From an uncultured Desulfobacteraceae bacterium (GTDB taxonomy: Bacteria > Desulfobacterota > Syntrophobacteria > BM002): DNA of 64,000 bases. The position numbers were made by a program, and so were the translations under genes. This document shows positions 1 through 64,000 of the stretch, piece by piece. Position 1 is the stretch's first letter; each line of letters opens with the position of its first letter. The stretch covers positions 1,280-65,279 of the forward strand of contig CAYFXH010000001.1 of the NCBI GenBank assembly GCA_964346905.1. The letters are read 5' to 3'. A model generated the notes under the pieces. That model saw nothing but the letters and a program-made list of their open reading frames with translations. It made no database searches and was not told where the DNA came from.

Positions 1-580
1 TCACCGGGTGGATAAATTCAGACCCAGGTGGCATAGTGACATCGAGGTACTGCGGCTCGATGACGATGTCCTGGACAGGCCCCCTGTTGCCGTCGACTTC
101 GCCACAGATGATCGTGATCTTTATGTCATTTTCTAGAGTAACCTCGGGAATTTGGTCGTTTCTCACGTCCCTATAGCGAGGATCCATCATCTTGTGGGAT
201 GCTGGGAGATTGGCCCAAAGTTGAAATCCCCACAGCAGGCCTTGTTCATCTCCCTTGGGCATTTCCTGGTGGATGATGCCGCTGCCTGCTGTCATCCATT
301 GCACCTCGCCAGAGTTGATGATGCCCCTGTTTCCCATGCTATCCCCGTGTTCCACTTCTCCATGAAGTACATAGGTGATGGTCTCGATCCCCCGATGCGG
401 ATGCCATGGAAAACCTTTTAGGTAGTGCTCAGGGTTGTCTGAGTGAAAGTCATCCAGAAGCAAGAACGGGTCGAATACTGGCACCTGACTGAATCCGAAT
501 GCCCGTTTGAGATGTACACCCGCTCCCTCTTTCGTGGGTTTGCTCTGAAGGACTTTGCGGATCTTTCTGGTTTCTTTCAT
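1..580 (-). CDS. Pirin-family cupin protein; 3' end of gene runs off window start
   Basis: Minus-strand reading frame from ATG at ~580 with GGAGGA RBS 6 nt upstream (586-594). Translation MKETRKIRK...GFPWHPHRGIETITYVLHGEVEHGDSMGNRG... carries the pirin His-x-His...Glu cupin signature. Absent from ORF track because it has no stop in window. Confidence 0.7.
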   Translation of the reverse strand, partial: MKETRKIRKVLQSKPTKEGAGVHLKRAFGFSQVPVFDPFLLLDDFHSDNPEHYLKGFPWHPHRGIETITYVLHGEVEHGDSMGNRGIINSGEVQWMTAGSGIIHQEMPKGDEQGLLWGFQLWANLPASHKMMDPRYRDVRNDQIPEVTLENDIKITIICGEVDGNRGPVQDIVIEPQYLDVTMPPGSEFIHPV

Positions 581-666
581 GGTAATACTCCTCCATAGCT
601 GTGGCGATGTCTGATTCTTGGTTTGGTTGAAGCGATGGGAAGTTGCCTCGTAGACGTCTTACTCTG

Positions 667-1119
667 CTAGCGATCTGCCTTGAGCCCGAGCTTTCGACAG
701 AGGCGAGCCAGTTCTTCCTGTTCGGATGCTCTGAGGGAACTCATCTCTCGCACTATGCTTTCAACGTGGCTTGGGAAAATCTCACTGATCCGCTTTTGTC
801 CCTTAGCCGTCAAATGAACCTTTGCGACCCGGCGGTCCTTGAGATCCCGCGTGCGCTTAACAAGCTTTTGCTTTTCAAGGTTGTCGATGACCATAGTCAT
901 ATTTCCACTACTTTTGAGAATCTTCTCCCCAAGATCACGCTGAGACAGGGGACCAAGGTGATACAGTGCTTCCAACACCGCAAACTGGCTCACCGTTAAT
1001 CTCCAACTGGCAAGGTGACGGTGGACGCGTGCAGTCACGGAGTTCGCCGCACGCATCAGCTTGATATAGGCGTCCAACGATCTGACCTCCTGCTTGCTGC
1101 CTTTGTATCGAGTCGCCAC
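667..1119 (-). CDS. MarR-family transcriptional regulator
   Basis: 150 aa; winged-helix region LTVSQFAVLEALYHLGPLSQRDLGEKILKSSGNMTMVIDNLEKQKLVKRTRDLKDRRVAKVHLTAKG typical of MarR. Confidence 0.8.
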   Translation of the reverse strand: MATRYKGSKQEVRSLDAYIKLMRAANSVTARVHRHLASWRLTVSQFAVLEALYHLGPLSQRDLGEKILKSSGNMTMVIDNLEKQKLVKRTRDLKDRRVAKVHLTAKGQKRISEIFPSHVESIVREMSSLRASEQEELARLCRKLGLKADR

Positions 1120-1141
1120 TTTTACCTCAACATTAAATAGT

Positions 1142-1159
1142 TTAATATTAAGTTAACTT
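1142..1159. promoter_or_regulatory. AT-rich perfect palindromes (TTAATATTAA / AAGTTAACTT) immediately upstream of the MarR start; candidate autoregulatory operator
   Basis: Seen directly in sequence 23-40 nt upstream of ATG 1119; MarR proteins bind palindromic operators overlapping their own promoters. Confidence 0.3.
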
Positions 1160-1415
1160 CGAGCTCACCGAAAGTCAAGGGTTTAGGTCAGATTTTCACT
1201 GGCAGAATGAACAGGTGGATTGCTCAGTAGTGATGATGACGAGACTTTGGTAGGAACATTGGGGATGGTGAAACGTACGTGCATTCCAGATGGCCACCGT
1301 GATAGTCATCTGGAATACCCTTGCCCCGCGACAGGAAACAGTCAGGGTGATGAGAAGAAACCAGATTGTGCTCAATCCAGCACGCACTCTAGCAGGCATA
1401 ACGGTAACAGGTGGG

Positions 1416-2426
1416 TCAGGCTTTCACGTCGTTCCGCGATCGTTCAGCGCGCTCCTTAAAACTCATGATTTTTTCTCTGGATTCAGGCTCCAACTTAATC
1501 ACTCTGTCAAAGTCATTGATTGCGCTGGAGTAATTTCCTAAATTTTGCTTTACTAGTGCACGTCTGAAGTAGGCATCGCTGTATTCTGAATGTATCTCAA
1601 TTGCTCTGTCAAAATCTTTTATCGCCCCGCGGTTATCTCCTAAATTTTCCTTTGCTATTCCTCGATTGCAATACGCCTCAACAAACTGCGAATTCAAATC
1701 AATTGCTTTGTTATAATCTTTTATCGCCTCAATAAAAATCATTTGCTTTGACTTTATATTCCCACGATTATTATACGCATTGGCATATTTCGGATTTATT
1801 TCAATTGCTTTATTATAGTCTTCGTTGGCTCCTTTTAGATCTTTAACTCTTTCTCTTGCCATTCCCCGGCTATTTAACACGTGAGCTAGAAGACAAACAA
1901 CCGGGTACTCTACAAAATATTGGTCCTCTAAATCACAGTCAAAGGCAAGCGGATCTGTGTTGTCAATATTGTATGTGGCTTCGTCTACCTTTAATCTGTT
2001 TAGAATATGACTGTCACTCACCACGATTGTGAGATTCAGACCTTCTCTTAGCCCTAAGACGGTATACAGGGCGGTCAGCCCAACACATGAACCAATCGTT
2101 TGATGTATGTCGGAGTTTAATTGGGCGTCGATCACATCTGTCAATAGGAAATTACTGTCGCATCTCTTCGGTTTGGTGTTCCAGAGATATTCAAAAAGTA
2201 ATTTGGCTCTGGTGGCGGCCATATGTTTTCTTAATACCGGCAGACTCAATGGACTTTTGACTGTTACGTTTTCAATAAATTCATTGTGAATCCGGTCCAG
2301 TTTTCGGCTGTACTCTGCAATCTCTCGTTCGGCTCTCAATCCTGAGAGTATGAGCAGACCTCTCTCCAGAGAAACACTCTTGCCTTCTTTGATGTCTTGA
2401 ATGAGTTGCGCTTCTAGATTGACCAT
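1416..2426 (-). CDS. Transglutaminase-like (Cys-His-Asp) N-terminal domain fused to C-terminal TPR repeats (SirB1/YchA-like architecture)
   Basis: C-terminal half has repeated A-x-x-x-Y-x-x-R-G / AI-x-D-x-x-x-AI TPR units. N-terminal half has GSCVG...DSHIL...NIDNTD spacing consistent with a transglutaminase-like triad. Confidence 0.5.
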   Translation of the reverse strand: MVNLEAQLIQDIKEGKSVSLERGLLILSGLRAEREIAEYSRKLDRIHNEFIENVTVKSPLSLPVLRKHMAATRAKLLFEYLWNTKPKRCDSNFLLTDVIDAQLNSDIHQTIGSCVGLTALYTVLGLREGLNLTIVVSDSHILNRLKVDEATYNIDNTDPLAFDCDLEDQYFVEYPVVCLLAHVLNSRGMARERVKDLKGANEDYNKAIEINPKYANAYNNRGNIKSKQMIFIEAIKDYNKAIDLNSQFVEAYCNRGIAKENLGDNRGAIKDFDRAIEIHSEYSDAYFRRALVKQNLGNYSSAINDFDRVIKLEPESREKIMSFKERAERSRNDVKA

Positions 2427-2956
2427 TTGTGCCGTGTTTAATTCTGATTCCTAGCAGTTAGGTACCGATTGACTTCACCTTGATTGTTTCAACCGTAGCA
2501 TACCATCGTTGCTGAGGTCAAAAGCATAACTCACATGTGTACATACCCGAATCGAGGAATTCAAGAATCCAGGAATTCAAACAATGAAGATTTTCAAAAT
2601 TACAGACTTTAATCCGCAATCAAAAAATCATGTAGGCACCAGCCAATGTGTAATTTCGAAAACGGTTATGTACTTTGCTCCGCAGGATAGCTACACGGCT
2701 CCTGGCTCCTCGAGAGAATGTGACGCAATCCGTCATCCCGGCCAAGTCAGCCTGCTCCGGACGCGAGCCGGGATCCAGACGACGTCTCCTCCGCGAACGC
2801 GGGGAACCAGACACCAAATGACGTCATTGTAGCTTATTGGATTCCGGATCTCGCCCCGCGAAGCGGTGCTCGTCCGGAATGACGGGTTCGGCCAATTGTG
2901 ACATAGTTCCAAGGGGAGAGGAGGTTTTTGTAGAGTTACTCACATAACCGTTTTTC

Positions 2957-3062
2957 GATATTCGAAATTCTCGAGCCTTGCACCTTGTACCTTGCGCCTT
3001 CTGCCCGCTGCCCTCTGCCTTCTGCTCCATGCTCTATGCCCCATGCCCCATGCTCCCTGCTA
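2957..3062. repeat. Phased degenerate heptanucleotide tandem array (ccttgca/ccttgta/ccttgcg/ccttctg/cccgctg/ccctctg/.../ccccatg x2)
   Basis: About 12 consecutive 7-nt units kept in phase, seen directly; non-coding region 2430-3275. Confidence 0.7.
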
Positions 3063-3275
3063 AATGTTGCGACACATCCCACACCCCGTAAGCCTCAGTG
3101 TTCTTGGTGGATACACACCCAAACTGGGTGAAACCATGAACCATTTACTTGTGTGAAATGATGTTTACTATTACTATTGCGTCTGGCGGGTTCGTACAGG
3201 ATAATATTTCAAAACGTTCAGCGTTCAATTTGAACCAAAGGCAATCACTGTCTTGCCTAGTCACGGAGATTCAGG

Positions 3276-3902
3276 ATGAAAAAATCCATGTTCTTTTCGA
3301 TGCTGCTTGCCATTTTTTTCTGTGGTCCTGCCCAAAGCTTGGCAGAAAAAGCTCCGCAAAAGATCGCCGGGTTCGTGCTTGGCGACCAAGTTGCCCTGTA
3401 CATTGACCTGATTCGCATGGAGACGACTATGCCGATTCGTGATCAGCAGTATCTTCGTATAGCACAGACGAAAGATCTCGACGGCTACAAGAGTGGCACC
3501 ATCGCATTTGCCAACTGCGCTGAGCCGGGGCGAATCGTCCGAATCAAACTAAAATACGCTTTTTCGGACAAAGAGTTTTACAACGAGCTCCTGGAGCGAT
3601 TTAAAAAAAACTTCGGGGAACCGGATGAGTGGCGTGGAGACCCTTTCCACGTGATTATAGCCTGGAAATGGGCTTTCAGAAATGAGGCCAACAACAAAAT
3701 CAGTCTCACCCTTCAGCATAGCAGGGATGAGGAATATAAGTGGGGCAACTCGGTGAAGTTGACCAACACAACGCTTGTGGAGAAAGAACGGCTCTGTTAC
3801 CAGCAGAAAAAACCTGGGAAATCCGATGAGCAGAAAAGCGGTTTTGGCGCCAAGAAGAAAAGCCTGACAGAAAAAGACTACCAGCGATTCGTTCCAGAAT
3901 AG
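3276..3902 (+). CDS. Hypothetical secreted protein (N-terminal signal peptide)
   Basis: 208 aa; MKKSMFFSMLLAIFFCGPAQSLA signal sequence; no recognisable domain by eye. Confidence 0.5.
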   Translation: MKKSMFFSMLLAIFFCGPAQSLAEKAPQKIAGFVLGDQVALYIDLIRMETTMPIRDQQYLRIAQTKDLDGYKSGTIAFANCAEPGRIVRIKLKYAFSDKEFYNELLERFKKNFGEPDEWRGDPFHVIIAWKWAFRNEANNKISLTLQHSRDEEYKWGNSVKLTNTTLVEKERLCYQQKKPGKSDEQKSGFGAKKKSLTEKDYQRFVPE

Positions 3903-3921
3903 ATTTCCACCATACAGCTGC

Positions 3922-3952
3922 AGGGTGGGCGATGCCCACCCTACGTTTTTCT
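3922..3952 (+). terminator. Rho-independent terminator-like hairpin (AGGGTGGGC-GAT-GCCCACCCT followed by ACGTTTTTCT)
   Basis: 9-bp GC-rich perfect stem, 3-nt loop, T-run; 20 nt after stop of 3276..3902. The same palindrome recurs at 8951-8967. Confidence 0.5.
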
Positions 3953-3960
3953 AAAACGGT

Positions 3961-4079
3961 TAAAATCTAAAATCCTCAATTCCCACATTCGCAGTTCGAA
4001 ATTCGAAATTCGAAATTACTTCCCTATGCCCCATGCTCTATGCCCTATGCCCTATGCCTGCTTTAGCCACCTTAGACAC
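3961..4079. repeat. Phased heptamer tandem array (taaaatc x2 ... tcgaaat x3 ... ctatgcc x4 ...), about 17 units
   Basis: Units stay in 7-nt register across 119 nt; same words (tcgaaat, ccctatg) recur at 5569-6050, 7086-7140 and 7741-7960. Confidence 0.7.
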
Positions 4080-4080
4080 C

Positions 4081-5499
4081 TCACATAAGTGCGCTGGCCG
4101 CTGCACGGGCTATTTCAAGAAGATAGCGTGGGAATACACCCACCACCACCATTACGGTTACCAGACCCCCCGTGAGCACCTTGGTGGGAATGGACAATTG
4201 AAGTCGAGGCAAACGTTCATCCGACTCTAACAGGTAGGCGGCCCTGACTATCAAAATGTAGTAATACAGGGAAATTACCACATTGACCATTGCGATGAGC
4301 ACTAACATGAAGTACCCCTTTTTCATGGCGGCGATAAAGACCAGAAATTTGGCGGTGAAGCCGATGGTCGGGGGAATGCCGGCCAGTCCGAACATTCCGA
4401 GCATCAGGGCCATGGCAAGCATGGGGGAGCGGCGGTGTAATCCTGCCAGTTGGGCAATCTGCAAGTCACTGCCGTCATATGCCACCTTCACCACCACCAG
4501 AAAGCAGGTAAACTTCATCACTAGATAGGCCACAGCATAAAAAATCGCACCGGCATAGCCGTTTTGATTCATGCTGAGAATCCCGATCAGAACGTAGCCG
4601 GCATGGGAAATGCTTGAGTACGCCAACAGCCGCTTCATGTCCTTCTGCACAATCGCCACCAAATTCCCCAAGGTCATTGAGGCTATTGAAAGCGTAACCA
4701 GCACGTGAGCCAGATAGGTGCTGCTACCTGTGCTCAGGGCTACCGTCCTCATAAGGATTGCCACCGCCGCAACCTTGGAGGCCGTGGCAATATAGGCGGT
4801 GACCTGATTGGCAGCCCCCTGGTATGCGTCCGGGGCCCAGAAATGAAATGGGAAGACGGCAAGCTTAAAGAAGAAGCCGCACAGAGTGAGGAGCAACCCG
4901 ATGATGGCTGCCGGCCTCCCAATTGCACCGGGAAGCACCTTGATAATTTCCGCCACATAGGTGGTGTGGATAACCCCGTAGAGTGAGGCAATGCCAAAAA
5001 GCATCACCGCCGAGGCAAAAGCTCCCACCAGGAAATACTTAATGCCCGACTCCACATGTACGCCGTAACCCCTCCTGAGAGGAACCAATATGTAGAGCGA
5101 ATAACTGGAGAGTTCCAGAGCGACGTAGATGGTCAGCAACTCAACGCTGCTTACCAGTAGCATCATCGCCAGGGTGCATGTGCTCAAAAGGAGGTAGAAT
5201 TCTGGGTGGTGCCGCTCCTCTATACCATTAAGCTCAGAGCAGATACAGATCACGAGAAACAGACCCATGGCCAGAATGACCTTGAAAACCTGAGAAAAGA
5301 GATCCACCCGATAGACCTTAAAAAAGAGCGTTCCTTCCAGCCTAACTGAGGCCAAACACACTGCCACACCCACAGAGGCCAGGAAGAGGGCGATGAAGTA
5401 ATCCCTCCTAGGATTGGGTCGCACCACCAAAGCCAGGCTAAAGAAAACCGCGATCATGAACAAGAAATATAATTCAGGTATGAAGAGAGACCAATTCAC
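4081..5499 (-). CDS. nuoN: NADH-quinone oxidoreductase subunit N
   Basis: 472 aa, 14 TM-like segments; FPFHFWAPDAYQGA, ATASKVAA, KRLLAYSSISHAGY motifs align to NuoN (E. coli FHLWTPDVYQGAP / KRLLGYSSISHLGY). Confidence 0.85.
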   Translation of the reverse strand: MNWSLFIPELYFLFMIAVFFSLALVVRPNPRRDYFIALFLASVGVAVCLASVRLEGTLFFKVYRVDLFSQVFKVILAMGLFLVICICSELNGIEERHHPEFYLLLSTCTLAMMLLVSSVELLTIYVALELSSYSLYILVPLRRGYGVHVESGIKYFLVGAFASAVMLFGIASLYGVIHTTYVAEIIKVLPGAIGRPAAIIGLLLTLCGFFFKLAVFPFHFWAPDAYQGAANQVTAYIATASKVAAVAILMRTVALSTGSSTYLAHVLVTLSIASMTLGNLVAIVQKDMKRLLAYSSISHAGYVLIGILSMNQNGYAGAIFYAVAYLVMKFTCFLVVVKVAYDGSDLQIAQLAGLHRRSPMLAMALMLGMFGLAGIPPTIGFTAKFLVFIAAMKKGYFMLVLIAMVNVVISLYYYILIVRAAYLLESDERLPRLQLSIPTKVLTGGLVTVMVVVGVFPRYLLEIARAAASALM

Positions 5500-5568
5500 G
5501 GCTTCAACCTATATTGATCCGGAATGTACTGAGCTTGATTACAGTTTCACTACACGTCTAATCTGGCA

Positions 5569-5625
5569 TTAAATTCGAAATACGAAGCACGAAACAAATC
5601 CGAAATACGAATGTTCAAATGCTCC
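5569..5625. repeat. Heptamer array (cgaaata/cgaagca/cgaaaca/aatccga/aatacga); left arm of inverted repeat flanking 4HB gene
   Basis: Reverse-complementary in composition to 5976-6050 (gatttcg/aatttcg units). Confidence 0.6.
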
Positions 5626-5630
5626 AAAGA

Positions 5631-5996
5631 CTACTGACTCTTCTGCAATATGGCACCGAAAATATTCATCAGTTCGGTAGCTTCAATGATCAAAGTGTCT
5701 CGATCTTTTTCCTGTTCTTGATCTTTATTAGTGTCGACCAACCTTAGCCAATACCGGCTTTCTTTGGCCTCTTTACGGCAGATCTTGATTCGCATAATGA
5801 AGTCTTTTTTGCTGAGAGACTCATTAGCTTCAATGTAGTTCGATCCAACAGAGCCAGATGCCTTAACCAATTGTTTTCCATCTTCGATATTTGTAATAGT
5901 CCTCGGTAGTCTCTTTACGAAGGCCCTGACTTCCCTGGCAAAAGCCAGGGTGCGGTCTTCAAAATCATACTGTTTTGAATTTCGAATTTTGGACAT
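5631..5996 (-). CDS. Four-helix-bundle protein (23S rRNA intervening-sequence protein family, TIGR02436-like)
   Basis: 121 aa; motif KASGSVGSNYIEANES plus KICRKEAKESRYWLRL helices typical of IVS-encoded 4HB proteins. Sits on the same strand as the nuo genes, between nuoK and nuoN, flanked by inverted heptamer arrays. Confidence 0.7.
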   Translation of the reverse strand: MSKIRNSKQYDFEDRTLAFAREVRAFVKRLPRTITNIEDGKQLVKASGSVGSNYIEANESLSKKDFIMRIKICRKEAKESRYWLRLVDTNKDQEQEKDRDTLIIEATELMNIFGAILQKSQ

Positions 5997-6050
5997 TAGA
6001 ATTTGTTTCGGATTTCGATATTCGGATTTCGGATTTATTCCGCCTCAGGG
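5976..6050. repeat. Heptamer array (tgaattt/cgaattt/.../gatttcg x3); right arm of inverted repeat flanking 4HB gene
   Basis: Seen directly; overlaps 4HB start codon region. Confidence 0.6.
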
Positions 6051-6101
6051 TGTCCGTGTCTCCTTTTTCCCTTTTTTTTCTCGTTGCGATCGCCAGTTCC
6101 T

Positions 6102-6407
6102 TTACCATTTCAAAATGTTATAAGTTTCCGGGTTCAATGAACCCGTCCGCCTGTAGGCATAGACAATTAACGCCAGTCCCACCGAGACTTCTGCTGCTGC
6201 GATCGCAAAGATGAAAAGCACGAAGACCTGTCCCTCCAGCTGTTGCCAGCGTAGCGCTGCAGCGACAAAGGCCAGTGCGGCTGCATTCAGCATGATTTCC
6301 ACACCAATGAGCATCATGATCAGGTTGCGGCGGGCCACTGCGCAAACCACCCCCATCGCAAAAAGTATCCCTGCTAAAACCAAAACATGGCTGTAAGGCA
6401 CAATCAT
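6102..6407 (-). CDS. nuoK: NADH-quinone oxidoreductase subunit K
   Basis: 101 aa, 3 TM; LIGVEIMLNAAALAFVA motif; 4-nt overlap with nuoJ. Confidence 0.9.
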   Translation of the reverse strand: MIVPYSHVLVLAGILFAMGVVCAVARRNLIMMLIGVEIMLNAAALAFVAAALRWQQLEGQVFVLFIFAIAAAEVSVGLALIVYAYRRTGSLNPETYNILKW

Positions 6408-6931
6408 GATTCATCCTCTTTACGGTCGCCGCTCTCCTGTACATAGGCTTTGCCCAGATACAGAGCGCCGATCAGGGCTATAAGCAGCAGGAATGAGATG
6501 ATCTCCACTGAAAGCCAGTATTTCTGGAAAAGAAATCGCCCGAACACCCTCGGCTTTGCCAGGGCTGTTTCCAGAATCGTCTGGCTGCCTGGGTCTGTAG
6601 TAACTACAAGAACTGTAACAGCAAGATAGACAATGCCTAAGATACCGGCTGGGAACCATTCTCGTAGTGACGGCCTACGCAGGGCCGACGGTTCCACCCG
6701 AAGCATCATGATGATAAAAAGAAACAGGACCATAACTGCCCCGGCATAGATAATAATTTCCAGTGCGGCCAGAAGCGGTGCCCCGAAAAGATAATAGAGC
6801 ATGGCGCTCCCGAAGAAGGAGATGATCAAATAGACCACCGCATGCACCAGATTTTGCCGGGTAATGGCTAGCCCGGTGGCAACCAAAATCACGCCGGCTA
6901 AGACATAAAAAATGGCAGCATAAATGGTCAT
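6404..6931 (-). CDS. nuoJ: NADH-quinone oxidoreductase subunit J
   Basis: 175 aa multi-TM protein directly upstream of nuoK in conserved order. Confidence 0.85.
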   Translation of the reverse strand: MTIYAAIFYVLAGVILVATGLAITRQNLVHAVVYLIISFFGSAMLYYLFGAPLLAALEIIIYAGAVMVLFLFIIMMLRVEPSALRRPSLREWFPAGILGIVYLAVTVLVVTTDPGSQTILETALAKPRVFGRFLFQKYWLSVEIISFLLLIALIGALYLGKAYVQESGDRKEDES

Positions 6932-6944
6932 TCTCTTACCTTAA

Positions 6945-7140
6945 TCAGTAGTCAGTAGTCAGTAGTCAGAGAGGCATAGGGCTCAAGGCTCAGGGCGCAA
7001 GGAAAAAATTTCGTCTTCTACTGCCTTTAGCCTTACGCCTTGTGCCGTGCGCCTTTCATCAATCTGCAATCTGCAATCTCAAATCTGAAATCCCCTAATT
7101 CCGAAATCCGCAATTACTTCCCTATGCATGCTGTCTCGAG
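6945..7140. repeat. Long composite heptamer array in nuoJ-nuoI spacer (cagtagt x3, gctcaag/gctcagg, tagcctt/acgcctt/gcgcctt, tctgcaa x2/tctcaaa/tctgaaa, ccgaaat)
   Basis: Seen directly; ~200 nt of non-coding DNA inside an otherwise tightly coupled operon. Confidence 0.7.
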
Positions 7141-7148
7141 TCTCCCTC

Positions 7149-7685
7149 TCACGGCAAATTGCTTTTTATGTTCACCGGTTTATCTTCTTTCACGTGTGCT
7201 CCTTTGCCGCCAACCTCGGTTACCACTCCAGCGTATTTATAGAAGTTGTACTCGTTATTTTTGCCGCCGTGATCCACCAGAAGATCTTCTTTTTCATAGA
7301 CGAGTTTCAAAATGTCGCGCTCACATGTCTCAAAATAGGGCGTTAGTTGGATCGCCAGGGTGGGACACGCCTCTTCGCAAAGTCCACAGTAGATGCAGCG
7401 GGCAAAGTTGATGCGAAACCAGCGGGCGTAGCGGCGGCCATCCTCCTGCTCTGCCGATTGCATGGAGATGCAACTTACCGGGCAAACGGCCGAGCACAGG
7501 TAGCAGGCGACACAGCGCTCACCACCATCGGGATCCCGCGTAAGGATGATTACTGCCCGTGACCGCTCCGGCAGAGGCCGCTTGTACTCTGGGTATTCCT
7601 CGGTAATGGGTTTGCGAAAGAGATGCTTAAATGTAGTAGCAAACCCACTAGCCAAGGCCTTTAATGCTTCCAAGGTCGCCTGCAC
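7149..7685 (-). CDS. nuoI: NADH-quinone oxidoreductase subunit I (2x[4Fe-4S] ferredoxin)
   Basis: 178 aa; CVACYLCSAVCP and CIYCGLCEEACP cluster motifs. Confidence 0.9.
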   Translation of the reverse strand: MQATLEALKALASGFATTFKHLFRKPITEEYPEYKRPLPERSRAVIILTRDPDGGERCVACYLCSAVCPVSCISMQSAEQEDGRRYARWFRINFARCIYCGLCEEACPTLAIQLTPYFETCERDILKLVYEKEDLLVDHGGKNNEYNFYKYAGVVTEVGGKGAHVKEDKPVNIKSNLP

Positions 7686-7740
7686 GAAAACCCCTCTAAA
7701 CTTTTGATTGCAGTCCTACTTCATAATCTGCGCTGTTAGG

Positions 7741-7960
7741 CCTTGCAAATTCGAATATCGAAATTCGAAATCCGAAACAATGTTCAAATTCTCAAAATTG
7801 GTCCTCCGGATCCCCCAGCATACGGGCGGGTCCCAGTTTCGAATGACCAAAACTTAATACAAAGGCTTTCATTCAGAGTTGTTTTGAATATTGGAGCATT
7901 TGAATTTCGAATTTGTTTGGAAATTCGTGCTTCGGATTTCGGATTTTTAGATCAAAAGAA
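7741..7960. repeat. Inverted pair of tcgaaat/ccgaaac heptamer arrays (7741-7800 and 7890-7950) in nuoI-nuoH spacer
   Basis: Arms are reverse complements in composition (attcgaa... vs ...ttcggat). ORF 7743..8042 inside it is judged spurious. Confidence 0.6.
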
Positions 7961-8930
7961 CTGCTCCCGTCACCATGATGTTCAGCAGGGCCAGGGGTAC
8001 CAGAACCTTCCAGCCCAGGTGCATGAGTTGATCATAGCGTAGTCGTGGCAAAGTCCCCCTCACCCAAATCATGAGGATGGCAACCACAAGGATTTTAATC
8101 AGGAACCACACCACTGGTGGCAGTATGGGCCCGCGCCATCCCCCCAAGAAAAAGACGGCCACTAGCGCCCCGAATACCTGCAGATTCACGTATTCTCCGA
8201 GGAAAAACAGGCCAAAGCGCATTCCGCTATATTCTGTGTGGTAACCGGCGCCCAGTTCATTTTCCGCCTCTGGAAGGTCGAAGGGAATACGCTTGGTCTC
8301 GGCCATGGCGCTGATAAGAAAGATGGCGAAAGAGACCGGCTGCACCAGAACGAAGGGATAGTCAGCCTGGGCGCGGACAATGTCCACCAGGCTGAAGGAA
8401 CGTGCCAGCATAACTATGGGAACCAAGGAAAGCCCCAAAGAGAGCTCGTAGCTGATCATTTGGGCGGCACCACGAATACCACCCAAAAGACTGTATTTTG
8501 AGTTTGAAGCCCAGCCTCCCAGGGCAACTCCGTACACACCCAGAGAAGCCAGAGCAAACACATAAAGCAATCCTACATTCAGATCCGTGATCACAAGAGG
8601 AATTGTCTTCCCGAGAACGGTTACACTGGCACCAAAGGGGACAACTGCAAAGATAAGCAGTGCCTCGGCAGCAACCACTGCCGGAGCCAAAAGGAAAAGA
8701 GCACGGTCTGCGGCCTCAGGAACCGTATCCTCTTTGGTCAACATCTTGACAGTGTCGGCAAGGGGTTGCAGCAAGCCAAACTTTCCAGCCCGATTCGGCC
8801 CGTAGCGAATTTGTAGCCGGCCAAGGAATTTTCTCTCCAGCAGCACCAGGTAGGCAGCCAGGAGAAGCAGTCCAACCAGAACCACCCCCAGTTTTACGAT
8901 GAGCAGGATGAATCCGATAAGCCAGGTCAT
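7947..8930 (-). CDS. nuoH: NADH-quinone oxidoreductase subunit H
   Basis: 327 aa, 8 TM; LLERKFLGRLQIRYGPNR and EAENELGAGYHTEYSGMRFGLFFLGEY motifs. Confidence 0.9.
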   Translation of the reverse strand: MTWLIGFILLIVKLGVVLVGLLLLAAYLVLLERKFLGRLQIRYGPNRAGKFGLLQPLADTVKMLTKEDTVPEAADRALFLLAPAVVAAEALLIFAVVPFGASVTVLGKTIPLVITDLNVGLLYVFALASLGVYGVALGGWASNSKYSLLGGIRGAAQMISYELSLGLSLVPIVMLARSFSLVDIVRAQADYPFVLVQPVSFAIFLISAMAETKRIPFDLPEAENELGAGYHTEYSGMRFGLFFLGEYVNLQVFGALVAVFFLGGWRGPILPPVVWFLIKILVVAILMIWVRGTLPRLRYDQLMHLGWKVLVPLALLNIMVTGAVLLI

Positions 8931-8950
8931 AGGATTCCGTTCTCATGGAT

Positions 8951-8967
8951 GGTGGGCATCGCCCACC
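8951..8967. repeat. GGTGGGCATCGCCCACC palindrome (second copy of the 3922-3942 hairpin)
   Basis: Exact reverse complement of the element at 3924-3940. Confidence 0.6.
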
Positions 8968-8984
8968 AAACGGTTATTTCATGA

Positions 8985-9172
8985 ATCCTGCAGGAGCAAC
9001 GTCCTCGTTGCGATCCCACAATCCACAAACTACACAATCGTTTATCGCCAGCAGCCTCCGGCCCGGCTTTCAGGCCGGAGGGAGGGGCCTTATCGCAAGC
9101 AGAGCTTGCTCTACAGGAGTTCTCATCACATGCATTGAGCAACGCTTTATGGCGGGCACAGAGGCCCGCCCT
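8985..9172. repeat. Hairpin-rich intercistronic element, copy 1 (nuoG-nuoH spacer)
   Basis: Shares blocks cctgCaggagcaAcgtCctcgttgcgatcc and tttaTggcgggcacagaggcccgccct with copy 2 at 11768-11912; internal hairpins ctccggcc...ggccggag, gcaagc-agag-cttgc, ggcgggc...gcccgcc. Confidence 0.6.
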
Positions 9173-9214
9173 ACCGGTCTCTCATTGAAGTATGGGTAAT
9201 TCATCTTGACCATT

Positions 9215-11725
9215 TTAAGCACGTATCTTCTCTATCTCCTCAAACCTTACGAACTTCGGCGACCTCTCGATCTTCTGCCACTCCAGGAGGTGATGCCGCG
9301 GCAAAACCATCACCCCGGGAGCCATATTTTCCACAGCACAGAGATTGACTTCCAGACTACCTCTATCCAGTTCGATCGAGACCGTATCTCCATGGGTCAG
9401 ACCCAATCCGGTGGCATCATCGATGTGCATGAAGAGACAGGGGCTCTTTTCCAACCGACCGAGGGGTGGTGAGTGAGCGGAGAGTTCTTCGGTGCCAAAG
9501 GTCCAGTCAGTCAGAAGGAGTTCCAGGCCATCACCAGGAGCATGGCTTTTTTTCATCTCCTTCAGCCAGTCCAGCGAGAAGCGGTGAATATCTTCCTTAC
9601 TTACCCGGAGCCGGACCCCGTCATCCGGGAGTTCATCGATTGGCGGGATATCTGCGAATGCGGGATTGGCCTCAGCTAGCCAACCCCACACGCTCGCACG
9701 CGTTGTTTCCTCACCAACCTCCAGCTCTCCATTGGCAAGCTGTGCGAGAACTTCCCAGGCAGCCCGCAACTCCCCACCTGGAATGACACTGCTGTAAACC
9801 CGCGGCGGATGGTTGCCGCCACTAATGCGAGCGAGAGGGATTCCACCCGGATATACCTTCACTGCTGCCTGAACCCTGCCTTCCTGGTTTATGAAAACCC
9901 CACCTGTCTCATAGAGAGTTGATACAGGTAGAAAGACATGCGCCTGGTGCGCAGTTAGAGAATCTCGATAATCCAAAACAACAAGCAAATCGAGCTTTTC
10001 AATAGCAAGGTCCAACCTTTGCCGATCCTGAAAATGGCCAAAAGGATCGCTTTCGGCCACGATCAACCCCTTAACCGTTCCTTGCTCGATATCCTCGAGT
10101 GTCTTCGAGAAGGAACTCGCTTCAGCTGAAAGCACTGACGAGCCGAAACCGTTTGCTCCGGGCATCAGGTAAAAAAGTCCTGCTGGCTTGTTCATTGCCC
10201 GCAAAAGTAAGGCGTGGTCAGCTGCCAAAGCTGGAGTGGTCTGGCGTACGACCTCAGTGCCGCATACAATTATTGGTCGCTGACTCTCTCGAAGTTCTTG
10301 TGCTAATATTGATACCTGCTCCCGAAGCGGAGGAGCAGCACGTTTCAGGGCCGGCATCGCCTCGTAAAAATCGACTGCGGCCGGTCCAAGTTCTTTCGCC
10401 GCTTCACGGTGGACAGCCTGTTTTATCAGTAAACTGCAGTAGAGGTTGACCTCAGCCAATCCCACTGGCATGTGTTCGAAATCAAAGGGCAAGGAGATCG
10501 GTCGAGGGTCGATGACAGCTATCGTGCCGCCGGCTCGTCGGGCCTGTCTCATTGCCAAGGCCAGCATGGGCGCCTCGTTGATGGGATCGGCTCCCACCAC
10601 AAGGATGAAATCAGCTCCTTCCAACTCCCGCAGAGAAACCGTTAAGTCCGGTTCCAGCCTTGAGGTTGCTATTTCCGCCTTTATCGCCAGGGATTGATCC
10701 ATAAAGTATGACGGACCGTTCCATCCTTTTGATTGACATAGCTGCTCGAGCATTGCCTGAGTTTCGAGAGTGCTGCGTCCTGAGCCCACGCAACCGATAG
10801 CCTCAGCTCCTTCCCTCTTGCTAATCTGTTCCAGCCTTTCATGGACGGTTCTGATAGCCTGGTGGTAAGTAACCTCCTCGCCTTCAACCAGTGACCGCCA
10901 TGGTCTCTTCTCGTCGCTTGCATAGGCGAAGCCGTAGCGGCCCCGATCACATATAAAGTAGCCGTTTACCGCCTCACTGTATCGTGCTTCCTGCCGCACT
11001 ACCTCCCGGTAACGAATACTTGCTATGGTATGACATCCTAAAGAGCAGTTGATACAGAGAGAAGGGCTACGCTCATAGTCCCACCGCCTACCGAAAAACC
11101 GAGATGGTTTATCGGTGTAAACACCAGTGGGGCAGATATCGGCCAGATTGCCGGCAAAGGGGCTTTTTAGGGTGCCATCTTTGTACCGGCCAAAATAGGT
11201 GCGGTCGCCTATCTGCATCACGCCCAGGTCGTCATACCCCGCAAATTCTTGATAGAACCGCGAACACCGGTAGCAGTGAATGCAGCGATTCATTTCATGC
11301 TGGAGCAACGGACCCAGGTACTGATCTTGGTAAGTCCGTTTCTTCCCCAGATATCTTCGGATACCGTGCCCCCCCGAAATCGTCATATCCTGCAATAGGC
11401 AGTGCCCCCCTTCATCGCAGACAGGACAATCATGCGGATGATGCAGCATGAGCCATTCGATTACGTATTTACGAAATTCCACCGATTCTTCGTCGGTGGT
11501 TGATACCACCATGCCGTTCTTAGCATCGATCATGCAGCTCATCTGCACGCCTTTAAACGGCCCTTCCACGAACTTCACGGCACAAACCCGGCAGGCCCCC
11601 ACAGACCCCAGTCCGGGATGATAGCAAAAGCGAGGAATCATAATGTCCAGCTGTTCCGCGGCCTCGATCACCTTTGTCCCTTCGGGGACCTCTATTTCTC
11701 GATCATCGATAATTATCTTAACCAT
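9215..11725 (-). CDS. nuoG: NADH-quinone oxidoreductase subunit G (75 kDa, 2Fe-2S/4Fe-4S, molybdopterin-like domain)
   Basis: 836 aa; N-terminus MVKIIIDDREIEVPEGTKVIEAAEQLDIMIPRFCYHPGLGSVGACRVCAV, CPVCDEGGHC and CIHCYRCSRF cluster motifs. Confidence 0.9.
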   Translation of the reverse strand: MVKIIIDDREIEVPEGTKVIEAAEQLDIMIPRFCYHPGLGSVGACRVCAVKFVEGPFKGVQMSCMIDAKNGMVVSTTDEESVEFRKYVIEWLMLHHPHDCPVCDEGGHCLLQDMTISGGHGIRRYLGKKRTYQDQYLGPLLQHEMNRCIHCYRCSRFYQEFAGYDDLGVMQIGDRTYFGRYKDGTLKSPFAGNLADICPTGVYTDKPSRFFGRRWDYERSPSLCINCSLGCHTIASIRYREVVRQEARYSEAVNGYFICDRGRYGFAYASDEKRPWRSLVEGEEVTYHQAIRTVHERLEQISKREGAEAIGCVGSGRSTLETQAMLEQLCQSKGWNGPSYFMDQSLAIKAEIATSRLEPDLTVSLRELEGADFILVVGADPINEAPMLALAMRQARRAGGTIAVIDPRPISLPFDFEHMPVGLAEVNLYCSLLIKQAVHREAAKELGPAAVDFYEAMPALKRAAPPLREQVSILAQELRESQRPIIVCGTEVVRQTTPALAADHALLLRAMNKPAGLFYLMPGANGFGSSVLSAEASSFSKTLEDIEQGTVKGLIVAESDPFGHFQDRQRLDLAIEKLDLLVVLDYRDSLTAHQAHVFLPVSTLYETGGVFINQEGRVQAAVKVYPGGIPLARISGGNHPPRVYSSVIPGGELRAAWEVLAQLANGELEVGEETTRASVWGWLAEANPAFADIPPIDELPDDGVRLRVSKEDIHRFSLDWLKEMKKSHAPGDGLELLLTDWTFGTEELSAHSPPLGRLEKSPCLFMHIDDATGLGLTHGDTVSIELDRGSLEVNLCAVENMAPGVMVLPRHHLLEWQKIERSPKFVRFEEIEKIRA

Positions 11726-11767
11726 TGGTCAATAAAAGGGGTCAGGCAGTTCGAGTTAATGCTCGTT

Positions 11768-11912
11768 GTCCTGTAGGAGCACCGTGCTCGTTGCGATCCA
11801 TTCGCATGTGTACCAATTCATCTATCAAATCGCGACCTGGAGGTCGCTCCTACAGACAATTTACCAATGATGGCTTTTAGGCGGGCACAGGAGGCTCCGC
11901 CCTATTGAGATT
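11768..11912. repeat. Hairpin-rich intercistronic element, copy 2 (nuoF-nuoG spacer)
   Basis: Blocks cctgTaggagcaCcgtGctcgttgcgatcc and tttaggcgggcacaggaggctccgccct; long-range complementarity ctgtaggagc ... gctcctacag. Confidence 0.6.
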
Positions 11913-11976
11913 ATCTACCTTTAGACGCATTAGGCACTTCAGCTCACTTTAGGCATGTCTAGCCTGACAGCTGACA

Positions 11977-13254
11977 TCACTTCCTAAAAGGACATCTCTT
12001 TTGACTAATGTGCTCCCTGACCTCATCTTCAAAGTAGGTAATGAGGCTCTCAACCGGTGATACGGCACCGGGGGCGAATGCACAGTAAGAACTCCAGAGA
12101 TGCTTGCTCATCTGCTGAAGCATTGGTATGAACTCCTCCCTGCCCTCACCTTCTTCCAAACGTCGGAGCAGATCCCGGATGTACGGCAGACCTTCCCGGC
12201 ACGGCGTACACCAACCGCAGGACTCTCGGGCAAAAAACTCGGTTAAGTTCAGGGTGGCGGCAACAAGACACGTCTTCTGGTCGAAGACCATGATTGCACC
12301 GGTACCGAGTCTATGTCCAACTGCGCGCATGGGATCAAAGTCCATTTCAATGTCGTAGAACTCCTTGGGCAGATAGCGGGTGGAAGCGCCGCCCGGCAGA
12401 CAGGCCTTATATTCGGAACCTTCTGGCATCCCGCCAGCATGGACTTCAATGATTTCACTCAGCTGCACTCCCATGGGTAGTTCTACGCAGCCCGGCTTAT
12501 TGACCCTGCCACTGATACAGAAAATCTTGGTACCCGCACCGGTTTCATTTATTGCCAGGCTTTTGTACCACTCAGAGCCGTTTCTGATGATATGCGGTAT
12601 GTTTGCGAGAGTTTCCACGTTCTGAAGTACGGTGGGCTTGTCCCAAAGCCCCTTTTCCGTAGGATAGGGAGGTGGTTGCTGCGGGTTCGGCCTCTTGCCC
12701 ATCAGGGCATTTAATTGAGCCGTGACCTCGCCGCAGATGTATCTACCTCCACTGCGGTGGACAACAATGTCCAGGCTATAGTCGTTTCCCAGGATGTTTT
12801 TTCCCAAAAAGCCTGCCTCTTTGGCAATCTTGATCTCCCTTTCGAGAATTCTTGCCGCGCTCTCGTATTCAGGTCGAATGAAAATAATGCCCTTCTCCGC
12901 CTTTGCCCCGTATCCATCGATGATCATGCCCTCAATAATCATGTGGGGGTCCGTATGGATCAAGACCCGATCTTTGAATGTTCCTGGCTCCATCTCATCG
13001 GCATTACACACGACGTATCTCGGATACGGCGCATCATCCGCTACCGTCATCAACTTCCTTCCGGCTGGAAAGGCGGCGCCACCCCTACCCAGCAGAATGG
13101 CATCCAAGAGTACCTGCTGCACGTCCTTGTAGGAGTAGTTGCGCATTACCTCAGTCAATGCCTGGTAACCGCCGCTCTGCTGATATTCCTCAAGCGTGGC
13201 AATTCGGTCCGGCTTGCGATTTTGAAAGAGAACTTGCGGATAGCTCGGGGCCAT
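11977..13254 (-). CDS. nuoF: NADH-quinone oxidoreductase subunit F (51 kDa, FMN/NADH-binding)
   Basis: 425 aa; GRGGAAFPAGRK (FMN site), ESCGWCTPCREG 4Fe-4S motif. Confidence 0.9.
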   Translation of the reverse strand: MAPSYPQVLFQNRKPDRIATLEEYQQSGGYQALTEVMRNYSYKDVQQVLLDAILLGRGGAAFPAGRKLMTVADDAPYPRYVVCNADEMEPGTFKDRVLIHTDPHMIIEGMIIDGYGAKAEKGIIFIRPEYESAARILEREIKIAKEAGFLGKNILGNDYSLDIVVHRSGGRYICGEVTAQLNALMGKRPNPQQPPPYPTEKGLWDKPTVLQNVETLANIPHIIRNGSEWYKSLAINETGAGTKIFCISGRVNKPGCVELPMGVQLSEIIEVHAGGMPEGSEYKACLPGGASTRYLPKEFYDIEMDFDPMRAVGHRLGTGAIMVFDQKTCLVAATLNLTEFFARESCGWCTPCREGLPYIRDLLRRLEEGEGREEFIPMLQQMSKHLWSSYCAFAPGAVSPVESLITYFEDEVREHISQKRCPFRK

Positions 13255-13296
13255 CTGTCCTCGCCTCTCGGTTCAGGGACGCATCACTATTCTAAG

Positions 13297-13378
13297 AGGT
13301 GCGATGTGGGATATGGGATGTGTACTGCCAGAAGACGGGCTTCGAAGAATCTCTATCTCACATCTCACATCCTCGCTC
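13297..13378. repeat. Hairpin element built from GATGTGR heptamers (gcgatgtgggatatgggatgtg ... atctcacatctcacatcctcgc)
   Basis: Inverted arms seen directly in the nuoE-nuoF spacer; same word family as 18155-18245. Confidence 0.6.
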
Positions 13379-13421
13379 CAGGACAGCCGCATATTGTGCT
13401 TCTTCATTATGATGTAACCAT

Positions 13422-13970
13422 CTAAGCCTGTGATTTGAGCTTGTCTAAGATCTCATCTAGTTTCTCGGGCGTAAGCGGTCCGTATACTTTCTTGTTGATT
13501 AACATAGCTGGTGCTCTATCGCAGTAGCCAATGCAGCACACCGGCAATAGGGTAAACAGTCCGTCTGCCGTGGTTTCCCCCATCTCTATCCCTAATTTCC
13601 GGCAGAGGTGCTCAATAATTGACTCATGTCCTTCCATCCAGCAGATGACACTGTCACAGATGTGGATAACGTATTTTCCAACCGGCTCTCTGTAGACGAA
13701 GGTGTAGAACGTAGCGAGTTCTTCCACCTCCAGGGGAGACATATTCAGGAGTGCGGCCACCTCCTCAACAGCCTCATCGCTCAGATAGCCGTAGTGGTCT
13801 TGGACAGCGAACATCACATCCACCACCAGCTCCCGGGGATGTTCGACGGTGGCTATGTGTTCTTCGAGGGAATTTTTCAACGGTTCAGGCAACATTGGAT
13901 GTCTAGACCCACATGAGCTCAATGGAGTGCTGGAGTAACAGTACTCCACTACTCCCGTTTTCCTGGCCAC
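13422..13970 (-). CDS. nuoE: NADH-quinone oxidoreductase subunit E (24 kDa, thioredoxin-like 2Fe-2S)
   Basis: 182 aa; CDSVIC...CCIGYCDRAP cysteine pattern; ORF-track start is GTG, true start uncertain. Confidence 0.85.
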   Translation of the reverse strand: MARKTGVVEYCYSSTPLSSCGSRHPMLPEPLKNSLEEHIATVEHPRELVVDVMFAVQDHYGYLSDEAVEEVAALLNMSPLEVEELATFYTFVYREPVGKYVIHICDSVICWMEGHESIIEHLCRKLGIEMGETTADGLFTLLPVCCIGYCDRAPAMLINKKVYGPLTPEKLDEILDKLKSQA

Positions 13971-14014
13971 CCCAGATTACCTAGATGCAACTGACCACGG
14001 ACAACGGACATTAT

Positions 14015-16405
14015 TTATCTATCTATATCCGGCAGAATATAGTCGATGGAACCTACGATGGCGATGAGGTCTGCAATGGTCTCATTCACAGCCATCAAGG
14101 GCATCACCTGCACATTGGCAAATCCGGGTGCACGTATCCTCGTGCGATAGGAGTAGCCGACTCCGTCACTCACCACGTAATAGCCCTGTTCCCCCCGGGG
14201 GATCTCACAGGAACTGTAAGCTTCACCTTTGGGGATTTTGGGTCCACGGGTTACGTTGATAAAATGATGAATTAGGCTCTCTATGTCTTTGAGCATGTCC
14301 CCGCGCTCAGGGATCACATAGCGGTAATCGTCCGTGACGTACCGACCAGCAGGCATCTGCTCTGCGGCCTGTTCAATAATCCTCAAACTCTGGCGCATTT
14401 CTTCCACCCGCAACAGATAACGGGCATAACAATCTCCTTCCGTGGCGGTGGGCACTTCAAACTCAAAGTTCTCGTAACCAGAATATGGAAAATTCTTTCG
14501 CAGATCCCACTCCAGACCGCAGGCACGCAAGTTTGGACCACTCACGCCCCAGTCAATGGAATCTTCCAAGGAGATGCGGCCGATGCCCTGGGTTCGGGCC
14601 TTAAAGATGGCGTTCTTGGTTATGAGTGTTTCGTACTCTTTGAGCCGCTCAGGGAATATTTTGACAAAGTAATCCACCGCTTCTTTCCAACCCTCCGGCA
14701 AGTCAGCGGCAACACCTCCCAACCGGAACCAGGACGGATGCAATCGTCCTCCGGTTATGAGTTCAATAATGTCGAGAATTATCTCCCGTTCGCGGAAGGT
14801 ATAGAAATTGGGGGTCATGGCTCCCACATCGTGGGCCATGGTGGCAAAAAAGACGAGGTGGTTGCTGAGCCGGAAAAACTCGCTGAGCATCACCCGAATA
14901 ACCTGAGCCCGATCAGGAACATTGATATCGGCAAGTGCTTCCACCGCCATTACGTATGGGAGATTATTGGCAGCCCCAGCCAGGTAATCCACTCGATCCG
15001 TGTATGGAATATATTGGTGCCAGGTTTGGCGTTCGCCGATTTTTTCCGCCGCCCGATGGTGGTAGCCGATGTCCATGTCAAGTTCGGTGATCTCTTCACC
15101 TTCAAGTGAGACAATAAAGCGCATCAGGCCGTGGGTACTGACGTGGTGAGGACCGATGTTTAATACCAGCTGGTGCTCCTTTCCATCTCTCCTAATATAG
15201 ATACCACCATCCAGGGGTTGGTGCTGCTGGGCATCGGCCAGGGTATAAGGCTCCATTTCCGTTGCACGGCCAGGATAGCTCTTTCTCAGGGGATGGCCCT
15301 CCCAGTCGTGCGGCATAAGAATGCGACCGAGATTCGGATGACCCTCAAACCGGATCCCAAACATGTCGTAGACTTCCCGTTCATACCAGCTTGCAGACGG
15401 CCAGATATCGGTGACACTTTTGGTAACCGGTTCCTCACCGTTTAGGGCAACCTTTACACGCAACCGGCAGGCGGGCTCGAATGAGAGCAGGTGATAGACC
15501 AGGGTGTAGTCCGAATAACCAGCTCGCTCCCTCCGGGCGGATTCATCAATTGCGGTGAGATCGTCCAAGCGTCGGTACCTGGGAGTCGCTTCTCCTTTGA
15601 GAAAACGCAGAACATCCTTAAACCGTTCGTGCGGTACCTGGAATGTGGGCATGTCCGAGGTCTGTGGCGTCTGCTGGATATCGTCCCCAAACCGCTCTTG
15701 CAAAACATTTGCGAGGCTCGTATCATCCTCACTCAATTCTATTCGCCGCGGCCGGGGTGTCCACATGAGATCGGAGCGGCTGTCCCAAAATTTCGGTGGA
15801 GCCACTGAAGTCCCTCTGATGGCAACACCTTGCATGCCCGGGCCACGCGGGTCTCGAGACTTTGTCTGGCCATCGACGAGAATGGGCGTCTGAGTGCCCT
15901 GGGTACCCCCTGGGAGGTGGAAAATGGCACGAGTCGGTCGTTCTTCCGAGACTATTTTTTCTTGCAAAAGCACAAGCCCTTGGAGTACAGCCTCAGGTCT
16001 GGGTGGGCAGCCAGGAATATAGACATCCACCGGCAATATCTGATCCACCCCCTGCACTACGCTATAGGCGTCATACATGCCACCACAGTTGGAGCACGAT
16101 CCCATAGAGATGACCCACTTGGGTTCCGCCATCTGCTCGTAAAGCCGCAAAACAACAGGGGCAATCTTCTTGAAAACAGTACCGGATATTATTAAGAGAT
16201 CCGCCTGCCGGGGTGAAGGCCGGAGCACCTCCGCCCCGAAGCGGGCCATGTCGTACCGGGCGGTAAAAGCGGTAGCCTCCTCCACGAAGCAGCAGGAAAG
16301 CCCAAAAAACATGGGCCAGAGACTGTACTTACGGGCCCAGTTTATCAGGAAATCGGCCCCCTGCAGCAACCGGTTGTTCAATGCTTTTTCGACGTTGGCC
16401 CCCAC
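14015..16405 (-). CDS. nuoBCD: Fused NADH-quinone oxidoreductase subunits B, C and D in one ORF
   Basis: 796 aa single ORF. Residues ~1-170 are NuoB ([14 protein letters not shown]...GCPPRPE), then a ~100-aa linker, then NuoC ([19 protein letters not shown]), then NuoD ([10 protein letters not shown]...[10 protein letters not shown]). Confidence 0.85.
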
Positions 16406-16788
16406 TCAAGTCCCCCCTTCTTCCAGATATACAGAAGACCAAGGAGCAGAACGATAATGAAGAACGATATTTGCAACCAGCCCGCCCAGCCGAGGCTATC
16501 GTAAGAAATGGCCCAGGAGAAAATGTAGGCCGCCTCCACATCAAAAATGAGAAAGAAGATGGCAACAAGGTAAAAAGGAACGGGGTAACGAAGACGAGCC
16601 GAGCCGGTAGGAATTACCCCGCTTTCATAAGGCCTGAGTTTCTCAGGATTGCTTTTCTTTTCCCCGAGCCAGGAAGCAAAAAAGAGGAGCACCACCACCA
16701 GACCTAGCACCATAAGACCGTAGATAGCCAAGCTAAAAAGACCCGGCTCCCAGGGCGAGAGTGTACCGACAGTTAGGATTGGTTGCAC
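16378..16788 (-). CDS. nuoA: NADH-quinone oxidoreductase subunit A
   Basis: 136 aa, 3 TM; PYESGV...[12 protein letters not shown] motifs; 28-nt overlap with nuoBCD start. Confidence 0.85.
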
Positions 16789-17383
16789 GCTTCCTCCGGG
16801 GTGTCACTCCGATAGTCTTTCCTGGTTGAATATGTGAGAACAATTGGTCAGAACTAGTGCTGATGCCTGGCGTATGCTCTATTCGGTTTTGCCAGCACAC
16901 ATGGACCCTAGAGAGTCCTGCCTGCAGAAACCAAAATGAAGTTCATGATAATTGAGAGACCAGGGGAGTGCAAGAATTTTTCTCTGCACAATCAGACAGA
17001 TGCGTGAGTCTCTTCATGTCTCAATTTCAAACCCTATAAGAACCGTTTCTTAGCTCGCAGTCAAGGACTACGTCTTGGAGCGCTATGTGCACGGCTTACA
17101 CCGCACGGCACAGGGTATCCGGCATAGATGTTGGCAGAAGATTGCCGTATGGTTTGAGCCCTGTACCATATGATTTATCCAATAGATATCTGCTTGAAAT
17201 TGTTGTTGATTGTGTTAGAATTATGCCTTATTCACAGACTGTGGTTGCCTAACTTCTGGAGCCCACTGCAGCACTGTGAAACATGCTGAAAACATTTGAA
17301 GGATGGTGAACGGGAAGAAGTTTAGCAACAACCTAAATCTCGATACTCCACAAATTCCTAAATTCATTTTGTAAAGGATACCC

Positions 17384-18154
17384 TTGCAACAGCAGATTCA
17401 GTTTGCAAATAACGTTGGCGAAAAGTTAGCGGGCACCTTCCATGTCCCTTCAGAGGATTCCCACTGTGGCATCATCCTGGGTCACTGTTTCACCTGCTCC
17501 AGACATACCAGAGTCCTGCGCGATATAAGTCACGGCCTCGTAGATGCGGGCTTCAACATACTGCGATTTGACTTTTCTGGAAACGGTCAGAGTGAAGGAA
17601 GTTTCTCTGAGTCCTTGTATTCCAAGCAGATCACCGAAATGAAGACCGCAGCCTCTTTTATGTCTGCTCAAGGAGTCTCATGGGTCGGACTGGCTGGTCA
17701 CAGCATGGGTGGTATGGTTGGCCTCCTAGCCGCATCACAGATGGATACCGTGAGGGCGGTTTGCACCCTTGCTGCGAAAGCATCTCCTCTGGAAATCGAT
17801 CATTTTCTCCATGAGAGTCAGCGTCAGGAATTACGGTCCACGGGCAGAGTCCACTTCATCAGCAGGGGCCGCAATTTAGAGCTTACGGAAGCGTTTTTCG
17901 TAGACGCAGCAAGATATAAACTTTCGGATATTATCTCCTCTTTGCCACAGCCCCTATTGATAGTGCACGGCGATCAGGATGAAATAATCTCTGTAGAGGA
18001 TGCCTATCGACTTCACCAATTCAAACCGGTGAATACCGACCTGGCCATTATTCCAGGTGCGGACCACATGTTCAGCCATGACGAGCATCGCCAAAAGGTT
18101 GTTGAACTGGTAGTGGAGTGGTTTAAGAGTCTGGCCATAAAAGACGGATTTTAG
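17384..18154 (+). CDS. Alpha/beta-fold hydrolase
   Basis: 256 aa; nucleophile elbow GHSMGG, catalytic His near C-terminus (GADHMF); TTG start with AAAGGA RBS. Confidence 0.7.
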   Translation: MQQQIQFANNVGEKLAGTFHVPSEDSHCGIILGHCFTCSRHTRVLRDISHGLVDAGFNILRFDFSGNGQSEGSFSESLYSKQITEMKTAASFMSAQGVSWVGLAGHSMGGMVGLLAASQMDTVRAVCTLAAKASPLEIDHFLHESQRQELRSTGRVHFISRGRNLELTEAFFVDAARYKLSDIISSLPQPLLIVHGDQDEIISVEDAYRLHQFKPVNTDLAIIPGADHMFSHDEHRQKVVELVVEWFKSLAIKDGF

Positions 18155-18268
18155 ATTGCTGATATGCGATGTGAGATGTGAGATGCAGAATATATAATCC
18201 AAGACCCTTCCTGAACACCCACATCGCATATCAGACATCCGACATTTGAATTTGTTTCGAACTTCGGT
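18155..18268. repeat. GATGTGA-heptamer hairpin element (ctgatatgcgatgtgagatgtgagatgcag ... cacccacatcgcatatcagacatccgacat) plus adjacent ttgaatttgtttcg unit
   Basis: Inverted arms with a TATATAAT-containing loop (18189-18196); seen directly. Confidence 0.6.
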
Positions 18269-18319
18269 CTCTTGTGGCCGATACGGAGATCGGCCCTACG
18301 AAAAGAAGGTGGACCAGTT

Positions 18320-21040
18320 ATGGCTTTGACCGGTGCTTGGAATGCCGATTTCATCGATGAACAATATCGGCTGTGGAAGTCTGATCCCAGCAAGGTTTCC
18401 CGAGATTGGCAGTTTTTCTTTGAAGGTTTTGAGTTGGCCTCTGCCAGAGAGGCCGAAGTGGTTCTGGTCCACGATGATGACCAGGTTTCACGCCAGTCGC
18501 GGGTTGAAGCGCTTGTATATCGCTATCGTGATCTCGGACACCTGCTGGCCTGTCTGGATCCGCTTACGGCCTGCCCCACCGATCACCCTTTCTTAAATCC
18601 GGCGGCTTTTAACCTCACGGACGACGATCTGGATCGAGAATTCTACACCCAGCTTTTCCCTGACAGAGACCTGGCTTCCCTGCGCGAGATTCTTGAAGCC
18701 CTGAAAGAAACGTACTGCCGCTCCCTCGGGGTTGAGTATATGCACCTGCAGGACCCCGCGGAGCGCCAGTGGCTGCAAGAGCGTATGGAACCAGGTCGTA
18801 ATCGACCGATTTTGACCAAAGAGCAAAGAGTACGAATTCTTGATAAGCTGTACCAGGCCTCCCTCTTCGAACAGTTTCTCCATAAGAAGTACCTGGGTCA
18901 AACACGCTTTTCCCTGGAGGGAGCTGAGGCCCTAATTCCCATGCTGGATTCTCTCTTGAACCATGTTGCTGCAGGAGACTGCAGAGAAATTATCCTGGGG
19001 ATGGCTCATCGCGGGCGTTTGAATGTGCAGGCAAATATACTCGAAAAATCATACGAGGAGATTTTCTGCGAGTTTGAGAGCAACTATGACCCGGATACCG
19101 TATTTGGTGCCGGGGATGTCAAATACCACAACGGCTTCCTGGCTGACGTCCAAGTGGCCAACAATCGCGAAATGAGACTTTTTCTGGTTAACAATCCGAG
19201 TCACCTAGAGTCGGTCAATCCCGTGGTAGAAGGATTCGCTCGAGCCCGGCAGGACATATTGAGTGAGGAGGACGGACGTAGGATGGTGCTGCCGCTTCTC
19301 ATCCACGGTGACGCCGCCTTCGCCGGTCAGGGCGTTGTCGCCGAAACCTTAAACATGTCTCAACTTGAAGGGTACAGCACTGGGGGCACTGTTCATATTA
19401 TCATCAACAACCAGATTGGTTATACCACTTTGCCCGAAGATGCTCGCTCTACCCGCTACTCCACCGATATAGCTAAGATGCTCATGGTACCCATCTTCCA
19501 TGTCCATGGGGAGAATCCGGAAAGCGTCATTCACGTTACAAAACTTGCCTGTGACTATCGCATGGAATTCGGCAAGGATGTGGTCATTGATCTGGTCTGT
19601 TACCGCCGCTATGGGCACAACGAGGGCGACGAACCTTATTTTACTCAACCCCAGATGTACCAACGTATCAGGGAGAGACCGCCACTATACAAGATTTACG
19701 GTGAACAACTACTCGCGGAAAAGACGGTAACCGATGATGAGGTTAAAAGCATCGAGGCTGGCATAAAGGAGCGTTTAGAAACTTCCTTTACGACTATGCG
19801 AGAAAAACAGTGCGTCCTTCCCACTGTCAAATATTATGAGAACTGGGAGGGAATTAATGGAGAATATGCTCATACATCCGTAAAGACGGCCGTTCCAAAA
19901 AAGCAGCTCCTTGCCCTCGGTGGGAAATTGAATACCGTCCCAAAGGACTTCTCTCTCCACCCGAAGCTAGTGGGCCTTCTCAAAAAAAGGCTGGAAACCA
20001 TAGAAAAAGGGGCAGAAATCGACTGGGCCAACGCTGAAACCCTTGCTTTTGGCTCTCTGCTTTTGGAAGGTTTTCCCATTCGACTCAGTGGTCAGGACAG
20101 CCGTCGGGGCACCTTCAGCCAAAGACACAGCTCTTTGGTGGACACCAAGACCGGTGATGTATTCGTAGCTCTCAATGCTTTAGGTGAAGGGCAGGCTCCC
20201 TTTTACGCCTATGACAGCCTACTCTCCGAAGCCGGCGTCGTCGGCTTTGAATACGGGTATTCTCTCGCCCAACCGAATGGGCTGATCATGTGGGAGGCAC
20301 AATTCGGTGACTTCGTCAATAACGCCCAGGCGGTAATCGATCTTTACATAACCAGCGGGCAGTCTAAATGGCAGCGCTTAAGCGGTCTGGTCTTACTGCT
20401 TCCGCACGGTTTCGAAGGAATGGGGCCGGAGCATTCGAGTGCTCGTCTGGAGCGCTTTCTGCAGCTGTGTGCTGAGGAAAACATTCAGGTTTGCAACCCT
20501 ACTACCCCAGCTCAGTACTTTCATCTGCTCAGACGCCAGGTGAAGCGAGATTTTCGCAAGCCTTTGGTGGTTATGACTCCCAAAAGCCTACTGCGCCACC
20601 CCCTTGCGGTTTCGCACCTCGTGGAAATGACCTCAGGCTCCTTTAAAGAAGTTCTCGATGATGGTAACAACAAGAAAACCTGCCGCCGCATCCTCTTTTG
20701 TAGTGGCAAGATTTATTACGAACTCTTTCAGAGGCGCCAGGATCTGAAAGCGTCTGACATTGGTATCGTGCGGCTGGAGCAACTGTATCCCTTCCCTGAA
20801 AAGCAACTGGGAGGGGTGATCGATACATACAGTAGGGCCAAAGAGTGGTATTGGGTCCAGGAAGAACCCGAGAATATGGGAGGATGGAGCTTCATCCGAC
20901 CACGGTTGGCATCGTTAGCTGAAAAGCACATCAACTATATTGGCAGAGAAGCGGCGGCTAGCCCGGCCACAGGTTTTCGCAGTATCTACAAGGTTCAACA
21001 ACAGGCCATTGTCGACGAGGCTATTGGTCCGGTCCCATAA
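18320..21040 (+). CDS. sucA: 2-oxoglutarate dehydrogenase E1 component
   Basis: ORF-track frame 18272..21040; preferred start is Met17 (MALTGAWNADFIDEQYRLW) with GAAGGTGG RBS 7 nt upstream. ThDP-dependent E1 fold throughout (e.g. GQGVVAETLN, RYGHNEGDEP). Confidence 0.9.
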   Translation: MALTGAWNADFIDEQYRLWKSDPSKVSRDWQFFFEGFELASAREAEVVLVHDDDQVSRQSRVEALVYRYRDLGHLLACLDPLTACPTDHPFLNPAAFNLTDDDLDREFYTQLFPDRDLASLREILEALKETYCRSLGVEYMHLQDPAERQWLQERMEPGRNRPILTKEQRVRILDKLYQASLFEQFLHKKYLGQTRFSLEGAEALIPMLDSLLNHVAAGDCREIILGMAHRGRLNVQANILEKSYEEIFCEFESNYDPDTVFGAGDVKYHNGFLADVQVANNREMRLFLVNNPSHLESVNPVVEGFARARQDILSEEDGRRMVLPLLIHGDAAFAGQGVVAETLNMSQLEGYSTGGTVHIIINNQIGYTTLPEDARSTRYSTDIAKMLMVPIFHVHGENPESVIHVTKLACDYRMEFGKDVVIDLVCYRRYGHNEGDEPYFTQPQMYQRIRERPPLYKIYGEQLLAEKTVTDDEVKSIEAGIKERLETSFTTMREKQCVLPTVKYYENWEGINGEYAHTSVKTAVPKKQLLALGGKLNTVPKDFSLHPKLVGLLKKRLETIEKGAEIDWANAETLAFGSLLLEGFPIRLSGQDSRRGTFSQRHSSLVDTKTGDVFVALNALGEGQAPFYAYDSLLSEAGVVGFEYGYSLAQPNGLIMWEAQFGDFVNNAQAVIDLYITSGQSKWQRLSGLVLLLPHGFEGMGPEHSSARLERFLQLCAEENIQVCNPTTPAQYFHLLRRQVKRDFRKPLVVMTPKSLLRHPLAVSHLVEMTSGSFKEVLDDGNNKKTCRRILFCSGKIYYELFQRRQDLKASDIGIVRLEQLYPFPEKQLGGVIDTYSRAKEWYWVQEEPENMGGWSFIRPRLASLAEKHINYIGREAAASPATGFRSIYKVQQQAIVDEAIGPVP

Positions 21041-21100
21041 TCGCAGAGCGCATGGCTTGATGAGACAAGATCGCTTTGACGCCCGGTAATGCGCGCGTGA

Positions 21101-21265
21101 TCAAATTCGAAGCTAGAATGTCGAAATCCGAAACAATTCTCAAATGTTCAAAATTCAAATGATCAAAACTAAGACACCAATTTCTCTAGTGCCAATTTCT
21201 AGCATTGGAGAATTCGGTTTTTGAATTTGTTTCGTGCTTCGTGCTTCGGATTTAGAATTTGGATT
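21101..21265. repeat. Inverted pair of cgaaatc/ttcaaat heptamer arrays between sucA and sucB
   Basis: Left arm attcgaagctagaatgtcgaaatccgaaacaattctcaaatgttcaaaattcaaatg; right arm ttcggtttttgaatttgtttcgtgcttcgtgcttcggatttagaatttgg. Confidence 0.6.
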
Positions 21266-21316
21266 ATTCATTGTTGGCGAGAGGTTTCTGAACAACCAAA
21301 TAACCTAGGAGCAACC

Positions 21317-22576
21317 ATGTTGTTAGACATTAAGGTCCCCAGTGTGGGAGAATCGGTGACGGAAGCAACCATAGCCCAGTGGTACAAGAAAGACGGTGAC
21401 CTGGTTCGCAAGGATGAACTCCTTTTCGTCCTTGAAACCGACAAAGTCACCCTCGAGATCGAGGCCGAAGCGGACGGAGTCTTAAAGATAACTGTACCGG
21501 AGGGCGAAACGGTGGCGATTGGAGCCATCGTTGGCACCATTGATGTCGAGGCTGTTCCTGAGGTGGTTGAAGAGGTTGCACCCCGCGAGGTGCCAAAACC
21601 ACCTCCAGCCGCTCCACCGCCGCCTGAACCACCAGCTGTTGAGCCAGCAAGGGAAATTCCGCAAATGGTATCCCTTGAACCAGTTCTGGCCCCCTCAGTG
21701 CGGAGACTCGTGGCCGAGAAAAACGTAGACGTTTCCCACATCACTGGCACTGGGCCTGCAGGCCGAATTACCAAAGGTGACGTACTTCTCTATCTAGAGC
21801 AAGCCGCGGTGGCAGCACTCCGCGAAGCTCCGGTCACACAGCCAGCCGTGGTTCAGGAGGTTATTCCTGCAATCGATGAGCAGATTACCCGGAAGCCCAT
21901 GAGCCAGATCAGACAGCGCATTGCTACCCGGTTGTTGGAAGCAAAACAGAACACGGCTATGCTCACCACCTTCAACGAAGTTGACATGAGCAGGGTCCAG
22001 GAAATCCGCGCGCATTACAAGGATGCCTTCCACAAAAAGTATGGGGTAAAGCTGGGTATCATGTCCTTTTTTATAAAGGCATGCGTCGAGGCCTTGATGG
22101 AATTTCCCGAGTTGAACGGCTCCATAGAGGGGAAGGATATCATCTACCACAACTACTACCACATAGGCGTGGCCATTGGCGCTGAACGGGGTCTGGTGGT
22201 GCCAGTTATTCGCCATGCCGACAAACGAAGCTTCGCCGAACTTGAACAGACCATCATAGATTATGTCAACAAGATTAGAGAAAATCGCCTTGAACTCGCT
22301 GACCTTGAAGGCGGCACCTTTACCATTACCAACGGTGGCGTATTCGGTTCCCTGTTGAGCACCCCAATTCTTAATATGCCTCAAAGTGGTATCTTGGGCA
22401 TGCATAAGATTGAGGATCGCCCCATGGTCGTGGATGGCAAAGTTGTCGTCCGGCCCATGATGTATGTGGCCTTGACCTACGATCATCGTATGGTGGATGG
22501 TCGGCAAGCAGTCACATTTTTGGTTCGGATCAAGGATTTCATCGAAGATCCAGACCGGATCATGATAGAGATCTAG
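21317..22576 (+). CDS. sucB: Dihydrolipoyllysine-residue succinyltransferase (E2) of the 2-oxoglutarate dehydrogenase complex
   Basis: Start Met33 of ORF 21221..22576 ([27 protein letters not shown] lipoyl domain); Pro/Ala-rich linker; catalytic [13 protein letters not shown] motif. Confidence 0.9.
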
Positions 22577-22681
22577 CCAGTCCGTTTAAAATGATCTATT
22601 TTATCTCTCACAGAGAACTCAGAGAACTCAAAAACACCAAAAGTTAGATGATCATGGATCGAAGGATCGCTTTGAAGCTCA

Positions 22682-22790
22682 GGGGAATCCTTGTGGAGGC
22701 GAAGATAAGCAAGCTTATTTTTGCCTCCACAAGGATTCCCCATCGGTCCTGATGTAAGCCATCGGGACCGTCCCGCGCCTAGGCGCGGGG
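22682..22790. terminator. Three consecutive hairpins after sucB (19-25 bp stem GGGGAATCCTTGTGGAGGC...GCCTCCACAAGGATTCCCC; tcggtcc...ggaccg; CCCGCGCCTAGGCGCGGGG)
   Basis: Perfect inverted repeats seen directly, 106-214 nt after sucB stop; no clear T-run, so may be RNA-processing/REP-type rather than intrinsic terminators. Confidence 0.4.
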
Positions 22791-22911
22791 CTTTCAAACG
22801 ACCCAACACATTTTCATAATATGTCTTTCTCTGAGTCCTCTGAGGGCTCGAGTGAGCCCGCAGAGCGGGAGAGCGGGCGAGAGACCTGAATTTCTAACAT
22901 AGGATCTGACC

Positions 22912-24339
22912 ATGGCAAAGAAAGAAACCTACGACCTCATTATTATCGGTTCTGGGCCCGGTGGATATGTGGCGGCGGTGCGGGCGGCGCAGCTCGATAT
23001 GAAGGTGGCCTGCCTCGAGAAAGAGCCTCGGCTCGGTGGGGTGTGTCTGAATGTCGGCTGTATTCCCAGCAAGGCACTCCTTGATTCCAGTGAGTACTTT
23101 CATCTTGCCAGGGATCACTTTTCAGACCATGGAATCAAGATCGGTAAAGTGAGTTTGGATCTGGCCGCCATGATGGCAAGAAAAGATCAGGTGGTTCAGG
23201 AGCTCACCGATAACGTGCGCAAGCTCTTGGAGGGAAATAACGTTGACATTATCCACGGCACCGGTCGGTTGGTGGGCGAGGATCAGGTTGAGGTGGTGAA
23301 AAAAGCGGGCTCCCGCCGTAAGAGCGATCGCCGGACCTTACAAGCGAAAGCCATTCTTCTAGCCACTGGAAGTGAACCCATATCGGTTCCCGGCCTCGAA
23401 TTTGACGGTGATCGCATTGTAAGTTCCACCGAAGCACTTACCTTTGACTCGGTCCCCAAGCACCTTGGCGTTGTGGGCGGCGGCTACATCGGCCTTGAGC
23501 TAGGATCAGTCTGGCTGCGCTTGGGAGCCAAGGTCACGGTAATTGAGATGCTACCGCAAATCGCCACGCTCTTGGATGGGCAGGTAGCCCGCGGTCTGGA
23601 ACGTATTCTTTCTAAACAAGGTTTGACTTTTCGGTTGCAGACCAAGGTTGCAGGGGCAAAGGTCGCTGGTAAAAAGGTTCAGGTGACTTTGGAAAGCGAT
23701 GGCAAAGAAGAGTCTATGAATTGTGACCGCTTGCTGGTTGCCGTGGGCCGCCGTCCTCTGACTCGCGGGCTCGGCTTGGAGGAGATAGGGGTTGAATTGG
23801 ACTCCAGGACTGGCCACGTGTTGGTGGATGAGAACTACCGAACCAACCTCCAGTCTGTGTATGCCATCGGTGATCTCATCCCTGGCCCAGCATTGGCTCA
23901 CACTGCCTCTGCCGAGGGAATCGCCGCAGTGGAAAGCATTGCCGGGCTTCCCGGAGAAGTAAACTACGATGCCATTCCCTCAATAATCTACACCTGGCCT
24001 GAGGTAGCTAGTGTGGGGCTCACCGAGGAACAGGTGAAAGAACGCAATATTCCCTATTGTATTGGTGCCTATCCATTTGCCGGCGCCGGGCGGGCGCGCT
24101 GCATGGGTGAAAAGGATGGATTTGTCAAGATAATCGCCCACGCCAAGACCGATCGAATCTTGGGCGTGCACATCCTCGGGCCACGCGCTTCGGATATGAT
24201 CGCAGAATGCGTTCTCGCAGTAGAATTCGGCGCCAGTTCCGAAGACATTTCTCGAACCGTCCACGGCCACCCAACTTTTGCCGAGGCACTACAGGAGGCG
24301 GCCTTGGCGGTGAGAAAGTGCTCCATCTATGCCTCATAA
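22912..24339 (+). CDS. lpdA: Dihydrolipoyl dehydrogenase (E3)
   Basis: 475 aa; FAD motif IIGSGPGGYVAA, redox-active disulfide GGVCLNVGCIPSK, C-terminal HAHPT. Confidence 0.9.
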   Translation: MAKKETYDLIIIGSGPGGYVAAVRAAQLDMKVACLEKEPRLGGVCLNVGCIPSKALLDSSEYFHLARDHFSDHGIKIGKVSLDLAAMMARKDQVVQELTDNVRKLLEGNNVDIIHGTGRLVGEDQVEVVKKAGSRRKSDRRTLQAKAILLATGSEPISVPGLEFDGDRIVSSTEALTFDSVPKHLGVVGGGYIGLELGSVWLRLGAKVTVIEMLPQIATLLDGQVARGLERILSKQGLTFRLQTKVAGAKVAGKKVQVTLESDGKEESMNCDRLLVAVGRRPLTRGLGLEEIGVELDSRTGHVLVDENYRTNLQSVYAIGDLIPGPALAHTASAEGIAAVESIAGLPGEVNYDAIPSIIYTWPEVASVGLTEEQVKERNIPYCIGAYPFAGAGRARCMGEKDGFVKIIAHAKTDRILGVHILGPRASDMIAECVLAVEFGASSEDISRTVHGHPTFAEALQEAALAVRKCSIYAS

Positions 24340-24473
24340 CGGTGCGGTCAATACCTCACCCACATTTTGCAGTACTGATTACAAGTGTGTCCAGCGGTTA
24401 TTCTCAACCGCTTTCCGTCCTAAACAACCTCATTACGTGTAAATGCGTATTGACTTTGACTGGACCGCTTACC

Positions 24474-24502
24474 TTGCGAAACCGCGGATGCATCACTATA
24501 TA
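24474..24502 (+). promoter_or_regulatory. Sigma70-like promoter candidate (TTGCGA - 17 nt - TATATA) upstream of the epimerase gene
   Basis: Hexamer match and spacing seen in sequence; 85 nt upstream of ATG 24587. Confidence 0.3.
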
Positions 24503-24586
24503 GTAAGCAACATAGCTAACGAAACTGGAGCTTGCAGTAATTCGTAATCCAGTTAGAGTGTTGAGAAGGACGGGGGAGAATTCAGG

Positions 24587-25576
24587 ATGGCTAACGATCC
24601 TGGCAAGATATTAGTAACAGGCGCTACTGGCTTTATCGGCTATGAAGTTGCAAAACAACTGTCTCAAAAAGGCTATAAGCCCAGACTAATGGTGAGAAGA
24701 CCGCTCCGCGGTTTCCTGTTGAAATCCCTGGATGCTGAGCTAATGCAGGGTGATCTAGGGCAACCCAAGAGTCTGGAACGTATGCTTAAGTCCGTTGATA
24801 TGGTGATTCATCTGGGCGCCCGGGCCACCTTCGAGCCTTACAAAGCACTGCGTCCTTCAATAGTTGAAGGATCAATTAATCTTATGCGCGCTGCGATAGA
24901 AGCGGGCGTAAGAACCTTTGTGTATGGAGGTAGTCTTCTGGTATATGGCGAGCAGGCAAAGCCGATCACCCAGCAAACGGCTGCGGCGCCAAATATTGAT
25001 TACGGTAGAGCTAAGCTGGAAGCAGAAACTATGTTGTTGAAAATGGCAGCAGATGCCGGTATCTGTTTCACTTCAATGCGTTTACCACACACTTACGGGG
25101 TGAACAGCCTCCTTTTTAATCAGATGCGGGGAGGAAAAATCGTATTTCCCGGAAAAGGAAACAATGTGTTTGCTCACCTTCACGTGGTCGATGCAGCTCG
25201 GGCATTAATCAAAGCCGCTGAGGATGGTAAGGCTGGTATATCAGTAATAGCGGATAATGCATCGTGCACTTGGAACGATCTTTTTGCCATCACCCAGCAT
25301 TATTACCCCAAGCTCCGTGTTATTAGAGTTCCCAAATGGATAGCCCTCTTTGTGACCACTATTCTGGATACGCTCTACCGCTTCACCCCCTATTGGAACA
25401 AATTTTCTCCAGGCGGAGTAAAAAGCTGGACTTCAAACTTACCGGTAGAACCAAATACTTTGCAGGATATTTTGGGGATGGAGCCGATGTACCCAACTAT
25501 TGAACAAGGTATACCCGCCGCCCTTGACGATTGTATCTCTTATTTTTGGCGTCATTCATTAGAAGACAATGATTAA
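24587..25576 (+). CDS. NAD-dependent epimerase/dehydratase (extended SDR) family protein
   Basis: 329 aa; N-terminal Rossmann motif ILVTGATGFIGYEV. Confidence 0.75.
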   Translation: MANDPGKILVTGATGFIGYEVAKQLSQKGYKPRLMVRRPLRGFLLKSLDAELMQGDLGQPKSLERMLKSVDMVIHLGARATFEPYKALRPSIVEGSINLMRAAIEAGVRTFVYGGSLLVYGEQAKPITQQTAAAPNIDYGRAKLEAETMLLKMAADAGICFTSMRLPHTYGVNSLLFNQMRGGKIVFPGKGNNVFAHLHVVDAARALIKAAEDGKAGISVIADNASCTWNDLFAITQHYYPKLRVIRVPKWIALFVTTILDTLYRFTPYWNKFSPGGVKSWTSNLPVEPNTLQDILGMEPMYPTIEQGIPAALDDCISYFWRHSLEDND

Positions 25577-25709
25577 TCGGCACGATAAACAAGCAGGAGC
25601 ACCACACTTTATTTCACGGGCCTTTCTTGGCTGGATGGCAGCCTTAGCGGAGACCAAACAATAATTTCCATCGGATCTTCAGTTCAATCAGGTCTGCGGA
25701 GGTAACCTC

Positions 25710-26165
25710 ATGTTCATTAGTGAAGAAATTGAGATCTCAGCACCAATTTCCATTGTTTGGGCTGTCTTTTCCAAAGTGGAAGAATGGGACGACTGGAACA
25801 GCGCCTGCCAAAGGTGCCATCTCATTTCAGGCGAGGAGATGGCGACGGGAGCGTGCTTTTCCTTTGTGGTTAGACCGTTTACCCTGCCAATTAAAGTCAA
25901 CTCGCAAATCATTAAGTGCGAACCTGGACAGGAGGTGGTCTGGAAGGGAGAACGTCTAGGGATTCACGCTGTGCATACATGGACTTTTAAAGAGGTGGAT
26001 GGTGCGGTTATTCTTGACAGCCATGAACAGTATAGCGGCCCCCTACTCTGGTTGGCGAGATTGATCCTGGTCCCCAGACGTCTTCACCATCTTACCCGAG
26101 AGCTTCTTGTTTCCATCAAGCAAGAGGCTGAGGCTCGTTACCAAGCCAAAAGGGCTCCTGACTAG
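25710..26165 (+). CDS. SRPBCC (polyketide cyclase/dehydrase-like) ligand-binding protein
   Basis: 151 aa; IEISAPISIVWAVFSKVEEWDDWN N-terminal signature of SRPBCC fold. Confidence 0.6.
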   Translation: MFISEEIEISAPISIVWAVFSKVEEWDDWNSACQRCHLISGEEMATGACFSFVVRPFTLPIKVNSQIIKCEPGQEVVWKGERLGIHAVHTWTFKEVDGAVILDSHEQYSGPLLWLARLILVPRRLHHLTRELLVSIKQEAEARYQAKRAPD

Positions 26166-26210
26166 GATTGTCAGGAGATCTTTTCGGCAGCCATCTTTTT
26201 CACCTACTTG

Positions 26211-27083
26211 CTAATAAACATCCAGTATTGAAGCATGTCTCAGCACTTCGTCCGTTGCATGCTTAAGATCAGACATGCACATCACGTTCTTGAGGGCAAT
26301 TGCAGCGTATCTCGAGAAGGAGTTCAGCAGCTTTAGATTATCCAGGGTAAACCGGTTCCCTTTTCGATTGCTTAAATTCAACACTCCAAAACAATTTCCC
26401 TGATATTTGAAGGGGACGCATATCAGAGACCCGATCTCTAACGAACCGACCTTGTAGCGCGAGTCTGTTAGGACATCATTGACGAGTTCGGCTTTACCGG
26501 TCCCTATGACATCGCCGGCAACTCCTTCACCAACTGCGAGGTCTAATCTCTTCTGTGCTTTCTCACCGAAGGCAGCCCTGATGTATAGTTGATCGTTCTC
26601 CTCTTCAACAAGCATGATCGAACCGTTTTCTGCAGTTACAACGTTTTCTTTGGCTTCTTCCAGGATAAAACTGCAAGTCTCTTCTAAATCCAGAGTGCCG
26701 CAAAGTATGTTCAGTTTTTTCTTCTTCAGCTCGGCAAAATCCTTACTAAGCCGTCTTATTGTGCCACTCATGGTTTCAATTACTTTTAGAACCACCGTCG
26801 GGTCCTTCCAGATTGTCGAAAACAGTTTCTTCTTGTCGATACTCAAAACCCTCGTATCACCCTCGGCCGTGGCGGATGCGGATCGCGGCAACTTGTCGAA
26901 CAGAGCCATTTCTCCAAATATATCTCCGCTTTGAAGCGTGACCATGGTGATATCTCCAGAAGAATAGTTTTTCGATATTCTTACCTTTCCCGACTGGATT
27001 ACATACATTACATCGCCCTTTTCACCCTCTCTAAAAATAATCTCACCATCGGAATACAGCCTGCCAAGTTCACCTTCTCTCAT
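26211..27083 (-). CDS. Cyclic-nucleotide-binding domain protein with C-terminal GAF domain
   Basis: Start taken at Met16 of ORF 26211..27128 (AAGGAGGTG RBS 7 nt upstream). cNMP motif GEIIFREGEKGDVMYVIQSGKVRI...GDIFGEMALFD...RSASATAEGD; C-terminal ~150 aa GAF-like (VGEGVAGDVIGTGKAELVNDV). Confidence 0.7.
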   Translation of the reverse strand: MREGELGRLYSDGEIIFREGEKGDVMYVIQSGKVRISKNYSSGDITMVTLQSGDIFGEMALFDKLPRSASATAEGDTRVLSIDKKKLFSTIWKDPTVVLKVIETMSGTIRRLSKDFAELKKKKLNILCGTLDLEETCSFILEEAKENVVTAENGSIMLVEEENDQLYIRAAFGEKAQKRLDLAVGEGVAGDVIGTGKAELVNDVLTDSRYKVGSLEIGSLICVPFKYQGNCFGVLNLSNRKGNRFTLDNLKLLNSFSRYAAIALKNVMCMSDLKHATDEVLRHASILDVY

Positions 27084-27088
27084 TCGCC

Positions 27089-28480
27089 TCACCTCCTTCT
27101 TATCAGTGTTCTCGCGAACGCCCTCCATAGATCAAACCGCATCGGCAAGCTAATAGCTGTTCCGAAAATATTCTTGAAGCGTTCGTTTCCCGTGAACATG
27201 TTCCACAAGACTGAACTCAATCTTTTGCGATCCTTAGGATCGCTCTGTTCTTCCCGAACAATTTGTAGCATCCATCTCGTAAGCAGTCCGTAATTCTTGT
27301 ACAGATCGGCAAGGAAATATAGGTAAGTCCCGAAATAGTTGTCCACAATAATGTTTTTGTAGACTGGATAGTAATGTTCCTGAAAGTCCTGCTTGCTCAC
27401 CCCGTGAAGAACCGCCGTGTTTGCTGCAGCTTTTCCCATGATGTAGGCGGCTCCAAGACCATCTTTAAAAAGGCGCGTCGACCCGGCATCACCACACATG
27501 ACCACCCTGTCCGTAAACGGTATTTTGGGGGCTTTGATATTCATCTTAGGCAGACAGCGACAACCAAACTTGTAGCTCACTGACTTCGGCAGGACTTCTT
27601 TCACCACCGGGTAGTCAAGAAAGTCTGTTATTGTATTGACATTCAAATCATGCCCCAGAATGCATAGGGTGAGATATGTGACTTTGGGAACTATGGCCGC
27701 GAATTTCAGATTCTTTATCGGCAGGAGAAAGATGTGAATGGAATTGCCAAAATGCTCAGTGATAATTTCTTCGTCGAAGCTCAATTCAGCAATAGCCGCC
27801 TTGATAGTCCGAGGCTCTTCATACCCGAATCCTATATCCTGAAAAATGCCCGACTTGCCACTGTTTACCCCCACGGCCCCGACAACAAGGTCAGCTTGCT
27901 CTTTCCTCCCGCCCTGGGAAAACAAAATCGGCTTGCCATTCTTGTATTCAATTCCTTGAATCTTGAGAGGGATGTGTGCTGCCCCCTCCTTTACAGCCTG
28001 ACCCAGAAGAAAATCATCGAAACTCTCCTTGTCTTCCCCGATAATACCCTTTGGTCCGCCTCCCCTATAAACTGCGGCTATGGTGTTTTCAAAAGATGGA
28101 GTAGCAATAGAAACGCTTCCCTTCGTGGTATGGAGTTGATAGGAATTAATACCCTTCCACACGACCGAATCCGGCAAGTTGATCCCCTCAACTGCAAGCG
28201 TCTGGACGAGCAGTTCGGATATTATGCCTGCGCATTTATTACAGCCCGCAGGGCCATCCTTGGTGAAGTTCTTGGGATCATAGATGGTAATATTGAGTTT
28301 CTTGTCGAGCATCTTGGCCAGTTTCAGGGCAAAGATACTGAAGAAGGACCCCGTCGGCCCGCCCCCTACAACAGCAATCCTCGAGCCGTCCTCCAGGGCA
28401 TAGGGACCACTTTCGGCTAGAGCCTGCTTGGCCACGTAAGCTGCAAAATCAGATTTTGAGTGATCCTGGCGCGATAACAT
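27089..28480 (-). CDS. FAD-dependent oxidoreductase (geranylgeranyl-reductase-like flavoprotein family)
   Basis: Dinucleotide-binding motif RIAVVGGGPTGSFFS near N-terminus; ORF track extends to 28555 (GTG), start uncertain. Confidence 0.55.
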   Translation of the reverse strand: MLSRQDHSKSDFAAYVAKQALAESGPYALEDGSRIAVVGGGPTGSFFSIFALKLAKMLDKKLNITIYDPKNFTKDGPAGCNKCAGIISELLVQTLAVEGINLPDSVVWKGINSYQLHTTKGSVSIATPSFENTIAAVYRGGGPKGIIGEDKESFDDFLLGQAVKEGAAHIPLKIQGIEYKNGKPILFSQGGRKEQADLVVGAVGVNSGKSGIFQDIGFGYEEPRTIKAAIAELSFDEEIITEHFGNSIHIFLLPIKNLKFAAIVPKVTYLTLCILGHDLNVNTITDFLDYPVVKEVLPKSVSYKFGCRCLPKMNIKAPKIPFTDRVVMCGDAGSTRLFKDGLGAAYIMGKAAANTAVLHGVSKQDFQEHYYPVYKNIIVDNYFGTYLYFLADLYKNYGLLTRWMLQIVREEQSDPKDRKRLSSVLWNMFTGNERFKNIFGTAISLPMRFDLWRAFARTLIRRR

Positions 28481-28749
28481 AAACTCGGTTAAAATACGAT
28501 GAAGACACAAAAATTTTATAATAGGATAGAAAACTCTCGGTTTGAAGTTTACCACAATGTGCCATGTCCGTCAAGCTAGATGCATGCCAGGAGTTACCCT
28601 GAAAGTAACCGGTTTATTGCAAGCTCGTCCCTAAATTTTTACAATAAAATTTGCCCATAAACAAAGAATATGATCGCGCGAAGAATTACTTTTCACAATT
28701 TTTTGCTGATATAGCTAGGATGCTTTTGAGCTTGAGTGGAGGTGTTCGA

Positions 28750-29160
28750 ATGAAAAGGCCTCAGGTGGGTGTGGGTATATTTGTCAAGAGAGCAGGAAAA
28801 ATTCTAGTGGGTGAGAGAAAAAGAGCTCTCGGCGCCGGTACCTGGGCTTTACCCGGAGGGCATCTGGAAGGTGGGGAGTCTTTTGAGGAATGCTGCAAAA
28901 GAGAAGTTTTGGAGGAGACAGGCCTCATTATAAAAAATCCTCGTCCCCTCATATTCACCAATGACGTTTTCGCTGATGAGGGCCTTCATTACGTTACGTT
29001 ATTTTTTACTGCTGATTACGAATCTGGGGAGTTAGTGGTTGGAGAACCACGCCAATCTGCGCAGTGGCGGTGGGTTTCGCTGCGCACTATCCCCCAGCCC
29101 ATTTTTCTACCACTTCGCAACGCCCTGGAAGAAATCGGCAAGCGGCAGCTATCAGTATAG
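28750..29160 (+). CDS. NUDIX hydrolase
   Basis: Start Met34 of ORF 28651..29160 (GGAGG RBS). Nudix box GGHLEGGESFEECCKREVLEETGL. Confidence 0.8.
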   Translation: MKRPQVGVGIFVKRAGKILVGERKRALGAGTWALPGGHLEGGESFEECCKREVLEETGLIIKNPRPLIFTNDVFADEGLHYVTLFFTADYESGELVVGEPRQSAQWRWVSLRTIPQPIFLPLRNALEEIGKRQLSV

Positions 29161-29261
29161 CGGGGTCAGGCCTTGTAATTGAATCACATCCCCAGGTTTA
29201 AAAGACAAGCTATTTTTGCTTATATAAAGGCGATATTATTTGAAATACAGGTGATCCACTG

Positions 29262-29723
29262 ATGACTCATAAACTCAAGACTTCAGTCACAGTACCTTTG
29301 GGAATTTCCGAGGCTTTTGGTTTCTTCGCCGATGCCTCAAACTTGGAGAGGATTACCCCACCGGAGCTGTGTTTTCGTATCCTAACACCTCAACCCCCTG
29401 AAGTCACCGAAGGTACAGAGATCGATTATCGATTGACTCTCTACGGCGTGCCGCTCAGCTGGCGGGCGCGGATAACCAACTGGAATCCCCCTCACCGATT
29501 TGTCGATGAGCAGATTCAGGGACCGTATAAGCTGTGGGTCCACATGCATCGCTTCTATGAGCAGAATGGGGCCACCGCAATTGTAGACGAGGTCTGGTAC
29601 CAGCTACCCCTTTGGCCACTTGGGGAGATAGCTTATCCACTTGTTGCCGCCCAGCTCAAAAGGATATTTCGTTTCAGGAGAAAAGCCATAGGGGACGCAC
29701 TTGCTGTAAGATTCAATCTCTAA
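29262..29723 (+). CDS. SRPBCC-family ligand-binding protein
   Basis: 153 aa; no catalytic motifs; fold assignment from overall pattern only. Confidence 0.45.
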   Translation: MTHKLKTSVTVPLGISEAFGFFADASNLERITPPELCFRILTPQPPEVTEGTEIDYRLTLYGVPLSWRARITNWNPPHRFVDEQIQGPYKLWVHMHRFYEQNGATAIVDEVWYQLPLWPLGEIAYPLVAAQLKRIFRFRRKAIGDALAVRFNL

Positions 29724-29799
29724 CAGGCATGTTGAGAGAGAAAATTGCTACAGACAAAGTGAAGCTCCCCGACCAGAAGTCGGGGCTTCTAAAGCAGGT

Positions 29800-29990
29800 A
29801 TGCTCTAAAGCTGTGTCGCTTCGCCAGTCAACGTCCATCCGGGAACCACTCTATGTCATCCTGAGCCCCTCGTCAGGCTCAGAGCCTGCCCTGAGCCTGA
29901 CGAAGGGATAAACTCAGCGAAGAATCTCTCAGGATCCAGCGACTATGAGATTCTTCGTCGTCCCGCCATCGGCGGGACTCCTCAGAATGA
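29800..29990. repeat. Cluster of nested inverted repeats (gtcatcctgag/ctcagaatgac; cgtcaggctcag/ctgagcctgacg; cgaagaatctc/gagattcttcg)
   Basis: Three palindromic pairs seen directly in non-coding DNA after 29262..29723; possible structured RNA or REP-type element. Confidence 0.4.
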
Positions 29991-30252
29991 CAATGAGCCG
30001 TTTTTAAATGCAGACTAGCTATTTGAATTCTATTTCGTCACATTCTTGCCCGCCTGAGAGTCGGAGCACTCTGCGACATTCTCGCAAACGGTAGGTGGAC
30101 TCGGTTTCAGGGAAGAGGAGAATTCAGGAGTCAGTAGCCAGAATCCAGCAGGAAAAATACGAAAACAAATGCTTTACCTACTGACTCCTAGCTCCTGACT
30201 ACTGTATTTACGGCTCACCTTAGCTGGCGGATCCGAGAAAGGCCGTTCTCAT

Positions 30253-30750
30253 ATGACCACCTCCGATGGACGCGGTTATCAGGGGGATGCAAGAACCAAG
30301 AGAGGGAGTTTTATCCTTATGCTTGTTTTGACAATGATATTAATGCAGTGCTCGACAGATCAAACCATGAAGATTGGAGTCACCAACGGAAAGCTTTCAC
30401 CCTGCCCCACGTCTCCCAACTGTGTCTCTTCACTGGACACTGGCGCATCGCGTTATGTGGAACCACTGCACTACGAGGGTACATCGGCAGAGGCAAGAGA
30501 AACGCTCATTTCGGTGATTAATTCAATGAAGCGTTCTGAAATTGTCACCGTCGAACCCAACTACATTCATGCGACCTTTACATCGTTGCTTTTTCGCTTC
30601 GTTGACGATGTGGAGTTTGCCTTCGATGATGAGAACAAGATCATCCATCTGAGATCTGCATCAAGGACGGGTTACTCTGATCTTGGGGTGAATCGGAGAA
30701 GGGTGGAGAAAATTCGCAGCAGCTTTATGAGCTCTCCAACGCTAAAATAG
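30253..30750 (+). CDS. DUF1499-family protein
   Basis: 165 aa; SPCPTSPNCVSS ... DDVEFAFDDENKIIHLRSASRTGYSDLGVNRRRVEKIR matches the DUF1499 conserved C-terminal block; true start probably an internal Met (signal-like MLVLTMILMQCS). Confidence 0.6.
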   Translation: MTTSDGRGYQGDARTKRGSFILMLVLTMILMQCSTDQTMKIGVTNGKLSPCPTSPNCVSSLDTGASRYVEPLHYEGTSAEARETLISVINSMKRSEIVTVEPNYIHATFTSLLFRFVDDVEFAFDDENKIIHLRSASRTGYSDLGVNRRRVEKIRSSFMSSPTLK

Positions 30751-30775
30751 CCGCACATGTGGGGAGTATATATAC

Positions 30776-31285
30776 TTAAAGCCAGGACAATATTCCTTGA
30801 ATATGTTTGCTTATTCCAATTGCCATGTAAACATACAGAAGGCAAAGTCTAACTTCTGTGTCTATCTCCTCCCCCTTAAAGAATCTCCATGATTCTATGA
30901 GTATATAGGAAAATCCTAGCAGTACTGCCAGTTGAAGGGCTTCTATTCCTTGAACCCGTATAAGGCCTTCTGGTATTCCGTATTCCTGCATCATAAAAGA
31001 AGTAAATAGATGGGATTCTTCATGAGGACCTCCTATATTTTTTAGGGTGAAGCCAGCGTCCAGGGCTGTAGAAGCCATATACGCCCCCAAAAATGAAATG
31101 TCGGTAATCTTCAGGTATTTCTTTAATTTACTTAGATATTTATTTCTAAACTCAAGATATGCTTTCTCTATTTTCGTATGCAAACGGAAGACCTTACGTC
31201 CAGACCGCAATAGTTCTGTCTGAAACGTAGTATAAATGGTGAATGGACTACCAGTAGGGAAAGTCATAGGGTTCTCGTGTGCCAA
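30776..31285 (-). CDS. Hypothetical protein with HExxH motif, in AT-rich segment
   Basis: 169 aa; GGPHEESHLF contains HEESH; local GC visibly lower than flanks. Confidence 0.4.
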   Translation of the reverse strand: MAHENPMTFPTGSPFTIYTTFQTELLRSGRKVFRLHTKIEKAYLEFRNKYLSKLKKYLKITDISFLGAYMASTALDAGFTLKNIGGPHEESHLFTSFMMQEYGIPEGLIRVQGIEALQLAVLLGFSYILIESWRFFKGEEIDTEVRLCLLYVYMAIGISKHIQGILSWL

Positions 31286-31556
31286 AAAATCCGGCTAGAA
31301 AGGAAATTGCAGAGGTAACCTTTTCTCTTAGACAAAAAACATACCAACTCCAGTGTTTATGAAAATTCCTAATCTTAACGATTATTTAGCTAAGACTACC
31401 AAGGGAATCGCAGCAAAAAGATTGGCAATAAAATCCATAGATTTGGAAAAATCATTCTACTAGTTAGCACTATGATGGCTTGAATGAAACGGGCGAAAAT
31501 CGACTTGCGGGTATACATAGGGGACGTTGTTTACAAAGGGCTTTTAATTCTCTTCT

Positions 31557-32024
31557 TCAAATTTCTTCCATCGCTTCGTATGCGCCCTTTAGCCTGTCTC
31601 GAAGTAAGAAGCAGAGTCTTTCCAAGATAGTAAATCCAAGCTCATTGTTATCAAGCATCATCTGTCTGAGGTCCGGACCCTTAATGACCAAGACTCTTGT
31701 TGGTTTTTGACAGACGGCCGAGGACATGAGGGTATGCTTTTCATTGAGAAGTGTGGACCAGCAGCCAAAAACCCTTCCTTTCCTGATCATTCCTATAAAG
31801 ACACTTCCCGTGCGCATGCCCAGATCCACAGATCTTTCCAAAAAGACATGGCCTTCAGCAACGAGATAGATCTGATCTCCCGAATCACCTTGACGAAAAA
31901 TGTGATCGCCGGTGGCATAGGCTTCCATCCGAGACAGATTTGTGATTTTCTCAATGTTATCTTTGTGAAACCCCTTGAAAAATTCACAGCTTTCTAAGAG
32001 ACGGATAATCTCTGAACGATCCAT
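31557..32024 (-). CDS. Stand-alone cyclic-nucleotide-binding domain protein
   Basis: 155 aa; FFKGFHKDNIEKI...GDHIFRQGDSGDQIYLVAEGHVFL...RTGSVFIGMI cNMP-binding fold without an output domain. Confidence 0.65.
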   Translation of the reverse strand: MDRSEIIRLLESCEFFKGFHKDNIEKITNLSRMEAYATGDHIFRQGDSGDQIYLVAEGHVFLERSVDLGMRTGSVFIGMIRKGRVFGCWSTLLNEKHTLMSSAVCQKPTRVLVIKGPDLRQMMLDNNELGFTILERLCFLLRDRLKGAYEAMEEI

Positions 32025-32527
32025 GAGCGATCCTTTCGATTTCTATGGGATGTATGCTGGAGCATATCGCGTATAAATGCTGGGTTTACTTGTGTTGTTT
32101 TGCTTCCCTTCTCACATCTTCATGTAAAAAGATAGACCTAACTCTCCCGGTGGGTGACACCTTTGCCTGTTTCAATATGTATTTCCCTTGCTGAGTCGGA
32201 TGCACGTCACCATGGAAGCTGCCCGCACAGAATGGACCGCAATTCATGGTCGCGTCGACTGATTATTGAGAGCAGTTCTTAGACCAGGATATACTCGATT
32301 CAAAAAGTCCGTCAATCCGAAAAACCACCACCTGAGTTTGCATCCAGAGGAGGAGGGGACCAGCGTAGGATACTCAACGCTCAAAAGACAATATTGGTAG
32401 ACGTTAGAATGGCAAAAAAGGTTTTGTATAAATCCTACTTGAATAGTGGGAAAATAGGGTTATGATAATAGCTGGGAATTTCAGGACCAAGACATTTCCC
32501 TCTAAAATGAATAGAGGAGGTTTTACC

Positions 32528-32656
32528 ATGGAAAAAGATGTGACCCTAAGCTGTCCCGATGGCTATGAATTGACCTGTATGAGGGACCGCAAGTCAGATA
32601 AGTGTTGCTACTGTTGCGTGAGCATAGTTTCACCCATACGGAAGTCCTCGACTTAG
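32528..32656 (+). CDS. Small Cys-rich peptide (42 aa: MEKDVTLSCPDGYELTCMRDRKSDKCCYCCVSIVSPIRKSST)
   Basis: Internal Met23 of ORF 32462..32656 preceded by AGAGGAGG RBS 7 nt upstream; 7 Cys including a CCYCC run. Confidence 0.35.
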   Translation: MEKDVTLSCPDGYELTCMRDRKSDKCCYCCVSIVSPIRKSST

Positions 32657-33131
32657 TTCCCTGCTCTCCAGCAATCACCTACAGGTCTTTCGGAATAAGT
32701 CCACAACCAACCAATCCATTCTAGGCGGAGTGTTTTACTCCGCCTAGAGCCAGCCCGTACTCCAAGAATAAGGTTATCAATTTGCGTTGACCTGAGGGAG
32801 CTCAGCAACATGTCGAATCGTTTGTACGGACAAGTGGCAAACGGCAAGAGGGATGCTAAGAATTGCATGTATGCAATCGGTTAGCCAATTTTAGCCTGGG
32901 CTACATTGTTGGCTAACGACGCTGCTCCCTTCACTGTTCTCGAAAAAACACTTGAAATCGGACGAGAAGCCGTGCACTAATTGTATTTATCCAGGAAAAT
33001 TGCCAAGCATGGCCGGCGGACTACTGGCTGTTCCTCCAGGGAGTGCTCTATTGTTAGTCCTGGTGGAGTGCAGGTGTTCGCAAATGGACCACGTGCATTG
33101 CCACAAGAGAGGCGCGAAAAGGAGGTCTACC

Positions 33132-33347
33132 ATGGCGATATCAGGAAAATATGGCAAAATAGACATTCCGAAAATAGGCGAAGAGGAACCGGTATTTATC
33201 TTGCGGGCCCAGGACAGGCTTGCTGATGGGATCATCGAAATATACAAAGTCATAACCTCTATGCACGGGTCTGGACTTGGTGAAGAGCTCGACAAGGAGA
33301 TAGATCGTTTCCGCAGCTGGAGCGGCCAGAAGAAGATGCCAGATTAA
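33132..33347 (+). CDS. Hypothetical small protein (71 aa)
   Basis: Internal Met of ORF 32952..33347 with AAGGAGG RBS 6 nt upstream; no recognisable domain. Confidence 0.35.
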   Translation: MAISGKYGKIDIPKIGEEEPVFILRAQDRLADGIIEIYKVITSMHGSGLGEELDKEIDRFRSWSGQKKMPD

Positions 33348-33524
33348 ACGAGATAGTCATACAATTCTCGGTTCTCAGAGGGAGAATTGCACAATTTCAA
33401 CATCTTCTCTGTTTTCCGTTCATGGATGAGATAGAGGTGAGAGCATCTAGTCTATATCCTCGATACGGTACGTATGTTTCGGTCCATTGTCGGAATTTTC
33501 TGCCCAGCAAGAAAGGAAAGCAAC

Positions 33525-33815
33525 ATGGTGTTTGAACGGTATTATCTAGACTTGTTTGAGATGCTTAATTCAGCCTGCAAAAAGATTGCGCGTGGTAACT
33601 ATGAAAAATCAGATGCCGATAAATTATTTGAACTTGCAAAAACGGGCAGATATCCGAGTCTCCTGGTAGAATTGGCCGAATCATTTGGAATGATGCTGGT
33701 CAAAGTTGAGGCCAGAGAATTTGAACGCTCGCAGATCATCGAAGAACTCGAAAAGGCCAAAGCCAAGCTTGAGGACTATTCACAGAAATTGGAAAAACAG
33801 ATTGAGGAGTGCTGA
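33525..33815 (+). CDS. Hypothetical coiled-coil protein (96 aa)
   Basis: Met18 of ORF 33474..33815; C-terminal EELEKAKAKLEDYSQKLEKQIEE heptad-like segment; no known domain. Confidence 0.3.
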   Translation: MVFERYYLDLFEMLNSACKKIARGNYEKSDADKLFELAKTGRYPSLLVELAESFGMMLVKVEAREFERSQIIEELEKAKAKLEDYSQKLEKQIEEC

Positions 33816-33885
33816 ATAAACAGAGACACGGTCACGCAACTATACGTTTTTAGGGGGAGAATTGCATGACCGTCCACCTTTTCCG

Positions 33886-34593
33886 CTACTTATCTGGCGG
33901 TCTGAGTTTCATCCCGAAAATCAACACCAACGCTATGCCAATTATACCGTAAAGCCCAATATTGCTTATTTCTTCCGGGCTGGGATATCGTTTGTTGGGA
34001 TAACGCCAGAGGACGATTCTGGGGTCTAATTCCACCGACTTTCTGTAATCTGCAAGGGCACGTTTGGTCTGGCCGAGCTTCCAGTAGACCTTGTACCTGG
34101 TTTTATAGGCGTCTGCCTTACTTCGCGGAATGCCTTTACGCTGGGTCGCTCGAGTAGCATCTCGGATGGCTTCCTGGTCCTTGCCCATCAGCCGATACGT
34201 TTCAGCTCTGTTGGCGTAAGCTTGGGCTTGCTCCGGTTCCATCTCGATGGCACGGCTGAAGTAATGAAGAGCCGGTTCATAGCTTCCCTTGTTTAGATAG
34301 CCCATTCCAACCATCCTGTAGGCCTCGGCTTTTGCAGGACCGATCTCAAGGTAGCTCAGAAAGTCTTGAATGACTTTTTCATAGTTCTCTTGAAAATAAT
34401 AAAGCCTTCCTCGTCTTTCGTAAGCCTCTGCCCAGCTGGGATTTAGCTCCAAAGCCTTGGTGAAATATTCGATCTTTTTGCGGGTGACGGAGCTCTCGAG
34501 TCCGAGGTTAAAATATGTCATGGCATCTTCGCTGTGGGCGGGGGTGGCACCCAGCAAAATAACTAACGCAAGGAATAGAAACCTTTTTCTCAT
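33886..34593 (-). CDS. TPR-repeat protein with signal peptide and C-terminal membrane anchor
   Basis: Start Met19 (AAGAGGA RBS). Signal MRKRFLFLALVILLGATPAHS, five TPR units (AEAYERRGRLYY, AEAYRMVGMGYL, AQAYANRAETY...), C-terminal hydrophobic helix. Confidence 0.65.
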   Translation of the reverse strand: MRKRFLFLALVILLGATPAHSEDAMTYFNLGLESSVTRKKIEYFTKALELNPSWAEAYERRGRLYYFQENYEKVIQDFLSYLEIGPAKAEAYRMVGMGYLNKGSYEPALHYFSRAIEMEPEQAQAYANRAETYRLMGKDQEAIRDATRATQRKGIPRSKADAYKTRYKVYWKLGQTKRALADYRKSVELDPRIVLWRYPNKRYPSPEEISNIGLYGIIGIALVLIFGMKLRPPDK

Positions 34594-34936
34594 TTTTTCC
34601 TCTTTCTTGCTACACTCGCTAACACCAACACGCAACAAAGGCACCATCTCACAACCATCCGCACCTCTATTACCGCTCTGGAGTTGTGGGCCATCTAAGG
34701 TTCATCGTATCTGCCTGATGAACAACCTGGACCCTGGTTAAACTAAACATCCAAAATGGGAAGCGCAAGTATCAGCTGCTTTTTTGCTACACGAAAGGAC
34801 AGACTGTTTGCAAGGGTGCATGCAATTGACTCCGGTGACCGAGCTGGTTACCATTCAGAGCTTAAATAGTCACATCTCCTGGTGACTACAAGAGAGCATT
34901 TGAAGGTCCGCTTAATCCGTTGCCAACTCGACGGGG

Positions 34937-35416
34937 ATGGATACACATCTATTCTTGCAAACTTTTCATTCTCGTAAACGCATGTCTGTGATGTTTGAAT
35001 GTATTCAGCTTATATCCGTTCTGTATCTTTGTGGATTAATATGGACGGTTCAGCTGGTGCACTATCCCAGCTTTCGCTACGTGAACGGTGGTGAATTCTC
35101 TCAGTTTCACGAACATCATTTTAAGAAAATCTCCATCGTTGTTATTCCGGCCATGATAACAGAGGCAGTTTCGGGTTCTTATCTTCTGTTTGCAAAACCC
35201 TCGTATGGCAATGCCTTACATTTCTTTCTATTCAGTATTTTGCTAATCATATGGCTCAGTACTTTTCTCATCCAAGTACCGCTTCACAGGAAATTGAAAG
35301 AAGGTAAGAATCTGGAGAAAATAAAGACCCTTGTAGCAACAAATTGGATTAGAACGTGTGGGTGGAGTTTGAGGTCGATAGTTCTCTCCGCATTGTACGT
35401 ATCAAGCGGTATATAA
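34937..35416 (+). CDS. Hypothetical integral membrane protein (4 predicted TM helices)
   Basis: 159 aa hydrophobic segments; no motif recognised. Confidence 0.4.
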   Translation: MDTHLFLQTFHSRKRMSVMFECIQLISVLYLCGLIWTVQLVHYPSFRYVNGGEFSQFHEHHFKKISIVVIPAMITEAVSGSYLLFAKPSYGNALHFFLFSILLIIWLSTFLIQVPLHRKLKEGKNLEKIKTLVATNWIRTCGWSLRSIVLSALYVSSGI

Positions 35417-35498
35417 CGAAATAGATCGGATAATTTTAAGACTGTAATAGATAACCACCAAGATATTTATTTGAATTGATTAGAAGAAAGGCAACAAA

Positions 35499-35927
35499 AT
35501 GAATGAAAAAACTGATATCATGAAAATATTTGATTACGACACGAATTTTCAAGCCATAATGAGGTATTTGCTGGAGAATGCAATGGAACACTCTTTCGAC
35601 GCGATTATGATAACAAAGGCAGAACCCGGCTACCCGGTTATTTATATCAACGATGCCTTTACCGTACTCACTGGCTACAGCGCCGAGGAGATAATCGGTA
35701 AGTCACCAGCTGTTTTGCAAGGGCCCAAGACGGATCGTGCTGTATTGGATCGACTGGAGCGAGAATTATCAGAGGGTCGGCTTTTCCACGGTGAAGCGAT
35801 TAATTATCGCAAAGATGGTTCTGAATTTGTGATGGAGTGGAAGATCGTCCCCATCAAAAACAAAAGAGAAGAAACCTCCCATTATCTTGCCATTCAACGA
35901 GACGTTACCAAGTTGAGAAATCATTAG
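35499..35927 (+). CDS. Stand-alone PAS domain protein, LOV-like but lacking the adduct-forming cysteine
   Basis: 142 aa; DAIMITKAEPGYPVIYINDAFTVLTGYSAEEIIGKSPAVLQGPKTD aligns to the LOV core (GKNCRFLQGPETD), with the Cys position occupied by Pro. Confidence 0.6.
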   Translation: MNEKTDIMKIFDYDTNFQAIMRYLLENAMEHSFDAIMITKAEPGYPVIYINDAFTVLTGYSAEEIIGKSPAVLQGPKTDRAVLDRLERELSEGRLFHGEAINYRKDGSEFVMEWKIVPIKNKREETSHYLAIQRDVTKLRNH

Positions 35928-35935
35928 GTAAATGC

Positions 35936-37042
35936 ATGGAAGACGAACTGAGACAAGTTTTAAGTTACTATGACCTGGGTGAACCCAGAAGCATTCAACG
36001 GGTCGAGTGTGGCTTTGTCAACGACAACTGGGTGCTTGAAACAACCCGTGGACAATACTTTTTGAAGCGCCGCCATACTGACTTGCGAAATCCAGAAGTT
36101 ATCTGCTTCCAGCATGACCTCATGCAGCATCTCAGGCAGGCGGAATTCCCGGCTCCAGCCATTCTGCCCACCATAAGCGGAGAAACTTTTTTGGTGCATG
36201 CTGGCGAGTTCTACGAGATTCAGGAGTATATCAACGGGGCACCATGCGAACACTTTTCTCCACCGCATATACACGTAGCCGCTCTGATGCTTGGCCACTA
36301 CCATGCTTGCGTTCGGGACTTCGTCCCCAGACCCCTGTGTGATTTTGGGGATCTCTACAGTCCTGCTATCCTCATAAACAACCTGACCAGACTATCGGAG
36401 GCTTGGGCCCTCCATCGGGACCCTACCCTGAGGCAAATTGTCCATCAGTTGGAGACCCAGGCGGAAGAACTAGCGGCTCTTTTCACCGAGCATGGAGAGC
36501 TCCCCCATCTGGTAATCCACGGTGACTATCACGCGGGCAACCTTCTGTTCCAAGGTGACCGTATCATTGGAGTGGTCGACTATGACAAGTCTTGCTACCA
36601 GCCTCGGGTTGTAGAGTTGGCCGAAGCCTTGATTTACTTTGCCTCGACCCGGCCAGGTCATCTAAAGCACCTGGTGTATCTCGGTTTTCTTGAGTGGGGT
36701 ACGTTCATGACATTCATGTACCATTATGGTTGTGGACTCAGCTCCTTTGCCAAGGAACCTGTCCAGTACGACCACCGTCCGGAGGCAGATCGGCCCAGCG
36801 ATCTAGCCTGTCAGGCTGGGGACGTTTTTCTCAAGGCAAACGAAGTGTACGCCCTGCCGGACTACATCCGTTGCATCTGGCTTTCGGTCTCGCTCCAACG
36901 GCTGTTGGAAAAAACCTCCCGCTCACCAGTAGCTCTGGAAGCCCTGCGAGAGGTACTGGCACTGGGGCAATGGGCCGCCACCAATAGGGAACGGATTATC
37001 CACTCCGCGCTAGAAAAAATATCTGACGTGGCAGAGCGTTAG
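35936..37042 (+). CDS. Phosphotransferase-family (APH/choline-kinase-like) protein
   Basis: Start Met34 of ORF 35837..37042, 8 nt after the PAS stop. Brenner motif VIHGDYHAGNLLF and DYD catalytic/metal motif. Confidence 0.7.
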   Translation: MEDELRQVLSYYDLGEPRSIQRVECGFVNDNWVLETTRGQYFLKRRHTDLRNPEVICFQHDLMQHLRQAEFPAPAILPTISGETFLVHAGEFYEIQEYINGAPCEHFSPPHIHVAALMLGHYHACVRDFVPRPLCDFGDLYSPAILINNLTRLSEAWALHRDPTLRQIVHQLETQAEELAALFTEHGELPHLVIHGDYHAGNLLFQGDRIIGVVDYDKSCYQPRVVELAEALIYFASTRPGHLKHLVYLGFLEWGTFMTFMYHYGCGLSSFAKEPVQYDHRPEADRPSDLACQAGDVFLKANEVYALPDYIRCIWLSVSLQRLLEKTSRSPVALEALREVLALGQWAATNRERIIHSALEKISDVAER

Positions 37043-37091
37043 ACAGGCAACGGTTAGGCTGCATCTGCCTGCACCTGTTCAAGGAGTAGCC

Positions 37092-37691
37092 ATGATAAAA
37101 GCTATCATTTTCGATTTCGGCCGGGTCATCTCGACCCAAAAGCCGCCATCCCTCTTCAGCGGCTATGAAAAGGATTTGGGACTCCCCCCCGGAACGCTCA
37201 ACCCTATTATGTTCGCTAGCCGGGCCTGGCAAGATACCTTGATTGGCCACAAGACCATTGAAGAGTTCTGGGACGAAATTGGGCCCAAGCTTGGACTGAA
37301 TACTCCCGAGGAAATTGAGGAGTTCCGCCGTCGGTACCGGGCTGATGAAGCGGTTAACGAGGGTGTGCTGAATCTACTCCATCGGCTGCACGGCCATTAC
37401 AAGCTGGCGGTACTCTCCAATGCACCGCCTGGCCTGGGCCAATGGCTGGGCGACTGGGGGATGCTCCATCTGTTCGATGTGCTGTTCTGCTCCGGAGACG
37501 AAGGCGTGGTAAAGCCAGAGCCGGCTGCTTTTACTATCACCCTAGAACGACTCGGCGTGGAGCCCAATGAAGCAGTGTTCATTGACGATACACTGGAACA
37601 CGTGGAGGCAGCCAGGACACTGGGGCTGCACGGAATACTGTTCACCACCGCAGAAGCTCTGGAGGCGGAATTAGATGGCTTACTTGCTTGA
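37092..37691 (+). CDS. HAD-superfamily hydrolase (subfamily IA)
   Basis: 199 aa; motif I IKAIIFDFGRV (DxD-type), SNAPP motif II, GDE...D motif IV region. Confidence 0.75.
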   Translation: MIKAIIFDFGRVISTQKPPSLFSGYEKDLGLPPGTLNPIMFASRAWQDTLIGHKTIEEFWDEIGPKLGLNTPEEIEEFRRRYRADEAVNEGVLNLLHRLHGHYKLAVLSNAPPGLGQWLGDWGMLHLFDVLFCSGDEGVVKPEPAAFTITLERLGVEPNEAVFIDDTLEHVEAARTLGLHGILFTTAEALEAELDGLLA

Positions 37692-37712
37692 AGACCAGAT
37701 GAGGGAGGAAAG

Positions 37713-38363
37713 ATGGCGACCGTTGTGAGCAATGACCACATTAAAATTGATCGGTTAGAATTGGGGCCGTTCGGCACTAATGGGTACATCTTAACCTGCC
37801 AAAAGACACAAGAGAGTGTGGTGATTGACGCCCCCGGCCAAGTCGACAGAGTCCTGGAAGCGCTGGAGGATACACACCCCCAATACATCCTAATTACTCA
37901 TGACCATTTTGATCATGTGGGTGGTCTTTCCCGGTTGAAATCAGCCTTGAACGTTCCCGTCGCTGCCCACCCTGCAGATGGTGACGGGCTTCCCCTACCT
38001 GCGGATATTCTCCTACATGACGGTGAGGTACTATCCTTTGGAGCCAGAGAGCTTACGGTGTTGCACACACCGGGCCACACTCTGGGAAGCATATGCTTGC
38101 TGACCGGGAATTACTTGATTGCGGGGGATACGTTATTTCCGGGAGGTCCGGGTAAAACCCAATCACCCGCAGACTTCCGGCAGATTATTGAATCCATAAC
38201 CCAGAAGATTTTCACATTGCCGGACAACACCCACGTGTATCCCGGACACGGGGAAGCAACAACGGTCAAGGAGGCAAAAAAACAGTACGAGGTTTTCTCA
38301 ACCCGACCGCACGATCCGGATCTTTGCGGGGATGTGGTTTGGGATAAATCGCAGAGCGCATAG
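37713..38363 (+). CDS. MBL-fold metallo-hydrolase
   Basis: 216 aa; ITHDHFDHVGG (HxHxDH) and downstream His/Asp ligands. Confidence 0.8.
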   Translation: MATVVSNDHIKIDRLELGPFGTNGYILTCQKTQESVVIDAPGQVDRVLEALEDTHPQYILITHDHFDHVGGLSRLKSALNVPVAAHPADGDGLPLPADILLHDGEVLSFGARELTVLHTPGHTLGSICLLTGNYLIAGDTLFPGGPGKTQSPADFRQIIESITQKIFTLPDNTHVYPGHGEATTVKEAKKQYEVFSTRPHDPDLCGDVVWDKSQSA

Positions 38364-38498
38364 CGCAGAGCGTATATTCAAAAACTGCAAAGTTATTTTA
38401 AATATCGCAAACAAATGCTAGTCGTTGAATTTACCAGAATGATTTTAGTCTAGCCGTTTTTCTAAACGCTATGCGCTTTGCGCTCTGCGCTATGCGAG
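38350..38498. repeat. Inverted heptamer repeat (cgcagagcgcatagcgcagagcg ... cgctatgcgctttgcgctctgcgctatgcg) bracketing the convergent gene ends
   Basis: Arms at 38350-38373 and 38467-38498 are near-perfect reverse complements; candidate bidirectional terminator/REP element. Confidence 0.5.
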
Positions 38499-38499
38499 C

Positions 38500-39195
38500 T
38501 TACCAACCTATTACCACTCGGTGAAAACCTTCCGCCAGTTCAAAATCCTCCCCTTCAGCCATCTCCCTGCACCGCTCTCTCAGCCAATCTTCAGGGTCCG
38601 GATTGGGGAATCCCTGTACCTGGCTCTGGTGGCAACGTAGGGCCGCAATTTTAAGATCAAAGGTATCGGTGATGTCCGAGCGATAGTTAATGTCTTCCGC
38701 CGCCCAGAATAAGATCTCATCTACATTGTGAGGCTCCAAACCTTCCTCTAACAAATCAGGGTAGGCAAGATGATCCCGAGAGTACGGGAAAACTGCATCG
38801 AGAGTAACCTGCCCGGCAATGCGATGGTCGCGATGCCAGAGGTAACGACGGTAGGGATCCGAGGTCACCACGATCCTGGGCTGGTACATGCGTATAAAGC
38901 GAACGATCTGCTTACGAAATTCCGGCGTGTCTTCCAACTCCTGATCCGGGTATCCCAGGAATATTACTTCTCGGACCCCAAGGATCTTGGCCGCAGCCTG
39001 TTGCTCCTTTTTTCTGATTTCGGCCAATTGTTCAGGTTTGAGGCTCCGGTCGCTGGTTCCCTTGTCGCCATTGGTGCAGACAACGTAGACAACCTGCTTT
39101 CCTTCTCTGGTCCAGCGCGCTACTGTTCCTGCCACCCCGAATTCGGCGTCATCCGGATGAGCTGTTACCACCAGTACGTCCGTTGCTTTCGTCAC
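38500..39195 (-). CDS. PIG-L/LmbE-family N-acetylglucosaminyl deacetylase (MshB/BshB-like)
   Basis: Start chosen at GTG (Val71 of ORF 38500..39405) with AGGAGG RBS 6 nt upstream, giving 232 aa; signature VLVVTAHPDDAEFGVAGT and downstream His/Asp. Confidence 0.75.
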   Translation of the reverse strand: MTKATDVLVVTAHPDDAEFGVAGTVARWTREGKQVVYVVCTNGDKGTSDRSLKPEQLAEIRKKEQQAAAKILGVREVIFLGYPDQELEDTPEFRKQIVRFIRMYQPRIVVTSDPYRRYLWHRDHRIAGQVTLDAVFPYSRDHLAYPDLLEEGLEPHNVDEILFWAAEDINYRSDITDTFDLKIAALRCHQSQVQGFPNPDPEDWLRERCREMAEGEDFELAEGFHRVVIGW

Positions 39196-39250
39196 AACGA
39201 ACCTCCTAAAAAGTCGAGACTCGAGTAGTTCAATGAAATACCGAATGATG

Positions 39251-40459
39251 TTACCTGAGTATGGCTGTGTATTCTTCCAGCATAGCGGACGCCACATTTG
39301 CCCAGCTAAATTGGAGGACCGACGCGCGAATTGCTTCAGCGGATAGTCCGTTGGAGTTCGAGATAAAAGCTTCGATACCGTTTGCCAGTAAACGGGGAGA
39401 ACCATTGGTCACCAGATGTCCTGTCTCACCTTGGCGGAGGATGCTCTCCATAGCCCCCACCTTCGTTGCCACCACCGGTGTGCCAGAGGCGAGCGATTCC
39501 AAGGCCACCAGCCCAAAGCTCTCGTAGTAAGAGGGCACAACCAAGACATCTGCGGCATTGTAGTACGGCGGCAGGTTATCCTGTTCGATCCTTCCCACAA
39601 AGGTCACGGAATCCTGAATACCCAACTTCCAGGATAATCTTTGGAGGTTTTGCGACTCCGGTGTATGATGGCCATCGCCACCGACAATTACCAGTCGAAG
39701 CCTTTGATGATTCAGAAGGCGGGCCACGGCCTCAAGCAATCGGTCTATTCCCTTCAATGGCGCAAATCTGCCCACGAACAACACAATCGACTCATCCTCC
39801 GCAAAACCCAACTGCTCTCGCGCCCTCGCTTTGTCCCATGGGCGGAAAAGATCCAGGTTGACACCACACGGTACAACGCCAATTGTCGCAGAGGACGCCC
39901 CATAGTGTTGCATTAGATGGTCTCTTTCTCTGTGGGTGGCGACGAGAATGCGGTTACAATTATGTGCCAAATGCTGTTCGGTGGCTGTACGCAGTTCGGG
40001 TTCTTTCTCCGCACCAACTGTACTGTTCTTTACCGCGCCAACAGTATGGAACATGAAAAGATGAGGGACTTCCCAGCGTTCATGGGCCCATTTCCCCACC
40101 CGACCGGAGAGCCAGTAGTTACTATGTACAAGGTCATAGTCCAACGACTCGTATGTTCTAAATCTTTCCAGCTCCCGGAAAAAATCAGGCAGATAGGGAT
40201 AAAGTGCCAATTTGTTCATATCACCGTTGTTCCCGGCTTTTAGATGAATGAGTCGGACGTTCTCACATAGTTCAACTCTCTGAGTATCAGCTGCATTACT
40301 GAGACGCGTATAAATGTCGACCAAATGGCCGCGGTTTCCCAGCTCCCGGGCAAGCTCACGGACATAGACACTCATGCCTCCGGTGTCTTTTGTCCCTAAT
40401 TCTCCTAGCGGACTTGAATGAACGCTCAACATTGCAATTCTTAACTGTTCTGCTTCCAC
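39251..40459 (-). CDS. GT4 glycosyltransferase of the MshA/BshA (N-acetylglucosaminyl-transferase) family
   Basis: 402 aa; IAMLSVHSSPLGELGTKDTGGMSVYV, DLVHSNYWLSG, HTVGAVKNS, PSYYESFGLVALESLASGTPVVA align block-for-block with Corynebacterium MshA (from memory). Confidence 0.75.
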   Translation of the reverse strand: MEAEQLRIAMLSVHSSPLGELGTKDTGGMSVYVRELARELGNRGHLVDIYTRLSNAADTQRVELCENVRLIHLKAGNNGDMNKLALYPYLPDFFRELERFRTYESLDYDLVHSNYWLSGRVGKWAHERWEVPHLFMFHTVGAVKNSTVGAEKEPELRTATEQHLAHNCNRILVATHRERDHLMQHYGASSATIGVVPCGVNLDLFRPWDKARAREQLGFAEDESIVLFVGRFAPLKGIDRLLEAVARLLNHQRLRLVIVGGDGHHTPESQNLQRLSWKLGIQDSVTFVGRIEQDNLPPYYNAADVLVVPSYYESFGLVALESLASGTPVVATKVGAMESILRQGETGHLVTNGSPRLLANGIEAFISNSNGLSAEAIRASVLQFSWANVASAMLEEYTAILR

Positions 40460-40503
40460 GTGCGCTACCTCTCGATTCAGTGCTTGTTTACCGTTCAGAT
40501 TGT

Positions 40504-41481
40504 TCAGAGTTTAATCTGGCATCTATACAAGGTAACAGGTTTACCTCCCAACCGATGTTTGTAATCCTCTGCGCCTTTGAGAAAATCGTACCTCTCTTTT
40601 CCTCTCTGAATGCTTTCTTGAATGGTGAATACCTTACTGAGCAGACCCACGTTCAGCGAACTGAATCTGCCGTCATACCCATTGTTGTAAAGATATATCG
40701 TCGAATTATAATCAAAACACATCACCGCGGCTGCAGGTGTCCCGTCAAGTTCGAGGATAAACAGTTGCAATAGCTTGAGCGTTGCCATTGTCTCGGCCAG
40801 TGACCGAAAAAAAGAAGCCATCTGACTAGTCATAAAAGCTGCCTTATCGGCTCGACTCAATCCAAACAGCGCCAAAAAGGTGTCCATTTCCTCCAGGACT
40901 TCTCTTACATCCTCCACAACCCGATATCTGATGTCTGCAGCCTCATCTAATCTCCTGAGTTTTCGTCTCACTTCGTGCCGCTGTTTTCCGGTCAACATGT
41001 GCAAGAATTCATCCCAGCTTGCCGGCAACTCTAACTCCAGGGTAACATCCTCGGGATCGCAAAAAACCTCGCACTCCAGCGCTTTGGCCACGTTGACAAA
41101 ATCGGTGAGCACTTTAGAGTCGGCACGTACGGAGTTCAGATCCAGGTGAGTGATACCCTGCTCCCTTAAATGATTGATGAGAATCTCAGAAAACTCCCCT
41201 ACCCTCCCAGGGGTGACGATGAAATCTTGGTAATCGCAAACATCAGGATCGCCCATGAAGCGGGCCTCTCTTCCTTCCAGCAAAAACGGCGCGATACCGA
41301 TCACTTCTTCCCCGTCTTTCACCGCGTAGAGGGAGGGAGCCAATTCAGCACTGAATACGTTCCACCATACCTCCAGCCAGCCGGGCAAAACAAAGAGACA
41401 ATCCCACTCCAGGACATATCCCGGATCTAGCCAGTAAGAGGCGAGATTTTCAAAGGTCTCTTCAGTTACGGTATATGCCAT
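40504..41481 (-). CDS. FemAB/CelD-like tandem-GNAT acyltransferase (Acetyltransf_6-like)
   Basis: Start Met27 of ORF 40504..41559 (GAAGGTGA RBS). ~326 aa with two GNAT-like halves; architecture typical of aminoacyl-tRNA-dependent transferases (FemX/FemAB) and CelD; no precise motif verified. Confidence 0.5.
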   Translation of the reverse strand: MAYTVTEETFENLASYWLDPGYVLEWDCLFVLPGWLEVWWNVFSAELAPSLYAVKDGEEVIGIAPFLLEGREARFMGDPDVCDYQDFIVTPGRVGEFSEILINHLREQGITHLDLNSVRADSKVLTDFVNVAKALECEVFCDPEDVTLELELPASWDEFLHMLTGKQRHEVRRKLRRLDEAADIRYRVVEDVREVLEEMDTFLALFGLSRADKAAFMTSQMASFFRSLAETMATLKLLQLFILELDGTPAAAVMCFDYNSTIYLYNNGYDGRFSSLNVGLLSKVFTIQESIQRGKERYDFLKGAEDYKHRLGGKPVTLYRCQIKL

Positions 41482-41574
41482 GGTCACCTTCGGAGTATTG
41501 GTACTGTAACGATTGCGGATTGCGGAATTTGGTGATTTCCCTGCTTTGCAATCCTTCATGCTGAAATCTGTAAT

Positions 41575-42006
41575 CTACAAGCTGACCTTGCCGCCGCTTC
41601 TAAAATCTCCACCACCCGTACCAAGTCTTCCAAGGGAGCTGCTATTGGCTCTCCCGTCAACAAATGATCGGCTAGGTTCCGATGAAAAAGATAATGCTCT
41701 CGTTTGGGCAATGCCAGTTTTTGGGTGATAAGTAGTACCTACTGGGATCGCATCATGGGAATGCCAGTAGCCACAGGGGTGCGCAAAACTGCCCACGAAG
41801 GTCTCCATGTAAAAGAGGTCGCCAATCAGCCCATGAGCGAGTGCTTGTTTAATCGCCAAGTAGTCCACGTCCCACCGCCGGTTTTGGTGGCAGCTCAGAT
41901 GCACCCGCTGTTTTTTGGCCATCTCCACCATGGCGGCTGTTTCCTTTTGGCTCAATGCCAGGGGCTTTTCACAGACCACATGCTTCCCTGCTGCCATCAT
42001 TTGCAA
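41575..42006 (-). pseudogene. Gfo/Idh/MocA-family oxidoreductase remnant (N-terminal Rossmann region and C-terminal domain missing)
   Basis: ORF begins at AAGKHVVCEKPLAL, the motif that normally lies ~90 aa into Gfo/Idh/MocA proteins. Only 75 nt separate it from the upstream gene. C-terminal 40 aa are low-complexity, suggesting frameshift. Confidence 0.5.
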
Positions 42007-42080
42007 AGATAAGTTTGCATGGGAGTTCGGTGGGGTGGCTAATCATTTTCCTTTAACCCTCACAGTTCCTGGTTTCTTGC

Positions 42081-43334
42081 CTATGACTTCAGTCGCCACT
42101 GCGCGCCATCTCCAGTATCCTCAACTATTATGTCTGCTCGCTGGAGGCTGTCGCGGATGACGTCGGCTTCTTGCCATTGTTTCTTTTGTCGGAACTCCTG
42201 GCGCAACTTGAGTAGCTCTTCCACGAGAGGGGCAAGACAATCAGCCCTATTTTTTGGAGAAGCCTCAAGTCTCATTCCTAAAATGACTATCAAATCTCGA
42301 AAAATTTCTTTAGCTTGGGAAATGAATTCCTCGTTTTCATGATCCTGCTTGGCTCTCCAGATAACCCGATCAAGCTCCAAAAGAGCGTTGGTGGCTTCTT
42401 TCGGTTCGTCTTTTTCGAGGCCGAGCCGAAAGGTGTTTTCGATTGCATGAATGGTATCCCAGAAGGACTCTGCATCAACATCAGAGGTAGGTTTGAAAAT
42501 CGCTTGCTTTGGGGTTGTCGGTTTCCACTCCTTACCCATCTCTCCTCCACGGAGAACATCAAGAGAAAAACGGTCACCCTTTTCAAAGACCAACTCAGCT
42601 CCCCGACAACGTAGGGTCGCAGTGCCGAGTCCCTTAATGAGAGCTTCTTCTTTTTCAAAATCAATGAGGCAGGCCGTATGTTCATCCAAGCCAAAAATGG
42701 ATACATCCTTGGGCAAGAGGGACTCGAGCTTGCGAAAGCGCGATTCACCCATGAAACAGAAACGGGTGTCGTGAGTCCCACCTTCAGCGTTGTTCCAATG
42801 GGGAATCACCACCAGATTGAAGCCGAAGTGGTGGAGTATATTCATCCCCTCCACCCAATGCAGGTCTTCGCCCACCTTGTAAATCTCATAGACTGGGAGA
42901 GTGAAGCGTCCCAGGGTCAGGGCGGCAGCACTGGCAGCCACTAGGCAACCGCCGGATTCGATCTGCTTTATCAAGATTTCAGGTACGGGTGTTTGCTGCC
43001 ACTGGCGAAGGGCATACGTCGGACTTCCTGGGCCAATCAGAATAAAGTCGGCCTCCCGCAGCGTATGAAAGGCCTGCTCGGCTTCGTATGGTGTGATCCT
43101 CTCGTTTGACTGAAACGAGGCTGTTGACATGGGTTGTTGAACATGGATACGAAAATAATCCAAGGCTCTCTTGGATATCTGATCAACATTAAGCTGAAAG
43201 CCAGCCGGCGTATCGAGAAATACGGCTCGGGGATCTTGAGCAAATCCCGCCAGTAACTCCTTGTGAACTTCAACCATGGTTGCAGTGAGTTCACCTGAGC
43301 CCATGAGGGCGATAATTCCTTTCCTTGATGACAC
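42081..43334 (-). CDS. Fusion protein: peptidase S51/cyanophycinase-like (class I GATase-like) N-terminal domain + C-terminal tRNA-anticodon-binding region of cysteinyl-tRNA synthetase
   Basis: 417 aa. N-terminal IALMGSGE...FLDTPAGF...ILIGPGSPTYALR...GGCLVAASAAALTLG resembles the S51 fold. C-terminal ...LRQEFRQKKQWQEADVIRDSLQRADIIVEDTGDGAQWRLKS aligns with E. coli CysRS C-terminus ...[39 protein letters not shown] (from memory). No HIGH or KMSKS motifs present. Confidence 0.6.
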   Translation of the reverse strand: MSSRKGIIALMGSGELTATMVEVHKELLAGFAQDPRAVFLDTPAGFQLNVDQISKRALDYFRIHVQQPMSTASFQSNERITPYEAEQAFHTLREADFILIGPGSPTYALRQWQQTPVPEILIKQIESGGCLVAASAAALTLGRFTLPVYEIYKVGEDLHWVEGMNILHHFGFNLVVIPHWNNAEGGTHDTRFCFMGESRFRKLESLLPKDVSIFGLDEHTACLIDFEKEEALIKGLGTATLRCRGAELVFEKGDRFSLDVLRGGEMGKEWKPTTPKQAIFKPTSDVDAESFWDTIHAIENTFRLGLEKDEPKEATNALLELDRVIWRAKQDHENEEFISQAKEIFRDLIVILGMRLEASPKNRADCLAPLVEELLKLRQEFRQKKQWQEADVIRDSLQRADIIVEDTGDGAQWRLKS

Positions 43335-43749
43335 GCCGAACTTCTTTCCAGTGAGCCACAGAGGCCACTGATCATTGGATTGAGTTCAGAGACTGCTGAG
43401 CTACCGTCTCCATTGATAATCAAAACCGACACCCAACTGGATAAGATAAGCCACTTTTGTTAACTAGTAAAGGTCACACCATGTTCTTTGCTGAAGAGAG
43501 AGCTTCACTTTGCGCATTGGACGGGATGCTTCCATGTTTAGTAGTCTCTGCCAAGATCTATCCCAGACGGCAATCGCTGGGGGTACAGAGGACGTCTTGA
43601 TCACACACGAAGAGCTCGGCAGGTAAGATGAGACCCGTGCAACGTGTTTCCGGTTGGCACACCCCTTGCTTCTGTATATGTATTGCAATCTGTGGCAACC
43701 AGTAGTCTGCACCATTCACTGGTCTACTTTGGTGAAGCGAGAACGAGAA

Positions 43750-43980
43750 ATGACGTACATTTGCATAAAATGTAGAAAAACCTGGGTCAGTGGAACTCAT
43801 ACTGATCAGTATTCCGGGGGATTGTGCCAAGCGTGCACTACGGAGTACATTAGAGAGAGGCAAAAAAGCCACGGGTTTCATGATTGCTTCAAACGGGCAG
43901 TTGAAGTCTGTTCAAGAGACGAATGCAGTTACTGGCTCTTGTGCAACAGAGATCTTATGGAGAAGAGGGGATGTGCGTGA
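43750..43980 (+). CDS. Small Cys-rich (9 Cys / 76 aa) putative zinc-ribbon protein
   Basis: Internal Met of ORF 43654..43980; CIKC...CQAC...HDC...C...DEC pattern; weak RBS, so uncertain. Confidence 0.25.
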   Translation: MTYICIKCRKTWVSGTHTDQYSGGLCQACTTEYIRERQKSHGFHDCFKRAVEVCSRDECSYWLLCNRDLMEKRGCA

Positions 43981-44107
43981 ACCTGTGACTTTCTACTCAA
44001 CCTCTAAATCGGTCTCTTGGTACCGGTAACGTTAAGGGGCAAAACATACGGCAAGAGGGACAGCCATGAAGGTATACCTGATCAATGGTATATGTTCATG
44101 ACCGTCC

Positions 44108-45208
44108 CTACTTCGAGGCCAGCATGTAACCTTTCCGGGCCATGTGGCTGGTTAGCAGACCGTCTAGACCGTTGTAAAACACCAGGAGAATGAGGGCAAC
44201 GATAAGACTCTCCTGCTCTCCGCTCAAAAACGCCAATATCACCACCGCCCAAATCACCATCGAGCCCAATAATTCCAGACTGCCTAACAACGTGTGACCG
44301 AGATACATGTCTCTCAATCCGGGCAATAACAAAGATCTCAAAAAAGCTGTCTTTGGGTTTTTAAACTCTGCCTGGCATTTTGGGCATGCAAGCAAGTTTT
44401 TCGCAAGCGGCACGTAACAGGAGGGACAGAGGTCTTCAACCGCAGCTTCCGCTGTCTTTGCGGCCTTGAAAAGACGCTGCCTTTCCCGAACAAATTGTTG
44501 AAAATCTTTCGCCATGTACCGCTTCATCCCGGTAAAGATACGACGTTTGCCTTTCTGCCGGTGGAGTACGAGACTCGTGCCGAACAGACCCGTCCCAACT
44601 TTGCTGATGGTCTCATAGGGTATCTGGAAAAAGTAGTGGGTCGGCTTTGAAATTTTTTGATTTACATTGATGAACAGGAGTCTCTGACTGGTGCCCACCA
44701 CTGCATAGTGATTGTACAGCGTCGTCAAGTAGCCGTTTCCAAAAATAATCTCTGATGGGTAATAGGCCGTTGCTTTACCAATTCGCATGGCTTGCTCATC
44801 GCTTAGTAGCATTTTATCCAGCGTTCCATGCACCGCCTTAAGAATTTTGACCTTAAACGTGTTTCTTCTGGTCTTATAGGCTCCTTTTTTACTGGGGGTA
44901 ATCATTCCATCAAGCTTCAGTTTTTCAGAGGTCAGATTCTGCAACTCCGGGTATTCAGTGATGAGAGTTAATTCAGACTCAGACCGATCTCTTTCCTGGG
45001 GAATTTGGTAGTTTGCATCATTGGACGGAGGTGTTACAGCAGCAAAGTCGGACACCATCTGGGCATCCAGAATCATGTCTTGCTCCCCATGCGGCTCAAC
45101 GAGAAATTTTCCTCCACATCTTTTGCAACTGGCTTGAACGGGCTTTTCCGGGATTTTGTCGCTTGCAACCTTGTACTGAGTGTTACAGATGGGACAAACA
45201 ATCTGCAT
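44108..45208 (-). CDS. Membrane protein with N-terminal MJ0042-type zinc ribbon, central bacterial PH-like domain, second CxxC...CxxC pair and C-terminal TM helices
   Basis: MQIVCPICNTQYKV...CKRCGGKF; later CPSCYVPLAKNLLACPKCQAEF; hydrophobic C-terminus. Confidence 0.5.
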   Translation of the reverse strand: MQIVCPICNTQYKVASDKIPEKPVQASCKRCGGKFLVEPHGEQDMILDAQMVSDFAAVTPPSNDANYQIPQERDRSESELTLITEYPELQNLTSEKLKLDGMITPSKKGAYKTRRNTFKVKILKAVHGTLDKMLLSDEQAMRIGKATAYYPSEIIFGNGYLTTLYNHYAVVGTSQRLLFINVNQKISKPTHYFFQIPYETISKVGTGLFGTSLVLHRQKGKRRIFTGMKRYMAKDFQQFVRERQRLFKAAKTAEAAVEDLCPSCYVPLAKNLLACPKCQAEFKNPKTAFLRSLLLPGLRDMYLGHTLLGSLELLGSMVIWAVVILAFLSGEQESLIVALILLVFYNGLDGLLTSHMARKGYMLASK

Positions 45209-45478
45209 GGCGCCCCCCTTGGGTTTGAATTGTTATGAATCTCTTCTGTTCCTGGTTGCCAGGGCTACTAGGTGAGTTGGCCCATGACCCCGTGGTAATG
45301 CAAACCGCATGCCGACCTCCCTCAATGCATGATCTTTTGGATGGTCCGAAGACCTAGAAGTCCATGGCTTTACCAGGCAGGATGCACCAGCTATTCCCCC
45401 CTCTACGATGACCTGGTTTGCAAATGTGCTGGTCTGCTTTATTATTAAAGATACTCGAGAAGACAGGTACAATTGACA

Positions 45479-46522
45479 ATGTCGAAATTTCCTCTCGTAA
45501 TAGCTTTTTTAGCCGCGGTTTTGTTTGGCGGAGCAACACCCGCAAGTAAGGTATTGTTGCGGGCTTTGCCAACATTTCAGCTTGCAGGGCTCCTCTACCT
45601 CGGCGCTGCCCTCGGCGTCCTACCCCTGATCGCCCATGAGGGGACGTTTTCGTGGCCTTGGAGTCTTGACCGCAAAACCGGTCTCCGACTTGTTGGAGCA
45701 ATCAGCTTTGGGGGTGTGGTGGGCCCGGTGTTCTTACTTTTCGGCCTGCGGCTCGCCTCGGCTGCTTCGGTATCTTTGTGGCTCAATTTGGAACTCATTG
45801 CCACTGTACTTCTCGGCTATCTCGTTTTTCGCGACCAGCTAACCGCATACGGATGGGTTGCCGCCATAGGAACGCTTGCAGCAGCGACGCTATTGTCCGC
45901 ATCCGAGGGATTGGCCGGGGTGAAGGCTGGTCTGCTCGTCACCCTGGCCTGTTTTTGCTGGGGCTTGGATAATCACCTCACCGCCCTGATCACCGGTATC
46001 ACTCCGGCACAGACCACCTTTTGGAAGGGCTTGGTTGCGGGTATGGTGAACCTCGCCATTGGAACAAGATTGGACCCCTACACTGCGACAATCTCTTTGA
46101 CAGCCGCGGCCATCGCCGTCGGTATTCTTTCCTATGGAATAAGTATCGTGCTCTATATCACTTCGGCACAAAAGCTGGGTGCCACGAGAAGTCAAATCAT
46201 TTTTTCCAGTTCGCCATTTTTGGGGGTCATCCTGGCTGCAATTTTCCTGAGAGAAACCATTTCTGTGGCTCAAATAGTGGCCTCACTGGTTATCATTACT
46301 TCCCTTGCGTTTCTGTTCTTCGAGCAACATGCGCACGTGCATCATCATGACGCCACGGCACACGAGCATTGGCATCGCCATGACGACGGCCATCACGACC
46401 ACGTATTCCCAGGAATGCCTCGGGCTATATATCACAGTCACTGGCACGAGCATAAAGCCATGACCCATAAGCATGCTCACCGGCCCGATCCATATCACCG
46501 GCATAAACACGGGGAAGACTAA
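45479..46522 (+). CDS. EamA/DMT-superfamily transporter with His-rich C-terminal tail
   Basis: 10 TM-like segments, then HAHVHHHDATAHEHWHRHDDGHHDH...HSHWHEHKAMTHKHAHRPDPYHRHKHGED; ORF-track frame begins at TTG 45473. Confidence 0.65.
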   Translation: MSKFPLVIAFLAAVLFGGATPASKVLLRALPTFQLAGLLYLGAALGVLPLIAHEGTFSWPWSLDRKTGLRLVGAISFGGVVGPVFLLFGLRLASAASVSLWLNLELIATVLLGYLVFRDQLTAYGWVAAIGTLAAATLLSASEGLAGVKAGLLVTLACFCWGLDNHLTALITGITPAQTTFWKGLVAGMVNLAIGTRLDPYTATISLTAAAIAVGILSYGISIVLYITSAQKLGATRSQIIFSSSPFLGVILAAIFLRETISVAQIVASLVIITSLAFLFFEQHAHVHHHDATAHEHWHRHDDGHHDHVFPGMPRAIYHSHWHEHKAMTHKHAHRPDPYHRHKHGED

Positions 46523-46540
46523 CGAAGGCAAACAGCAGGG

Positions 46541-46576
46541 TTCAGATTGCAGATTTTAGATTGCAGATTTTAGATC
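46541..46576. repeat. Tandem 14-mer (cagattttagattg x2) 3 direction of the DMT gene / far upstream of the ECF operon
   Basis: Seen directly. Confidence 0.5.
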
Positions 46577-46698
46577 TAGGAACTAAGACCAAGAGTGTGC
46601 CAGTGATAATCACATGTGTGTTTTCAAAAAGGACATGTTGAACGTGCATCGAAAAAAACCACCTCCTAGATATTCACAATCTCAAATCTCAAATGGTC

Positions 46699-46728
46699 TT
46701 GACACCGTGTAGAATGTCGGTAATAATT
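46699..46728 (+). promoter_or_regulatory. Sigma70-like promoter candidate (TTGACA - 17 nt - AATAAT) followed by ~200-nt hairpin-rich leader before the ECF transporter operon
   Basis: Perfect -35 hexamer and A/T-rich -10 seen in sequence; leader contains gggctgaagccc and other hairpins. Confidence 0.3.
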
Positions 46729-46921
46729 TTTCAAAGCGTGGGCTGAAGCCCATATTGTTATCAGAGAAGATATCAGCACTATTGGGCCACGAAGGCTTAT
46801 CTGAACTCAGGAGAGTTAGAAGAGGATAAGCTGATGTGGCTTTTTTGTTGGGCCTGCAGCCCAGGGCGATCGGGTATTCCCCCCTTGGTAAAAGGCCAAC
46901 CGCTTCCAGCATGACGGACAA

Positions 46922-47698
46922 ATGTGGCAGACAGAGATGAAGAAGATGGTTGGGTTGCTTGTGACGGTACTGTGGCTGGTCTTTTTTGCTCACCAGACGG
47001 CAACCGCTCACTTCGGTATGATCATTCCTTCAGATGAGATGGTTATGAGGGGGGAAAGCCCGAATGTCGCCGTGCAGCTCATGTTCTGGCACCCCTTCGA
47101 AGGTCAGGGAATGGAACTGGCGAAGCCCGCACAATTTGGCGTGGTGGCAAACGGCAGCAAGCAGGACTTGTTACATACGCTCAGTTCTAGAAAGATCAAA
47201 GAACATACCACCTGGCAGACTACCTATCGAATCAGGCGGCCCGGACTTTATATTTTTTACATGGAGCCGCAGCCTTACTTGGAGGCTGCGGAAAATTCTT
47301 ACATCATTCATTACACCAAGACCGTAGTTGCAGCTTATGGTAAGGACGAAGGCTGGGATGAACCCATCGGCCTGAAAACCGAAATCGTCCCCCTAAGCAG
47401 ACCTTTTGGCCTTTACGTGACCAATGTGTTTCAAGGGGTGGTTATGCGCAATGGGAAACCCGTGGCCGGTGTCGAGGTGGAAGTCGAGTACTTCAATGTG
47501 ACTGGTACGTATTCCGCCCCTACGGACTACATGGTGACCCAGACCACTAGGACCGACCCGAACGGGGTTTTTACTTACGCGGTCCCCAAGGCTGGCTGGT
47601 GGGGTTTCGCCGCCATCACCACTGATGATCACCAAATCAACGGTAAAGATGTGGAAATTGGCGCTGTGCTATGGGTCAAGTTCCATCTGATGCAATAG
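46922..47698 (+). CDS. DUF4198-family periplasmic component of Ni/Co ECF transporter (NikK-like)
   Basis: 258 aa, signal peptide, adjacent and upstream of cbiM in same orientation; start may be Met6. Confidence 0.55.
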
Positions 47699-47707
47699 GA
47701 AAGAGCC

Positions 47708-48322
47708 ATGCATATTTCTGAAGGAATACTGTCAGCACCCGTGCTGATTACCGGTGCAGCCCTCACAGCTGCCGGTGTTGCCGTGGGGCTAAGGAAGATG
47801 GACAATGAGAATATTCCCCGGGTTGCCGTCTTGACCTCGGCGTTTTTCGTCGCTTCACTGATACGTGTACCTCTGGGCCCTTCCGCTGTGCATCTGGTTT
47901 TAAACGGCCTTCTCGGGTTGGTACTTGGCTGGGCCGCATTTCCGGCTATTCTTGTGGGCGTGGCGCTCCAAGCCCTCCTTTTTCAGTTTGGCGGGTTGAC
48001 TACTCTGGGTATAAATACCTTCATCATGGCCATGCCCGCTATCCTCTGCTATTACTTCTTCGCCAGAACCATTATCCAGAAACAATCAGGGGTGGCCATG
48101 GCCCTTGCCTTTGCCAGCGGCTTTGTTGCAATCTTTCTGAGTGCTCTCCTGTTGGCCCTATCTCTAAGATTTACGGGAGAATCGTTTCTCGAGGCAGCCA
48201 AGCTTCTCGTGGTAGCACACCTTCCCGTGATGGTTCTCGAGGGTGCTGTTGCCGCCTTCTGTTTGGCGTTCCTCATGAAGGTCAAACCAGATCTCCTGGG
48301 AGCACCTCATGCCACCGGGTAG
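47708..48322 (+). CDS. cbiM: ECF transporter substrate-specific component CbiM/NikM
   Basis: N-terminal MHISEGIL (hallmark MHIxEG), 5-6 TM helices. Confidence 0.85.
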   Translation: MHISEGILSAPVLITGAALTAAGVAVGLRKMDNENIPRVAVLTSAFFVASLIRVPLGPSAVHLVLNGLLGLVLGWAAFPAILVGVALQALLFQFGGLTTLGINTFIMAMPAILCYYFFARTIIQKQSGVAMALAFASGFVAIFLSALLLALSLRFTGESFLEAAKLLVVAHLPVMVLEGAVAAFCLAFLMKVKPDLLGAPHATG

Positions 48323-48971
48323 GAAACGGAGTCTTTTTCAGAAGGCGGCCATTGCCAGCTTCGTTGGAATCTTGCTCGCCTCGACGCTGATGGCCACCAG
48401 TCTCCTGGCCCACAAGGTGAACGTGTTTGCCTGGGTTGAGGGTGACATAATCTTCGTGGAGGGCTATTTCCCCGGTGGCAAAAACGCGCAGAATTCACTG
48501 GTGGAAGTATTCAACCAGGCTGGAGCCAAACTTTTGGAAGGAAGAACCAACGAAAAGGGCGAGTTCTCCTTCAAGACTCCAGAAAAGACCGATCTTAAGA
48601 TCGTGCTCAGCGCCGGGATGGAGCACAGGAACGACTTCACTGTGTTTGCCAGCGACTTTGCAGAAACAGCGCCATCGCCGGCCGCACCCTTCCGAGAACT
48701 CCAGGAGAGCGAGACACTCTCCGGTGAGGTTGATGAGGACATGCGGCGGCTGGAAGCACTAATCAACCGAACGTTGGACCGCAAGCTTACCCCGGTAATC
48801 AAACTCATCCGCGACTCCAGGAGAGAGGGCCCGACTTTTTCTGAGATCGTTGGAGGTATTGGTTATATTTTCGGACTCGTTGGGGTGGCGCTTTATTTTA
48901 GTAATAGAAAAAAGAAAGAAGGCGGTCAGCGGTCAGCGGTCAGCGGTCAGCAAGATACGGACGGGCAGTAA
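48309..48971 (+). CDS. CbiN/NikL-like accessory membrane protein with periplasmic beta-sandwich-like domain
   Basis: N-terminal TM, HKVNVFAWVEGDIIFVEGYF...EKGEFSFKTPEKTDLKIVL, C-terminal TM; position between cbiM and cbiQ. Confidence 0.45.
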   Translation: MPPGRKRSLFQKAAIASFVGILLASTLMATSLLAHKVNVFAWVEGDIIFVEGYFPGGKNAQNSLVEVFNQAGAKLLEGRTNEKGEFSFKTPEKTDLKIVLSAGMEHRNDFTVFASDFAETAPSPAAPFRELQESETLSGEVDEDMRRLEALINRTLDRKLTPVIKLIRDSRREGPTFSEIVGGIGYIFGLVGVALYFSNRKKKEGGQRSAVSGQQDTDGQ

Positions 48972-49052
48972 TCATTTCCAAGTGCTGCTGTACGAATTAT
49001 CACCTGTTGCGTTTTGATTCTTGCTTATAGCTGACGGCTGATAGCTGATAGC
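48923..49052. repeat. (cggtcag)x4 tandem at the 3 end of 48309..48971 and imperfect inverted copy gctgacggctgatagctgatagc 60 nt downstream
   Basis: Seen directly; encodes GGQRSAVSGQQ tail; arms could pair as a 3 hairpin. Confidence 0.5.
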
Positions 49053-49061
49053 TCAAAAGAA

Positions 49062-49820
49062 ATGCACATAGATAACTTCGCCAGCGGAGATTCCCTTCTC
49101 CATCGTCTCGATCCCCGAGTGAAAATAGTCGTCGCTACGCTGTTTTCTGTGGTGGTTGCCCTCGCAGATAACTACCTTTGCCTGGTGACAGCTGTTGGCG
49201 TAGCTGTCACTTTGCTGCTTGTGGCCCGGCTCTCTTGGAAACAGGTCGCTCTCCGTTTGCTCGCGGTAAACACCTTTATTTTCTTCCTTTGGCTTTTTTT
49301 GCCTTTCACCTACGGAGGTGAAGAACTCTTCAGTATCGGTCCCTTGCACGCTACACGTGAAGGGATTGGTTACGCCCTGCTCATCACGGTAAAGTCGAAT
49401 ACCATTGTGCTCGGACTGATCGCGCTGCTCGCCACCAGTCCCATTATCACCCTTGGCCACGCTATGAGCCATCTTCATGTTCCCGACAAATTGATTCATC
49501 TTTTCTTCTTTACCATCCGGTATCTCCAGGTACTCCATTTGGAGTACGAGCGGTTGCGTGATGCCATGAGGATTCGCGGATTCAAACCTCGCTCCAACCT
49601 GCACACCTACAAAAGCCTAGCTTATCTCATTGGCATGCTCTTGACCAAGAGCTTTGATCGGGCTGAACGCATTAGAAAAGCAATGCTCTGTCGAGGATTT
49701 CACGGAAAATATTATCTCATTAGTCATTTTAAGCTGAAGAGAGGCGACATGGCCATGTTTGTCTTCATGATGCTGATCATAAGTGGGATGGTGGCGTTGC
49801 AATGGCTAACCCCGAAGTAA
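49062..49820 (+). CDS. cbiQ: ECF transporter transmembrane (T) component CbiQ
   Basis: 252 aa multi-TM; conserved ARG-containing C-terminal loop (AMRIRGF...RIRKAMLCRGF). Confidence 0.8.
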   Translation: MHIDNFASGDSLLHRLDPRVKIVVATLFSVVVALADNYLCLVTAVGVAVTLLLVARLSWKQVALRLLAVNTFIFFLWLFLPFTYGGEELFSIGPLHATREGIGYALLITVKSNTIVLGLIALLATSPIITLGHAMSHLHVPDKLIHLFFFTIRYLQVLHLEYERLRDAMRIRGFKPRSNLHTYKSLAYLIGMLLTKSFDRAERIRKAMLCRGFHGKYYLISHFKLKRGDMAMFVFMMLIISGMVALQWLTPK

Positions 49821-50482
49821 TCATAAACGTGAACCGGATCTCCTTTGCGTACCATGGGAACCAAGCCAAACGGCCGGTTCTGGATGATCTCAATTTCCAG
49901 CTAATCCGCGGGGAACGGGTGGGTTTGATCGGCGCCAATGGCAGTGGTAAGACCACGCTTTTTCACCTGATCATGGGGCTCCTGCCACCGACCCGGGGAG
50001 ATATTGAGGTGTTCGGCGAGAAGCGAAGACAGGAAAAAGATTTCAAAGAAGTCAGAGAGAGGATCGGTCTGCTCTTTCAGGATGCCGATGATCAACTTTT
50101 CTGCCCCACGGTGGCCGAAGACGTGGCCTTCGGTCCGCTGAACCTGGGAAAGACCCAAGAGGAAGCAGGAGCTATCACTCAGGATATCCTAACGAGGCTC
50201 GGGCTGGAAGGTTTTCAGAAGCGTTTAACCTATAAGCTTTCAGGAGGGGAGAAACGGCTGGTTGCTTTGGCCACTGTCCTGGCCATGCAACCAGAAGTTC
50301 TCATCCTTGATGAACCCAGTACCGGCCTCGATGAAGATACGATGAAACTACTCGTCCATATACTCAACAACTCTGACCTTACCTACCTCATCGCCTCCCA
50401 CAATACCGATTTTCTGACACAGACCACTGATGTTATCTACCGGCTGGCAAATGGGAAGATAACCAGAACAACTGAGAGCTAA
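49802..50482 (+). CDS. cbiO: ECF transporter ATP-binding (A) component CbiO
   Basis: Walker A GANGSGKTT, signature LSGGEKRL, Walker B ILILDEP. Confidence 0.85.
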   Translation: MANPEVIINVNRISFAYHGNQAKRPVLDDLNFQLIRGERVGLIGANGSGKTTLFHLIMGLLPPTRGDIEVFGEKRRQEKDFKEVRERIGLLFQDADDQLFCPTVAEDVAFGPLNLGKTQEEAGAITQDILTRLGLEGFQKRLTYKLSGGEKRLVALATVLAMQPEVLILDEPSTGLDEDTMKLLVHILNNSDLTYLIASHNTDFLTQTTDVIYRLANGKITRTTES

Positions 50483-50504
50483 TCCTTCGAGACAACAAGA
50501 TGAA

Positions 50505-51089
50505 TCAGTGTCCAGGAGCCTTGCCCAGCAGGGTCTCAAGTTCCTTCTTTTGAGCCTCGAGCTTGGTTTTCAGGGCCCGGGCCTCACTGGCGGTCGCCTC
50601 CATCTCCTTGAAAATCTGCTCCACCTGCTTGTCCGCCGAGTCGTGCTCGCCGGCCAACGGACTGTATGCCATCCGGGCGTTCTCGATAAACCCCTTAACG
50701 TTCTTTTCGAGATCGCCGGCGGTGTCTTCGGTGCGGTGGAGATTTTCGCGCACTAGATGATTGAAGATGTTCTTGAATGCTTTTTCAAGACCCGCTTGGT
50801 CTTGGCGATTAACGGCATCCTCCAGAGGCTTATACAGGTCCATATTGTCGTGGTGGCTCAGGTCGCGGATGGGCTTGGCGATGTCTTTCAGCTCCTCGCC
50901 CAGATGATGCCAGTCAAGCTTGCCCTCTTCTAAATGGTGCTGGAGTTCTTTATAGGTGGCTACAACCTTATTCACCGTCTTCCGTTCTTTGTGATAGGCC
51001 TGGGCGGGTTGTCCCCAGACTGCGAGGCAGAGCGCAAAGACGAGGCCTAGTACTGCCAGCCTTTCCAGTGTAGTAAACTGTTTGCTCAT
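50505..51089 (-). CDS. Hypothetical secreted alpha-helical protein
   Basis: Signal peptide ending AQA; His/Asp/Glu-rich helical repeats; no known domain recognised. Confidence 0.45.
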   Translation of the reverse strand: MSKQFTTLERLAVLGLVFALCLAVWGQPAQAYHKERKTVNKVVATYKELQHHLEEGKLDWHHLGEELKDIAKPIRDLSHHDNMDLYKPLEDAVNRQDQAGLEKAFKNIFNHLVRENLHRTEDTAGDLEKNVKGFIENARMAYSPLAGEHDSADKQVEQIFKEMEATASEARALKTKLEAQKKELETLLGKAPGH

Positions 51090-51651
51090 GGTTTACATCT
51101 CCTCTCGTTGATAAGAGATTCTCTCGTGTAAGCGGTCTTCTCGTGGACCTAGAACTGTTAAATGTTCTTAGTTGAACCGCAACATCTAGAAACTGACCTA
51201 ACCTCTCAAAAAGTATTTTTCTTATAAGGCTACCGCACTTGGATGTCAAGCGGAGCCCTTCTTGCCGTTGGTCAAACGTTCATTCATTTTGGGTGTACTT
51301 TCACCGTGCATCCAAGGGTTGAAGGGGAGAATTATCACAGGACTTTCCTCAAAAATTCAGGTACTGAACAAGACGAACTGGCCTTTTGTGGTGTTTCTTC
51401 TGAGTGACCTGCCCTGTTGAATAGGGTTCCCTTCGGGAAATTCAACAGGGCTGACGGCAGGTCTGAGCCACTTCTTTAGCGAAACCATACTCTGTCAGAA
51501 GAATTGACCTTACTCCAACCATTGTTTATGGTTAGGAACTATCCGGTTGCGAATTCCCTCATTCTTGATGGCTAGCATAACTGCTTGTGTCCAAATTCGC
51601 GCCATATCACTGAAATAGATATCATAAGCAGGGCATCAGGAGATCAGAGCC

Positions 51652-52284
51652 ATGACCCGCCGGACCGTCTGGCTGATTCTTTTTTCTCTTTTTGTTTTTT
51701 TCCTGTGTAGCGGATTTAATCATTTATCCGTACATCCCCTCACCGTTGAGCCAGAAGGTAAAGAGCTACTCAGTGGGGAACCCTTTATCTACAGAATCGA
51801 ACCTGAAACACGAGGCGGCGAGGCCTACAAGCTCGTTTATATTGTGCCTGTCCCCATTGAGGTTTTCTGGAGGTTTAAGACGGATTTTCATGGCGATTTC
51901 CTCGAGACCAACAAGTACGTCAAAGAGCAGAAAGTCATCCGAGAACAACAAAATGTGGTCATCGTTGAGAACAGGTTGTCACATAAACCTGAGACAAGAT
52001 TTAGATGGCGAAATACCCTTCACCCGCAGAAATTCCGTCTGGATTTTGTCCTGGAAAACCCTGAACAGTGCGGCCAAAAATTTCACTACGGCCACATCCA
52101 GCTTGAAGCATCTGGATCTTACACCAAAGTCTCCCATGCGGCGTACTTTGATTTTCTTGGGGCTTCCCTGTGGGCCAACTATCCCTGGCAGGGCGGCATG
52201 TACGTTTTTTTGGACTACATTGCCCGGTGGGAACAAGAGATCATTGTTCAGCTGAAAGATGACTACAAAGAGAAAGAACCATAA
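51652..52284 (+). CDS. Hypothetical secreted protein
   Basis: 210 aa with N-terminal hydrophobic signal; no motif recognised. Confidence 0.45.
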   Translation: MTRRTVWLILFSLFVFFLCSGFNHLSVHPLTVEPEGKELLSGEPFIYRIEPETRGGEAYKLVYIVPVPIEVFWRFKTDFHGDFLETNKYVKEQKVIREQQNVVIVENRLSHKPETRFRWRNTLHPQKFRLDFVLENPEQCGQKFHYGHIQLEASGSYTKVSHAAYFDFLGASLWANYPWQGGMYVFLDYIARWEQEIIVQLKDDYKEKEP

Positions 52285-52625
52285 AGAAACGTTCACTCGA
52301 CGAATATGGAGGTCCCCATGCTTCCCGGCCAACGGCAACCACTTGGCGGAGCTGGCACGGCTAGAACTCTCATCGCAGGTGGGAAGAAGGGCTACGACAG
52401 ATCAGCACCTGCAGGTAAGGTCCCTCATTCAACTCTTCACCTCTTTGAGTAGCTGGATCCCTTCACTTTTGCAGTACCATTGGAGAATTACAACGACCTA
52501 CACTGGCCGGTTGCACCTGCCGCTGATATAGTTGGGCTGAAAGCAACACCAGTGGAAAATCTCCGGTCTGGTTATCCATTACTTCCAAAGGAGCTTCCAG
52601 CAGGGAGGAAAAATGGTGGAAAAAG

Positions 52626-53369
52626 ATGAAAACGCACGGTGCAGTCAGAGGGAAAGTATTCTTGCAACATATTTCGAGTTCTGAGATGCTCAGCGCTCGT
52701 TTGGCCCGCTGGTCTTTCATTCATTCCGTATTGATGGTCCTGGCTACGACCATCTCCCTGGCTGCTGACTCGGTTCACATATTGCTCTTGATTGGTGCTC
52801 TTTCCTTCTGTTTTTTGGTATTCATGGCTCGACCCTTCTGGACCGGGGCAGGTCTCTTCGGGCCAGCCAATAGGGTGACGGCTGTTCGTCTGGCTGGGGT
52901 ACTGGCTCTCCCTTTTCTCAACAACCCCGTCTTCGTTGCCGGATTCGGTCTCGCCCTGCTGTTGCTAGACGGACTGGATGGCTGGCTGGCTCGGCGGCAT
53001 GATCAGGCTTCCGAATTTGGCGAGTATTTCGACAAGGAAACAGACGCTTTCTTTTTGCTGGTCTTGTGCGTCCTTGCCGTTTTCCGCCACCGGTTGGGGT
53101 ATTGGATCTTGATAGCAGGTCTGCTTCGATACGCATTCATACTTATGCTCCACTGCTTCAAATCCACCCTCGTCAAAGAGCGAAAATCCTCGCGAGCCCG
53201 AATTATGTATGGTTTGGTGATGCTAGCGATGCTCGCTGTTTTCCTGCCGTATGCCACCTTCTCCAGACTCCTCGTGGTCGCAGCGACAATGGGATTAATC
53301 CTGTCGTTCGTTTTAGACTTTTTCTTCGCGTTTTCAGGTAGACTACCCTTGCGGAAAAACGGCTCTTGA
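52626..53369 (+). CDS. CDP-alcohol phosphatidyltransferase family protein
   Basis: DGLDGWLARRHDQASEFGEYFDKETDAFF matches the D-G-x2-A-R-x8-G-x3-D-x3-D motif; start probably Met21. Confidence 0.75.
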   Translation: MKTHGAVRGKVFLQHISSSEMLSARLARWSFIHSVLMVLATTISLAADSVHILLLIGALSFCFLVFMARPFWTGAGLFGPANRVTAVRLAGVLALPFLNNPVFVAGFGLALLLLDGLDGWLARRHDQASEFGEYFDKETDAFFLLVLCVLAVFRHRLGYWILIAGLLRYAFILMLHCFKSTLVKERKSSRARIMYGLVMLAMLAVFLPYATFSRLLVVAATMGLILSFVLDFFFAFSGRLPLRKNGS

Positions 53370-54250
53370 ACAAGCGACACCAGTCCAGATTGCACCGTTG
53401 GCATACTCCCACCGAACCTCGAAGAAAAATTTCCCCTCACCCGGTTATGGAGCACACCGCTGGAGTCGTTTCTGTGCTTGAGCGATTTCGCAGATTGAAA
53501 ACCAAAGAGGTCTTCACCTCCGGCGACATCAAAAGGTTTTTTGATGCGTGTGCCCCTACGTATGCGCAGGAGCACGGCGATGTCCAGCGCTTGCTGCACT
53601 ATCGGACCGCTCTCATCAAGGAGGTTGTCCGCCCGGAAAACAACCACGTCGTTTTGGACGTTGGCTGCGGTATTGGTCATCATCTCTTGGCACTGGCCAA
53701 AGACATTGGTCATGGCATTGGCATTGATTTTTCAGAAAAGATGATTGCCCTGGCAAAACGACTCACCCATGATTCGCCTTGGCGAGGGAGGCTAACCTTT
53801 CATCTGGACGACGCAGAAGAATTGTCAACCATACCCGACGCTTCCATCGATATCATTATCTGCATCGGCGCCCTGGAGCATATGCCCAGGAAGCATGCTG
53901 TCCTGTCAAGTGGCTATCGAGTTCTCAAACCGGGTGGCCGCTTTCTTTGTCTAACTCCCAACGGGGAGAATCTTTGGTACCGTTTCCTTGCACCACTTCT
54001 GAGGGTAGACACCAAGCATCTTTCCACCGATACATTTCTGACAGGCCGGGATATGGAGCAACTCCTGGCTGGCTCAGGATACGATCAAATCTCATTTGAA
54101 TATTGGACCTTTATCCCAAAAGGAGACATCCATTGGATGGTGAGCGCTACCCTGCAGGTGCTGGATACGGTAGGCACGCTTCTCCACATGGGCAGCCTCA
54201 GGGGAGGGCTTTTCATTACCGGCCGCAAACCCCGGGGCAAAGATTGGTGA
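53366..54250 (+). CDS. Class I SAM-dependent methyltransferase
   Basis: Motif I VLDVGCGIGHH; start uncertain (TTG 53366 or Met28 at 53447). Confidence 0.7.
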   Translation: MNKRHQSRLHRWHTPTEPRRKISPHPVMEHTAGVVSVLERFRRLKTKEVFTSGDIKRFFDACAPTYAQEHGDVQRLLHYRTALIKEVVRPENNHVVLDVGCGIGHHLLALAKDIGHGIGIDFSEKMIALAKRLTHDSPWRGRLTFHLDDAEELSTIPDASIDIIICIGALEHMPRKHAVLSSGYRVLKPGGRFLCLTPNGENLWYRFLAPLLRVDTKHLSTDTFLTGRDMEQLLAGSGYDQISFEYWTFIPKGDIHWMVSATLQVLDTVGTLLHMGSLRGGLFITGRKPRGKDW

Positions 54251-54290
54251 GATCGTTTGGGTGAGTTTCTCGGCGCATGCCCCTCTATAG

Positions 54291-55202
54291 TTACGGTCGC
54301 CCGAGCACATCTAACTGATGGGCGATATAAAAAAGCCGCCCTTCTTCAATGTGGCGGTGGCGTGTTGTCAGCCATTGTTCCAGTTGGTGGACCTCAAGCT
54401 CGGGACACCCCCTCAGTCCATCCTCCATGAGGTGCAAGATATGGTGCAGGAAATATGCTTCATCTGCTGGATAGGGGGGATAGACCACCCAGTCCGAACT
54501 GTGGGCGGCCAGGATTGCGGTCCCCTGCAGCCAGAGGGTTTCAAGCAGAATTCGCCCCGTCTGGCTATGTCCCGCAGGCCGCCCCTGGAGCACCCGCTCG
54601 TTCATGCACCGGTGGTAGCAAGCCTCCACTCTGGCATCAAAATCTGGATCCACAGTTGGCCGCAAAATGGTGCCGCCGTCGAAAACCAGGGTGAAGTAGA
54701 AGAGTCCTCCTGCATGCAGACAGGAGAGGAGGGTGGGCAGGGTGGTATCCAGATCTACCAGGTCCATGAAGGCGTGTGCAATGAGGAGATCCCAGGACCT
54801 CCCCGGCTGCTTTGCCAGGTGGAAGATATCCGTGGCGATGAATTCCAGTGAGATCTCTTGCCTGTCCCCTGCTAGGATGAGTCGGTCCTGTTGTGCTCGC
54901 TTTGCCTGCCAGCCGCGGGACTCGGCCCAGATTGGCAAGCGCACGGCTGCCCTGGCCAAGAGAGAAGAGTCTACGTCCACGGCTGTGTAGTTTAAATCAC
55001 GATGGAGGCCCCATTCCACCAACCGTTCTACCATGGTCCCAACTCCTGCGCCCACCTCCAGCACCTGGAGGGGTTGGTTGGGGGAAAAACTCTTCAATTC
55101 CTCGAGAAGTCGCTCCCAGCACCGTCGGCTCAGGGCGCGGTCATCCACAGTGCGCTTGGCCTCCAGATAGCGGCTGAAACTATAGTGTTCGGGTTGTGCC
55201 AT
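54291..55202 (-). CDS. Class I SAM-dependent methyltransferase
   Basis: Motif I VLEVGAGVGTM; last gene of the minus-strand operon 60401->54291. Confidence 0.7.
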   Translation of the reverse strand: MAQPEHYSFSRYLEAKRTVDDRALSRRCWERLLEELKSFSPNQPLQVLEVGAGVGTMVERLVEWGLHRDLNYTAVDVDSSLLARAAVRLPIWAESRGWQAKRAQQDRLILAGDRQEISLEFIATDIFHLAKQPGRSWDLLIAHAFMDLVDLDTTLPTLLSCLHAGGLFYFTLVFDGGTILRPTVDPDFDARVEACYHRCMNERVLQGRPAGHSQTGRILLETLWLQGTAILAAHSSDWVVYPPYPADEAYFLHHILHLMEDGLRGCPELEVHQLEQWLTTRHRHIEEGRLFYIAHQLDVLGRP

Positions 55203-55204
55203 GT

Positions 55205-56299
55205 TCAGTGGCTGCTGCTGGAAATGGCTTCCACAAGAAAATCACGGATTGTGGAAGCTGTTTGCTCCCAGCTGGGAAATGTGTCAAAACGTCGTCGTGC
55301 TACAAGGCTCAAGCGGAGCAGTTCGTCCCGATTGTTGAGCAATCGCTGCAACAGGTGGACGAGTCCGCTCAGGTCTCCCGGCTCGAAGAGATAACCGTTC
55401 TCGCCGTGGCTGACAATCTCTTCTGCTCCACCGCGGCGGCATGCCAGGGAAGGAAGCCCGTAGGCCATTCCCTCCAGGTAGACGATACCGAAGCCTTCGT
55501 AGGAGAAAGGCATGGCAATGACGTCGCTCTCCTTGAGAAGATGCGTTAGCTCACCGTCAGTGAGTGATCCCAGTAGCCGCACCTTCCCATCAACACCCAG
55601 GGTTGTGATTCGTTGCCGAACCGTAGCTACGTAACCCACGTCTACCTCCAAGCTGCCAACCACAGACAACTGCCAGGACTCGTGCCGGAGCGAAGCCAGG
55701 GCCGTGAGCAGATCGTCCAACCCCTTTCGAGAGATCACATTACCCACAAAGGCGAGGTTTAAGGGTCTGTCCCGCCGGACGCGATGGACGATCTCCCCCT
55801 TCTCCATAGCCGGTTCCAGACGATTCCCGCCAGGGTGAGCAACGACCCCGAACCGGGGACCACCGCACAATTCCTCCACCGAGCGACGGGTAGCCTTGCT
55901 GTTGAAGACAAATCCATCCACCGAGGTGAGATAGGAGCTTTCCACAGCCTGGTAGAGGATCCGGGCTGGAAAAGACCACTGCTCCCGGCAACGGAGGTGG
56001 TGGACGATGGAAACCACGGGGTAGGACACCCGGGGACGTAGTCTTCTGTTAAGCAGGAACAGAGAGGGGTGATTCAGCTCATCCTGGAGAAGCACGTCCA
56101 GCTGGGCCCGGGCCAAACGTTTCAGCCACTGGGCAGAGAGATTGTGCGTCAAATGTCTGGCATAAGAGTGTAAGGGCATGGAGAAGACTTCTACGTCGTC
56201 CCCACGTTTCCTGAGGTGCTCCACCAGCTTCCGATCGTAGAGATACCCTCCGCTCACGGACTGCAGAGATCCATAAATTACGATGCCAACTCGCATCAA
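55205..56299 (-). CDS. GT4-family glycosyltransferase
   Basis: 364 aa; C-terminal EGFGIVYLEGMAYGLPSLACRRGGAEEIV...NGYLFEPGD (E-x7-E GT-B motif). Confidence 0.75.
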   Translation of the reverse strand: MMRVGIVIYGSLQSVSGGYLYDRKLVEHLRKRGDDVEVFSMPLHSYARHLTHNLSAQWLKRLARAQLDVLLQDELNHPSLFLLNRRLRPRVSYPVVSIVHHLRCREQWSFPARILYQAVESSYLTSVDGFVFNSKATRRSVEELCGGPRFGVVAHPGGNRLEPAMEKGEIVHRVRRDRPLNLAFVGNVISRKGLDDLLTALASLRHESWQLSVVGSLEVDVGYVATVRQRITTLGVDGKVRLLGSLTDGELTHLLKESDVIAMPFSYEGFGIVYLEGMAYGLPSLACRRGGAEEIVSHGENGYLFEPGDLSGLVHLLQRLLNNRDELLRLSLVARRRFDTFPSWEQTASTIRDFLVEAISSSSH

Positions 56300-56673
56300 A
56301 ACGTCTCGGTATAACTAGCCCAGGCGATTCCGCTTTCCCAAACTCTTACTCTGATGCTGCTCAGGTGGTTTGAGTTCAAACGCTCCAGCAGAGTGTGGCA
56401 CCAGATACGGGAGAAGTGCTCGATGCTGGGATTAAGGCCAGCAAATTCCGGCTGATCATTGAGGGTCTTGCCGGCAAAATAGGCAACCAGATCTTCCATG
56501 GCCTCTTCGATGAGGGAGATATCAACAAGGTAGCCGAACTTGTCCAGGGTCGCTCCTGAGAGCAGCACCTCCACCGTGTAGTGGTGGCTGTGAGGCAGGT
56601 TCTCCTCGCCCCAGTCTCCCCCCACCAGGTAATGGCTCGCCTCGAACTCGCGTCTCACCGCTACCTCATACAT
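56296..56673 (-). CDS. 6-pyruvoyl-tetrahydropterin synthase-like (PTPS/QueD-fold) protein
   Basis: 125 aa; EFEASHYL ... PHSHHYTVEV zinc-binding His pattern of the PTPS fold; lacks the QueD Cys. Confidence 0.55.
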   Translation of the reverse strand: MYEVAVRREFEASHYLVGGDWGEENLPHSHHYTVEVLLSGATLDKFGYLVDISLIEEAMEDLVAYFAGKTLNDQPEFAGLNPSIEHFSRIWCHTLLERLNSNHLSSIRVRVWESGIAWASYTETF

Positions 56674-56783
56674 TCCATCTCCTCCGCGTTACTCATTGTG
56701 GCGTGGTACAGAATGGGGACTCTTGCAGTAATTTCCAACGGACAATGACTGCGAGCCCACACTGTTGCGTCTACACCACCATG

Positions 56784-57809
56784 CTAGCTGTCATAGGTGA
56801 GTATTACCTGAAGATCTTGGGACGGATCCTGGTGCAGAAGGTTGTATGCCTCGTCGGCTCGCTCCAAGGGAAAACGGCGGGTAATAAATCGAGTGGGGCC
56901 AATTTCCTGCAGCCACCGCCAGGCCACCTCCAGACGGCGAGGTTTGCTCCAGCGGCCCGTGAGCTCTGGGGCCACGGTACTCACCTGACTGCTGATCACC
57001 CTCACTCGGTTCCGGTGAAATGTACCCCCAAGGTCTACCGCGGCGCGCTGCTTCCCATACCAAGACCCCAGCACAATGCGCGCCCCAAAGCCGCAGGCCC
57101 CAAGGGCCATATCCAGTGCAGCCGGATTGCCACTCAGCTCGTAGACCAGATCCGCCCCACCCTTTGTTTCCAGTGCATCGGTCAGCCGAGCAAGGGTATC
57201 CGGGCCAGCTGGATCAAAACTCTCCGCCGCCCCCAGTTCGACGGAGATCTCCCGACGGCGGGGATAACCGTCCAGGGTAAGGAGACAATCCAGGGGAAAA
57301 CGAGATAACAGAGCCGTGCTGAGAAGTCCTACGATCCCCTGGCCGAGCACAACTACCGCCTCGCCGATCATCGGGCGGCCGTCCATAACCAGATTCACCG
57401 CAGTCTCCACGTTTGGCAGGAAGACCGCCTCCTCATCGCTTACTCCCTCAGGCAGGGGAAAAAGCTCATGGGTATAGGCAACAAAATGACTCTGGTGGGG
57501 TTGGAAAGAAAAGACCAGACGACCCAACCAGGAACCATCAACCTGCGGGCCTACATTGTACACCCGCCCAACTGAACTGTACCCGTATTTCAGGGGAAAG
57601 GTAAGGTTGCTCCCGGACAGAGCTGGTATGTACGGGTCACCGGCCATGTGCTCGGGAGCCTGACCGCGGTAAATCAACAACTCGCTGCCGGCGCTGATGC
57701 CGGAGATTAGCGTCTCCACCCCCACCTGCCCCGGCTCTGGTTCTGAAATTTTTTCTTCGCGCACCTCCACTCGCCCGGGTGCCAGGAAATAGAGGGCCCG
57801 ACGGATCAT
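56784..57809 (-). CDS. Zinc-binding/MDR-family dehydrogenase
   Basis: Start Met10 of ORF-track ORF (GGGGGAG RBS, ATGA overlap with upstream stop); GQGIVGLL NAD(P)-binding motif. Confidence 0.65.
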   Translation of the reverse strand: MIRRALYFLAPGRVEVREEKISEPEPGQVGVETLISGISAGSELLIYRGQAPEHMAGDPYIPALSGSNLTFPLKYGYSSVGRVYNVGPQVDGSWLGRLVFSFQPHQSHFVAYTHELFPLPEGVSDEEAVFLPNVETAVNLVMDGRPMIGEAVVVLGQGIVGLLSTALLSRFPLDCLLTLDGYPRRREISVELGAAESFDPAGPDTLARLTDALETKGGADLVYELSGNPAALDMALGACGFGARIVLGSWYGKQRAAVDLGGTFHRNRVRVISSQVSTVAPELTGRWSKPRRLEVAWRWLQEIGPTRFITRRFPLERADEAYNLLHQDPSQDLQVILTYDS

Positions 57810-58549
57810 TGCTCCCCCCAGAAAGGCTGGCCCCACACGATGAGGTCCTGCCCAAATGCAGCGTAGCGCACCTTGGATAACCGAGGCAAAAGGGCAGGCT
57901 CACGGCTCAGGCGGGAGAAGGCACGCACCCCGCCGACTATCAGGGGGGCAATGGTGATGATCACTTGGTCCACAAGGCGAGCCGTGATGAAGCTCGTCAA
58001 CACCCGGCCGCCGCCCTCAACCATGAGGCTGTTGATACCCATCTGCCCAAGTTTGTTTAACAACGGCTCTAGGGTAACCCACCCTCGCTCGTTTTTCGGA
58101 AAACGAAAGATCTGGGCTCCTTTGGTCTCCAGCTTCTGTTGCCGCGAGTCCTTGGCCTCCCGGCTGGTGGCGATCCAAACTCGTCTGCTGTTCTGGTTCA
58201 GCAGTTTACTGCTGAGAGGTGTACGTAGCTTGCTGTCAAGCACTACCGGCTGTGGATTCTCACCAGGGACGAGTCGCACGGTAAGCGCGGGGTTATCCGC
58301 CAATACAGTGCGGATGCCCACCAGAATGGAGTCGTGGAAAGCTCGAAGCTGATGGGTAAATATCATGGATTCCTGGCCACTGAGAGGTAGAGGGCTCATG
58401 GGATTACAGGCGATGGAGCCATCCACACTCTGAGCGTAAGAGAGGGTACAGAAGGGACGTCCTTGGCGGTATCGGTGCTCAGCCGCTCGCTCCAGCCTAG
58501 CCTTGATATCACTCAAAAAGGTTTCAGACCTCTCCACTGACATGGGCAA
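57806..58549 (-). CDS. RibD C-terminal domain / dihydrofolate-reductase-like reductase
   Basis: 247 aa; TLSYAQSVDGSIA N-terminal signature and EGGGRVLTSF near the C-terminus typical of RibD-C/YwjB family. Confidence 0.65.
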   Translation of the reverse strand: MPMSVERSETFLSDIKARLERAAEHRYRQGRPFCTLSYAQSVDGSIACNPMSPLPLSGQESMIFTHQLRAFHDSILVGIRTVLADNPALTVRLVPGENPQPVVLDSKLRTPLSSKLLNQNSRRVWIATSREAKDSRQQKLETKGAQIFRFPKNERGWVTLEPLLNKLGQMGINSLMVEGGGRVLTSFITARLVDQVIITIAPLIVGGVRAFSRLSREPALLPRLSKVRYAAFGQDLIVWGQPFWGEQ

Positions 58550-58700
58550 AACCCCGGGGTCAACCTGGCGGTTTGCTGCCAGGCGTGATCAGCCGTGATT
58601 CTTCGAATACCTGATATTTTCCCTTGCCAGATCGATTCCATGAGAGCGATTGCTGGCGACAACACTTCATTAATTCAGAAAAACAACCACAGTGTCAAGT

Positions 58701-60401
58701 TTATTTGAGGCTCGAAGGGACCGAGACACCGGCCACATCCTTTGCCGCTTCTTTTCTGGGTGGTGTGCTGAAGTCTTCAAGGAAAGCATAGAGGAAGGTT
58801 TCCATGCCCAGGTGCGGCGGCGGCTGCTTTGGAATCAGTCCGGGCGTAAAGCCGCGTGCCGCGAAAGGCTTCAGCAAATCTCGGTTCCGGCTGATGACAT
58901 GAATAGGTACTGACCAAGGCCGGTTTTCGCCCGTAATTTGGACGTTAGGCTGATGGTCGCCCAGGATGATGATGAGACCGTCTTCTTGGATGTACTGTTC
59001 AAGATAACCTCCGAGAACTTGAAACTCGTAGTTGATGGAGGCCATAAAAGCCTCGCCGGCATTACTCAGGTCAGGCCAGACAATGGGATAGGTGATGGTT
59101 TCCTTCTCGTGGTAAATGGCGCCGTCACCTATCTGCGACCAGTCCTCCAGGTAGGGTGGTTGCAGGTGAAACGGTGCGTGGCTGGTTATCAGCACGTATT
59201 CGATAAACAACGGTTGGCTATGGTTTCGAATTTCATGGCGATGGATGTAGTCAAGCACGTACTGATCGGGCATGGGTGACCAGCCGTAACGCGGTCCTTT
59301 ATAATCGAAATTCCAGGCGTAGTATTTTTTCTTGTAGCCAAAGAAGGAGCCCTCAGGCCAGGGCCAGGTGGTACCAGGCATGGCCGAAATGGTTCTGTAG
59401 CCAGCCTCATTGAAGTAGAGGGCAATGGTCTTGAAATTTGAGGTTACCAGCAGATTGTATAGCAGTTGGCTATCCAGATTCACTCCGCTGGCAAGGGTGG
59501 CGTGCGCTAACCAGGAAGATCCACCATACGTTGGCGAGGTCAGGAAATTAGAGTAAACCGCGAAACCCTTGGCCCCCAGGCTCTTTTCCAACTCTTCAAA
59601 ACCGGTTGCAATCATAGAAAAATGGTTGGAATCAGCAAATACTGTGTATCCGTATGATTCAACGAAAATCAGGTGGACATTTGCCCCGTGGAGCCTGTCC
59701 AGGGAAGCCGGGGTGTCCTTGGCTTTGGCCGCAGCTACCCTCAGCGCCTCCAGGTACTCCGTCCTATAACCCTGAACGTGCAAGATGAAGTCCACCTCTT
59801 CAACAACTCGGTGAAAGAAACCCTTGGCAAATATGGTTACCCGATCATTTGGACGATTGTGGAACAGGGAAAGTGATGCGAGCACAGCGACGAGTCCAAG
59901 AAAAATGTACCGCTGGCTTGCAAGTCTAAAATAGCAATGGACTGTCTTAAGAGACCGCCAAATACCCCAACTTGCCGCTGCCAAAATGGTTATGGCCAGA
60001 CCACCATAAGCAATCACCGCTTCAAGCGAGAGGGTGTGGTAAAGAAGATGCACCAGGTCAGGCACATACCGCGAGTCTATATATACATTGAAAGTACGAT
60101 TGAAATACATCGGCACGAGCACGTCACCCGTGCGAAAAAACCGAAAGAAGAGCAAGAGTACCGTGAGAGCGAGGTACACCGCGCGATGAAACTCCATGCC
60201 CAACCCCACTGCTATGCACAGGGCCGAGAGAAGCACAGCGATTTCCGGCGAAGGAAGTAACGGAGCCAAAAGATTCGGCTCTTTGGCAGGAAAGTTCAGA
60301 TTGAGTAAAGCATTGAGGAATGCCCAGGCGAGCACAAAACCCATGGTAGGCTTCAGCATCTGAGCGTAAGCTCTGACGCCATCAGGCAAAGGAGACTGCA
60401 T
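58701..60401 (-). CDS. Membrane-anchored alkaline-phosphatase-superfamily enzyme (LtaS/sulfatase-like phospho-transferase/hydrolase)
   Basis: 566 aa; ~5 N-terminal TM helices then soluble domain with HLIFVESYGYT metal-site-like segment; assignment by architecture. Confidence 0.5.
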   Translation of the reverse strand: MQSPLPDGVRAYAQMLKPTMGFVLAWAFLNALLNLNFPAKEPNLLAPLLPSPEIAVLLSALCIAVGLGMEFHRAVYLALTVLLLFFRFFRTGDVLVPMYFNRTFNVYIDSRYVPDLVHLLYHTLSLEAVIAYGGLAITILAAASWGIWRSLKTVHCYFRLASQRYIFLGLVAVLASLSLFHNRPNDRVTIFAKGFFHRVVEEVDFILHVQGYRTEYLEALRVAAAKAKDTPASLDRLHGANVHLIFVESYGYTVFADSNHFSMIATGFEELEKSLGAKGFAVYSNFLTSPTYGGSSWLAHATLASGVNLDSQLLYNLLVTSNFKTIALYFNEAGYRTISAMPGTTWPWPEGSFFGYKKKYYAWNFDYKGPRYGWSPMPDQYVLDYIHRHEIRNHSQPLFIEYVLITSHAPFHLQPPYLEDWSQIGDGAIYHEKETITYPIVWPDLSNAGEAFMASINYEFQVLGGYLEQYIQEDGLIIILGDHQPNVQITGENRPWSVPIHVISRNRDLLKPFAARGFTPGLIPKQPPPHLGMETFLYAFLEDFSTPPRKEAAKDVAGVSVPSSLK

Positions 60402-61041
60402 CTGTAGCTCCTCGGCAAAGCACTTCTAAGCTCCGGATAGAGACGGTGATGGAGATCTTAGGCATAGATTGTATCCTGGGGTGGCGGGGTTGGCTAAGGT
60501 CACATTCTGGCTCCATACGTGATAGTTAACCTCGCGGGTATCTTCTGAAACAGCAAACCTTGAAACATTCCTGCCACCTGCTGGTCTAAACCTAATCATT
60601 ATCATTGTTAAGCAGTATTTGCTTGATGTGCAATACCCTAGAGGGCATACGTTTCTTGGCCTAGCCAATGCTACCGGCCTCGTTTAGGAATGATGGTTAC
60701 CATCACCTTTACCCTGATCCTTGTGTTTTTAGAACGCTGGCAGCGGTCTTTATCGGAGCAAGGTAATGGCATGAAGTCTGTCTTTCCTGCTTGACATCCT
60801 CATTCCAGCTTTGCTATTCTTACCATTCTTTCAAAACTATCCTAATCATTCTAATTGTTTACAATTTAGTCGACCTCAAGATTAACTTAACTGCCCAACA
60901 ACGTGAGAGACATTTGTCTTTGTCGCGGGTGAGCATCTTGCCTTTCGGGGCAACATTGGATATTTTTATATGCCTTTCTATTTTATGGACCTATGATGTT
61001 CACTCCCATTCTAGTAATCAATACAGGGAGTATCTTATAAA

Positions 61042-63981
61042 GTGGACCGGAGAACCTTCCTGAAGATTGCCGGTGTAGGAAGTCTTTCGTTTGCCGCCAG
61101 CTGTACCTCTCAGCCTGCCAGAACCCTGTATTCTTTTGTCCAGGCGCCGGATGACATGGTAATCGGCCAGCCGACCTGGTACGCCTCCACCTGCAGAGAG
61201 TGTCCGGCCGGCTGTGGAGTCTTGGCCAAAAACAGAGAGGGTAGGATCATCAAGGTTGAAGGTAATCCCCTTCACCCCATCAACCGGGGGACACTGTGCA
61301 TACGGGGTCAGGCCGCCCTCCAAGGTATATACAACCCGGACAGGATCAAGACACCTCTGTTGAGGGAGGGCGACGTCTACCGTCCATTAACCTATCCGGA
61401 GGCGGAAGCCCTTCTTACCACCAAGGCTAATACTGCAGCGAAAAATGGTCGGGATAGGGTTCGAATGCTTACAGAGGTTGTGGGTAAGAGCCTCATAGGC
61501 CTCATGAAGGAATCTTCGGCTAAGTGGCATTCTAAAGAACCTCTGGTTTTTGAGCCCTTTGGTTATGAGTCTTTAAAGACAGCAAATGAGAAAGTATTTG
61601 GGCTTGATGTGTTACCTTCCTACAGGATGGAACAGGCCGACCTCTTGATCTCTTTCGGGGCGGACTTCTTGGAAACCTGGCTCTCCCCGGTGGAATACGG
61701 TTGGAAATTCAAAGAGATGCACGCGCTCAAAGGGCAAAATAAGGGTCTCTTCTTCCATATCAGCCCCTACATGTCCATGACCGGCGCAAATGCAGATCTC
61801 TGGCTCTCTTGCAATCCTGACACCGAATATGCTGTCGCCCTGGGCCTCTTACGGGAAAGTGTGCGGAGTGGCAAAGGCAGGGCTCTTCCCAAAAAAATTC
61901 GGGATGCTATTGAGAGAGTCGCCTCCCCCTACACCAGTGATAAAGTCGCGGAGCTATCAGGGCTGTCAGCTGAACACTTCCATAAGCTTGCCACCCACCT
62001 CAAGAGTGCACAGAAACCTCTCATCCTCGGTACCACCACCGGTGCAACCGGAACTCATACCTTACAGGCCAACATAGCTGCCAACCTCTTAAACCTGGTT
62101 TTCGATCCTGCTTTGACTCTTTTTGACTTCATCAATAGACACCGGGTGGAAGAGGCGGCGAGAAGATCAGAGGTTCTCGACTTCTTCAGCCAGCTGGAAA
62201 CTGATTCGGTGGAACTCCTGCTTCTCAACAACGTGAACCCATCCTTTGCCCTGCCTCCAGAAAGCAAAGTTAGGGAGTCCCTGAAAAGGGATTCTCTCTT
62301 TGTTGTGAGTTTTAGCAATTTCATTGATGAAACCACCGAACTGGCTGATCTCATTCTGCCGGTACAGCTCCCTCTGGAAACCTGGGACGAATATAGTGGA
62401 AAAACCGGATTCGTCTCCACCATACAACCCACCATGGGAAGTCTGACCGGAGCACCGAACCTTGGGGACGTCCTGCTTCGCGCTTCTTTCGGTGAAAAGC
62501 GGCCTTACAAGAATTTCCAGGCCTACCTGTTTGCTCAACTCACGTTCAGCCGTGTCATCCGGGAGAAGCAAGATTGGCTCCAGGCCTTGCAGAACGGGGG
62601 AAATTTTAAAGTTAGTTCTAAGAAGCGCTCAACCCCAGTGACTTTATCAGATAGATTTGAGTCCGGTTTTACCGCTCCTTACCCTCCCAGGGCGACCGAA
62701 CTCGTTCTGTTTGCCGCCCCTTCTATTCGCTTCTTTGACGGCAGGGGGGCAAACAAATCCTGGCTTTGTGAGATTCCCGACCCATTAACCAAGATTACCT
62801 GGCAGACCCCGGTGCTGGTGCACCCTGAAACCCTCGCCACTAGAGGTTTGCGCCAGGGGGACATTGTCAAGATCCAATCCAGGTGGGGCGAACTGGAGGC
62901 ACCTGTCTATGAAACAGCAGGGGTGAGGTCTGGTGTTGCAGTCATGCCAATCGGCCAGGGCCATACCGGTTACGGGCGTTATGCCAGCGACACCGGACTC
63001 AACCCTATTACCATCCTCCCGCCAGAATTGGAACCGGATTCTGGCGCCCCCTATTTTACGACGGGACCCATCGCCCTCGAAAAAACGGGTCGGTCCATGA
63101 AGCTGGCCCACACAGACGGTAGCCGAATCCAACACGGGAGAAAGATTGCCCTATCAGTTAGTTTGAACGAGCTTGGCCAAGAGCAACCGCACAAACGGCA
63201 GGGGCTGGGCATGTGGGAGTTTCCCTTCACCCTACCGCTACCTGAGGGCTATGACCGTAGAAGGGATATTTATCCTCCTCATGATCACAAGGATTATCGC
63301 TGGGCTATGGTGGTTGATATGGACAGGTGCATCGGTTGCGCAGCCTGCGCCGCCGCCTGTTATGCGGAAAACAACGTGGGCGTGGTGGGAGTGAAGAGGG
63401 TGCTTGAAGGTAGGGAAATGGCATGGCTTCAGATCCAACGTTACGAGGATGAAGCTAATCCCGAAAAAATCACTTTCCTCCCCATGCTCTGCCAGCACTG
63501 TGACAACGCCCCGTGCGAATCGGTTTGCCCGGTCTATGCTCCTTATCATACCCAGGAGGGCTTGAACGCCCAGATTTACAACCGCTGCGTGGGAACTCGC
63601 TTTTGCTCCCAGGACTGTACCTACAAGGTGCGACGCTTCAACTGGTTTGACTATGAATGGCCCAAGCCCCTTGACTTGCAACTGAACCCGGATGTTACCG
63701 TGCGCAGCAAGGGGGTTATGGAAAAGTGCTCCTTCTGTCACCAGCGGATCAAGGATGCCAATGATAAGGCCAAAAACGAGGGAAGAAAGATTCTGGACGG
63801 CGAGGTTCAACCCGCCTGCTTGCAGACCTGCCCCACCGGGGTGTTCACCTTCGGCAATCTGATGGATAAAGAGAGCAAGGTCTGGAAAAAAGTCCACGAC
63901 CAGCGAGCTTACCAGGTAATGGGATACCTGAACACCAAACCTGCAGTGATCTACCTGAAGAAAGTTGTCCAGGAGATATGA
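61042..63981 (+). CDS. Tat-exported molybdopterin-oxidoreductase-like domain fused to a 4Fe-4S (NrfC/PsrB-type) domain; ActB-like subunit of an alternative-complex-III-type or related quinone-interacting complex
   Basis: 979 aa; twin-arginine signal RRTFLKIAGVGSL; N-terminal CRECPAGCGV cluster; C-terminal CIGCAACAAAC, CQHCDNAPCESVCP, CSFCHQRIK ferredoxin motifs; GTG start. Confidence 0.6.
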   Translation: MDRRTFLKIAGVGSLSFAASCTSQPARTLYSFVQAPDDMVIGQPTWYASTCRECPAGCGVLAKNREGRIIKVEGNPLHPINRGTLCIRGQAALQGIYNPDRIKTPLLREGDVYRPLTYPEAEALLTTKANTAAKNGRDRVRMLTEVVGKSLIGLMKESSAKWHSKEPLVFEPFGYESLKTANEKVFGLDVLPSYRMEQADLLISFGADFLETWLSPVEYGWKFKEMHALKGQNKGLFFHISPYMSMTGANADLWLSCNPDTEYAVALGLLRESVRSGKGRALPKKIRDAIERVASPYTSDKVAELSGLSAEHFHKLATHLKSAQKPLILGTTTGATGTHTLQANIAANLLNLVFDPALTLFDFINRHRVEEAARRSEVLDFFSQLETDSVELLLLNNVNPSFALPPESKVRESLKRDSLFVVSFSNFIDETTELADLILPVQLPLETWDEYSGKTGFVSTIQPTMGSLTGAPNLGDVLLRASFGEKRPYKNFQAYLFAQLTFSRVIREKQDWLQALQNGGNFKVSSKKRSTPVTLSDRFESGFTAPYPPRATELVLFAAPSIRFFDGRGANKSWLCEIPDPLTKITWQTPVLVHPETLATRGLRQGDIVKIQSRWGELEAPVYETAGVRSGVAVMPIGQGHTGYGRYASDTGLNPITILPPELEPDSGAPYFTTGPIALEKTGRSMKLAHTDGSRIQHGRKIALSVSLNELGQEQPHKRQGLGMWEFPFTLPLPEGYDRRRDIYPPHDHKDYRWAMVVDMDRCIGCAACAAACYAENNVGVVGVKRVLEGREMAWLQIQRYEDEANPEKITFLPMLCQHCDNAPCESVCPVYAPYHTQEGLNAQIYNRCVGTRFCSQDCTYKVRRFNWFDYEWPKPLDLQLNPDVTVRSKGVMEKCSFCHQRIKDANDKAKNEGRKILDGEVQPACLQTCPTGVFTFGNLMDKESKVWKKVHDQRAYQVMGYLNTKPAVIYLKKVVQEI

Positions 63982-64000
63982 GCGAGACGCCTGAACTGAC

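Follow-up and report, generated by a model that had tools for sequence, protein, structure and literature searches.

A conserved RibD_C-MDR-PTPS-like-GT4-methyltransferase cassette with a recurrent CDP-alcohol phosphatidyltransferase partner

Pterin glycosides that carry methyl groups are known from nature. We know of no lipid head group derived from GTP. Aminopentanetetrol (APT) lipids carry a polyol amine head group that may be mono-, di- or tri-N-methylated and is sometimes O-methylated (PMC6423904). In riboflavin biosynthesis, a lysine at the specificity position marks the bacterial reductases, while the archaeal route already reduces the non-deaminated 2-amino substrate (PMC3631187). For the PTPS-IV subfamily of the T-fold enzymes, a role in providing a cofactor precursor was stated in one review.

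Here we describe a gene cassette that combines relatives of several of these enzymes. No curated family and no published paper was found that describes the system or identifies its product. We propose, with a probability of roughly 0.45, that the cassette converts a GTP-derived intermediate of the riboflavin pathway into a glycosylated and methylated compound that would finally become a phospholipid head group.

Layout of the locus

The window (from here: the whole 64-kb stretch of DNA analyzed) contains eight open reading frames of interest. Their coordinates in a first-pass annotation were confirmed and its family assignments hold by Pfam and NCBIfam profiles:

58701-60401, minus strand: sulfatase-superfamily protein (PF00884 Sulfatase, 37 bits against a cutoff of 25, residues 315-487) with a hydrophobic N-terminal third
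57806-58549, minus strand: RibD_C reductase (PF01872, 159 bits; TIGR00227, 168.6 bits against a cutoff of 150), probable ATG start at 58543
56784-57836, minus strand: MDR dehydrogenase (PF00107 ADH_zinc_N), probable ATG start at 57809
56296-56673, minus strand: PTPS-like (T-fold) protein (PF01242, 92 bits)
55205-56299, minus strand: GT4 glycosyltransferase (PF00534 Glycos_transf_1, 111 bits), ATG at 56296
54291-55202, minus strand: MT1, class I SAM methyltransferase with weak generic Pfam and NCBIfam matches
52626-53369, plus strand: CDP-alcohol phosphatidyltransferase (PF01066 CDP-OH_P_transf, 54.5 bits), NCBI start M21 at 52686
53366-54250, plus strand: MT2, UbiE-like class I methyltransferase (Methyltransf_11/25/31, about 80 bits)

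The six minus-strand genes had been described as joined by ATGA overlaps. Only the RibD_C/MDR junction has one, given the MDR start at ATG 57809; the PTPS-like and GT4 genes share a 1-nt TGATG overlap, or TTGA if a TTG start is used, GT4 and MT1 are spaced by 2 nt, and gaps of about 107 and about 150 nt separate MDR from PTPS-like and the sulfatase-like gene from RibD_C. The plus-strand pair, previously taken as divergent, is convergent with these genes, tail to tail (54250 versus 54291). Since MT2 homologues measure 250–260 aa, its true start probably lies downstream of the called one. Genes for a GTP cyclohydrolase II, a DUF7475 protein or a flippase-like protein are absent from the window.

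The designation of the first gene as LtaS/sulfatase-like held for the superfamily, as the protein belongs to the sulfatase/alkaline phosphatase superfamily and is predicted to be membrane-anchored through hydrophobic N-terminal segments. It did not hold for the solved structures: a PDB sequence search gave no match even with a profile, and no LtaS or EptA relative. The C/SxPxR sulfatase signature is absent, and four homologues, that of Salisaeta among them, show conservation of the motifs VESYG, GGxSWLA, SHA and GDHQP. Among the related loci only three (L003, L004, L085) have the gene. Contrary to the earlier assumption, it is not a member of the widely conserved unit but a lineage-specific accessory partnered with the transferase and not with the core.

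Conservation and distribution of the cassette

Co-occurrence in other genomes had been set beforehand as the test of a functional unit. The order RibD_C-MDR-PTPS-like-GT4-methyltransferase is kept in 47 of 63 informative loci, i.e. those with enough flank, and the PTPS and GT4 genes adjoin in 57 of them. Recurrence of this order in several phyla, and in archaea as well as bacteria, puts the grouping far outside what chance would give, and the view that these genes form one unit was borne out. Bacterial carriers belong to the Chloroflexota, Thermodesulfobacteriota, Acidobacteriota (Pyrinomonadaceae), Binatia and Entotheonellaceae, archaeal ones to the Bathyarchaeota and cultured haloarchaea. 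The haloarchaeal copies are located on megaplasmids, and a distant version of the SCO6650 type resides on a Streptomyces plasmid. The cassette is widespread and appears to be horizontally mobile, and the window contains one copy.

These data bear on two alternatives. Chance adjacency of housekeeping genes (riboflavin RibD, queuosine QueD, an LPS glycosyltransferase and PgsA) would match the public names "6-carboxytetrahydropterin synthase" for the PTPS homologue and "phosphatidylglycerophosphate synthase" for the transferase. However, the genes keep their order from phylum to phylum and in both domains, the early steps are tied together by fusions, no protein reaches an NCBIfam equivalog cutoff, the catalytic Cys and Asp-His dyad of QueD are missing from the PTPS homologue, the reductase lacks the bacterial Lys, and queC/E/F and rib genes are absent from the neighbourhoods. 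We assign this explanation a negligible probability, and the synteny data refute it.

Alternatively, the cluster might turn the product of GTP cyclohydrolase II into a diffusible compound, either a secondary metabolite or an antimetabolite, as in the case of toxoflavin, with the membrane proteins serving export or self-protection. The megaplasmid location in haloarchaea and Streptomyces, the G+C content of the core (0.575–0.579, the highest in the window, versus about 0.50), a patchy occurrence across phyla that suggests horizontal transfer, and ABC-2 and MFS transporters near some loci are consistent with such a product. Yet the cluster occurs in at least 458 species-level genomes and keeps about 50% identity from phylum to phylum, a spread and conservation that niche antibiotics do not usually show. 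Regulators, resistance functions and tailoring diversity of the kind expected in such clusters were not seen, and a CDP-alcohol phosphatidyltransferase serves neither export nor resistance. We consider a diffusible metabolite distinctly unlikely.

Entry enzymes and core chemistry

In 29 related loci a GTP cyclohydrolase II is encoded with the cassette, as a separate upstream gene in 16 and fused to RibD_C in 13; in the archaeal locus L069 it is fused to MDR. The Tyr of canonical GTP cyclohydrolase II is retained in every one of these enzymes. The RibD_C protein lacks a deaminase domain, and its closest solved relatives are stand-alone riboflavin reductases. Its specificity position is Ser (CTLSYAQSVDG); among the cluster homologues Ser (37), Thr (8), Ala (5) or Cys (2) account for 52 of 55, and none has Lys. 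The enzyme is thus a riboflavin-type pyrimidine reductase and not DHFR-like, as first proposed, and is predicted from this residue pattern to convert 2,5-diamino-6-ribosylamino-pyrimidinone-5'-phosphate (DAROPP) to 2,5-diamino-6-ribitylamino-4(3H)-pyrimidinone 5'-phosphate. Together with the upstream or fused GTP cyclohydrolase II, the lack of Lys places the start of the pathway at the conversion of GTP to this compound. Entry via GTP cyclohydrolase I or DHFR was rejected.

RibD_C is missing from the haloarchaeal clusters, which fits the archaeal riboflavin route. It is also missing from the bacterial loci L021, L042 and L055 and from Streptomyces, an absence for which our preferred explanation does not account and which counts against it.

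The next protein is a BchC-like member of the MDR superfamily without the catalytic zinc ligands. Its top NCBIfam match, BchC, scores 62.7 bits, far under the cutoff. In the family alignment (n = 56), Ser occupies the Cys position in 54 sequences and Tyr the His position in 55, and GQGxVG is conserved.

The PTPS-like protein represents a distinct subfamily of the PTPS/QueD fold with the signature GGDWGxENxxHSHHY and 302 representatives at E ≤ 1e-10 in a 50%-identity library. It scores 46 bits against the QueD equivalog cutoff of 89. H14, H28, H30, E24, E85, E113 and W118 are invariant in 51 homologues. In terms of motifs, invariance covers the zinc triad, NPSxE and the Glu near the C-terminus by which 2-amino-4-oxo-pyrimidine rings are anchored. 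In contrast to QueD, E24 takes the position of the catalytic Cys27, and the Asp-His dyad is absent. In public annotation the homologue carries the name "6-carboxytetrahydropterin synthase" and a GO term for queuosine.

The nearest solved protein is SCO6650 (PDB 3D7J, E = 1.2e-9), and its PTPS-IV motif FGPAQ would suit a cluster that supplies the precursor of a known cofactor, such as F420/FO or a pterin resembling methanopterin or folate. F420 is produced in several of the host groups (Streptomyces, haloarchaea, Chloroflexota), and PPOX/F420-type genes occur near the Streptomyces and Haloarcula loci. However, the PTPS-like protein of the window lacks FGPAQ and keeps the zinc site, unlike SCO6650; a GT4, a class I methyltransferase and a CDP-alcohol phosphatidyltransferase are not required in the known routes to F420, folate and methanopterin; and cofG/H, cofC/D/E and fol genes were not seen in annotated or Pfam-scanned neighbourhoods. 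A cofactor precursor therefore appears highly unlikely.

The GT4 protein (GT-B) reaches no NCBIfam equivalog. Its solved relatives are MshA (1.4e-19), BshA, PimB and a tetrahydrobiopterin glucosyltransferase (7e-11), with the likeness limited to the donor-binding domain. MT1 comes from a family that is large and well conserved but has no name: homologues fill at least 3772 and at least 6562 clusters at 90% identity and share about 50% identity from phylum to phylum, and alignment A1 shows many invariant acidic residues. Its AF2 model (pLDDT 84) reached a best PDB TM-score of 0.56, and this fold search gave no pointer to a substrate class. The proposal that pteridine-type chemistry is combined here with the transfer of sugar and methyl groups was supported.

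The CDP-alcohol phosphatidyltransferase and the lipid end point

The window transferase belongs to a "type B" subfamily of 128 proteins and contains the motif DGx2ARx8Gx3Dx3D. It stays far under the cutoffs of the PgsA, PssA, PIP synthase and AIP synthase NCBIfam equivalogs; "phosphatidylglycerophosphate synthase" is its public annotation. Of 82 loci retrieved by way of MT1, 20 contain a CDP-OH_P_transf gene within the retrieved stretch. Beside the core it recurs in about six independent arrangements: it is co-directional and tightly spaced in L012, L026 and L029, in L089 DUF7475, transferase and MDR follow each other on one strand, and the Streptomyces version has one as well. Relatives of the window transferase adjoin the core in L003, L004, L083 and L084, the latter two from the reciprocal test, and in all four, as in the window, MT2 follows directly; MT2 also adjoins the core in L002 and L017. 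At 42% identity between the Haloarcula marismortui protein and the Anaerolineae type, the transferase travels with the cluster across domains. Further recurrent partners are DUF7475, LPG_synthase_TM (flippase-like) and ABC-2 transporter genes. This company points to a lipid head group, and the phospho-headgroup link first suggested for the window is backed by reciprocal synteny in several lineages.

The same data may be read differently, with the core making a soluble methylated pterin or ribitylaminopyrimidine glycoside (compare cyanopterin, tepidopterin and solfapterin) and the lipid, flippase-like and sulfatase-like genes serving a separate envelope function nearby. The five core enzymes are all predicted to be cytosolic and would suffice for such a product, the GT4 resembles the pteridine glucosyltransferase mentioned above, and about three quarters of the loci have no CDP-alcohol transferase or other lipid enzyme within 10 kb. 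Moreover, the transferase and the sulfatase-like gene form a pair in Salisaeta longa, where the core is missing, so the alcohol used by the transferase need not derive from the core pathway. Against this stand the recurrence beside the core in several lineages, in places co-directional and tightly spaced, where we estimate that a PF01066 gene lies within 20 kb of a random gene by chance in a few percent of cases; the cluster-specific transferase subfamilies that cross the domain boundary with the core; and a GT4 nearer to MshA, BshA and PimB than to the pteridine enzyme. We regard a soluble glycoside as somewhat unlikely.

The N-methylated APT head group might also be the product, via release of ribitylamine from the ribitylaminopyrimidine. 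Aminopentanetetrol has the formula of a 1-amino-1-deoxypentitol such as ribitylamine (by our own reasoning, a match of formula and not of stereochemistry), the cluster combines a CDP-alcohol transferase with one or two methyltransferases, and the APT papers found mention no biosynthesis gene. But the GT4, a core gene, has no role in APT, the MDR step lacks an explanation, the reported APT taxa (Methanomicrobiales, Aquificales, Thermodesulfobacterium) are absent from the named matches, the papers found report no APT lipids from Streptomyces, and APT was detected in none of the nine Halobacteria strains analyzed in PMC6423904, neither point coming from a targeted search. Its probability is very slight.

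As to the phospholipid head group, the data show the unit, its conservation, the fusions, the residue patterns and the synteny with the lipid enzyme; all chemistry beyond the reductase is inferred, as is the end point in a lipid. GTP cyclohydrolase II, here encoded outside the window, would make DAROPP, and the cluster RibD_C would reduce it. The zinc-free MDR may oxidize a side-chain hydroxyl, most plausibly 2'-OH, to an Amadori-type ketone closing to a 7,8-dihydroneopterin-phosphate-like pterin, and the zinc-dependent T-fold enzyme, with Glu for the catalytic Cys, would remodel the side chain. GT4 would add a sugar and MT1, in some lineages with MT2, methyl groups. The dedicated CDP-alcohol phosphatidyltransferase would couple the polyol or glycoside to CDP-diacylglycerol (in archaea, CDP-archaeol); the product is probably attached to a membrane lipid. 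Export might proceed by the flippase-like protein or the ABC-2 system in other lineages, and in that of the window the membrane-bound sulfatase-superfamily protein may act as a transferase that passes the product on.

The first-pass annotation was thus partly confirmed in its observations and partly supported in its interpretation, and like it we infer the product, be it a glycosylated pterin or the head group of a lipid. Compared with known systems, the cassette reductase is of the fungal/archaeal 2-amino-specific type, whereas bacterial riboflavin enzymes carry Lys, and its predicted product, 2,5-diamino-6-ribitylamino-pyrimidinone-5'-phosphate, is never formed in the bacterial riboflavin route.

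Gene layout in the window

Pfam and NCBIfam profile searches recovered all eight open reading frames of the first-pass annotation, each in the family that had been assigned to it, while an NCBIfam equivalog cutoff was reached by none of the eight proteins.

Genes of the cluster in the window
58701–60401, minus strand, sulfatase-superfamily membrane protein (PF00884)
57806–58549, minus strand, RibD_C reductase (TIGR00227, RibD_C domain)
56784–57836, minus strand, MDR dehydrogenase (profile match)
56296–56673, minus strand, PTPS-fold protein (PF01242)
55205–56299, minus strand, GT4 glycosyltransferase (family profile)
54291–55202, minus strand, MT1, class I methyltransferase (large unnamed family)
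52626–53369, plus strand, CDP-alcohol phosphatidyltransferase (PF01066)
53366–54250, plus strand, MT2, UbiE-like methyltransferase (family profile)

The arrangement of these genes differs from the initial description in two respects. Six genes had been described as coupled by ATGA overlaps, but a single such overlap joins RibD_C and MDR; the PTPS and GT4 genes share a TGATG overlap, GT4 and MT1 are separated by a 2-nt spacer, and true gaps of ~107 nt and ~150 nt lie ahead of the PTPS gene and of RibD_C, respectively. The plus-strand transferase-MT2 pair, called divergent, is in fact convergent on the minus-strand genes. An Rfam scan of positions 50000–64000 at E ≤ 1 yielded neither a riboswitch nor any other RNA, and a promoter and terminator scan gave counts not usefully different from those of shuffled sequence. 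With PADLOC no defence-system model fitted, the matches being of generic methyltransferase domains to mad2 only. The core (54001–58000) is the G+C-richest part of the window, at 0.575–0.579 versus 0.43–0.54 elsewhere, which is compatible with horizontal acquisition.

Just upstream, a cobalt/nickel ECF-type uptake operon (46922–50482, plus strand) encodes a DUF4198 protein, CbiM, a 220-aa protein, CbiQ and an ABC ATPase. Between this operon and the cluster, two reading frames of 194 aa (50505–51089, minus strand) and 210 aa (51652–52284, plus strand) have no Pfam match. On the other side, positions 61042–63981 (plus strand) encode a 979-aa polypeptide in which a molybdopterin oxidoreductase (Fe4S4, Molybdopterin, Molydop_binding) is fused to a 4Fe-4S dicluster domain.

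Conservation and spread of the unit

Relatives of MT1 form at least 3772 clusters at 90% identity with the window protein as query (E ≤ 1e-5) and at least 6562 with an archaeal query (E ≤ 1e-10), and in a scan of one genome per species at least 458 genomes possess one. Anaerolineae and syntrophic or sulfate-reducing Thermodesulfobacteriota are prominent hosts of this family. The window proteins were mapped onto the best 80 MT1 loci and two metagenome contigs. The order RibD_C-MDR-PTPS-GT4-MT1 on a single strand was found in 47 of the 63 loci that extend at least 4.5 kb upstream of MT1. Missing co-localisation had been named beforehand as the observation that would speak against a common pathway; its conservation in these 47 loci clearly points the other way. 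The genes almost certainly form one unit.

Hosts of the mapped loci are Anaerolineae and other Chloroflexota, Desulfomonilaceae, Syntrophobacterales, Binatia, Pyrinomonadaceae and Entotheonellaceae; archaeal hosts among the mapped loci are one Bathyarchaeota MAG and one euryarchaeal MAG. The closest relatives come from a Thermodesulfobacteriota MAG (L004; L-numbers denote related loci in other genomes) and a 'Proteobacteria' MAG (L003). A protein search of annotated plasmids placed the block MDR-PTPS-GT4-MT1 also on megaplasmids of cultured haloarchaea (Haloarcula marismortui pNG700, Natronorubrum bangense, Halomicrococcus, Haladaptatus and Halobellus), where the proteins are 33–53% identical to those of the window. 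Literature searches found no description of this cluster, and no curated family names MT1.

Individual loci show further features. On H. marismortui pNG700 (NC_006395; L086 7555–7916) the match to the PTPS-like gene is split in two and no CDS is annotated for it; the gene is therefore probably a frameshifted pseudogene in the type strain. This cluster has as neighbours a creatininase-family gene and a 656-aa GFO/IDH-aldo-keto-reductase fusion. In an Entotheonellia MAG (L002 3383–4788 and 11195–11791) the core is flanked by an MT2 homologue, a PIG-L-type de-N-acetylase and a GNAT acetyltransferase, neighbours which hint at a possible N-acetylhexosamine as the sugar that GT4 transfers in some lineages. 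In an Anaerolinea MAG (L012 7641–8543) the MDR and PTPS genes are separated by a gene for an extra methyltransferase of the CMAS (mycolic acid cyclopropane synthetase) family. HAD-family phosphatases directly follow the last cluster gene in three loci, after MT1 in L036 (8183–8944) and L051 (10970–11635) and after GT4 in L040 (5038–5694); these are candidates for removal of the 5′-phosphate.

Core enzymes and the predicted route from GTP

All neighbouring genes were clustered and then scanned against Pfam. GTP cyclohydrolase II (GCH II) is encoded by a separate gene directly upstream of RibD_C in 16 loci and is fused to RibD_C in 13, and every separate or fused copy retains the canonical GCH II Tyr (LRAYNL). 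A euryarchaeal MAG (JAEZKS010000247; L069 6117–8075), at a locus without RibD_C, has a 652-aa ORF that fuses GCH II, again with this Tyr, to MDR.

The window reductase scores 168.6 bits against the riboflavin RibD C-terminal model TIGR00227 (cutoff 150.15), and a Pfam scan detected no deaminase domain in it. In reductases of this kind one residue (K152 in EcRibD, K151 in BsRibG, Thr35 in yeast RIB7) sets the substrate, with Lys in bacteria specifying the deaminated compound and Thr in fungi or Asn in archaea the 2-amino GCH II product DAROPP (PMC3631187). At this position, within the motif VTL[STAC]YAQSLDG, the cluster reductases have Ser (37), Thr (8), Ala (5) or Cys (2) and never Lys; the window protein has Ser. 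Judged by its sequence, the window reductase is not of the bacterial RibD/RibG type, as it lacks both the specificity Lys and a fused deaminase. Because there is no deaminase domain and the residue is never Lys, the cassette is predicted to make 2,5-diamino-6-ribitylamino-4(3H)-pyrimidinone 5′-phosphate, which does not arise on the way to riboflavin in bacteria. Entry via GTP and a 2-amino-ribitylaminopyrimidine appears highly probable to us, and the window copy is one example of a cassette, very widespread and uncharacterised, that branches off the GCH II product. Haloarchaeal clusters are without RibD_C, which fits, since archaea already reduce the non-deaminated substrate in their riboflavin pathway.

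This entry resembles the early riboflavin pathway of archaea and fungi (GCH II/III followed by a Rib7-type reductase) in combining GCH II with a RibD_C that has a small residue instead of Lys, and the motif VTL[S/T]YAQSLDG agrees with the fungal pattern (yeast RIB7 has Thr35). In contrast to that pathway, deaminase, lumazine synthase, RibB and riboflavin synthase are all absent from the cluster, its genes sit among those for a T-fold enzyme, GT4 and a methyltransferase, and the hosts are mostly bacteria that have a RibD of their own.

Of 56 MDR dehydrogenase sequences, 54 have Ser in place of the zinc-ligand Cys and 55 have Tyr in place of the zinc-ligand His; both catalytic zinc ligands are thus lost at the level of the alignment. 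The dinucleotide motif is retained. The best named relative is BchC (TIGR01202), a secondary-alcohol dehydrogenase, at 62.7 bits far below the cutoff of 291. Ser and Tyr at the ligand positions resemble the state in BchC; the protein would be classed as BchC-like, not as BchC.

The PTPS-fold (T-fold) protein matches PF01242 over residues 4–123 with 92 bits (cutoff 22.4). Its zinc His triad H14, H28 and H30, which aligns with the zinc histidines of QueD, is present in 50–51 of 51 homologues, and all 51 keep the NPSxE motif and the C-terminal Glu. In T-fold enzymes this Glu anchors the 2-amino-4-oxo-pyrimidine ring. Glu24 occupies the position of the QueD catalytic Cys (50/51), and the Asp-His dyad is missing from the 51 homologues, Arg/Asp-type residues being found at its positions. 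With members of COG0720 (PTPS-II, QueD/PTPS-I, PTPS-III, PTPS-IV) the protein shares a T-fold of ~125 aa, the His triad, NP(S/T)xE and the C-terminal Glu; unlike them it has no queC/E/F, folE or sepiapterin-reductase context. The published COG0720 signatures (PMC5041015, PMC5445326) are CxxxHGH, CxxxxxHGH, ExxHGH and FGPAQ, none of which is matched by the signature GGDWGxENxxHSHHY of the PTPS-fold protein. An identity as QueD (PTPS-I) or PTPS-II was rejected on the absence of the Cys of CxxxHGH or CxxxxxHGH and of the dyad, and on a QueD equivalog score of 46 bits (cutoff 89). PTPS-III was rejected because the motif is ENxxHSH and not ExxHGH, with Glu one position further from His, and no fol or mpt genes are nearby; PTPS-IV (SCO6650 type) was rejected because the window protein has WGEEN and the family WG[AP]EN where SCO6650 has FGPAQ, the cluster architecture still being shared. 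SCO6650 of Streptomyces coelicolor (3D7J) is the closest solved relative (E 1.2e-9). A 50%-identity library contains 302 subfamily representatives at E ≤ 1e-10, nearly all of them stand-alone and of ~125 aa, and neither the longer family members P0104, P0109 and P0257 nor the best 150 representatives gave an informative fusion.

From the MDR and T-fold steps onward the chemistry is what we infer from these features. In the reading that we favour, the MDR dehydrogenase would oxidise the 2′-hydroxyl of the ribityl chain; the resulting open-chain ketone would be that of the GTP cyclohydrolase I reaction and would close with the 5-amino group to a dihydroneopterin-phosphate-like pterin, on which the zinc/Glu T-fold enzyme would then carry out PTPS-like side-chain chemistry. 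To the full mechanism, with the lipid end point included, we give slightly less than an even chance.

For the last two core enzymes structural comparison was less specific. GT4 matches solved enzymes in the donor domain only, with MshA, BshA and PimB as the best and the tetrahydrobiopterin glucosyltransferase BGluT as a weaker match. BGluT chains align to residues 175–322 only (E 7e-11 to 2e-9), and MshA, Alr3699 and BshA-type GT4 enzymes align better. The MT1 model (pLDDT 84) retrieved generic class I methyltransferases only in a Foldseek search against the PDB, at TM 0.56 or lower; a likeness to phosphoethanolamine N-methyltransferase (TM ~0.4) was not counted as evidence.

Lipid-enzyme partners and relation to known systems

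The window transferase matches PF01066 with 54.5 bits (cutoff 22), and the motif DGx2ARx8Gx3Dx3D is present as DGWLARRHDQASEFGEYFDKETD. PgsA, PssA, PIP synthase and archaetidylinositol-phosphate synthase were rejected as identities, the best NCBIfam equivalog match reaching 24.7 bits against cutoffs of 107–304. The public annotations 'phosphatidylglycerophosphate synthase' and, for the T-fold protein, '6-carboxytetrahydropterin synthase / queuosine' are probably wrong for these genes.

A transferase gene lies within the analysed stretch in 20 of the 82 loci retrieved through MT1, where we estimate a few percent for a random gene. In the Anaerolineae loci L012 and L026 a tight, co-directional run of genes for an ABC ATPase, an ABC-2 permease, the transferase, a flippase-like LPG_synthase_TM protein, DUF7475, GCH II, RibD_C, MDR, PTPS, GT4 and MT1 is consistent with one operon. 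The order is transferase-GCH II-RibD_C-MDR in L029, and two Syntrophobacterales-type loci have the transferase and RibD_C genes in divergent orientation. Natronorubrum has DUF7475-transferase-MDR on one strand, and in H. marismortui a DUF7475-transferase pair adjoins the core. The H. marismortui transferase is 42% identical to the Anaerolineae type and nearer to it than to the Natronorubrum enzyme, which argues that the transferase moves with the cassette across domains.

The window transferase is a member of a different, small subfamily with 128 proteins, whose members were examined without reference to the core, with three contexts read (L083, L084 and Salisaeta longa). In L083 and L084 the relative lies beside the core together with MT2, and L084 additionally has a flippase-like gene and GT4. 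We read the transferase and MT2 as functionally tied to the core.

The sulfatase-like protein matches PF00884 (37 bits, cutoff 25). As in LtaS/EptA/OpgB-type transferases, hydrophobic N-terminal membrane segments precede this domain, and in a four-sequence alignment the metal and nucleophile motifs (Glu, Ser, His, Asp-His) are conserved. Unlike those transferases, it matches no solved member even by profile: PDB searches returned no sequence relative, neither for the single sequence (E ≤ 0.1) nor for the four-sequence profile (E ≤ 1). In the same alignment the sole conserved hydroxyl residue is the Ser of GGxSW, where LtaS/EptA-type enzymes have a Thr nucleophile, and the C/S-x-P-x-R signature is absent, on which a formylglycine sulfatase was rejected. 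A single-sequence AF2 model (pLDDT 36.6) was unusable. The label 'LtaS-like' is therefore to be taken as a plausible analogy and not as family membership. The gene occurs in three related loci only. In the cultured Salisaeta longa (GCA_000419585.1; L085 10001–12438) the transferase and sulfatase-like genes share one base, 10687, and no RibD_C, MDR or PTPS genes were found in the neighbourhood, so this two-gene module can exist alone. In our reading, the partner of the sulfatase-like protein is the transferase and not the core.

For the end product, we assign a probability of roughly one half to a phospholipid head group or a compound built on one. The main rival, which we consider less likely, is a soluble methylated pterin glycoside. 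Pterin glycoside pathways (BGluT; cyanopterin, tepidopterin, solfapterin) likewise pair a PTPS-family enzyme with a GT-B glycosyltransferase, and methylated sugar-pterins exist. Unlike the cassette, those routes have GTP cyclohydrolase I and a PTPS of the Cys type at their start and include no lipid enzyme, and the cluster GT4 is closer to MshA, BshA and PimB than to BGluT. An aminopentanetetrol (APT) lipid product was ranked low, as GT4 is a core gene and no named match comes from an APT-containing taxon.

Carrying the head-group reading further, bacteria and archaea would share an unrecognised phospholipid class with a GTP-built head group, pterin-like or a ribitylaminopyrimidine polyol, that is glycosylated and methylated. 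It would be made by a mobile cassette with its own transferase through a GTP-cyclohydrolase-I-independent pterin route (GCH II, reduction, C2′ re-oxidation, ring closure), and in the window lineage a divergent LtaS-like enzyme would pass the phospho-head group to an envelope acceptor. This joint reading is tentative and, taken as a whole, rather unlikely. If the predicted pathway holds, the cassette would represent a new branch point of the riboflavin pathway and a new catalytic type of T-fold enzyme using zinc and Glu, and possibly also a new lipid head group, which could serve as a biomarker for uncultured lineages of sediments and soils. As the carriers include cultured haloarchaea and a distant form in Streptomyces, the question is directly testable by genetics and lipidomics.

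Among known head-group pathways, those of phosphatidylinositol mannosides, of GlcN-(archaetidyl)inositol and of MshA-type polyol-phosphate glycosylation likewise combine PF01066 with GT4. Shared features are attachment of a polyol phosphate followed by glycosylation and, sometimes, a PIG-L deacetylase (L002) or a HAD phosphatase. Unlike in the inositol pathways, the polyol of the cluster would come from GTP and not from inositol phosphate synthase, and the cluster transferase scores below every PIP/AIP synthase cutoff.

The closest known system is the SCO6650–SCO6655-type locus of Streptomyces, whose architecture matches the cassette. To our knowledge, the structure of SCO6650 and the activity of SCO6655 have stood without a pathway since 2006–2008. 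On plasmid p1 of S. fungicidicus (L093) a transferase gene is followed by genes for a zinc-binding-type alcohol dehydrogenase, a PTPS homologue, GT4 and a class I methyltransferase and, further on, a creatininase-family protein and GCH II; a second Streptomyces plasmid match to PTPS (L094) was set aside as an unrelated paralogue context. Identities to the window proteins are 36% (MDR), 29% (PTPS), 26% (GT4) and 35% (transferase), and the GCH II is 52% identical to the cluster type. The PTPS homologue is essentially identical to the solved SCO6650 (3D7J), which is also the best PDB match of the window protein, but unlike the latter it is of the PTPS-IV type (FGPAQ...HGA), with the third zinc His and the Glu lost. 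The Streptomyces locus further differs in having no RibD_C, a methyltransferase not detectably homologous to MT1 (E 0.04), and Met in place of the canonical GCH II Tyr. Spoonamore and co-workers reportedly found in 2006 that such a Met-for-Tyr GCH II (SCO6655 type) stops at the formylated product FAPy; the creatininase-family neighbour, of which H. marismortui also has one, would then be the deformylase. One review asserts, giving no data, a role of PTPS-IV in F420 synthesis; such a role would leave the presence of GT4, the methyltransferase and the lipid enzyme beside the T-fold protein without an explanation.
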